Positions 1 to 64,000 of a stretch of DNA of 64,000 bases are shown piece after piece. Position 1 is the stretch's first letter. Each line of letters begins with the position of its first letter. The position numbers and the translations under genes are program-made. The stretch is from Bispira polyomma (Eukaryota), in NCBI GenBank assembly GCA_965649765.1, contig OZ287749.1, forward strand, positions 22,630,001 through 22,694,000, written 5' to 3'. The notes below the pieces were generated by a model. The model was not told the origin of the DNA and did not search any database. It saw only the letters and a program-made list of their open reading frames with translations.

Positions 1-12582: not shown

Positions 12583-15517
12583 CTGAAAGAGGAATAACAC
12601 AGAATTCTAAAAAATGTCTGGTATCTTATTATTCTGTCTGATGTTCATGTGCTTATAGATTTTACTAGGTACAACTTTCTTTTATATATGATGTAAATTT
12701 ACATCTGAAAGTGCTATGCTCTCACAAACGGAAACCAAAAATATTAAAAAAATATATCTGATAGAATACAAGTTATTAGGAATAAATATTAACTATTTCC
12801 AAGGAAGATGTTTGCGTTCTATACATGCTACTTTTAGGACTGCCTCAGTGAGAGCTTTGCACCCGAAAAGGTAACAAGAGTAATTTTGGGACTTATGTCA
12901 CTTTTAACATATTAGGCAATCTTACTATAGGCAGATTAGTGCTGGAGAGTACCAGTACTATGGTAGATTCTGTATAAGTTGCATGTCTAAAATACAAATA
13001 GGATTGCATTCAACTTGTAGCTAATTTTTATTGTACCTAATTAAAAACAAGTATTTCTGAATATTGGGATCAGACAATTGGTTCTAATTATAAGAGAAAT
13101 TTTGACTCATAGTGGTTCTAGTTAGAGTCTACTGGATAAAGTAATCTATTATATGTATTTTAAACCGCCAACCTATGGCAAGTAACCATTATACTTTCCC
13201 ATGTAAAGGATTCCTGTGGGATTCAAAGGCCCGTCTTCAGAAGCCAATGAACCTGCCACTGTTCCCAGTGTGCAACATTCTTGTAAATTGCATAGGAACA
13301 CAGAGAACCCAGGTATGATCCCATCCTGAGGCTCCCACATACAGAATGATACACAGATATTTGGATATGCCCTTGGTGGTCCTCTGTTATTGTGTCCTAA
13401 CTGGGGCCATATAGCAAGCTATAGAACCTTGTGGATGTTGATCATATGGTCATATTCAAGCCTCTGGATTCAGATTTTAATTGCATGTAAATCCCAGATG
13501 GACAACGGTATATTACACAGGTCATCCTGGGTCATTGGTGCAAATCACAGTCAATGGACACAGTTAATAGTTATGGGCACAATTTTCAAACACTAAATGT
13601 AAAGTAATTATTGGTGAATACCTTACAATATAGTACAATGTATCTGCAGACAAAATGATTGTCATGATTATTTGTTCTGCTTGCCTTCAATATTTTAAAT
13701 TTTTTCAATAAAGTGTATTAACTGTTTTAAGATGCTATAATATCCTTGACATGTTAATCTTATATCTAACTAAAATGACCAAATGTTAGACTGTCCTTGT
13801 AATCAGGTATCATGTTAAAGTAACAAAGTCTTTTAACCTGAAATCTGACTAAATATTTTAAAAAGACCTCACAGACATTAGATACCGGGCATCAAAGCTT
13901 TTTAATAGTTTAACTCAATATCTACAACTTTATTGTTAAACCAGATGTTGTCTTGATGCTTTAGTGTCTTTACTTCGTTTAATACCAAAGAATACAAAGT
14001 TCAATGAGTGAAACAAATGTAAACACTTCCCAAAATTTATTTTTATCTACTTTTTTAACCACTACACAAACTTTATATATTTACATGCATACATTGCAAA
14101 CAATTAACAAAAGTTCTGGGATCCCATATGACACTCAAGTCATGCAAACAAACACCAAAATCTGTAAAACTATATGCCTTGGTCATTATCAAATAAAGTA
14201 TCTTACATTTGCTGTGTTTCTCATTGGTGTTGAAGAATATATTTTCTGTTGCCTTGACAATCAGATCTGCCACAATAATTATTGCTTACTTGGTTCACAA
14301 ATTTCCACTGTTTTACATTCTCACAATACTGTTTATTTCATCTCCATGTTTATAAAGGTCTACACTATATTCTGCAGAAGATAAAAGTGCAATACCCACA
14401 GGGTTTTGTTCTACTTATGGCTAACTTCTATACTTATACCTAACCCTAAATTTTGAATACTGCAACCAGAAAAGTTGGTTTTAGTTACAGAAAAATTTAA
14501 CAATAATATTTATAGTTACAGAGAGCTTAGTGTATATTATTATGACAGACCATAAACATAACAACCTCAAAACAAGCACATCAGCTGATCTATCATCTCA
14601 TTCTTGAAAAGAAATACCAGTCAGAACAACAGAGTGCACAAGCGTTATTGACACTGGTCAGGTCATCATTCTATGTAGAACCATATTTTGGCACTCAGGG
14701 CATAAATAATTTAATATCAGAAATTCATTTACTCTGCACTAAATACTCCTAAATGAGCACTAGTTGTTGGTTCAAAAATATGTTGTTTCAGTACTGCAAT
14801 AACATCGCCAACAGGATTATAACCATACCAGTATTATAAACGCCTTGTGTGCAACAAAACAATGTACTGATATGTAGCCATTAGAATATCTATATATATA
14901 TCTATATATTACTATTTCTCATTAAGTACAACAGTTCACAAAAATATATATATACACACTACTAGGACACTATATACTGTCAAAAAACTTCAAAACTGAT
15001 AAAGAAGTACCTCTATGATCCGATCTTCTATTTTATGGACATACTTTCAGCCTCCCAAATATACATTTTCCAATATATTGCAGTATGTGACTCTTCTATG
15101 TTATTAACTTTCTTTTATCCAAATCAAATACATTGTACTGTAAAAGTAGATAAAAATTCACTAATTTATACTTTTTGAGAAATTTACTTGAACTAATTTT
15201 CACTATTGGCTATTTTTTTTTAGTTAAAATATCAATACTAGTTTAAATTTTTACTGGGAATTAATCTGCACTGTCTAAAATCATTAGCTAAAAGTAATTC
15301 CTCATGAAAATTTCAACTGCTCTCCCAACATGTTAGGATACAATATACATGTACAAAATCCCGACCAAAATCTATTGATTTTATGACCATACTTTCGCTC
15401 TTCCAACATTTTCCTGCTGTTTACAGTACAGTGACGCGTCTGATTTAAAAAAAATAATTTCCAAACAAGACCATGCTCTCAGAACGTAATTGAGTTCTAC
15501 TGTACATAAAGTCCAGA

Positions 15518-15639
15518 CTAAATTTTTTTTTCTCTGAGTGCCTGAAGTCTAAGATTCTTCCTCTTCTCCCAACAAACTTGGTTCATCCAGTACACCACAT
15601 TGTGAGGTGCCACACCCGGGTGTTTCTTCATCGTGAATT
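15518..15639 (-). CDS. Alternative last exon 6
   Basis: acattttcag|AA then FTMKKHPGVAPHNVVYWMNQVCWEKRKNLRLQALREKKI*. Confidence 0.8.
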
Positions 15640-17259
15640 CTGAAAATGTACCACATCATTGCATTACAATCCAAGAGCTACATTCTAGAACTCTCACTAG
15701 ACTAAGCGAAGTCATAATGAAAGTAGTTCTCCCTAATAATGCCAGCATTAGGGTTTTATGTTATCCTTGATGTTGTCACTGTGTATTCATACCCAAAATC
15801 CAATATGGCTGCACATGGTCTTGTGAATTTTGGAATTGTTCGTAATGCATGCTTTCTCACTGCTGTAATATGAAGTTCATATGGCTTAATTAAACACATC
15901 ACAATGATTATAATCTACCTGTATTAGATTATACAACATCAACGCTCCTGTGGTTTTATTAAGCAAAATAGTTTAAACATTACAAGTACAAACTCTTAAC
16001 CATTACTTGCTAAACGCTTAACATAAGAGCAACCTGAAGGTCTATCCAAACTATGCTAATGGATACCCAATGAAAACCTTCAAACTATTTCACAGATCAA
16101 AGAATATTACTATATTAATGGCTCTTCACAGTATTTAATGTACTTCTGTATTGTCTTTAAAATGGAATATCAAACTAGTGGGATTATAGCAGACATTCTT
16201 TAACTAGAACCAGTTGAAGCCAACTTTCTCTCTAGAACTAGACAACATTTTATGGTCCCAACATAATTTTAAAGTTTTATTTTGGGCATATTGATTAGAA
16301 GTTACCCACAACTAGAACCAAATCTTGTGGATAATATGATGTCTGATTTTCTAGTAATTTTTTGTTGCACTTGTTTTTTATGTTACTAAAAAAAATTAAT
16401 AAAATGGAATTTTTCCTCATTTATAATTTCACTTGTGATCTCCCTTTGCCAAGTGGTTAGGAATTTGGTCTTGTGATTAGAAGCGCGTCGGTTCAACTCC
16501 CAGATAAGCCACAATGGTTACTGAGGGATAATATATCCATGGGCAAGACATCTACTGAGGAATACCATTGCCAACTGACCCCAACTGAATGTCTCTCCCC
16601 CCAAAAAAACGCGTCTTAGAGGATGCATTTATAAGTTTGTAATTTTGACTCTGTATAAATTCTTTAAATTGTAAAAATTTGCAGGTTTACATCTGTTTGC
16701 TTTTTTTGAATATTTCTCAACATCACACAATATAGTAAATCAGAAATAGAAGAAGACTACAATCAGATTGTATCACTCTTTACTTAATTTAGAGGTGCTT
16801 TCTGAAAAGTGTTATTACAGGGTTTAAATGGGAGCTCTTTTTCCAACTAATATATGATCTTTCTTTTTATTAATATACCAATATTATGAAGTGTTATTTT
16901 CCTTAATTTTTTTCTTTTTCTTTTAGTGCAGCTTGCCCTTTTTGTTGGATTCAAAATGCCATTGAACACTTTCTTTTTACTACACTAGTACAGAGAATAT
17001 TTGTATTGTTACAGAGGCCATTCAAACAGCTCACTAGGGTAATTTTTCAGGAGAAAACTTGAGAAATCATTTTTGTTTGAAAAATAATCTTTGATAGCGT
17101 TATGTTTCCATGTTTCCAAGGATTATAGCCAAAAATAGTGTACAGGCTGTATGATTACTAGAATATTCTATGCACTGTTTGCACTTATGCAATATACTAG
17201 TATGGTGATTGCATACAGACGGGTCTGTTTAGATCAATAAACAATTTACCTACAATCTG

Positions 17260-17381
17260 CTAGGGCAAGGGAACATCCAGACACCCTCTCTTCAAGGTTC
17301 TCCTAACTTCACAGCACACTTGGTTGATGAGATACACCAATCGGGATGCGGAGAGAGAAGGGTCTCTTTGCAAGGTGAACG
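17260..17381 (-). CDS. Alternative last exon 7
   Basis: ttttccaaattttag|CG then FTLQRDPSLSASRLVYLINQVCCEVRRTLKRGCLDVPLP*. Confidence 0.83.
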
Positions 17382-18950
17382 CTAAAATTTGGAAAAGCAA
17401 GATTCTCAGAGACTTTTGTTTGCATAAAATGTTTCCAGGATTTTCTTTGATGTATGTTAAGATGGCTAGTTCATCAGATGAGATTATTACCTCTGCAAAA
17501 GTTATGTTTTTGGTTAGTTTGTCACCATGACTACACAAAGGCTTCTGAACAAATTTGATGAAGGGATGGAGCACAGACAAAGGAAGATTGCACTAAATCT
17601 GGGTAGAAGCGCAGAGCCAGGAATTTTGCACTGTGGCACCTTGGCAAAGGTATGCACTGTAACAATGAATCAAAAAATTAACAGAGTGATCTACGTTTGC
17701 AAGGACCTTTAATGTCTCAAGAGGCACACACACAATGACTATATCAGCTAGACTATAGTTTCTCCTTTCTAAATAGCTACACTGTTATGGTAATGGTCTT
17801 AGGTGATACAATAATAATAATAATAGCCACTACCAAACATTCAATAGATGGTAGTTCTAGGATCATCTTTGCACATTTTTTAAAGTATTTTCACTTCACT
17901 TTCCTAGTAAAATGTTTTAAGTTAATGGTTGTATTTGCATGTGATTTAGGTTCTAACATAAAAGCATCTCCATTGACTTTATATAGGAAACTATAGTGTA
18001 TTGACTTCATGGATACCAAACATCATCGTGCTACATTGCCTTGGTTGTGTCTCAGCAATTTATATGATGGGGAAACTACCCTAAAAGCTACAAAAAAGTA
18101 TGGGACAGGCCTCTTATAAAAATGTGTTAGTTGGTCTAAAATTTTAGCTGAATTTATATAAAATTGGTTGGTTCAGCAAAAATTTTAGGAAGGAGTTATG
18201 AAGGAGTTTATTGTATGTACTGGTACGTTGGTCTAGATGTCCAGTCTAGTTGCTTTATGGTCTATACTGATAATTATAATGACTGATGTATAGATTAGAA
18301 CAAATTCCTTGATCCTGCATAAAAAAAGACACAGTTACAACAATCCAAACATTTATTGACATTCTACGTAATTAGAAGACCATAAATGCTTATATATACA
18401 CATAATTACCGGTAGCAATTGTAATGCAAACCATCAGAAAACTACCAATTACAATAGCAGCTAGCCTGACATGAATAATTTTTAAAAAATAGTTTTAAAA
18501 AGTAGTAAACTAAATAAAATAAATTGTTTTCAGCCGTAATTTTACTTCTTCTGGTGACTAAACACAAATGAATATCTCACAAAATTTGCAAACTTTTAAG
18601 AATATTCATGTTGCTGATAAAAGTCTAAACTAAGTTGGTAATACTATCGAAAAAATAGAAAGCTAAAACTTAAGCTTGTGGCACCATAGTTATACACATA
18701 TTAATATGCATCAAATTGCACTGAAATACGAGTTAAATTTTTCACAATCTTAAATACACAACTCCTCACTTGTCAAACAACGTCCGTGCATCAAATTGCA
18801 CAGATATACTAGTTAAATTTCCACAACCTTAAATACAGAACTCTTAACTTGTCAATCAAAGTCCAGTAGTTTACAGGCAAAATACAGTCAGGAATAGATG
18901 ATAAGTCACTATAAATCAGTTAAAATCCTTGACAGTAAGGATTCATTAAA

Positions 18951-19060
18951 TCAGACACAGTTTTTTTTCCATAGTTGCCTTCTGGCTTCATAACAGATCA
19001 AGTCGATAACGGCCACAAATCCTGACGATGTTAATTTTGGATCAACTTTCATGGCAACCC
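18951..19060 (-). CDS. Alternative last exon 8
   Basis: ctatattttag|GG then VAMKVDPKLTSSGFVAVIDLICYEARRQLWKKNCV*. Confidence 0.82.
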
Positions 19061-20832
19061 CTAAAATATAGAATTTCAAGAGTTAGCATTCCAAGTTGAA
19101 AATCAATAAAACAGTGCCAATAACTTTGTTATTTAGTCAACAACGTAATAACTTGAATGGCCTAAAAGTAGGTTCTATATATGTATAGTAACATATATGT
19201 AGTTAAAAATAACTTAATTATTTAAATATATGTGTATAGTCTAAATATAAATTAAAGTTTTTTTCGTGTTTTAATCTGCAGTAATCTTGCATTCACAGTG
19301 ACATACTTTGACATTCAGTTATTTTGAGGCATATTATAAATAGCGTAATTTTTATTAATATACACAATGTGTAGTCTCAAGGTAAATACCAGTATGAACT
19401 AAAGTATCTTAGAGTTTTTATTTGTAGTAATTTTGCATTCACAGTGACCTACTTTATCATTCAGCGATGTTTGTTATTCCTTGTTAACTGTTATCATTTG
19501 TTACCAACAGGGTGTAACTACAATAGAGCCAGACTTATATTATTTTTGAATTCCTTGATTTCACTTAAATACCAGTTCAACAAATTGCTGTCATTTCTTC
19601 TGTTATATACTAAAATACCTCTTTTACTTTGGGAACATTCTATCATCTGAACAGACAATCATTCTCCCAAAGTATACCAACAATTAATTATACAGATTTT
19701 ACTGAATCTACTATACAGTGAACTTATGACAAGTCTCCTGTACATACATACACCATATGTTTTGATACATATACAAGTGTATTTTTACAGAAATAATATC
19801 AGCCTATACCAAACTTAAGAATACTGTTACCAGAAACAGCTATCACCAGAAATTAAGAAAAGAAGAAGAATTCACTCTAACGTCAAACCAATACAACACC
19901 ATTTTACATACAACATAAATATTTCTACTAAACATTACAAAGTAAATCTATAATATCTTTATACTGTTTCTTTGTCAAAAATTAAGTTTGTACATCTGTT
20001 ATGTAAACATCAAATTTAAAATGTACTACCACTGTTTTCGCAGACCTGCTGTAAAATATAAACACATTTCTGGACCAAACATGGTTGGTATTTCTTACTC
20101 TAACATTTGTTATATGATGACTTTCAAATATCTGATCGATATACCTTCTTCATAAATCAGCAATTACCATACCGTAATACAAATGCCTTGATAAGCTTAA
20201 TATTTCTATTTTTCCTAAAATACATTTTACCATTGTCTTTCTTATCTTACTACACAAAAGGTTTTACATCAGATGAACCTTATCTCCTTAAACATCCATG
20301 CACCAAAATAAAAACCCCGACGGTTTAACTTATACCAAAATTTGAGCTGATAAAGAGTTCAAGTAGAAACACTTTCCTTTATGCATTATGCCACTCACAG
20401 AGAAAATCAGGTAATCGTGATTAAGGCTTCTGAGTAGAGGACATACTAAGCGTTTCAAATTGAGAAGCAAACGCATAGTAGAGTATGCTTACTGTGATAA
20501 AGGCAGCATATATATATAAATATTAACATAGGCTAAATTCTATAATTTATTGGTCAGGTTGTGGCCATATCAAAAGTAGTTCTTCCTACTATCACACAGC
20601 ATTAGGGTTTAGAGTTATGTATTCATACACAAACAATCAATGTGGTTGCTACTTGTCCAGTTATTTCTAGAATATTTAAGTGAACATTGTGAAGGTTTTT
20701 CCTGAGTTTTTGCAATCGTGGAATCCTGTGGCCTCCATAATATTTCTGAACCTGGTTCCAATCAGAGTACAATCCTATAAATGCATAAGGTGCTGTGCTA
20801 TTTTTAGAGACTACATAGTCATGTGACTGGTT

Positions 20833-20954
20833 TTACAGAGGAAAATCAGTAGGTTTGGCCCTGCGTAGCTGTCGCCGTGTCTCAGAACAGATGAGGTTGA
20901 TAAGGTACACAAATCTAGAAGGAGTGAAGCCAGGATCACATCTCATGGCAAACT
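20833..20954 (-). CDS. Alternative last exon 9
   Basis: gtatgttttag|AG then FAMRCDPGFTPSRFVYLINLICSETRRQLRRAKPTDFPL*. Confidence 0.85.
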
Positions 20955-22567
20955 CTAAAACATACAAATCATATCGTAATGTAGTCTATCATTATGTGCC
21001 AAATATGAAAGCTCACTATTCACAAACTTTAGAGTTAGGCTGTCAACATAACTTTTCACACCCGTTGCCAAGTGTTGCTAAGGAGTTTTGAGCCCATGTT
21101 TCTAGTCAAGCGACTTCTGTCATGTGACTAAAAAAAGATCAACAACAGCAACCAACCTACTCAGTACAGAAGCACTACTAGGCCTTGTATGCAGTGAAAT
21201 TTTGGTTGCATTTGAAAGTGCTTGTATTCTGCAGGCCCAAACTTATGTTATTATATCACCCATACATATTTATATTAATTTTGTTTTTGGTTAATATTGT
21301 TTTATTACATAAAAATTTCCAACACACAGACCTATCCATCTTTTAAAACATGCAATCACAACATTGATAGCACTTGCCACATCTCCGATTTTCTTATAAA
21401 TTTCTGTACATGCTGTCAAATTATGCAAATAATTTTTCTACGAATCTATTTCCATTTTTGAAGCACCATTTTAAAACTAGAATATATATGTAAGTTTTAT
21501 AGGTGTTACAATACGACTATTTTATCAATCACCGCCACAAATTCACAATTTTAATAACTTTGGATATAAAGTTCAACTTCAACTGATAATATCTGCTACA
21601 ATATTTATTGGAATTAAATTTGTAAAACCTTATGCAAAGTACATGCAAAGAGCTAGTAAAGCCCAAACAAAAACTTCAGGTTAAGTATTCACACAGTTAT
21701 ATAACCATTTTATCAGTAGAGATTTTTTGTGGGAAAATACTATGAAATATATTACATTTTGTGTGATCATCAAATCTGTGGTCTGATCTGTGGTCTGCTG
21801 CAGTGACACATTATAGGTGATTAAGTCATGGCTTTAATAACCTACACCCAATCAGATAACACATCGGAATAACAGTAGTTCGCTTTACTTTTGGTGTTTT
21901 CGCTTCTACACAACCAAATTTAAAAACAATATCCAATAAGAACAATATGTGATCTTTTAAGGTGGTATTTTTTGCTAACTAAATAGATATTGCTTACAAA
22001 GAATAACAATAACAATAAATCGATTATGACCAAATTTGTTCACCATCATTTCCAGCATTGCATATTATATTCAGCTTTTAATTTTTTAGTTTCTGCCAAA
22101 ATGACTTAAGTTATATTGATCTAAGAATTGGTTAGTGTATATCAGTATAACAGGGTTTCTCATAAATAAATAAGCACACATGAATAACCTAGTAACTTTT
22201 ATTTCTGGGGAAAAACATTAATGTTAAACTAGATATTGTCACAGACAACATCAAGATGGGAAAACTATACAAAACCAGCCAGCTTTATTATCACCCTCCT
22301 GATCGATGACACATCTTACACAGATGACATTATTTGATGACATCATCTGATGTAAATATGATTGATCATTTCTACTGATCAAAATAACAAAATGCTTAAT
22401 ATGCTATGATACAATGTAGCTTCACACTAAATACACATACATCAACAAAATAAACACATACATCAACAAACCTAAGTGTTTCACAGTTCTGTCTTACTTA
22501 AACCAAACCATCAGAACAAAAACTACACTACCAGTATTTGTTTACAGAAAATATTCTGTCATACTGA

Positions 22568-22704
22568 CTAATATTTAGTAGATTTCATGCTTGATATACA
22601 TCCAGCTTTTCTCCTCAGTTTTCGGCGAGTTTCTACACAAATCATGTTGACATTAGTTCTTACATCAGCAATAGTCAAATCTGGAAACAAAATCTGGCCA
22701 TATG
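22568..22704 (-). CDS. Alternative last exon 10
   Basis: ttttgtttttcag|CA then YGQILFPDLTIADVRTNVNMICVETRRKLRRKAGCISSMKSTKY*. Confidence 0.85.
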
Positions 22705-23264
22705 CTGAAAAACAAAAATATTAAATAATCCGTCATAACTTTTCTTTCTTCTTTTTCCCCAACCATTAAAATAGGTTATACACAGCAAGCAAATTAGGCT
22801 AAATTGAACTGTACACATATTAATACTCTTAACTTCTGGTAAACAAGACATAAATTTCTGATGAAGTAAAAAGGAATGCATTATAAACACACTCTGTTGC
22901 ATTTAATCAACATGTACTATAGGAAGTATACATCTACTCTACACTATAGCAGGAAAAAAATCAAATAAAAAAAATCATGGAATTAAACTTGCATTTTCAC
23001 AATTAAACTCAATAAACCCAATGCCAATTCTAACACCAAGTTTGTGTACTTGACACTGGCTAATTAAAAAGTATGGTTAAAGTCCACAACCAACGCTAAG
23101 CAAAAGCCAAGACTCTATAATGTTCTTGCATGCACACTTAAATACAGTCACCTCTTTATAAATCAAATGTACAATATCCACAGAATTTGGTGATACTTGA
23201 ATCTAATTTGGTTCTATTTATACCCAACGTAAAACTAGTTCTTGAAGGTGCCAGAGAATAGGTA

Positions 23265-23439
23265 CAGTGGAACCCTGTTAAGTCAAATTTGAAGAGACCA
23301 TACAAATTTGTTCTACTTAACAATAATTCTAAGTAACAGGATAAAGTTTAATTACAAATAAAGCAATGGGGCCTTGAACTAACTTCTATTTAACAGGTAA
23401 ATCCAGTTATCAGAGTTCTACTTAAAGGGGGTTTGACTG
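23265..23439. mobile_element. Tc1/pogo-type MITE
   Basis: TA|cagtggaaccctgttaag...cttaaagggggtttgactg|TA; related copies at 36312 and 59921. Confidence 0.7.
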
Positions 23440-24206
23440 TATAGAACACATAGATAGAGAGTCTACTGTGGTCCCTACAGTGATGTAATTTTATGTTCAA
23501 TACAGACAGATTTAGGTAAAACCAAATATTAATTTGCCAGGTTAGAATATTCAATGACAAACCAGGGATTTATATTTGGCATTTTACCACCGTAACACTT
23601 TCGACCCCAACGTATCAATGGCATTTGTTACTACTAAAGAGTTGTCGATATTTAATAACCAACTGAAAGGTTTAGCGAAGTAAAATATGTGTCAAATGTA
23701 TAGGTTTTGTCATTTATTTGTTGTCAATTTTTATTTTGTAGACTGTTTCTGGTACATGTGACGACAAACAGGAAGTCTGTTTTGTTTAGTCTGCTTTTAT
23801 TTTCGCTTTTTATGTTGGCATGGAAAACAGAGCTATAAATGACTGAATTTGCCCTAATTGGCTGTTTATTTAATACTTTGTGCAAATTATCAAGTTTAAT
23901 TTTATCAAGAATAATGTAATTGTCTAATGTATTTCCCTATTTTGAGTGGTTGTTCATTAAAAGTTATTTTGACCCGATAGTTGTTACTATCCTTATCAGC
24001 AACAATTAGTCGTGACCTCTTATCATGGTACAATGGCTGCCATATTACAACTTGTTATGGATATTTCCCTAATTCATCATGAATAAACAGTCATAACGCA
24101 CAACCATCAAGACTTATTCTGAAGACGAGAAGACATTCGCATCTAAACATTTGTTTTGACAACTGTTTTCAACATCTAGATTTTAAATACTACAACAGAT
24201 AAAAGA

Positions 24207-24379
24207 TTATTCTTTTGGTTTGTCAGTTTTGCAGATATCTGTAAAAATATCTGCAATCTGTTTCTCGTTGAGTTTCCTATTCTTGCGGACTATTTGTCTA
24301 GCTTGACAGCACATCACATTGATATCCTGTATGACACTGTATTCACTGTAGGCACCCCTCGTCAGTCGTGTGGTAAAGA
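24207..24379 (-). CDS. Alternative last exon 11
   Basis: ctttttattgcag|TC then FTTRLTRGAYSEYSVIQDINVMCCQARQIVRKNRKLNEKQIADIFTDICKTDKPKE*. Confidence 0.82.
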
Positions 24380-25729
24380 CTGCAATAAAAAGGGAGAAAA
24401 CAGGAACCATATAGTCTTGCCCCTGAAGTAGCACTCTTTCAAGTCAAAGGAATCAGTAGTCCCATATGCAGCATTTTCTTTTAAAATCTAGCCCATTAGC
24501 TGAATAACGGGGGCAACTGTATACAAGGAGGGGTTTCATCAACTCGGATTTATGCTTACACAGTAGCACCTCTATTATCCCAAATTCTAGTAATATAAAT
24601 ATTCAATTTTCATGACCTAATTTCCAAAATTATCCTAAATTTAGTTTTCCCATTGAATCTGTTCTATGTGGAAGTGACTCTTCTATTTAATGAAAATTAT
24701 ATTTTTTTGAAACAAAATCTTGTTCTGTGAATATGTTCTAATGATAGAGGTTCTACTGTACTACTCAAATATTCAGTGCCTACATTAGTAAGCATAGCCT
24801 AGACATTTCACCATTCATGTTAGTAGAGCACATTGTGTATTATGAAACTCCAAGAGAATATAGTACAAATATTTAAAAAAAAAAAGGTCTAGACATCAAG
24901 AAGTAAATGTACAATTTGGTAATGAGCCTAGTATTTTAGTGCTTTGCTAACATATCTGCCTCTACAAACAACCAACAAAACCATCTAGGCCATTACAGTT
25001 TTACAAGGATTACAGTGACATCAACCATGGTTTCTTAAATATGTACCATGGATACATTCTGACCATAACATTTTTTTTCTGCACAGTTAACACTCAGCAT
25101 CATGTCGAGGCAGGCCATATCTTTATGACAAAGTTAACATGAAAAGACAAGTATTCAAAAAGTAATTGACCAATACAAAAGTAGTTTACTATAAACGTAA
25201 AACATAGTATCACATTTACCGATATTAATAAAGTCCAGTTAATTGTAGAATTATAGATATTGAATTATCCATACCACAAAATAATGCTATAAATACCATC
25301 TTCACCTTCACATCTAATAGCTTTTTATTTAGTATATGCCATGTTAAATTTTTGCTGGTCATTAACATCTGTGTGAATAAATTATTTATATATTCTGAAC
25401 GTCCCTTTGGTTCTATACATTGAAACTCTATTTTCTTCACATAACTTTCGAGCCACAGCAGTACCTGATTATTCCTATGTACATGAGAATATTTCTACTG
25501 AGTCATACACTTGTTTAACATCGCTAAATCTTTTCAATCAGGATACACACTACTACCTAGAAATATGCATACACTCTATCTGTGATTTATAGTTCATAAA
25601 TGTTAAACTCATATCCATTCAGTCTACATTGAGTAGTAGAACAAAGTTCAGAACAGACATCCTGAAGTTGTTTTCTTGTTATTTGTTGACCAGCAGTATC
25701 TGTCTGAAGACGATAATCTGATGTGAGGT

Positions 25730-25854
25730 CTATTTCTTGTCCAGTTTCTTATTGCCACGGCGCAGTGACTGCCTGGCTTGTGCACGCATCACATTGATAT
25801 CATTTATTATGTTGGTTTCAGTGTAACAGCCTTGCGTCTGTCGTTTGACAACAG
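25730..25854 (-). CDS. Alternative last exon 12 (conserved Cys replaced by Arg)
   Basis: ccttgtgttgtag|CT then VVKRQTQGCYTETNIINDINVMRAQARQSLRRGNKKLDKK*; paralog of exon 11. Confidence 0.75.
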
Positions 25855-25909
25855 CTACAACACAAGGTAAAACAACATGATGGTATTTCAAGTATTAGCT
25901 TCACAGGCC

Positions 25910-26430
25910 TTAAGGTGGCGTTCTTTGACATACACAGGTGTTAAAGTGGTGTTCTTTGACATAGACAGGTCTTAAAGGTGGTATTCTGTGACATACACAG
26001 GTGTTAAAGTGGTGTTCTTTGACAGACACAGGTCTTAAAGGTGGTGTTCTTTGACATACACAGGTGTTAAAGTGGTGTTCTCTGACATACACAGGTCTTA
26101 AAGGTGGTATTCTTTGACATACACAGGTGTTAAAGTGGTGTTCTTTGACATACACGGGTCTTAAAGGTGGTATTCTTTGACATACACAGGTGTTAAAGTG
26201 GTGTTCTTTGACATACACAGGTGTTAAAGTGGTGTTTTTTGACATACACAGGTCTTAAAGGTGGTGTTCTTTGACATACACAGGTCTTAAAGGTGTGATT
26301 CTTTGACATACACAGGTCTTAAAGGTGTGGTTCTTTGACATACACAGGTCTTAAAGGTGTGGTTCTTTGACATACACAGCCTAAAGTATTGTTTTTCGAC
26401 ATACACAAGCCTTAAAGGTGTGGGTCTTCC
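25910..26430. repeat. Minisatellite, 30/31-bp unit (~16 copies, with a 61-bp dimer structure)
   Basis: taaag(g)tggtgttctttgacatacacaggt(g/c)t repeated; explains spurious ORF 25910-26245. Confidence 0.92.
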
Positions 26431-26708
26431 ATATAATATAGCCTAAAATCCAAACAAAGTTCCAGAGTTTTATTAATGTCTTTTGTACAAGAAATGGGTA
26501 GATATTCTCTTAGTTTATCAAATGACAAATGTTTATCCACTTGGAGTTCTTGTATCGTAAATAGTTTTGGTAATAGTCACTGAAGATGGGACAACACTGT
26601 GCTCTTTAAATGTAACCTTTGATTCTTGTGTCTCTAACACTTAAAGCTATTTCATATATTTTCTCTAGTAAATCCAGTACGGTCAATGTCCCATCCTTAT
26701 TGGCTAAT

Positions 26709-26836
26709 TTAAGAGAGAGTATTGTGTTCTTTCTGCATGTGTTTTCGTAACTTCCTCCTTTCTTCAGCACAAACAGAATTGATCTCATATACAGTCATTG
26801 TCTCCGTCATTGATGGAAATCTGGACGCGGTTGCAA
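26709..26836 (-). CDS. Alternative last exon 13
   Basis: tttccatatttcag|TT then ATASRFPSMTETMTVYEINSVCAEERRKLRKHMQKEHNTLS*. Confidence 0.85.
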
Positions 26837-27049
26837 CTGAAATATGGAAATAGTCTAACTGTACACATAATGCAAATATCATGGTCAATCTAGTTTACAG
26901 GCAATATCCCAAAAGAAAATTGTTTGTAGTAGAATAATGGTCAAACTTACTGACATTGAACATATGGAGCTTAAATTAGATGCTTTACCTGTACTTTTAT
27001 TTCACTTGGGGAATTTTTTGATTTTACCCAGGATTGGTACCTGTTTTAG

Positions 27050-27258
27050 GTTATATTGGGACGGGTAGTTGGAAACGCTGGAGGAAACACTGCATACAGT
27101 TGATCAAGGTTCTGCACTGAAACCAGCGACCTACAGTAAGGAACTACCACCTTTCCAACATAGGCATCGACGAGAGTCGAACTCACGCCGCCCAGAGGTG
27201 AGAGACCAGTGATTGTGAAGCGCAATAATTGCTAACCACAAGGCCAACGCGGCCCCCA
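27050..27258 (-). mobile_element. tRNA-derived SINE
   Basis: Minus strand gggggccgcgttggccttgtggttagc (A-box)...gagttcgactc (B-box)...gtttcctccagc core; absent from the paralogous segment near 29100. Confidence 0.7.
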
Positions 27259-28496
27259 CCTGTTTGGTGTAGATTTGGTACTGATATATAAATTCCCCAG
27301 TATAAAGGATCACAGCACTACTGAGGTTACTACACAGTTTTTGTAGAATGTATGTAAGCTAACCGGTTGAAACTCAAAATTTTATTTATTTAAAGAAGTA
27401 TATCAATTATGTCACAGAGTTAACATAAACAAGAAATTTGCTGTACATGAATGAAGAATGCTCTAGTCTGTCTTTGTTGATTAACATACTCAACAGAGTC
27501 CCACACAGCACATGCGAGCAGCTACAAAGCCTTTCCCTACGAAATCTTCATAGGATATATAAAATTAAACATAAGATTAGACATCCAAATTTAGAAAGAA
27601 ACTCTTATTATTTGAATATTCAATTTTATGGGCACATTTCTACTCTCCCAAATATTTATGTCCTGTTATTTCATACTAAAATGCCTGTTCTATTTTACAA
27701 ACCTTCTGAAATCTTAACAATAAAAAGGTTTATGTCACATCCATGTTGGGATAATAGAGATTCTACTGCGTTGCAATTTCATATTAAAGTGCAACTTACA
27801 TTAAATTGCAATTTTACATTAAATTGCTACTGTGATTACACTTCTAATCATGTACCAAGAGGAAAATCCAACAAGCTTAATGTTATACATACATTTTCAA
27901 ATAACATTAACTTTAAGAAAGTTAGCTACAAAACTCAAACAGCAAACCAAACAACTTAAGTTAGCAGAAACATATCTATCAACTAAAACCGCAAACCAAA
28001 CAATTAACACCACAATTTAAATAGAAAAAACTACATTTTAATCACACAACCTTAATTAATAATTACAACTTAAAGAAACCTTAAAAGACAAAGCAAGTTA
28101 TCAATGAAAGCCCTGTTATGTGGCATTCACAAAGTTGCCATTCTCTCCCGATCAGCCAAATTCTAATGATTGGAAGTACACTGGTATAAATGTAGCAAGA
28201 ACTTGATAGTGTCATTGTGATACATTGACCAGTTGTTTGTTTCTTTATTAAAACTTACAAGTAAAAAAATCTTTGAAAAAAAAAAATATTTAAAACCAGT
28301 TGTTGGTTCAAACCTAAATGTGTAAATTTTACATCAGGTTATACAACAGTTTTAATAAGTACATGAAATTTTCGGCCATTATTGACATTATTTGGTACTT
28401 TTCCCTGTGGATAGTTAGGTAACCTAAATCAAGGAGACAGTTAATTTCTTTTTACATTTGTAGCACAACTGTTACAGTTTTTATTGTGTTTTAGGT

Positions 28497-28567
28497 CTAT
28501 TTTCTAAGTTTGTGCAATTTTTTTCTCTTTAGCCTGTACCTCTTCTCAGCACATCTTTGGGTTATTT
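28497..28567 (-). pseudogene. 5'-truncated copy of exon 15 at a duplication junction
   Basis: ITQRCAEKRYRLKRKKLHKLRK* aligns with 32253-32310; the junction supplies a potential acceptor ctttttttggccag|AA. Confidence 0.65.
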
Positions 28568-28792
28568 CTGGCCAAAAAAAAGGTAGATCTTCCCTAATTT
28601 ATCAAATATAAAATGTTTATCCACTTGTAGCTGCTGTATCTTAAATAGTTCTGGTGATAGTCACTGAAGATGGGACAACACTCTGCTTTTCAAATGTAAC
28701 CTTTGATTCTTGTGTGTCTCATACTTGAAACTATTTCATATATTTTCTCAAGTCCATCCAGTACAGTTGATCTCCAATCCTTATTGGCTAGA

Positions 28793-28920
28793 CTAAGAGA
28801 GAGTATTGTGTTCTTTCTGCATGTGTTTTCGTAACTTCCTCCTTTGATCAGCACACACGGAATTGATCTCGTATACAGTCATTGACTCTGTCATTGATGG
28901 AAACCTGGACGCGGTTGCAA
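28793..28920 (-). CDS. Alternative last exon 14 (recent duplicate of exon 13)
   Basis: tttccatatttcag|TT then ATASRFPSMTESMTVYEINSVCADQRRKLRKHMQKEHNTLS*. Confidence 0.85.
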
Positions 28921-30017
28921 CTGAAATATGGAAATAGTCTAACTGTACACATAATGCAAATATCATGGTCAATCTAGTTTACAGGCAATATCCCAAAAGG
29001 AACACGTTTGTAGTAGAATAATGGGCATATACATAATGCAAGTCACAAGTTACTAAAACCAAGATTAAAAGTTCTCGAATTCAAAGGTCCTTACTTGATC
29101 CAAATTTTGAAATACCTCAGTTCAGGGCCTATAGTTAAAAGTTTCTGTTTTAATATTCACCAGTTTAGTGTAGATTTGGTATTGATATATAAATTCTCCT
29201 ATTATTGAGGTTACAACAGTTTTGCAGAAGGTAAGCCACACGGCCAGTTTTTTAAAACAAACTGATGTAAGACTGGACAAGAACACAAGTGAGGTTAATC
29301 AGTTGGTTTATTTATTTAAAGAAATATATCAATTATCTAACAGAATAAACTTGCAAAAATAAGAAACTTGCTGCACATAAATGAAGAATTCTCTAGTCTG
29401 TCTTTGTTAACATACTCCACAACCTCCCACTCAGCACACAAGAGCAGCTACAAATCCTTTCCCTACGACATTCTGAACTTAACATTTTAATATCGTCAAT
29501 GGCTCAGAAGAGTAAGGGCCATAAGTCATAAAAGTGTTTTAAAATGTATGCTCAAACTTACATACCATATAAATTTCCTTACTAATAGGAAAAACTAATA
29601 AAAGGCATCATTAGGTTGACTAATATAGCTATCAGAGAAGAACTTGATTACATAGTCAGATTTTAGGTGTCTTTATAAAGTACACGCTTACAGCACCGTA
29701 TATTTTCTTTCTTATTATTCAGATTTTAGGTGTCTTAATAATGAAATTACAGCACTGCATATTTTCAGATTATTGTTACTTTATATTAAAGACCTTCGAT
29801 AAATGTAGGTTTAAATATACACCGATTTTCCTCTTCTGATTATCAAACTAATACAAAATTAAACAGTACTGAAGCACTAAAATAAATACAGGTAGCAAGC
29901 CTATAACACCTCTAACAACATCTGTTTCACAATTCTGTTCAATACTCACAAATTTGAAACTATATTGAAAGATATTTTACGCAATACAGTATAAACTATA
30001 TTTTCAGAATATTCTAT

Positions 30018-30315
30018 AATGCTGTGGTCACACTGGGTTTACGTTTTGATCACGCACAAAAAATGGCTAATATTTAAAATGAAGAGAACGAGATCGGAAC
30101 ATGTTTAGAAACGTGGCTAAGGTATTTTAAAAAGTGGCTAACGGTCCAAACATAATTTAAACGGCTATTAAAATGAGTACAGAATGTGTACAAAATGACC
30201 CATACTTTGGTTTTTTGCTACGTTTTCCTGAATTTTCACTTCATTTATTTCTGTTTTCTTACATTTACGGAATGTTAAACATAACACAAAGGTGCTCAGT
30301 GTCACCAAGGAATTA
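30018..30315. mobile_element. Possible PIF/Harbinger-like MITE
   Basis: Imperfect TIRs taatgctgtggtcacactg / cagtgtcaccaaggaatta. Confidence 0.4.
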
Positions 30316-31605
30316 AAGGCACTGTTTTACTCTCCAAAATATTTACAGTAGACTCTGTATAACTAGAACCTCCAATATCCACCGGATGTGTTTCTAGTCA
30401 CAGCTAACTTCCATTTATACCTACAAAAATACAACATCTTCCCAATGTTGGGACCTCCATGAACTGGTTCCACTTGTACTTAAATTCGACTTACACTGGT
30501 CCGACTTGTACAGTCTACTGCATATCCTATTAATTCAATCATGTACTAAAAGGCCTGTTTTATTATATGAACCTTTTGAAGTCTAAACAATATCATATTC
30601 ATGTTTGGATAAGAAACGTTCTACTATATTGCAATTTTACATTAAATTGCAAGAGAGGAAAATTAAACAAGATTACCATTATATATACAGCATCCTTAAA
30701 TTACATAAACTACTTGGTTAGCTATATAAACTAAAACAGTAAACTAAAAAAATTAACACCGCAATTTAAGGAAGATAAAAACGACTTAATACTATATCGA
30801 AATAAGAGCTACCATCATTCTGAGTTACAACTTTTAATCACACAATCTGAATATGTGGCGACTTAAATAATAGTTACAACTCAATGAAACATTAAATGGC
30901 AAGGTAAAGTTGTACATGACAAACCTGTTTAAATAGTTGATAGGTGGTTTATTTATTAAAACAAACAACCAGTAAGAAATCTTCAAAACCAGTTGTGGGT
31001 TTCAAAAATAAATGTACAAGTTTTACATCAGTGTACTTTATATGGATTTACTTTTAGGACGTTACTCGACATATCCAAAAAACACAATTTGGTACCTTAT
31101 TCTGGCAAGTTGTGCTGTATAAATTTAACATATTAAAGGATCTACAAACTTTTTTTTTTTTTTAATTTGTATTTTACTAATTTACTGGCAAGTTGCCAAT
31201 TTGCTTTCATAAAATAACTGCAATTAAAGGGCAAAGTAAACCTAAAACTAGTGTAAGATTAAAATTCTACTAGACAAACTTAGAAAATTTTAATTCCGCC
31301 TAAGCGAAATCAAAATTTTAATTTTGCCTGGGCGAGATTAAAATTTTTATTTGGTTTAAAATCTGCCTGGATTTTAATTTGGCCTATGACATATACTTCT
31401 AAATCCCCAGAGGTAGTCAACTCATTATATAAACATTGCAACAACATAGCTCTCTGGACTTCCTAAGTAACAGCTTCAAATGCTATATACAAAGCAATAT
31501 CAATTGGATGTGATTTGACTTGGGCATATTTGAGTTGCAAGATTTACGAACATAAATATTCGTTCATTCACTAGTTAACGATACTTGCTACTCACTTCCA
31601 TGAAG

Positions 31606-31894
31606 TAGTGGTGGATGATTAGACGTGTGCTCGATTAATCTTTGGTGATACTGCATGATCGTGGTCGATCAGTCTTAATTTTAGATAAACGATTACTTAC
31701 CAAATACTGTACCTTACTTCAACTAATAAAATATTTTTATATTTTAATGTAATTTTATATAGTTTTTATGTCAAAGAAAGCAATTTTTGTCACTTCTACA
31801 TTTTGTCACGTTTTACGTCAATTATAGGTCGATCATCGGTCGGACAATTAAGCAATCAATCGACCTGCAAAATACAGACTAATTCCCAACACTA
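31606..31894. mobile_element. hAT-type MITE
   Basis: 8-bp TSD ccatgaag at 31598-31605 and 31895-31902; TIRs tagtggtgg / cccaacacta. Confidence 0.75.
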
Positions 31895-32252
31895 CCATGA
31901 AGTAGGCTATGTTGTATTGGTTTGTCATCAGGATTACACAGAAAACTACGTAAGCGATTTGCTTAAAATTTGGCACAGATGTGATGTGGGGCAAGGAAGA
32001 ATATATAAACTTTGAAGTGGAACCACATAAAAGGGTGAATCCAGGAGCTTTTTTCAGTTTTTGATGTATGACCTCTATACCAAGTGTTATTCATGCTACC
32101 ATCTCGTATGAAGTTGGTTACTTTTATTATTTGGTACTTTTCTGTGGATAGCTAAGTAAGCCACATTAAGTAGACATTTAATTTTTTTTTAGATTTGCAG
32201 AACAACTGCCTTGGTTTTTATTGTGCTTTAAGGTTTATTTTCTTGGTTTGTG

Positions 32253-32353
32253 CTACTTTTTCCTCTTTAGCATGCGCCTCTTCTCTGCACATATTTGGGT
32301 TATTTCTGCCACCACAAGAGATTTCTGCCATTTGGTAGTCGATGACACAAAGT
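32253..32353 (-). CDS. Alternative last exon 15
   Basis: gtttaattacag|AC then FVSSTTKWQKSLVVAEITQICAEKRRMLKRKK*. Confidence 0.8.
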
Positions 32354-33091
32354 CTGTAATTAAACATAGACAAGATGTAGATACCAGTAACCTACATGAC
32401 CTTTGAAGTTCAGATGTTACAGTAAATTTGTACGTGTTGACCTTTATTTGGGATTTTTTTTTTTTTAATTTTCTTAATTCTGGGCTTCGGACAGGACTTA
32501 AAGATCAAACAGATGTTGTCCAAATTTCATGCAGAAAATATCTGATATTTTTGAAAACTCGTTTGTATAATATATATTGCAAAAACATAGTGTTTTTACA
32601 ATTTTAGTTTATATTTGCAATGTACATATATACAAATTATTCAACGGTTTATGTACATGACAGAGTCCGTGGAATTAGTCTGCTTTGGAGAAGGGATCAA
32701 TCTGAAAGATTTCAAAAGTATTTGAGAATTGCAATTGATTTATTAGATTGCGCCAGAGAAAAGCACTTTGCACAAATTCTTGTTGTAGGAGTTGGTTGTA
32801 TCTTAAAGATTTTATTTTGGTGAAATTCCATTAGGTATTCATGGCCAGCTCATCATGAAGAGCGTTAGGGTACACCAGGACATTGACAAATTCTTAAATC
32901 TTATTTTATCAATTTTGGTGAAATAACCAGATGTCAATGTAATTTTATTTTGATTCAAAGCATGTTCTAAAGTGCAACAATGAAATGAATTAACCAATGG
33001 ATAAGTTGGAAAAACATAGCCAGTGTAAGCAAGTCTACTTGTTCTGGGCATCACAGGTGACAATCTTTTCAGTGTCTACTGGACAAGTCCA

Positions 33092-33255
33092 TCAATATTG
33101 TTCAGAACCTCTACTGACTACTACTCCCTTTAGAATGTCTACGGTCGACTGTGATTCTCCCCTGCGAACAAGACATTTCCGTTGTTCATGGCATATTTTA
33201 TTGATTTCACGGGTTATTCGATGAGATGTCAAACCAAACTTCAATATAGTATATT
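33092..33255 (-). CDS. Alternative last exon 16
   Basis: ttctattttacag|AA then YTILKFGLTSHRITREINKICHEQRKCLVRRGESQSTVDILKGVVVSRGSEQY*. Confidence 0.85.
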
Positions 33256-34008
33256 CTGTAAAATAGAAACAAACTGCTTTAATATTTCTATCTTTTTTTA
33301 TTGACCATAATGCATGAAATACAACAATAATGCACAAAAATTTGACTTAATCTACAAAAGAAATGCCCTATCTTGTTTACATCGCTATTTCATCAAGACA
33401 AATTAGGCGTTTATAATCCTTTTTTATGATCTAGAAAATTTCTTCTTTTTTCAATACAATGACACCATTATGCACTTCTACATCCTTATCCACATCTATA
33501 AATATCTATATTTACTTAAAAATATTATAAATACTAAACTAATAGTTAATACTACGAACACACTGTCCCTAAACTACATGGTGTGACTTTTTTCTTCAAA
33601 GTTACACTATTTTATCATCAAACACTTACATCATTAAAATTACAACCACTTAGTAACACTAAATGTACAAGATTCAAACACAACCTCAACTTTTTAACAT
33701 AAAACTAGAACGCTTTACATTAACACCTAATTTTGGGAGAGCCACTATCACTTCATGAACTCCAAAATTCAATCACTTGAATTTCAGTCTATAAGATACA
33801 TGTACTGCAACCAAACTATCCACTTATTGTAGGTGGATCTTCCTTAAACAGTACAAATACATGTAGGAGGATTATCACTGAAAAACTGTCTTTTGTCATC
33901 ACTTTATACATTACACAACAGTCACATCTATAGGTACAAGTCAAAAACTTTAAAATAGTAAGACACCAAATCAGCTTTATAAACACTAGCTCTTTCTTAA
34001 GTATGAAC

Positions 34009-34382
34009 TAGTGGATAAATTGTTTATCGATATCGGCAATATTTATTGTTTGGGCTTTTGCGTTCCAATATCGATGTGTAATACCAACCCATCAATACCA
34101 TAAATGATAGTTATTTAACTTTGGGATAACATTTTATCAACTATTTTATTGATATTTTATGGTTAATACCTTTTAAATTATGAATGATAACCATTTTAAG
34201 TCCATTTTTACTTGTAAACATATTTAGCGGTTCTCAGTTCCGTTTCATTTGGGCAGGTTTTTCGTTTTAGAAATATGTTGCATTTTATTCACGACTTTCT
34301 TTCTATGTCCCGATATTGGCCGATATTAAAGTTATTTAATTTTTGATATCGATCTCCACCAGCACAAACGATTTACCCAATA
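34009..34382. mobile_element. hAT-type MITE
   Basis: 8-bp TSD gtatgaac at 34001-34008 and 34383-34390; TIRs tagtggataaat / atttacccaata. Confidence 0.75.
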
Positions 34383-34889
34383 GTATGAACAAATCACTAC
34401 CTTTATACTAGAACACAGTACATTGCAAACGCCACACCACAAGACCAGTGGGTCTGCAACAATTCCATTTTTATTTACTGCAGTCATTTTTGGAATACAT
34501 CAATGCTGATAGAAAATAGAATGACAATGAAGTTACCAGACAATCGCATCATAAAGGAATGCAAAAGTTGTACAAATCATTGTACTATGAGAAAAAGATA
34601 TGTGTGGTTTATAGTAGCCTAATTGTGCGAAATCCAAAGTATGCACTGGATTGATCTAGTCAATATGATGAAAATGTACAAGCAGTAAGTTTTTATTACC
34701 TTAACATCTTGCAAAAAAAAGCTATGGTGAACTATACCTTATAACTATACTTTACAAAGGATCGCACACGATTTAAAGAAAAAGTCACTTACAATATTTT
34801 AGGATTAAGATAACTATCTTTGTCATGAGTGCAGCTTTAATCTAAACTACTTTTCAAAGGATTGTCAAAAACTAAAAACCTCAATGTTC

Positions 34890-35008
34890 CTATTCAAGGC
34901 TATATTCTGAACTACGTATTTTGACTTTCTTTCTTGCTTCAAAGGTTATTTTACTGATCTCAGTGACAAATGTTGAATGAGGCATATTACAGCGAAGTCT
35001 TGCCACTT
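34890..35008 (-). CDS. Alternative last exon 17
   Basis: ttgtatttgcag|AA then VARLRCNMPHSTFVTEISKITFEARKKVKIRSSEYSLE*. Confidence 0.78.
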
Positions 35009-35381
35009 CTGCAAATACAACAAAAGTTAGACCACAATGAAACCCACTTGTAAATACACACTTACTTTCCTTACATAGTAAAACATCTATTATCCAATTA
35101 TATTGAGAGAACAAGATTCTGTTGAGAGAATAGAAGCATCATGACACAGGTTTGAATATATCAGTTTCGGTATGATGCTACAGATAAATCGAATATATTG
35201 GGAAAGGTAAAAATTGTACATAAAACTAAATATTTATATAACAAAAGTTGGGATAATAGAGGTTCTACTATCCAGACACTTCCGAGACTAAAAGCTGTAC
35301 CGAGATGTCGGGCTTCTGATCTAATGGCAAAAAAGAAACCAATGTACACACTACATTCATACATACATAAACATTGTAGTC

Positions 35382-35385
<4 letters not shown>

Positions 35386-35421
<36 letters not shown>
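35386..35421. repeat. (TA)n microsatellite
   Basis: Directly visible. Confidence 0.95.
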
Positions 35422-35426
<5 letters not shown>

Positions 35427-35886
35427 TAGTGTGTGACAGGCACATAATACTATATTGTAATATACTGTTAAATAAATTAGGCTATATACCACATCCCACA
35501 TGGGTTTGTAGCAATTTTTACATTAAAATATTTGACATTGAAAATATCTCCATAGTACACAGAGCTTCAAGAAACACAAAGTCAGAAATAACGATAGTTA
35601 GTGACTGTTGCAAAATTAATCATTAGTGTAAATTATTAATGTGTTATTATTGTGTAACTATTTCACTTCAGAAATCTTCAGTGGATATCGAACTTTGTAT
35701 TAGTTGTACACATTTTCCATTTGAAATACATAAATATTTAAAAACGCAGCAGAAAGGTACCACTTAATCTTTGCCAAAAAGGTCTGCTTCCTTTTTAATA
35801 AATAAACAACAATTTTGATAGATAGCTAACATATACATACAATACCAGTAATTCACCACTTTCATCTAACCTCACAGATTTGGGTC

Positions 35887-36015
35887 GTCAAATTGTCACT
35901 AAAGCTGAATTATTAGTAGTCAAATAGTCACTGAAGCTGATTTATTAGTAGTCAAATAGTCACTGAAGCTGATTTATTAGTGGTCAAATAGTCACTGAAG
36001 CTGATTTATTAGTCA
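35887..36015. repeat. Minisatellite, 32-bp unit x~4
   Basis: gtcactgaagctgatttattagtagtcaaata repeated. Confidence 0.9.
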
Positions 36016-36311
36016 TTTAAAACATACAATTCTTTTCCAGGATCTTTGTTAAATTGTACTTGGACAATAAAAATTATATTTTTTTTTAATAACTGAAATC
36101 CACTTAAATTTTTATATGACAATTAATATGGCAAAAGGCCATTCAAAGATTATTTATCAAGCAAACATTCAGCAGGGAAGTACCAAACTTGTACTTGTTG
36201 TCTCACAATAAGGTTATAATCGAAGTCCTCAGAAACAAACTACATGTACATTTATGACTATTCATTATAAAACCTTTTCACTCGTTTTTCAAATATTACT
36301 CCAGATTATAA

Positions 36312-36484
36312 CAGTTGAACCCCTTAAAGTAAAACCTCAGGTCCCAAGGAGCAATGCCTCAACTTAAGCAGGCTGGCCACTTCACTGGGTAAATTTGAAA
36401 AGGAAACAACTTTTTGGATCACAGATTTTTTCCACAAAAAGGGGAAATTAACATTCTGGAGGTTTAGTTAAAGGAGTTTGACTG
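36312..36484. mobile_element. Tc1/pogo-type MITE
   Basis: cagttgaaccccttaaagt...ttaaaggagtttgactg|TA; same length class as the 23265 and 59921 copies. Confidence 0.6.
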
Positions 36485-36589
36485 TATTGTGCATGACAAT
36501 GGACGAAAGTGTTACACAATGTGTGAGTTTGAGCCATTGATACAGGCTCGGTTAGTTTCAAACTTCAACTTTCTTTCTTTGGCAGAATG

Positions 36590-36699
36590 TTACTTAGCTC
36601 CCTTTAACTTCTGAACTTCCTTTCGAGCCTCAAAGCACATAGTGCCAATTACAGCAACAACCTCAGAATGAGAAATTTTGCAACGATATCAGACTACTT
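36590..36699 (-). pseudogene. Array exon with a premature in-frame TGA
   Basis: tttttcattccag|AA then VV*YRCKISHSEVVAVIGTMCFEARKEVQKLKGAK*; TGA at 36689-36691. Confidence 0.75.
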
Positions 36700-37113
36700 C
36701 TGGAATGAAAAACAGGAATATTACAACACAAGAGAGATACAACAACTTCATGAATCACCTTAGAACCCGCTAGTGTGCAGAAATTAGGTACTTTGCTGAC
36801 TGATTGATGGACCGGTTGATTGATTGCACTGTAGTTTAGATAATGTTTTATCGTTGATTGTAAAAGACCAACTAAACATCAAACTTCACCATTTAAATTA
36901 TAATCTTTAAAGTTTCTTGGACCATAATAAATTTGGAAGGGTACAAAGCATCATGCATCAAACTTTCAGCAATCTTTTGGTATGACTACATCAACAATTT
37001 TGTTTTTATTCAGGCAACTTCTTTTCTATTTTTTTTTCTTATTTGTGTTCAGCCCTTATAAAGTTTATGGTTCACAAATCCTCGCCATACTATCCCGCTA
37101 ATCCTTTTAACAT

Positions 37114-37223
37114 CTATTTGATGTCTGACAGATTTCGGACTTTTTTTCTTGCTTCGAACCTCATTTTGTCGATCTCGCAGTAGAATGCTCTGGAAGACAT
37201 AAAGCATCTTCTTTCAACAGCTT
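37114..37223 (-). CDS. Alternative last exon 18
   Basis: gtgtttacag|AA then AVERRCFMSSRAFYCEIDKMRFEARKKVRNLSDIK*. Confidence 0.78.
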
Positions 37224-38295
37224 CTGTAAACACATACAGGAGGACCTCTTGAGTATAGCCCAGAGCTCGTCTAAATAGACAACAAAAAGAGCACCAGAAG
37301 GCATCATATTCTTGTATGAACCAACATAAAAATTGCAATACTACCACAACAGACCATTAGTTACAACAGACAAGAGGTTCCACTGTACATGTTAATTCTT
37401 ACATTCAGCTGATGCATAGTTTCAATGGTTTGAAAAATATCTGTCATGTGACTTCTTAACTTTCTACTTGTTATAGTTACTCAAACAATACAGGATTGTT
37501 TGTGTTAATATTGTTAGTGTTCTTTTGGAAAACAAAGAGGTATTGATCACCATTGAACATGTGTACAGGTAACATCAAGTTTGATACCTTAAAATAATTA
37601 TCAAATATTGCGGTTTTAAGCTTGATAATACAAACTTTGTATTTCTAATCGCTTTTACAACTTCTTACATGATCTGATGTAGTAATGGGTCACTTGACTG
37701 AAGTTGACTTGGGAGCCCCAAAAAAAAACGAATTTCCATTAAAATGCACATCAGTTGTTTTAGTTCAAAGCTGCTTTGCACAGATTCTTATTTTAAAATG
37801 AATGTCTCAAAGCCTCAACCAGTTTAGTTGAAAATATTCTTTTAAAGAATCTGATCAGCAAAAAAAAAAACTATTTTACGCATGGTTGTGAATATTGCAA
37901 AAGATCTCCATTTTAACAATATCCTTTTGAAACCATATCAATTAAGTGTCAATATTTAATATTGTGCTCCTTTCCTAAACCCAAACTTATTTGTTTCTTA
38001 ACTGCAGTGATACTGTCAGTCTGGCATCACTTAAACTTTTTGGTTACAGTCTACAAAGTGTACAATAAATATATGAGAAACTACACATTCAATAAATACA
38101 TTACTACAGGGTTGCTGAATCCAGCTATTCAGCCAATACGGTGTCTTGTAACAATAACCCAACCAATTCATCCAGATTTATTCGTATGTAATCTATTTAT
38201 CAGAATATTCTGATGAATGGTTCATTGAATTCATCTCATGGTGATTCATATCCAATGCAGAAACAGTGTCATCCACTAACAATATATTCATCATG

Positions 38296-38540
38296 TTACA
38301 ATGTTACAGTTTCATCAAAGACCGAGGGAAGCTTCAAGTCTTCCGGCATGATCATTTGCATGGGTTTAGGTGCTATCTTTTTCATTCTTTCTGGTTTCCA
38401 AATTGGATAGAGCCCTTTGTTTTTGGTTTGTATTGCAGATTGCATGGCCTTTTGGTATCTTTCCTTGGCTTCAAATCGTACTTTAGCCAAAACAGCTGAT
38501 ATTGTTCTCGGTGTGATGTCAGTCTTGCTCTCAACATAAG
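38296..38540 (-). CDS. Alternative last exon 19 (long tail)
   Basis: gtgttttgcag|CT then YVESKTDITPRTISAVLAKVRFEAKERYQKAMQSAIQ...DETVTL* (80 aa). Confidence 0.75.
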
Positions 38541-39364
38541 CTGCAAAACACATAAAGAAGCTTTTTAATTCTTGATAAGTTTGTCACATGATATCTTTTT
38601 TTTAAAGGTTCCTCGGTAATACTCAAAATGAAATTTAGAGTTATTCTCAAGTAAAAATACAAAACCAAGTATGCCATGCAAATGAAACCACAATTAGTTC
38701 CTTTTTTAGATACAACATCAATCATCATCTTTCAAAATGAAAAAATCTCACAATATTATCAATACAAAAAAGTTTTTTGATTTATGCATTGGAAGCATTT
38801 CTACTGTTGAATCCGATAAAAAAGAAAAGGGCTAGTCCTACAAAACATAGCATTGGCCGTCATCAGCAGGCAATTGTCTGTTTGTATATATATCTTGCAC
38901 AATAAGATGTTATCCCCCTGTAGCCATTTCGGCATTACCAGGAGTCAAACCATTGACCTTATGACCACCAAATCAACTCCACAACCACAAAGAAGGTTAA
39001 AATGCATGCCTACTGATTGGCACTGAAGATTATCATGTTTGTGTCACACCATGCATGCAAGATCATGTGAAGGAAAATTCTTGGTACAAATCTTTAATGT
39101 AATACTACAATGATCATCAATTATCAGACAGTCAACATCATTCATCAATATGTCGGCACTTTAACTACTGTTGCCTCTAATGACGACATTAAGTTTTCAA
39201 ACTTTTTTAAGCACTGATAATCTAAACCAAGATTGCTCTGTCTTTAATAAAAAATTTACAACATTCTATATGCCTGCAAACTATTAAGGATAAAAAAATC
39301 CATGGACAATGGGATTACATTCACTGAAGCTCAATCGCAATGGGTTTCTTCCAAAGTAGAATCA

Positions 39365-39474
39365 CTACAAAACACTGGATTTGGCTTGCAGTTTCTTTCT
39401 GGCTTCCAGACATAACTGGTTGATTTCCTTCACAATGAGACCCATAGGAAACTGGTTGCAACGGCAGACATACT
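39365..39474 (-). CDS. Alternative last exon 20
   Basis: tctgatttacag|AG then YVCRCNQFPMGLIVKEINQLCLEARKKLQAKSSVL*. Confidence 0.82.
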
Positions 39475-41756
39475 CTGTAAATCAGATATTTGTAGTTATC
39501 AGAAAGGACTTTTAACAGATTTATTATGATATTTGTATCAGAAGGACTTGCAACAGATTCTATTATGGAATATGTTTAATCAATTCCTTGACAGAATAAA
39601 CCATGATAAATATTGATACAACTAAATCCGATTTGTTTTGTAGATATCAGAAAGGACTTTTAGCCTATTTTATTAAGGCATTTGTTTAATCAAATCCTTG
39701 ACCTAATAATAAAACAGAAACATTCCTACAACTGAAAATTTGATAAAAGGCCTTTAAGTTTGTGAAATGCAATCAGTTAATTGGTTTGTTTTAATGATTG
39801 TACTTAAACCATATGCTGATTGAGAAGGATATGTTTGTTTCAACACATTGTATTACAGACAGTATTAGTGGGAAACTAGACCTATCCATGTTGACCCTTG
39901 CATCTTTATCTGTAAATATTTCATGGATGAAAACCACACACCTGAACCTTCACACAGCAAACAACAATCGATTTATGTAATTTTCGTCCATATCTGTGTA
40001 AAAAGACTCCAGACCCTTTTTGTATAGGCATGGATATAAATTTATTGTTTGCTTTTGATATGGTTAACTCAATGGTTGTCTTCCGTGAATACTGATATGG
40101 AAAAGAATATGGGTACAGGTGAAAATGGAAAGGTCTAGTTTCCCACTTTGCCTGAGAGCAACTACTTACATCTTCAGGAGTCAAAATATCATCACCATAA
40201 TATTATGGTGACATTTTATCCTACAGCTTGGGTCATTTTTATAGGATGTATCTTTCACAATTATATTTTTGCAATCAAAAAGTATGTAAATTTCTTATGT
40301 CCTATATCAAACTCCATCAGATGAGAACTCCAGGAATACGACAACTGATGGTTCAAGTGGTAACAAGACAACACCACTTTACAGCTCAGGTTTTGATTTA
40401 ACCAGTTGTCAGGCAACTATTATTGCCAGTTTTGAGAACTTGTTTTGTCTAACAATGATCGGACTTCTTCCCAGACATTTTCTTCTTACTGCTTTAACTG
40501 TACAAGGTTAAATTTTGTCGGATGTGACATTTTTCAAAAATGCTTTTAGGTTTTTACCAACATAACACAACATTCCTCCGGGGTTGTCATCTCTTCTAAA
40601 TCTAACTTTTAATACTATTTTCTGTAATATGCATGAAGGCACTATTCCTAAATTTTAGGTAGAAATGCACATCAACTGAGCAGCCTAAACAGCTTTAAAA
40701 TTTGAATTAGACTCAGTCAAATCATAATACACAAGAGTATGGTTCACGGACGTCAAAACTAACAAATGGTGGTTGAAGTAAAGAAGTTCAAGGAGCAAGG
40801 AACAATACATTTTGCTTACAATTATTAACTATTTTTTTTGATGAGACTACCTTCAATAATGATATGCCAGAAAAATAGTAACGATATGTATATTTCATGT
40901 TCTGCAGTATTTAGGCCCGCAATACTGTACTTCATACAAAAATTCATGAAGGATGTTGGTATACTTGTAGAAAGTTAGGTGATCAGCTTACTAATCTTGG
41001 CTGAAGTGAACAAGTATTTGTATGTTTCAAATCAATCTGACACTTTCATTGAAAAGTTTCCAGGTACTGGTTAATGTGTATTTTTTCACTGCAACATGGC
41101 TACTTCATTAAAGATGTAGCATCTTCAAATGAGGAACAGGAAAATAGATTGGAATACACTTCCATAACAAATAATTCAGGCAAACTATCATGACTATCTT
41201 TATTTACAATAACCTTTCAGTAGAACATGCATATATTTTTATGACAGAAACTTAAACTGAAAATACCATCTTTATTGACAACATCAACCTTCATAAGACT
41301 AGAGAAATCTTTATTGACAACATTAACCCTAACAAGGCCAGACATTTCTCAACAAAAACGAAAAATTATCTATATAAACTATGCTATCAGCTTTATAAAA
41401 AAACAATATGATAATGTAACGGTAAATACAAATAACTAAAACTGATTAAAAATTTAAATGCAAAATAGCAAAGTACACATAAAATACACTAATGTTCAAC
41501 AATCCAGTGATTGAATATAAATATCGAACAATATTACAAACCTAAAATTATGTGATTCAAAATACTTTTAAATGTGAAAATTTTAACATTTTAATGTACA
41601 AACTTTCTGTGAACACTTTTTTATAATTAATGTTGAACATGAGAGATATCATACAACTGACCATGCTGATGCCACATGTTGTTTGTTTTCACACCATACA
41701 TTTGACCACCACAACACTATTCATGTGTGCATTTTTTTAAATATAAGTACTAAACA

Positions 41757-42005
41757 CCTGGACTGGTAGTCTCGAACGTATACTCAGCTCAAACATATAC
41801 TCAACTTATATCTAGATTCTCTAAAACTCTGGATACAGTAAACATATCTAAAAGCCGACTTCATATTTGAATTCAGGTTTAAAAGCTCTATTAAAATGAA
41901 TGGTCACAAGTATAGGTTATTTCCATGTACAATGATTTCCACATGATCTTTATTTGAGTTGAGTACGAGTTTAAGCTGAGTTGATGTTCCAGAATACGGG
42001 CCCTG
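41757..42005. mobile_element. MITE with ~50-bp imperfect TIRs
   Basis: gaacgtatactcagctcaaacatatactcaact pairs with agttgagtacgagtttaagctgagttgatgttc. Confidence 0.6.
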
Positions 42006-42256
42006 TATTTCAAAATTATCATAAATTATGATCAATAGTCACCAAGAATTTGTTAAACTGTCGAATGCATATTAAGTTACCTAAAGAGGATCACACAACT
42101 TCAGAAATGAGAGTTCATATTTACTCCTATACATCAATGAATAACATTTGTCAGAGTTTCACTTAATATGTTGAAGAGTTGGACCATAAATATATATTGT
42201 ATCTCCTTATTAAAAGACACAATCAAGATTACAGAATTTTTCAATATAGTTACAAA

Positions 42257-42378
42257 TCAACGATATCCGAACTGCTTGGCTTGGTGTCTTTTCATTGTAT
42301 TTCTAGCCTTGCTACAAACGTTATTGATCTCTGCCACAATCTCAGAATGGCTGATCTTGGTACGCTGTTGTGCAAAGC
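42257..42378 (-). CDS. Alternative last exon 21
   Basis: ttcttttcatag|GC then FAQQRTKISHSEIVAEINNVCSKARNTMKRHQAKQFGYR*. Confidence 0.85.
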
Positions 42379-42637
42379 CTATGAAAAGAAAATATATGAA
42401 CTAAAACCATTGCCATGTTAATGTTTTTGCATAGAACTGTGTCACAGCCAAGTAAGTACATGTTTGATATTAGAAACTATGGTATTGGAAACTAAATACA
42501 TACAGCTAGTTATTGTTTTGTGCCTGTGAGGTTTTTCTAAATTGTAGTGTTTTGGCATAGGATTACATAGCTGCTTATTAGTTTCATTTTGTGTATGTTT
42601 TTCTAAATTTCAACGACTTTCCCAAGAACACCTGTTA

Positions 42638-42756
42638 TTAGAGAATTTTAGCAACTTCTTTCAGTCTTTTTTTTCTCAAGACTTTTCGCTGTTCTGCACA
42701 TATTTTGTTGATTTGGAGCACGGTATCTATCGTATATCCATTCTGCTCCATCCAAC
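42638..42756 (-). CDS. Alternative last exon 22
   Basis: caattgttttag|GT then WMEQNGYTIDTVLQINKICAEQRKVLRKKRLKEVAKIL*. Confidence 0.8.
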
Positions 42757-43367
42757 CTAAAACAATTGAAACAAAGACTTAGTGTTAATCCAGTATTTCC
42801 TATATTTGTGGGGAGTATAAGTTCTAGCCATGCATATAGCACAATACTCGTATCCCTTCAATGTGTCATATTTACAAGATGGAGTCACAAAATTTAGCTT
42901 TGAGAAATAAAGCAATTTGATCATTTAACTTATGGTCACACAAAGGCCTTTTAAACTTTCTTAACACACACAAACCATACAAATTACTGTGTACACTTTG
43001 TGTGGCATTTTGGTGATAAAGTTATCCCGCATTGGAATAGAATTGTTCAACCTTTGTAGTAATAAATCCTTATATAATTTCCCAAGTTACATACTAAATT
43101 TTAATTTTGATATAAGCAGGTTTATACTTAGCGCTTAAACTTTCTACAAAATGGACAAGACTTGTACTGTAATAACAACATCTGCAGTCTTGAAGTCATA
43201 TATTTATCCAATCAAACCACAAACTTAGCAGTACACTATCTTATTTCCCTCGTTAACAATCTTGTATAACATTTTTCCATTAAACTAGTTATCAATCCCT
43301 CTTTTTTTCACTTCTTAGTGTAATTTGTCTCAAACCAAAAGACATGGCAGAGACTTGTAAATGGATT

Positions 43368-43600
43368 CTTCAGAGACAAGCCAAGTAATTTGACACCTTC
43401 AGAGACAAGCCAAGTAATTCGACACCTTCAGAGACAAGCCAAGCAATTTGACACCTTCAGAAACAAGCCAAGTAATTTGACACCTTCAGAGACAAGCTAA
43501 GTAATTTGACACCTTCAGAGACAAGCCAAGTAATTCGACACCTTCAGAGACAAGTCAAGTATTTGGACACCTTCAGAGACAAGCCAAGTTTTTTGACACA
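43368..43600. repeat. Minisatellite, 29-bp unit x8
   Basis: ccttcagagacaagccaagtaatttgaca repeated. Confidence 0.93.
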
Positions 43601-43743
43601 TAACTGATATCTTCATAGATGTTGCAATCAGCTATTTCCATGTATCTCTAGTTGCAGTGGTTGGTCTTTAAAATTCAGTAAATACGACTTTTTGATAGTC
43701 TCAACCTTTATTGTTGTAAGTTTTAAAGGTCCAGATAGGAATT

Positions 43744-43874
43744 CTATGTAGTTTCCAGGGTCTTTTGAGGATACAGCCCCTTTTTTCTCATTCTGTATCT
43801 CGACTCAGCACATATTTCATTGATCAACTGACATGTCACAGTGGGCTTGATCCCTCTTGCCTGTTGAACCCAGC
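43744..43874 (-). CDS. Alternative last exon 23
   Basis: attgttttatag|GC then WVQQARGIKPTVTCQLINEICAESRYRMRKKGLYPQKTLETT*. Confidence 0.85.
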
Positions 43875-44050
43875 CTATAAAACAATACCAAGCATTTAAT
43901 GGTTAAAAAACGATTTCACGTTTTAACCCAATCAATTTACTAACAGGGAATTAAAGGCAGCTACTGCGAGCCACTATGGCATGCCAATCTGTAACCTCTA
44001 TACTATCGTGACAAAGAACATGGTTTAGTCCTCCTTATCAGCATACATAA

Positions 44051-44172
44051 TCACTGTTTGGTTTGACTTTGTACAGCACGAACTTTGATTGTCCTCCTCA
44101 TTTGGCAATAGATTTCATTAATGAGCTGAGTGACTTTAGCAGGCGACATCAGCATTTTGCTATACCTGTATC
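44051..44172 (-). CDS. Alternative last exon 24
   Basis: tctattgtttcag|GA then YRYSKMLMSPAKVTQLINEIYCQMRRTIKVRAVQSQTKQ*. Confidence 0.8.
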
Positions 44173-45032
44173 CTGAAACAATAGAAAAATCTCTCAGTGA
44201 AGCAAGTGCCAGCTCAACAGAACCTAACAATAAAGCCGTTCTTGCGTGACAATAACATAGTCTTGATGTTCCAAAGATGGGAGTTTATACTTCAAGGACA
44301 GGAAAAAGATCCAGAAAATGTCCTCAATATTTCCTTTGAACCTTAATCAGGAAAAATAAATTAAACAAATCAAAGCCACATCTAAGAGGTGTCGCTTATC
44401 TAGAAATATATATAACAACACTCTTGGTTATAACAACATGTTCTCGCATTAGATCAAATTTTTATTTCCAGAATTATAATCCCACTTGCCCGGTCTCATT
44501 TAGACGTATCTACATGGCTATTTGTGAAGTTGAACAAATGAATGTGGGGGTTATATGAAAGTGGCCAACCCATTTATAGATTTCTCTCTGGCATCAAATT
44601 TGATACAAAAATGAGGTCATGCCGTGTTACCTTCGGTCACCAATACATATCACAAAGACAACATGAAACAAGTGTGCACTTTATGGTCACTAACATGGAA
44701 TGAACGTACAAATATGATCCCTAATACTCACTTTTACTAAACAAATTTCCACGAAAATGTACAAAAACTATCAGTAGAGTTACTTATGATCACCAAAAGA
44801 GACCTAGTAATAAAGCACAAAAAACTGTCATATCCTTAAACACAGTCTTGGTTGATCTCATATATGCTGAAAACAATCAGCGGACATACTAATTTGGATT
44901 ATGATCTGGTCATATGCCTTTCCTTTACTTCTCTTTAAAATTGTCTTATTCTGTGAATTCTACCATCTATGTAATAAGGCTTGTTTTATCAAGAAATCTC
45001 TACTTCATCAAGTCTTGAACATTTAGTTGTTA

Positions 45033-45160
45033 TCACTGGTAATCTTCCTTCAGTTGATGTGTTGATTTAGTTCTTACATGGCGCCTCATCTGTCCACAGA
45101 TTTCATTAATTAGCTGCACCATGGCTTTATCTGACATCCCACAACGTATGAACACAAACC
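45033..45160 (-). CDS. Alternative last exon 25
   Basis: ttccatttacag|GG then FVFIRCGMSDKAMVQLINEICGQMRRHVRTKSTHQLKEDYQ*. Confidence 0.85.
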
Positions 45161-45624
45161 CTGTAAATGGAACCAAGACAGGAACTTTGGAATTTAAAGT
45201 GAAACTGTGCCATCTTCACTATGCCATTTCATACATAGAAATGTGTATGTTTTGAGAAATTCGAGTGTACATCTCACAAATAGAAACACGTGTATGTTTA
45301 GTATCTTACTACATCTGACCAAACCAGATGAACAAGTATTACTCTGAAAAGTGCTTTCACAGTTTATCAAGTTTTCCTTGGTTTATATCCTGAAATAGCT
45401 TTTTACCTCAACATATATTTATCCTTTTTAAAGACAAACACCATAGAACTCTCACATAAAAGTCCTTTTATCATTTCCATTCTCTACATCCTTTACTAAT
45501 CCACAATGCAGTCAGAGAAAATATATCATGTTTTAATGCACCCAACGGTCATGGGTTGATTAAACTTCAACAATTTGTGAGCTTTATCTCTTTATGGTAT
45601 GTTCTTGATAAATACACTGTCCAC

Positions 45625-45740
45625 TCAGTCTTTTGGATATTCGCCTTTCTTGCGGAGATTGTATCTAGCTTTTCTACGCATTGCATTCAGAATATCCATG
45701 GTTGTGTTAGGCAACATTCCTCTCATCATCTGAGCATACC
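45625..45740 (-). CDS. Alternative last exon 26
   Basis: tctgcttttcag|GG then YAQMMRGMLPNTTMDILNAMRRKARYNLRKKGEYPKD*. Confidence 0.8.
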
Positions 45741-45940
45741 CTGAAAAGCAGATAAAATTGCGGGTCACACATTTTGGTGAAGAAAATAACTAACAAAATG
45801 TACTCCATTTGTCCAGTGCAATTATTCACTTGTGTCCTACAAAGTTCCTCTGAAGTTTTTTGCATATTCTGTGAAAACCTATACAGGACAACCACCAGTA
45901 AAATCCAGGATTTTCTCCTAGTATTTGCAATGTATGATGT

Positions 45941-46059
45941 CTAGAATGTCTTGGGTAGTTGACCCTTTTTACGCAGGTGAAACCTTAATTGAGTGCCCAC
46001 ATCATTGATCAGACGTATGGTCTCTCTAGGACTTATTCCAGTCTTCTTTGCTGCAAATG
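45941..46059 (-). CDS. Alternative last exon 27
   Basis: gtgtttttcag|CA then FAAKKTGISPRETIRLINDVGTQLRFHLRKKGQLPKTF*. Confidence 0.83.
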
Positions 46060-46537
46060 CTGAAAAACACAAGCAACAGTTCTTTGTGCACTTTCCACTT
46101 TGGCAAAACTATTTTACTCTACTGTCCATTATATTGAGGTATTGTGTACATGGTTGCATTAAGATGGGTCACAGTGATTCATTTAACTTCCCACCATGAG
46201 GTGTTACTACCCCTAACTACGAACCACCCCCAATAAACCAGATATTGAGCAGGCAAACTTCCATGATTATAACAGAAGGAGCATCGTCTAAAAACCATTA
46301 ATCAAAGTACTGTTTCATTCAATAAAGAGGCAGTCATATCAGACAACAAACTGTAACTCGAATTGAATGCGGAGAATGTAGTGGCTCAGTTGTCTTCCCT
46401 CGTAAAAATTCTGCCACACTTGCAATTTAATTTTAATACACACTGATTAGGTTCAAATGTAAGCTGGTGTGGTCATTTAATGTTCAATTAGCTTCTTTGC
46501 CATGATATGTTGTGCGGCTAACACCTCCTTTTTTTTC

Positions 46538-46668
46538 TCAGTTGGTTTTTGAAAGAAACTTTGGAATTATTCCACTTTTTCGGAGATGTGACCTGGCTTC
46601 ACAGCACATCTCATTCACAAGATGAACAACCTTGGCCTCTGACATTCCACTAATCATATAAGCATAGG
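46538..46668 (-). CDS. Alternative last exon 28
   Basis: ctttccattgtag|CC then YAYMISGMSEAKVVHLVNEMCCEARSHLRKSGIIPKFLSKTN*. Confidence 0.85.
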
Positions 46669-47439
46669 CTACAATGGAAAGAAAATTACATATTACCAAT
46701 CAGAAGGGGAAAATTGGTCTAAGATTAGAAAAGTGGCAACAGTGGCTATTCATGGGAAGAAAGTTTTTCTCTTTTAATGACCTTGCTTTGACCTTCAAGT
46801 TTAGGCTGTTATCAAACAGTACCATATTAACTAAAGTGACCCTAAGTACATTAAAAGTATTTGCATCAAGCTTACACGACCTAATATTCCTGTAGCTTGA
46901 GGATATTTAAATACTTTAGATACTATAGAAAGCATCCATTTTAGTCGGGATGAGGTTATATTTATATTGATAAGATAATTATTTTATTTTCTCATACAGA
47001 AAAAAATTATAACATACATGCAAAGAACACCATGTCTAGGATCCAGTAACTATGTCATCACTTTTTACAATATTGTTTTATATTCTTAACATACTTTACA
47101 CAATTATTGTGCTATATATATATACACAAAAATATCCGCAACTTGAAACTTTTAAAATCTGAATAAGTGAATCACACACTTCTTGGTGGTATATGGGTCT
47201 TAAACATAGACTATTGTACTCACGATGTAGTTTAAACACTAGGTTTAACATTACTAGCTTTTTATCCTACCTAATCACAATGTAGTGACTGTGAGTGAGG
47301 CCTACTGTTTACTTATCACCAGTAATGTACAACGGAACTGGTACATGAATTTACCTTTATTAAGCAATCACCTCTCTACAAATATACTAAGGCTGACAAG
47401 AAAATAGTAGATTATCTGGCATTCGGTTCAGAAAGATCA

Positions 47440-48782
47440 AAACAAGAAAAGAGCGGCCATGGGCCGCTAACTAGTTTGCTATGCACATACCTGAGGCTAT
47501 GCACATGTCTGAGGCCCAATTTCTGGGCCACATAATCGAGTTTGAGAGTTTGTCATGAAACAGTGAAAAAAAGAATGAAAACTGGCAAAAAAAAAATTGA
47601 TTTTGACCAGGGCAATTTTGTCCAAGTTCTAGGTTTGAGACAAAAAAAAAATACTAAAATTTTGACCAGGGCGATTTTGATAAAGTTATGGTTGGAGATA
47701 AAAACTAAAAAATTTGACTATGGCGATATTGTCTAAGTTACAGGTTGGAGACAAATTTTTTTTCTACATTTTTGACCAGGGCGATTTTGTCCAAGTTATA
47801 GGTTAGAGATAAAAAAAAAAAATTAATTTTGACCAGGGCGTTTTTGTCCAAGTTATAGGTTGGGGACAAACAAAAATTGTGATCAGGGCAATTTTTGTCC
47901 AAGTTATAGTTTGGAGATAAAAACAAAATTGACAAGGACGATTTTGTCCAAGATATAGGTTGGAGATAAAACGTTACCAGGGCTATTTTGTCCAAGTTAT
48001 AGGTTGGACATAAAAAAAATTAGACCATATCGATATTGCCTCAAGTTACAGTTTGGAGACAAATTTTTTTTAAATTATGACCAGGGTGATTTTGTCCAAG
48101 TTATAGGTTGGAGATAAGAAAAATTTGACCATGGCGATTTTGTGCAAGTTATAGGTTGGAGGCAAAAACAAGTACCCAGCTTTCAAAGGCGGGCTTTTGT
48201 CTAAGTTATAGGTTTGAGAAAAAACAAAACAATTACTTTTGACCTGGAAAAGTATCCATTTTTAGCGTAATAATAAAAACCAGAGCTTTTTAAAATGTGT
48301 ATAAAATTTCGGTTCCCTTGTTGTCGGCTGTATGTAGTCAGTTAAAATTTTGAAAGATCTCGCCGCAGGAATGTGCTAGAAGATGAGGACACAGCAGACT
48401 TCCGGAAACGCGCTGAGATTTCTGCTTTCATATCGTTTTAAATTATTTTGTAAATGTCGATACCAGAACTCGCTAGGACCTTCACCTGAAACTGATGTCA
48501 TAAACATACTTCAAAACGAGGCTATATAAAGGAAGGGATATCCCAACTCTTGTGCTCTCATTAAAAGCCCAATATTTGCGGATTTGTTATTTGAATCGAT
48601 CCCAAAAAAAATCTGTAAGCACAAGAGAATCAATTTAAGATTCTATGCGAATTTCAGGCCATAACTCCCTACCAGTTTCGAGATTTGCTTGTCGACACGT
48701 TTTGTACACTTTCTCTATCTTTTCGAGTCCTGCTATGAACTAGTTTGCACATGCGCAGACTTGCGCAATGTGCAAACTAGTT
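47440..48782. mobile_element. Putative non-autonomous Helentron/HINE-like element with internal tandem array
   Basis: Left end aacaaga...agcggccatgggccgct hairpin then aactagtttgc; ~45-60-bp repeats gaccagggcgattttgtccaagttataggttggagat at 47600-48245; right-end palindrome aactagtttgcacat...atgtgcaaactagtt. Confidence 0.6.
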
Positions 48783-49219
48783 AAAAAGACTAAATTTTGC
48801 TATTCCAATTCGCCAATTTTAATAACAATTTACATATACTTTGTCCATACAAAACTGCTTATTTTTAGAAACATAAACAAATTGTAACACTTTTTTCCCA
48901 ATTATTAATAAAACGAATATTCATTTATTTGCCCAGAATGCTTTCAGCTATTTGGTATAGTAAAATTGCTATTCGGTTTGAGCCTCAACAAATACTATAA
49001 TCCGGGCTTCCTATGAGGGACTTTTATAGATGTTCGACTGCACTACTGTGTTGTAGGATCAAAACTAATTCTAAATACTTTTTAAGACATTATTTCCGAG
49101 TCTTTCTTCATTCTCAACTACCCCATGTATATCAACTTTAAAAAATTCCTTCTCTATTATTATTTTCTAATTAGGTTTTACAGCAGAATGTTTCCTCAAG
49201 ACTCCTGAAGCATACTTGT

Positions 49220-49341
49220 TCAGTGTCCTTTCTCTGGAAATAGACCCTTTTTACGGAGATGAAACCTTGCTTGGGCACACATATCACCGATTAACTTGAT
49301 GACTTCCACAGCACTCATTCCTCTTAGTTTGTGAACACATT
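49220..49341 (-). CDS. Alternative last exon 29
   Basis: ttcattatttcag|AA then CVHKLRGMSAVEVIKLIGDMCAQARFHLRKKGLFPEKGH*. Confidence 0.85.
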
Positions 49342-49380
49342 CTGAAATAATGAAAGATGAAATTCTTTTTAAAGAAAACA

Positions 49381-49478
49381 ACTCCCAAAAAATACTACTG
49401 CGTACTTGTGTTTGACATACAGCAACTACCACTCCCAAAAAATACTACTGCGTACTTGTGTTTGACATACAGCAACTA
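49381..49478. repeat. 50-bp direct duplication
   Basis: actcccaaaaaatactactgcgtacttgtgtttgacatacagcaactac at 49381 and 49431. Confidence 0.92.
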
Positions 49479-50429
49479 CAAAATCTTGACATCTAAAATA
49501 TTATTAGGCAGGTGTGCAATGGTGGGGGCAATCATTATTGGTTTAGGTTTAATATTGAGTTACAAATATCGGAAAAATTTTCTGAAAAAATCTCCATTTT
49601 CTTACATCTGCTACTGTTACATCACAACAACGTCACAATTGATGTATGTATTACGTCAGCTTTGTACACTCACTAGAATTATAGTTATAATATAAAAATA
49701 TATGTTTGCAATGTCACACAAACAGCACGGTTCTCAACCCAAACAGTGTCTGTGGCACGGGCAACTTCTAGTATATATTTTACTTCAACATCAACAACTA
49801 TTATTTTACAAAATTTATCAAAATACACTTCACACATTGGAAACTTTTTCTTTGCAAATAAACGATAAACATTTTACCGTCATATCTTTTTAATATTTTA
49901 CACAAGTTATAACGAATGGATATACCAACACTATGCCGGTAATTGAATTATAAATGCAATGTTTACTAAACTTACAAAAGCAATGTATTCACATAATGCT
50001 TTAAAAGCACTTCAAAACATTTTCTACATTTAACAAATAACACACTACTTCTTGTTCCACTGTAATGTATCTTATTACATCTATTCTACATATAACTTTA
50101 ATTAGACCATTTCTATACCAGTACACCATCTGACAAATGCAACACAAAAGTAATCAAACTGTAGTACTTGGTCCTGTACCAGGATTTTCTTAAAACACTG
50201 AATATGACCATGTCACACCAATCAAGGAGCATTACCTAGATCAGTCATCAATCAGCCTTGTCCAAAAGAGGAGTATTAACACTGGTTTATAATGTTTAAA
50301 ATGATAATCTCCTAATCCTGTTTTAATTCTATCTAAAACTATTCCATTTCTGCTTCTACTAAGTCTTTTCTTCCCAACATCCCAAACTTCCCAAAAAAAT
50401 TCTGTTCTCTCATTTGGCTTCTGTACATC

Positions 50430-50551
50430 TTACTGGGGTTTCTGAGGAAATAGGCCTTTCCTCCTAAGCCGACTACGAATCTCCCCACACAGCATGGCTA
50501 TGATGTTGTTCATATCTGATGTTGTCATACCAGTTTTCTTCCTCACAAAAT
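50430..50551 (-). CDS. Alternative last exon 30
   Basis: atactttcag|AT then FVRKKTGMTTSDMNNIIAMLCGEIRSRLRRKGLFPQKPQ*. Confidence 0.85.
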
Positions 50552-50664
50552 CTGAAAGTATTCCAAGAATTTATTCTTGTACTTTCATCACACTATTCAC
50601 TCAAACAAAACAATTCTATTAATTTTTCAAAAAACCGCTGCAACTTAGTACTTAAACTGTCTCT

Positions 50665-50801
50665 TCATTTTTTACTTTTCCAGTCGTCTTTGCTGGGAAA
50701 TTTGCCCGATTTCCTCAGTCTACCTCTCAGTTCTCCACACATCAGAGTGATGATGTAGTTTATTTCTTTACCTTCCATACTAGTTCTGCTCTGTACAAAG
50801 G
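50665..50801 (-). CDS. Alternative last exon 31
   Basis: ctgtattttcag|CC then FVQSRTSMEGKEINYIITLMCGELRGRLRKSGKFPSKDDWKSKK*. Confidence 0.85.
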
Positions 50802-51741
50802 CTGAAAATACAGTAAAACTTGTACTAGGACGTTCACTTGCGAGTTACGACCATTGTAAATCCATCCCCATGATTTTTCCATTAATTTTGCTTTTAAAAA
50901 CTACCACTTGTGAGTTCAGACCAATGACCACCTTTATATATGCACATAATTTTGCTCCCAGACAAGCATCTCCACAACTATTAGTCAGTGAACTGTAATC
51001 CAATATGCAAACAAATCAAAGCGAATATTGCCCACACGAGTGATGGATGGAAAATATGACAGATGACAACAGACACCACTTTAAGTGACCATTATTACAG
51101 ATTTCCCTGTCTCGTACAAGTTTTACTGTAATCAAACGTTACACCTTTGTCACATTCGGTTTTTCTCCCTGTTTGAACAGAATTTACTTGATGGATACTC
51201 AATGTAATAATCAGTTTATCATGAGCCTAACAAAATTTTTGGTACTGATGAAAGATGTACTGGACTCTACTGTAACAATGCATAAACTTTTTCTTCTGTA
51301 ATAACAAAGCCATACTTTTATAAAAAGCCGGACTCAGGTAAAACCCTGATGATATTGAACAGTTTGCTTAATGTGACGCGACCAAATGTAGCACACGTTT
51401 TTTACACACGTTTCAGTCTCTCTTTTTTTTATCTTCAGCAAGCTCAGCTCTTTTTATATTTGCTAATCATCATTAAAGGTAAATTTAAAAAAAAACTTCA
51501 TCATACAACACACAGTAAAACCTATTCATGAACTTCCATGATTCTATGAAAACACTGATTATAACAAACAGCCTCTGAACAAATATAACCCAATTGTTTC
51601 AGTTTTATTTCTTTCATACATCACTGGTAGGGTTTTAACATATGTTCCATTTGCACTAAAATGGAAAAGCTTATATACAATACAATAGTAGCTACACTTA
51701 ATCTACATACAAGCAAGCATTTGGACTTGGTACATTAAAAC

Positions 51742-51866
51742 TTAGTTTAAATTGTCTTTCCCAGGATATTTGCCAGTCCTCCTTAGACGGAACCTTAACT
51801 GTGCACAAATGTTGTTCATTATAACAACGACAGTTTGTGGTGCCATGTTGTAATGAGCCATAAACT
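51742..51866 (-). CDS. Alternative last exon 32
   Basis: ttttgtttttcag|AG then FMAHYNMAPQTVVVIMNNICAQLRFRLRRTGKYPGKDNLN*. Confidence 0.85.
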
Positions 51867-52509
51867 CTGAAAAACAAAAATAAAATACACAAAACGTATA
51901 GATTGGTGATATTCTGTAGGGCTATATCCTGCAAAAGTAATTATTATTTTGTGCGAAGTCATAGAATTTTCCAATATTTTATAATTGAATAAAATTACTG
52001 GTCATATTAATTTTGCACACACGATGACTAAAATACAGGATTTTATGAATTGTAAAATGTTGAATGTTCCATGAAATAACAATAAATGTCATTAGATTTT
52101 ATACAAAAACTTAATATGTTAATATACAACTGCCACTTCTTACGTCGCAATGTCTTTGTCTCCCATACCACTTGTAATCTCACAATGTCTCAAGAAGTTA
52201 AGAGGTCATTCTAGTATCCATAAGTACCTTTACTACAGTACAGTAGAAACACCAACCCACTTTTACAAAATGGTTTACTAGAAACAACAAGCATCATTTT
52301 TTGTGGTTATTTCCTGGTGGTCATTCATACATGAATTTTTAACCCTAGTGTTTCAACATTAAACTTTGCAAAATCGAATTTTCCAGATACATATCCACAA
52401 CATCCATTAAAAGAATGACAAGTTTCCTTCCAGCTAATATATTCCCGTTTTGCAGAAGTCTACAACAACACTAAAGGCAGCTCTGAACCAATGATGTGTT
52501 TTTGTCTGA

Positions 52510-52616
52510 TTAAAATTTTCCAGTTTTGCGTAGTCGATAACGTAGTTGGCCACAGATGATGTTTATGAGGTTGCCAATGTCTGCAGCCGACATTCTGTGA
52601 TATTTCTGTACAAAAT
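52510..52616 (-). CDS. Alternative last exon 33
   Basis: ttattttatttcag|AT then FVQKYHRMSAADIGNLINIICGQLRYRLRKTGKF*. Confidence 0.85.
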
Positions 52617-53016
52617 CTGAAATAAAATAAACACTTTATTGAAGTCACTTGACACACTTTAAGAATGGCGGGTAGTTCCACTTGAACATACGGTACAAAC
52701 TAATTGCAAAAGCTCTCTGTATCTACAAGCCTTACAAAAACGAGCACACAAGGCATCTTTTGCTAGCTTTACACACCATGTTTTTTTCAGTTTTAGTCAA
52801 GTATTTTCGGTCTGTATGTATAATATGGTACATTTAGTAGTTTCTCTCGTTCTAATTTGTTTTGAAGCTTTGAAGGTTTGGTCACAAAGCTACAAATGTT
52901 CCAAACTTTTGCCGAGAAACAGCAATTTTTTCTTTGATCCTTCCTACATATCCATCCTATTTGTCTTAACCTTAGCTTGACCATAGTTCAATTAATGAGG
53001 TGCTAGGGATGCGGTC

Positions 53017-53123
53017 TTAGGTTGTTGTTTTCTTCTTATTCTTCCACCTCTCAAATGCACCCATATGACTAACAAGGCGGCTGAATGTGCTGTCTGGCAT
53101 GCCTGTTCTCTTCTGTGTGAATA
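53017..53123 (-). CDS. Alternative last exon 34
   Basis: gtgtcattacag|TA then FTQKRTGMPDSTFSRLVSHMGAFERWKNKKKTTT*. Confidence 0.75.
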
Positions 53124-53743
53124 CTGTAATGACACACAAACATATGTATATCAGTGACTACCGCGTAGAGCACCTGCCATCATACCACCATGAACTGTGC
53201 AACACCCTTACATTTGAATTACCATCAAGCTCAAAAACCAATCCAGTATTATAAGGTGTAGATAAAAGAGAACTTATTTGATATTGATTACTGTAACTTT
53301 GACCAAGATACCAGCATACCACCTAATTGTACACAACTGTTCTTTGTCTTATATTTTGGATTAAAGTAATTCCTTTATGTACTAAAGGTTTGACACAGCA
53401 TCAACATAATAACTTTAATTAAACAAAGACACACTTGCATTATGTTCCATGGACATGATTTCTTGCTTAATAGCACAGCATAGTGACTGCATTCACAATT
53501 ACTTAAGACATAACTCAACATAGGGTTCTAAATATCCACACTATAGCTTTTCAAACTTAAACATCTGCCTACACAATAGTTCTAAACTTTCACATCTGCT
53601 TACAACTAAAGTTCTAAACTTGCATATCTGCCAACACCATATATATCTGCCTGACATTTTATAACACAATGCCAACCAGTCCTATCACTATCCATTCAAC
53701 TGTCTGTTTTGTTACGATCATATTGTTAATTCATTTCGCCACT

Positions 53744-53856
53744 TCAGTCATCCTTCAACAACCCCTTATCTCTCCGTTGTTTCATGTATCTACAGACAGC
53801 ACGAACTTCATAAGCTGTTTCTACTGCACTGTATCCAAATTTCCTTCGTGCAAATT
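53744..53856 (-). CDS. Alternative last exon 35
   Basis: ctgtgtattgtag|AA then FARRKFGYSAVETAYEVRAVCRYMKQRRDKGLLKDD*. Confidence 0.78.
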
Positions 53857-54119
53857 CTACAATACACAGAAAAACAAAAGAGCCTTATACTATTTATAAG
53901 ATCCAAATTCATCTTGAAGGACAATTTTCTCTCCAATTTTTTGTCTATTGACTATCACACTTAATAATGTCATCAACAATGACTTCTGCATCATATAATG
54001 CAGTATTTTAGAAGAGCACATCCACTTTTATATATCACATGGTAATACACCCAAGACTCCGCTCTGATAAAGTGGTCCAAAGTTTAATCCAAAAAGTTAA
54101 CTGCTCAAGTTTCCCACTT

Positions 54120-54262
54120 TCACCAGTCTTTTGAAAATATGTCTGAGTCTAGTATCAACTTTTCTTCTTTCTTGCGCTTCCTCCACCTTTCTTGAGCACC
54201 AACATGGCACATTAAGTTAAAAGCCTCAAGTTCTGTCATTGATGTTCTCCCACAAACATAAG
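54120..54262 (-). CDS. Alternative last exon 36
   Basis: gtgtatttttag|CT then YVCGRTSMTELEAFNLMCHVGAQERWRKRKKEEKLILDSDIFSKDW*. Confidence 0.77.
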
Positions 54263-56694
54263 CTAAAAATACACAAACAGGACACTATTACTCACTGGTG
54301 CCACTTTTCTAGTTTTTTTGGGTTTTTTTTTCTTTACATATTTGTAATTAGCAGATTAATTACTATTTTCAGCTAACAAAGATCTGACTGGTTAACTTTC
54401 AATATCGTGATATCACTAAAATGCAGGGGACATCATTGTAAAATGTAAGTTATTGTTTCTAGGGCAATGGAAAGATGTGACAAATGGGCAGAGTTCACCA
54501 GGTTGAGACAGCGGTTCAACAATAGTTAAATTTGAAAAGTTATTAAGATATTACAGTCATTCAACGAAAACAAGAACACCCAAAAATATAAATGCGGCCC
54601 ACACAAAAGTCTTTACTACTTTTTTAGTAAAAAACCCAGTAATTTTATACCCCATCTGTTCAGTAAAATTACAATGGCTCTCTTACAGAGCAATTTTCCA
54701 GAAGTTAAAACCCTTGGCCCTTAAGATTTATAAGCAACCAAGTAGCCCAACAATGAGACAACTAGGGCAGACCCATAACTATGTATATATTATTTTATGC
54801 CTTGGGGAGTTTGTAAAATCACACATCTTAAAATCCAAACTTTAAGCTTATTGGGCTTCACCAACTTTCTATGATTTGAGTAATTACATCCGTGAGCCTA
54901 AATATGTCATCAGTATTGCAATTCACCTGATTCAATGCCATCTTGAGCTCTCTTTTGGGAGGGAAAAGTAGACCAACTGTGTGCTGGAAATATTTACTGG
55001 AGAAAGTATTTTAACCCTATCGACCCCTAGGTTGTCAGCCAGCAACATTTCTTACTCCAGGAGCCTATGTCAGTCAGCAAGCAGTGGACATCCAAAAAAT
55101 ATTATTTTATTTCAGTTCCTCAAAATATAAAATTGTTCGTACAGCAAAATTCCCTCTTTACAATTTGCTGTTTAATAATATTGTACACAAGGCCGTTATT
55201 TAATGCTTGAAATAGTCAGTGGCATGTTTTAGAGACTCCGGATATGTGTAACCTATTATCCCCCGGTACATTTCCTTAAGTTGCAGGGGATAGTTTTTTC
55301 TTGGGGTCGCCAGAGTTCCAATGGTAAGAGAGAAGTCTGTGCGCAGAATCTGGAAAATGTGTCTTTCTAAAAATTGTGAGCTCTGATCAAATTTCGCCTT
55401 TCAATAGATACTGCCTAGTTTAGCCGTTAATTAAAATGATTCATTAAAGGAGGCTTTAGAACCAAGTAGTCTACTGTATATTGGGTGACATTAAATTACA
55501 CGCTTTTTTTCTATGTACATTTCATTTTGGCTCCAATGTCTTTGCTTGTGTCATCTTATGGACTAACCATATGAAGGATTGGCGGAATTATTTTCCTGTT
55601 TGCAATTGTATCAGCATTAATTAGCAAGTACCAGCATTAATCAGCAAGTACCAGCATTAATTTTCAAGTTAAGTTTACTTGATAAATGTAAGCTAAACAT
55701 TATTTTTGTGCAACTGTATGACTGGTCTTTAAAAGAGATTTTTATTGTAACAATTTAATTTGTATCCACTATAATTGTCCAGTCATACTGCAGGAAATAA
55801 TCTGACTAGTACTAATAAGAATTGCACGAATGCTCATCTAGAGTTGATATTTGGTTTGATGTCACTTTCAAATCATTGGTTAATATGGTCACCAAGTTGG
55901 TAGTACATGTATTAGTTCACTTGATCATATAAGTAAGTAAAAAGAAAAACAATGGGATATCTGTTCTTAGACTGGTTTATTTTAGGTTACTTCAATATAT
56001 ATATTGACATGAAGCAGCAACATCACCTTATACATAAAGACAATTACATCACTAAATATAAACCTTAAAAATATAAACATTAAAAGGAACTTTTTCTTAG
56101 CCCCAGTAAACACTTTAACAAAACTATATACACTAAAATTATACAATTTACACACTATAGATAAACAAATAATCACAGAAGTACCAGTTTGTAACAAGTA
56201 CTACTTTGTAATTACAATATGAACATAATTATTCTAAACTACTGAGAATATCCTTTCTCAGAACACAGCAATCAACCTTAAAAATTGATACTCTTAATCT
56301 ATTTAAAATACTGCTCCATTATGTTGAACACATTTAACTAGATCATTTTTCAAAACGCAGTCTCTCCTTCCAAATATAAATATATATAAAGTGTTATTTA
56401 AACTACATACATTAATCTCAAAAACATTTTTTAGGTAAACTGTAATTTTTCCTTGTATTTTTAGAAAGATTCTTCACACAAGTCCATCAAATGTCACTTC
56501 AAGTTTAAAATTGTTTATTTTTGTTTTAAAGATTACAGCAAGTTTTACTACTACTACTATATATCCAAATATTGTTGTATAAATTAAATATTGTCCACAT
56601 AGAGGTAAAAGTAAACCACCCAACAGTGTCAACTAAAACAGTCACTATTAAAGCTGTGAAACAAAAAAATCCTCTGGCCCTTTTGTCTCTACAT

Positions 56695-56798
56695 TCAGAG
56701 TATTCCTTTCTTAATCCGCAAACGGAAATAACTGCACACGAAATTGATGGCCTGTATAGCATCACTGTCCGATATACCTGTATGCATCTTAGCAAATT
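56695..56798 (-). CDS. Alternative last exon 37
   Basis: ttgtgttgtag|AA then FAKMHTGISDSDAIQAINFVCSYFRLRIKKGIL*. Confidence 0.83.
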
Positions 56799-57786
56799 CT
56801 ACAACACAATGCAATAAATAATACTGACATTAACATGAATGAACAGATTGCAGCAGCGAAGCTAAACAGTGCCTGTTATTTAATGAAAGTGAAAATGAGA
56901 GTTATTTAATGTCGGAACAAAGTGAAATTTTTAATACCAGGCACCAGTGAATGGGTTGTGAAAGCTAAGACTGCTGAAGTCCTTTTTATTTTTATATTTT
57001 TTTTTTGTGGGGGGATAAAGAATTTATCATCAATGCTTTTTGTTGAATGCTTGACACATACGGATGCCATTTTTCAGTTTCAATAAAAAGAAAACAATTT
57101 ATAAACGTCAATCAGAAATCTGTTTATAGTAAACACTAATAAAATAACAAAAGACTGGTAGACATAACACTTTTTAAATGTACAATTTTCTAATAACTTC
57201 AAAATACATGTAGTTTTTTGCAGTTAAATATTAAAACGAATAAGACTCGCATGTATTACAATCCATTTATTCATACAACTTGTAAGTTTTTTTTCTCTTA
57301 TATAAATAATGCGTATAATGTTAAACTGTAGTCAGCGATATACTGACAGGTTAGCATTTCGTTAAAATAATTTCCCTTAGTCACTCTAAAGATGTTCAAT
57401 TAACATCAATAGTTTACTGTTAAAACTTGTGATTAAACTTAAAGTGTAAGCAGCTTTGAAAGTAAAACTTTCCCACAACTATAAACATATTACATGTTAC
57501 CCATAGGCCAAAAACTAAAAATGTCTTACATATATTACATATATATATGTACAGTTTATACTAGTATATAGCAATCAAGTCTCATACTCTAGTTAACTTT
57601 AACTGAACCGAAAAAGAGAAACATCTTTCTAATATTTTAATCACAGATTTGTTCAAGATTGACTTCAACAATTGAACACAGTTTTCTATACATGTACTGA
57701 TAATTTGAAAGATTGAACATCTTTGTTTCAGTTTTAAGACGTACTACCTGCATCTGTTGTACATGTAACAACATTGAAAAAGACAT

Positions 57787-57911
57787 TCAATTACGGCGAG
57801 TTTCTCTGAACAAGCCCTTTTTCCTTAAGTATGTTCGGGTGTGAGAACACACTAAATTGATGAACTGAGTAACCTCTGTATCACTTAAGCCAGCAGCTCT
57901 CTTTGCAAACT
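57787..57911 (-). CDS. Alternative last exon 38
   Basis: ttgtattgtag|AG then FAKRAAGLSDTEVTQFINLVCSHTRTYLRKKGLFRETRRN*. Confidence 0.85.
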
Positions 57912-58631
57912 CTACAATACAATAAAGAGGAGTTTTCTAACTTCACAATTAATCACACAGATCTACTTTCGAGTAAACTGCACCAATGACATTTAAACAA
58001 GCATATTTTATATCAACCTTTCAACATCACACAAAAACACTTGGCTTTAAAGGTAACTTGTTTCTTTACATGTCAATATTATTAATTGAAAATATTGTGT
58101 ACTTTGGGGCAGACTTAATACTTTTCCAGGTTCACAAATGGTACTACAATGATACTTGATGTAAATGTCCATTGTTGGGAACAGATGGATGCAACAATAT
58201 GTAGGCACAAATCAGCTATCCATGAGACAACACACGAGAACCAAATTCAAAATATCCCAGAAATTGATGGAATATAAATACACTGTAACTGACATACGTT
58301 TCAGCATCGACTTAGTCACAGGCACATACGTTTTCTTAATATTGCAACATGACTTCTAAAAGTTCCTTCCACCTTCCCTTAATTTAATCTACCAGCATAT
58401 CTGCATCATCTAGTTCCCCAGTGTAATCCCACTGTTATCCTAGTTACTTACTACACCTAATTTATCACATAGAACATAACAAGATTGCTACATAGAGACA
58501 CCTTTTTTTCTACATTAGTCATCTCAACAGCAACCGTCTTTGCTACTCTTGTACCTGGTTTGGTACCCCTTTTCTCCTGTTGCCTTCTAATGCTGTTTTT
58601 AAGACCTTCCCTGGCTTTAGGATCCACCATC

Positions 58632-58774
58632 CTACTCTTGTACCTGGTTCGGTATCCCATTCTCCTGTTGCCTCCTAATGGTTTTTCTAAGACCTTCCCT
58701 GGCTTTAGCACACACCAGATTGACACACCTCACAAAACAGCTCGGGCTCATTCCAGTCCTGCATGTTGCATATG
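58632..58774 (-). CDS. Alternative last exon 39
   Basis: ttctgttttcag|CA then YATCRTGMSPSCFVRCVNLVCAKAREGLRKTIRRQQENGIPNQVQE*. Confidence 0.85.
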
Positions 58775-58922
58775 CTGAAAACAGAAGTGGGTTTTTTTCT
58801 TAGGAAGTAAACAACTTTTCAATTCCATGCTTTTTTTTAAAATATATATCCAACACCAAATATCTCCCTTGGACCATTTCCTTATAATTGAATATTAAAC
58901 CGTCTGTACAGATGGAAGCACT

Positions 58923-59032
58923 TTACAATGTAACATTCCATTTCCTGACTTGCACTCTTGCCTTTGCACAGACCCAGTTGACGTTTTTGACAAAGTCAGA
59001 ACGTGAAAGTCCAGTCCTTCGAGCAGCATATT
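58923..59032 (-). CDS. Alternative last exon 40
   Basis: ttttgttgtag|AA then YAARRTGLSRSDFVKNVNWVCAKARVQVRKWNVTL*. Confidence 0.85.
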
Positions 59033-59577
59033 CTACAACAAAAACACAACAATTACTCCAGATCATTTCACACTCACAAAGACTTGCATCTGATGAGTAC
59101 TGCACCACAAGTGAATTACGCACTTTCCTTGACAACCTGGAACCTATATTTCAACCCTTTCTCAATACAAGCAACTTCACTTCCAAGAACAACCCAAAAG
59201 ATGCTTTCCTCTTTTGTCTATACTCAAACAAGCACAACACTCGTATTTTCTGATCTCCACTCAAAAGACTAACATTTGTAACCACCTCCACTTCCTCATT
59301 GCAAGAATTTATAATCCTCATGGATCTCAAGAGAATGAGCCTAACTTATGATCCTATTCGGCGCAAGAGAATGTAGTGTATGTAAGTATCAAACACTCAA
59401 TACTACTGCTCCAGCACCTGCTTCTCTCTATTAGTGTATGGTTCTCATATCCAACATCCTTTCTTGTGTCAAACTATCACATCTTGTTATCATACACTTC
59501 ACACTGGACATCTACTGTGACCATGGCTCTTCTATCCCAGGTGTATATCATGCCTATATTAGTCATCCAAATTTGTT

Positions 59578-59702
59578 TCATTGCTTGATGATGAGCTTTG
59601 GTGATGTTTTCTTCTTCAGAGTGAAGCGGTAATGACGACAGACATTATTTATTGCTACTACCACTTTGGCACTACTGATTGATGTCCTGCTGGTGGCAAA
59701 TT
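59578..59702 (-). CDS. Alternative last exon 41
   Basis: ctgtttttgcag|AA then FATSRTSISSAKVVVAINNVCRHYRFTLKKKTSPKLIIKQ*. Confidence 0.85.
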
Positions 59703-59920
59703 CTGCAAAAACAGATCAAAATTCAGTTGTGGTTTTTCCCCCACCATTACAACAGAACTACACATGAATGAGGAACTGAACTCTCAAATAGATTCTTATA
59801 ATAAGAAGCATATGCAGTTATTAGGGGAATTTCCCAAATCCCTGTTAATAACATCAAACGATTCCTCAAACCTAGCAACACTAGCATTTTTTCAGTTTGT
59901 TGAGACCATCAAAGACAATA

Positions 59921-60093
59921 CAGTTGAACCCCTTTAAGTCGAACCTCAAGGGACCAGGAGAAATACCTCTACTTAAGCAGGATTTCCACTTAATGGTAGA
60001 TTTCAAAGGAAAATGCTTTAATGGGACTTTAACTTTGTCTCCACATAACAGGGAAAATGACTTAACAGAGTTCTACTTAAAGGGGTTCCACTG
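59921..60093. mobile_element. Tc1/pogo-type MITE
   Basis: TA|cagttgaacccctttaagtcgaac...gttctacttaaaggggttccactg|TA. Confidence 0.75.
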
Positions 60094-60489
60094 TAGTATA
60101 CTATATATCAGAGAACAAAAGTCTGGTGAACATTTTTTATTGCAAAGAACTGCTTAGTCGGAAACATCGGAAAAACTAACTAAAGATGACCAACAGTGAT
60201 CAATGTCCAAATACCCATTGCCTCTTATTTTGTTGCTTCATAAATCTTTAAAAAACCAATGTGGTAAATTCATATATACCCATATATTCTTTGTTGAATC
60301 ATTTCCTATTTTAACAATGTACATCCACTAAGTTCTTCTTGTTTCAAGTTATAATCACAAAAAGTGAAACGTCCAGAACTACCAGACTATATCTGTCCTT
60401 AAATATTTTGACTAACTTTCGGATGAATATTCACAAGTTCATATCAATCCGTCCAACAAAAACTTGATCATATAATTGGATATTAATTG

Positions 60490-60602
60490 CTAGTTGGGCC
60501 AGCTTCCTCTTTTCTTTAACTTAATTCTCTGCTGCGTACACACATTGTTGATGCATTCCACAAAGTTTCTTTCTGATATGGCAGCTCTTCTTTGCACATA
60601 TT
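60490..60602 (-). CDS. Alternative last exon 42
   Basis: atttctttacag|AA then YVQRRAAISERNFVECINNVCTQQRIKLKKRGSWPN*. Confidence 0.85.
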
Positions 60603-60960
60603 CTGTAAAGAAATATAAGGTCACTTTTCAACTATTAATGAACTCTGGTTGTGTAGTAGCAATGATGAATGTACAACTTAACAGTACTGACAAATTGTTC
60701 AAAATTAAACAACACCACCAGGAAACCTAAAATATTTACAGGTACAATGTACACCAACGAGAAAAATGGATATACATGTACATATTGTTTAGGTTTTTCC
60801 TTTGCAGCTGTAGTCCAGGTTTTAAAATGCAACAAAATTAGCCAGCTACTAAGCACAACATGGATGTATCTTCAGTGCACTTTCCATGAGATAAACACTG
60901 ATGTTTCTTGTGATCATTTTCTTATATGACTAATATGAATAAAGCTTCTTAATATTTCTG

Positions 60961-61091
60961 TCAATCACTGGTAATTTGTTTCTGCGTAAGCATTCCTTGG
61001 CGACGGAGCAGCTTTTTTTTCTCAGAACAAATTTTATTGATGATGACAGTCACCACACTAGAAGCCATTCCAAATCGCTGGTAAGTGAACT
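60961..61091 (-). CDS. Alternative last exon 43
   Basis: tctatcttgcag|AG then FTYQRFGMASSVVTVIINKICSEKKKLLRRQGMLTQKQITSD*. Confidence 0.85.
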
Positions 61092-61344
61092 CTGCAAGAT
61101 AGACAACAATTAAATCCATTAGTGTCAGTTCTTGCACTCCAGAAAATGCTATTAAACCCAAATTCCTAGAAGTAGAAGCATAATTTCTAACAATCCAAGA
61201 AATTCCCTTAATTTGATAAACGTAGCAACATTTCTTCCTCAACTTCTTCTCGGAAATATTGTGCGTACTAGTTTTTCTGTGTATTGGTTATCAACAAATG
61301 TTACTGTTGCTGAGTACAACACATATCAATTTATTGTGCACTAT

Positions 61345-61496
61345 TTATAGACCATTATGGTAAATCCTAGGATTATTTTTCTTAGCAGGCGGCAATTCTC
61401 CGCGACGTCTTAAGCTTTCTTTTTGAGCATGACATACTTTAGTGATGACCTGTACTATCTCAGGCATAGGCATCCAATATCTCCGCTGAGTGAATT
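61345..61496 (-). CDS. Alternative last exon 44
   Basis: tatattttttag|AA then FTQRRYWMPMPEIVQVITKVCHAQKESLRRRGELPPAKKNNPRIYHNGL*. Confidence 0.83.
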
Positions 61497-61719
61497 CTAA
61501 AAAATATAAAATGCAAACCTCCATTACCAGAAACCGGCATTCTGTTGGGTATTTCTTCCACCACAATATACATACTTCGACAGATTTTGAAGAAACTAAC
61601 AGAGAAAGATTGGTCATAAATTTAAGTGACAATAAAAGTCACATCTGGTGCTTCTAGCTGGTATATATCTGCTATACTGAAACATCAACTTACATCCGCA
61701 CTTTCTTACTAATCATTAT

Positions 61720-61900
61720 ACTGGCTTTCCTTCAGTAATCGTAAAAGGGAAAAAATAAAAAGAGACTTTCCGTTTCTGTGTTAAACCGAGCAAAAGGGCT
61801 GGATCTAAAGCTTTCTCTACAGCTGCCCCTGTGTTATTGAATAGTCTCCTTCTTGAGCTCAGATCACTTAAAACCTATCTCCTTATTAATTATCGTCAAC
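61720..61900 (+). mobile_element. Degraded L2/CR1-like LINE 3' fragment (co-duplicated at ~63240-63420)
   Basis: Translates as GSKAFSTAAPVLLNSLLLELRSLKTYL (copy: GSRTFFIAAHMLWNSLPVEL), matching the LINE at 3935-4396. Confidence 0.65.
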
Positions 61901-62892
61901 ACTAAACCAATTTTACATCAATAAAGTGCTGATGCGTACCTAAACTCAACTATTTTTTGTGTTTTCCAGTATAACTACCAATTTAAGTGTAAGATGATTA
62001 TTTTTTGTTTTTCACAGTATACCTTTAAATTTAAGTGCAAGATGAACATTGATGAAAGTTACAATTTTATCTAATTATTTATATTTATCCTACTTATATT
62101 TTGCTTTGGCGACAAGCCGTCAAATGTGCTTCGGAGCGCACACTAGAATTCAGCCAATAGAGAGTAAAACATATATGATAGAGTTGCAAAGCCTGGACTC
62201 GATGCATTGCTATATTTGTCAGAGTCGACCGATGCATTGATATCTCGACTGATCATCGCAGCTTTGTTGATCATTATACACATACATTCATACTTAAATG
62301 TGTGGGTGCTTTATATTGATATTTTACAGGTTCTGTCAATTTTAACCCTGATAAAAGTACATCGCCAGTAAATCTCCATTCACATCATGTACATTCTTAT
62401 GTTTAATAAGCTGCAAGCTGCTATCCGAGAAGCGATAGCTTGTATCCAACATTTACATTTCGCAGTACTATCCAATTTTATAGTCTGCTTAGCCTGAAGT
62501 ATTAAATTGCTTATTTGAGCTATCACCTTATTGCATAAAAATACCAAGTTTTACTTTCAATGTGGTAAACTTGTAGTCTTGTAAGATATAGACACTGGGC
62601 ACAAGAACCTTAAACTTGGATACTAAAACTAAAACTCAAAGATTTTATCTGCACAATATTGTATTCTAGACATTAAAACACAATAATACACCTGAGACAC
62701 CATTTCTAACAATCTAAGAAATTCCCTTAATTTGATAAATGTAGTAACATTTCTTTTTTTTATAATCTTCTCAGAAATATTCTGCGTACTGGTTTTTCTC
62801 TGTATTGGTTATCAACAAGTCTTACTGTTGCTGAGTACAACACATATCAATTTATTGGGCGGTATTTTAGACCAATATGGTATATCCTAGGA

Positions 62893-63017
62893 TTATTGTT
62901 TACTAGCAGGCGGCAATTCTCCGCGACGTCTCAAGCGTTCTTTTTGACCATGACATACTTTAGTGATGATCTGTACTATCTCAGGCATAGGCATCCAATA
63001 TCTCCGCTGAGTGAATT
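62893..63017 (-). CDS. Alternative last exon 45 (recent duplicate of exon 44)
   Basis: tatattttttag|AA then FTQRRYWMPMPEIVQIITKVCHGQKERLRRRGELPPASKQ*. Confidence 0.83.
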
Positions 63018-63727
63018 CTAAAAAATATAAAATGGAAACCTCCATTACCAGAAACCGGCATTCTGTTGGGTATTTTGTTCCACTACAATATTTATACTTC
63101 GATAGATTTTGAAGAAACTAAGAGAGAAAGATTTGGTCATAAATTTAAGTGACAATAAAAGTCACATCTGGTGCTTCCAGCTGGTATATATATATGCTAT
63201 ACTGAGACATCAACTTATATCCGCACTTTCTTACTAATCATTATACTGCCTTTCCTTCAGTGACCTCAAAAAGGGGAAAAAGAGACTTTGTTTCCTTTGT
63301 TGAACCTAACAAGAGAGCTGGATCTAGAACTTTCTTTATAGCTGCCCATATGTTATGGAATAGTCTTCCTGTTGAGCTTATATCACTTAAAACATATCTC
63401 TTCATTAGAATTCGTCAACACCGAACAGACAATAGCAATAACCTTAATGTTAGACACTAAACCTCAAAGATTTTATCTGCAAACTATTGTATTCCAGACA
63501 TTAGAACACCACACATACTTCATAAAATCGAAGACACCACATCACCACTTCTTAATCTTGGCAATGGTATGTGTATTTCTTGGGGAGCCTAAAACTTTGC
63601 ACTGTCTCGCGTGTACAGACTAGCAGTAGAATCTCTTCAAAAGACTGAAATAAAACCTACTGATGACCCAACCAAAAATGCATGCCTCTGGTCTCTTGAG
63701 TATGTTTGGATCAATCTAATGTAGTCT

Positions 63728-63852
63728 TTAACTGTTCGATATTGGGTTAAAAGTCCCTTTCTGGCGTAGAAATCTTCTCAAGCCTCTACAGACATGGTTG
63801 ATGTAATATGTGGTGTCACTGCCCTTCATTGAGAAGCGCTGGTATGCATAGT
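63728..63852 (-). CDS. Alternative last exon 46
   Basis: ctttattttacag|AC then YAYQRFSMKGSDTTYYINHVCRGLRRFLRQKGTFNPISNS*. Confidence 0.85.
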
Positions 63853-64000
63853 CTGTAAAATAAAGAGATACTAGAAATTCCACAGCTGCTGTCTTGACAT
63901 CATTATCACAACACTGATGTATGATACTAAAGAGTTGTGAGATGCACCATCTGCCATGGCATTTGAGATATGTTGGACGAAACACAATAAATGCCAGGTT

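Follow-up and report, generated by a model that had tools for sequence, protein, structure and literature searches.

Two short, almost identical exons, here numbered 13 and 14, lie on the minus strand of a 64,000-nt stretch of Bispira polyomma DNA (the window), and they raise the question of which protein they would complete. They are two of 74 same-phase cassettes behind an exon coding for half a BEN domain, and we consider it very probable that one donor joins any of them, giving isoforms predicted to read different DNA. Each mRNA would take a single cassette as its last exon; the major-groove helix would then come from the cassette, and the scaffold with its minor-groove loop from the constant exon.

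Coding constraint on exons 13 and 14

Both exons are 128 nt long and in phase 1, and in front of each lie a pyrimidine tract and a CAG. The sequence-only reading had counted nine differences between them and no indels, and our recount on a gapless alignment returned the same figures: five synonymous changes (AGA/AGG, ACG/ACA, TAT/TAC, TCT/TCC and GTT/GTG), three replacements (ACA/TCA, T/S; GAA/GAT, E/D; GAA/CAA, E/Q) and a preserved stop (TAA/TAG). The two adjacent replacements after the conserved cysteine (CAEE versus CADQ) fall at positions +2 and +3 from it, with E,E in cassette 13 and D,Q in cassette 14. We also arrive at the numbers 13 and 14 when counting from the window's left end without the relic of cassette 15 (Table 1).

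By the Nei-Gojobori method, differences affect 5 of 28.1 synonymous and 3 of 97.9 nonsynonymous sites, giving a dN/dS of 0.154 (Fisher one-sided p 0.013 for the synonymous excess), and, when the eight substitution types were placed at random in 20,000 trials, five or more were synonymous in 1.7% of them (mean 1.9). The remaining two sense frames contain stops and no synonymous change; the antisense frame with common third positions gives a dN/dS of 0.146, as expected. Since synonymous divergence is near that of the 3' flank, where 28 of 190 bases differ, the shortage lies in replacements. The pair by itself is weak evidence of coding (p about 0.015) and it is the array that settles the frame, its overall dN/dS of 0.24 agreeing with the coding constraint proposed earlier for the two exons, which is thus supported. 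This constraint demonstrates selection for the frame, present-day splicing exon by exon being a separate matter.

Origin of the pair

Exons 13 and 14 arose by a duplication of 2–4 kb whose breakpoint cut cassette 15. The two units of this duplication (Table 1) align in ten collinear blastn blocks with 73–96% identity. The relic sits 220 nt past the stop of exon 14 and marks the breakpoint, with 83% identity between 28387-28570 and 32126-32308; we infer that it is the residue expected of unequal crossing-over.

The intron directly 5' of the two exons is identical at 79 of 79 nt, i.e., it is better kept than the exon, and this block may be a conversion tract or a splice regulator. It folds into a modest hairpin approximately 25–55 nt before the acceptor (approximately -14 to -19 kcal/mol when the flanks are included, computed without a shuffle control), and no long complementary partner was found for it in 364 kb. 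At the flank rate, zero differences in the block would occur by chance with a probability of about 3e-6, and the other blocks of the same duplication are mostly 73–86% identical. For this pair only, the low divergence might accordingly reflect recent gene conversion, with a synonymous excess (p about 0.015 only) partly due to chance, an explanation that we regard as possible but unlikely. The synonymous sites of the exons are in fact 18% different, against 15% in the flank, so that exons 13 and 14 were not recently homogenised, and the region from -40 to -1 is well kept in further close pairs (39/40 and 33/40), which fits constraint on splice signals. We thus favor constraint on the frame for the exons, while recent gene conversion is allowed by the identity of the 79-nt intron block.

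A row of cassettes behind three constant exons

An iterated profile search of the window and 300 kb of neighbouring DNA identified 74 homologous cassettes, all on the minus strand and spread across about 102 kb; the window contains 47 of them. Acceptors were called by script in 73 cassettes and read by eye in one (42638-42756). At one profile column AG is present in 75 of the 75 aligned hits (79 were entered, four without a residue at that column), against 0–3 at ten other columns, and it is always in phase 1; upstream of the acceptors, T occupies -5 in 71 and -6 in 72 of 73 cassettes. With their variable tails after helix 5, the cassettes encode 33–90 aa in total. Beyond these, only the relic and one weak match were gained from a stop-tolerant protein search and from a DNA profile. 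Poly(A) hexamers are found up to 600 nt from the stop in 61 of 73 cassettes, which we do not count as evidence because, by a rough estimate, it is about what AT-rich DNA would give.

The best match of 52 of the 73 cassettes lies within three places, as local duplication predicts, and the array has grown by local tandem duplication. A recent duplication with 88% identity occupies 61183-63421 (acceptors 61496/63017). A stray partial copy of the cassette at window position 33255, comprising its acceptor and 5' half, is located around G000:C2:22551900, approximately 55 kb past the array end. Minisatellites are present in the inter-cassette introns, at 8605-8832 (57 nt units), 25902-26420 (31/32 nt), 35887-36013 (32 nt), 43368-43599 (29 nt) and 47587-48229 (48–58 nt), and a frame at 3935-4399, which has no Pfam match, resembles the C terminus of LINE reverse transcriptases. 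Pfam matches of single cassettes (APOBEC4-like, E 0.013; HTH_46, E 0.16) were dismissed as chance, and a metagenome scan for orthologous arrays returned three loci, all unrelated, GC-rich, bacterial-looking chance matches.

Three constant exons, approximately 59 kb upstream of exon 14 and on the same strand as all cassettes, together comprise 330 codons and one base, and their donor phase fits every acceptor. The last of them encodes the first two thirds of the BEN domain, and each cassette encodes its C-terminal third. In a genome search BEN constant exons were found at two places only, one with 74 cassettes and one with 4, and the cassettes are thus not the ends of separate genes. The second one belongs to a divergent paralog (Table 1) and scores 25.6 bits against PF10523; a third N-domain gene starts at G000:C2:22761511.

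Table 1. Features of the locus and of its paralogs. Plain numbers are window positions; past the window ends this numbering, given in brackets for the constant exons, is the position on the contig G000:C2 minus 22,630,000.
Feature	Position	Strand	Remarks
Whole array	G000:C2:22606561-22708997	-	-23.4 kb to +79.0 kb in window numbering
Window part of array	1698..63852	-	47 of 74 cassettes; array passes both window ends
Cassette 13, predicted alternative last exon	26709..26836	-	42 codons and stop; BEN helix 5 and the latter half of helix 4
Cassette 14, predicted alternative last exon	28793..28920	-	128 nt; recent duplicate of cassette 13
Intron block ending in exon 13 acceptor	26837..26915	-	79 nt, identical to 28921-28999
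Intron block ending in exon 14 acceptor	28921..28999	-	79 nt, identical to 26837-26915
Tandem duplication unit, downstream copy	26488..28570	-	exon 13 and intron, between the cassette-15 relic and 220 nt of downstream flank
Tandem duplication unit, upstream copy	28573..32308	-	exon 14 and intron, between the 3' half of cassette 15 and 220 nt of downstream flank
Acceptor-less relic of cassette 15 (3' half)	28497..28570	-	inside 3' flank of exon 14
Cassette 15, intact parent of the relic	32253..32353	-	duplication breakpoint falls inside
Cassette with premature stop at codon 4	36590..36699	-	intact acceptor; only clear pseudo-exon of the array
Constant exon 1, unnamed N-domain	G000:C2:22718992-22718872 (88992-88872)	-	upstream, outside window
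Constant exon 2, disordered linker	G000:C2:22718637-22717973 (88637-87973)	-	outside window
Constant exon 3, BEN helices 1–3 and start of helix 4	G000:C2:22717699-22717495 (87699-87495)	-	phase-1 GT donor
Second BEN gene, divergent paralog	G000:C2:22729625-22751349	+	domain split in the same way, four cassettes
Zinc-finger row	G000:C2:84221238-84227863		at least 10 two-finger C2H2-type frames behind one N-domain constant exon; row may continue

Splicing route

The simplest route to the predicted isoforms would be cis-splicing coupled to 3' end formation. Identical proteins could also be produced by trans-splicing, in which cassettes transcribed from internal promoters would be joined to the constant exons, as in mod(mdg4) and partly in lola, and we hold this to be improbable. 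The 8.5-kb intron contains one 9/11 match only to a U1-complementary motif. Between the donor and the most distant cassette, approximately 111 kb away, there are 73 competing acceptors, and the closest analogues do trans-splice, but the 74 cassettes all share one strand with the constant exons, whereas exons of mod(mdg4) occur on both (both points on the analogues from PMC13490949).

We detected no exon-choice signal in the cassette upstream regions or in the constant intron. There is no 7-mer common to more than 8 of the 73 upstream regions, and a search for docking or selector sequences gave 107 short reverse matches between these regions and the constant intron, which are scattered, with at most four per 100-nt bin; G-U-rich or weak pairings escape such a search. 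Over the part of the locus between the constant exon and the three cassettes closest to it, three sequence runs behave as DNA contigs: their cover is even, and the matches listed include no splice joint.

The cassettes as the end of a BEN domain

Constant exon 3 alone matches the Pfam BEN profile (PF10523) over positions 1–45 of 76, with 22.7 bits against a cut-off of 23.2, and none of the 11 cassette-containing sequences scanned matches BEN on its own. A profile search retrieves NACC1 (E 3e-8), Bsg25A and Insv. Most representative homologues (24 of 27) lose similarity at a glycine exactly at the donor point, as expected if a G|GT donor is read through, and since relatives in protein collections are mostly such intron read-through fragments, the family may have been overlooked. 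Two homologues run past the junction into a cassette-like helix, Helobdella robusta HELRODRAFT_183479 (P0133; UniRef T1FJQ8) and the unnamed P0147, and the full-length homologues score 36 and 29.4 bits against PF10523. HELRODRAFT_183479, a single hypothetical protein that may be a computed gene model, contains the N-domain, a long linker and a full BEN domain (Pfam positions 1–73 of 76, 36 bits); its junction is at the identical residue and it shares 59% identity with the constant exon over the aligned part. The last homologue search made yielded P0133 alone.

We modelled the leech BEN domain with AlphaFold, using 34 window cassettes in the alignment; the folded sequence, which is that of the leech homologue and not that of the Bispira gene, gave five helices with a pLDDT of 91.7. 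The junction is placed inside helix 65–78 (the middle of helix 4), and the next helix, 84–108, corresponds to helix 5 and would be wholly cassette. In a Foldseek search with this model ranks 1–16 are all BEN domains, with TM up to 0.78 and a best E of 1.8e-3, none having E < 0.001, and the modelled fold has the BEN layout, in which two strands at the N terminus are combined with five helices, the C-terminal one being long. Judging from the model, helix 5 is encoded by the cassette in full, and helix 4 from the junction onwards.

DNA-contact positions

In solved BEN-DNA structures, helix 5 is the base-reading helix in the major groove (PMC11472053 and PMC4281564). In NACC1, bases are read by D462, T465 and R469 and phosphates are contacted by N466, R468 and R472, and the D462A and R469A substitutions lower binding (PMC11472053). 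Relative to the conserved cysteine of the cassettes, the first three residues align to -2, +1 and +5 and the other three to +2, +4 and +8, and Bsg25A D349 and K352 (PMC4281564) align to +2 and +5; position +2 is a base contact in the fly proteins Insv and Bsg25A and a phosphate contact in NACC1 (same two sources). By this correspondence, a near-fixed arginine at +4 would grip the backbone, and -2, +1 and +5 would set the base preference.

Among 73 cassettes, entropy reaches 3.8, 3.5 and 3.8 bits at -2, +1 and +5, and 0.36 bit at +4. Arginine or lysine is present at +4 in all 73 cassettes and at +8 in 65, the positions of NACC1 R468 and R472, and 72 distinct combinations are observed at -2/+1/+2/+5. 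In 20 close pairs the base positions changed in 38 of 60 cases and the backbone positions in 15 of 60 (p 4e-5); other exposed helix positions changed in 44 of 80 (p 0.39 against the base positions) and, since they vary as much as the base-reading ones, diversification for specificity is unsupported. The DNA grip thus seems to be conserved across the cassettes, with the read-out free to vary.

This equal variability at exposed positions without known base contact, together with the variable tails past helix 5, would also be seen if the isoforms were made but recognised one common DNA motif, with cassettes that differ chiefly in stability, in the interactions of their tails or in control through the 3' UTR. 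We find this distinctly improbable, as a common motif would hold the base positions fixed, like the arginine at +4, whereas the specificity residues of NACC1 map to the 3.5–3.8-bit positions. We therefore retain isoforms that are predicted to differ in DNA specificity. As exons 13 and 14 agree at -2, +1, +4, +5 and +8, these two would be predicted to bind identical or slightly shifted sites.

Selection across the array

Codon models of 72 cassettes over 29 codons gave the dN/dS of 0.24 mentioned above, a value to be read in view of a fast tree search, of synonymous sites near saturation and of codons taken from columns picked by the profile. In 20 of 20 disjoint closest pairs pS exceeds pN over the first 33 codons, and the pooled dN/dS is 0.27, with dN biased down because close pairs were selected by protein similarity. 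Both the pairwise and the tree-based comparisons called for by the sequence-only reading are thus well below 1 overall. Values near 1 in close pairs, which it had named as the sign that would speak against constraint, were nevertheless found for two pairs of acceptors: 61496/63017, with one synonymous and five replacement changes over 40 codons (dN/dS about 1.4), which suggests relaxed or positive selection, and 77910/78482 (about 1.0 over 40 codons).

Frames are open in 73 of the 74 cassettes, against 12–34% expected under simulated neutral decay, and although the median pairwise pN among cassettes is 0.53, acceptors are intact in all. With such frames and acceptors and an array dN/dS of 0.24, it is extremely unlikely that the array consists of unused exon copies with one working last exon, even if a premature-stop cassette, a relic and a stray partial copy exist.

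N-domain and zinc-finger paralogs

The N-domain has about 55 aa and is predicted to form one helix and a beta-hairpin. There is no Pfam match for the N-domain of the paralog or for the linker exon, no ESM Atlas match to the N-domain and no Foldseek match to its structure, the best VIA Z being 4.7 (rmsd 2.2, 56 aligned) and that of MADS-box cores 3.2–3.8, all of which is too weak to name a fold. A protein search with the N-domain returned 355 proteins, and the best 120 of these 355 include a Capitella teleta zinc-finger protein; those relatives that carry a name are annelid. In the genome the N-domain has at least 17 matches, all on G000:C2 (one contig of 75), from 4.7 to 84.2 Mb; divergent pairs are found at 4714441-/4727670+ and at 22718867-/22729625+.

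We scanned the surroundings of seven further paralogs and identified zinc-finger rows at three, with no clear row elsewhere in the DNA examined. In the ten-frame row (Table 1), nine frames have a phase-0 acceptor that fits its constant exon; the smaller rows, of five and three frames, are located at 28656-28668 kb and 4738-4751 kb. Among unnamed relatives, P0039/P0152, P0107/P0153, P0113/P0111, P0030 and P0014 have a common N-terminal part and one switch point, after which their ends are zinc-finger, FLYWCH, helical or apparent intron read-through.

Comparison with known systems

We favor, as rather likely, the view that a lophotrochozoan gene swaps the recognition helix of one DNA-binding domain among about 73 working exons, a library larger than those of lola and mod(mdg4), and that this BTB-free family came to the design of lola on its own, where dimers formed via an undescribed N-domain may further multiply the specificities. 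If the isoforms are made, one locus would be equivalent to about 73 transcription factors with a common scaffold and a differing base-reading helix. The cassettes would also be a ready data set for the BEN recognition code, which now rests on a handful of structures, and they pose a tractable splicing question, that of one donor facing 74 terminal acceptors over about 100 kb. Literature searches (BEN with splicing, annelid and mollusc; N-domain motifs), mainly of open-access coverage, returned no description of this type of locus; isoform models may exist in databases.

The Bispira gene resembles NACC1, BANP, BEND3, BEND6, Insv and Bsg25A in the BEN fold and profile and in having mappable helix-5 contacts (PMC11472053 and PMC4281564). 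Known BEN factors, however, have one fixed helix 5 each, no array of alternative helix-5 exons being found for others in the searches made, and the N-terminal partner in Bispira is an unnamed domain. Helobdella HELRODRAFT_183479 has a like architecture, with N-domain, long linker and C-terminal BEN domain, and is seen as one protein.

Dscam-type clusters consist of dozens of tandemly duplicated, internal and mutually exclusive exons of a surface receptor. The Bispira array is similar in having dozens of tandem exons that each give part of one domain, but its cassettes would be terminal exons of a predicted nuclear factor, and no common docking site was found for them, whereas selector sequences are described in Dscam-type clusters (PMC6071210).

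The nearest likeness, in genomic anatomy only, is with lola and mod(mdg4), in which alternative 3' exons for DNA-binding parts are likewise lined up behind constant N-terminal exons. Of the 20 isoforms of lola, 17 differ in their C2H2 ends, and at least 30 isoforms, mostly FLYWCH, are described for mod(mdg4) (10.1101/132027, PMC11426971, PMC13490949). No BTB domain was found by Pfam in the linker exon, the paralog N-domain or the full-length leech protein (which matches BEN only), so that the Bispira gene is not a lola or mod(mdg4) member; in PMC11426971, TTK-type BTB is reported as not found in Annelida or Mollusca. As far as the sources cited describe them, the variable exons of lola and mod(mdg4) hold a zinc-finger or FLYWCH domain, whereas the Bispira intron cuts a single domain, inside helix 4, and the Bispira array has 74 cassettes on a single strand, against 20–30 in lola and mod(mdg4). 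Together with the zinc-finger paralogs, this suggests a second origin, on a different scaffold, of the lola design, which is known from the BTB genes of arthropods.
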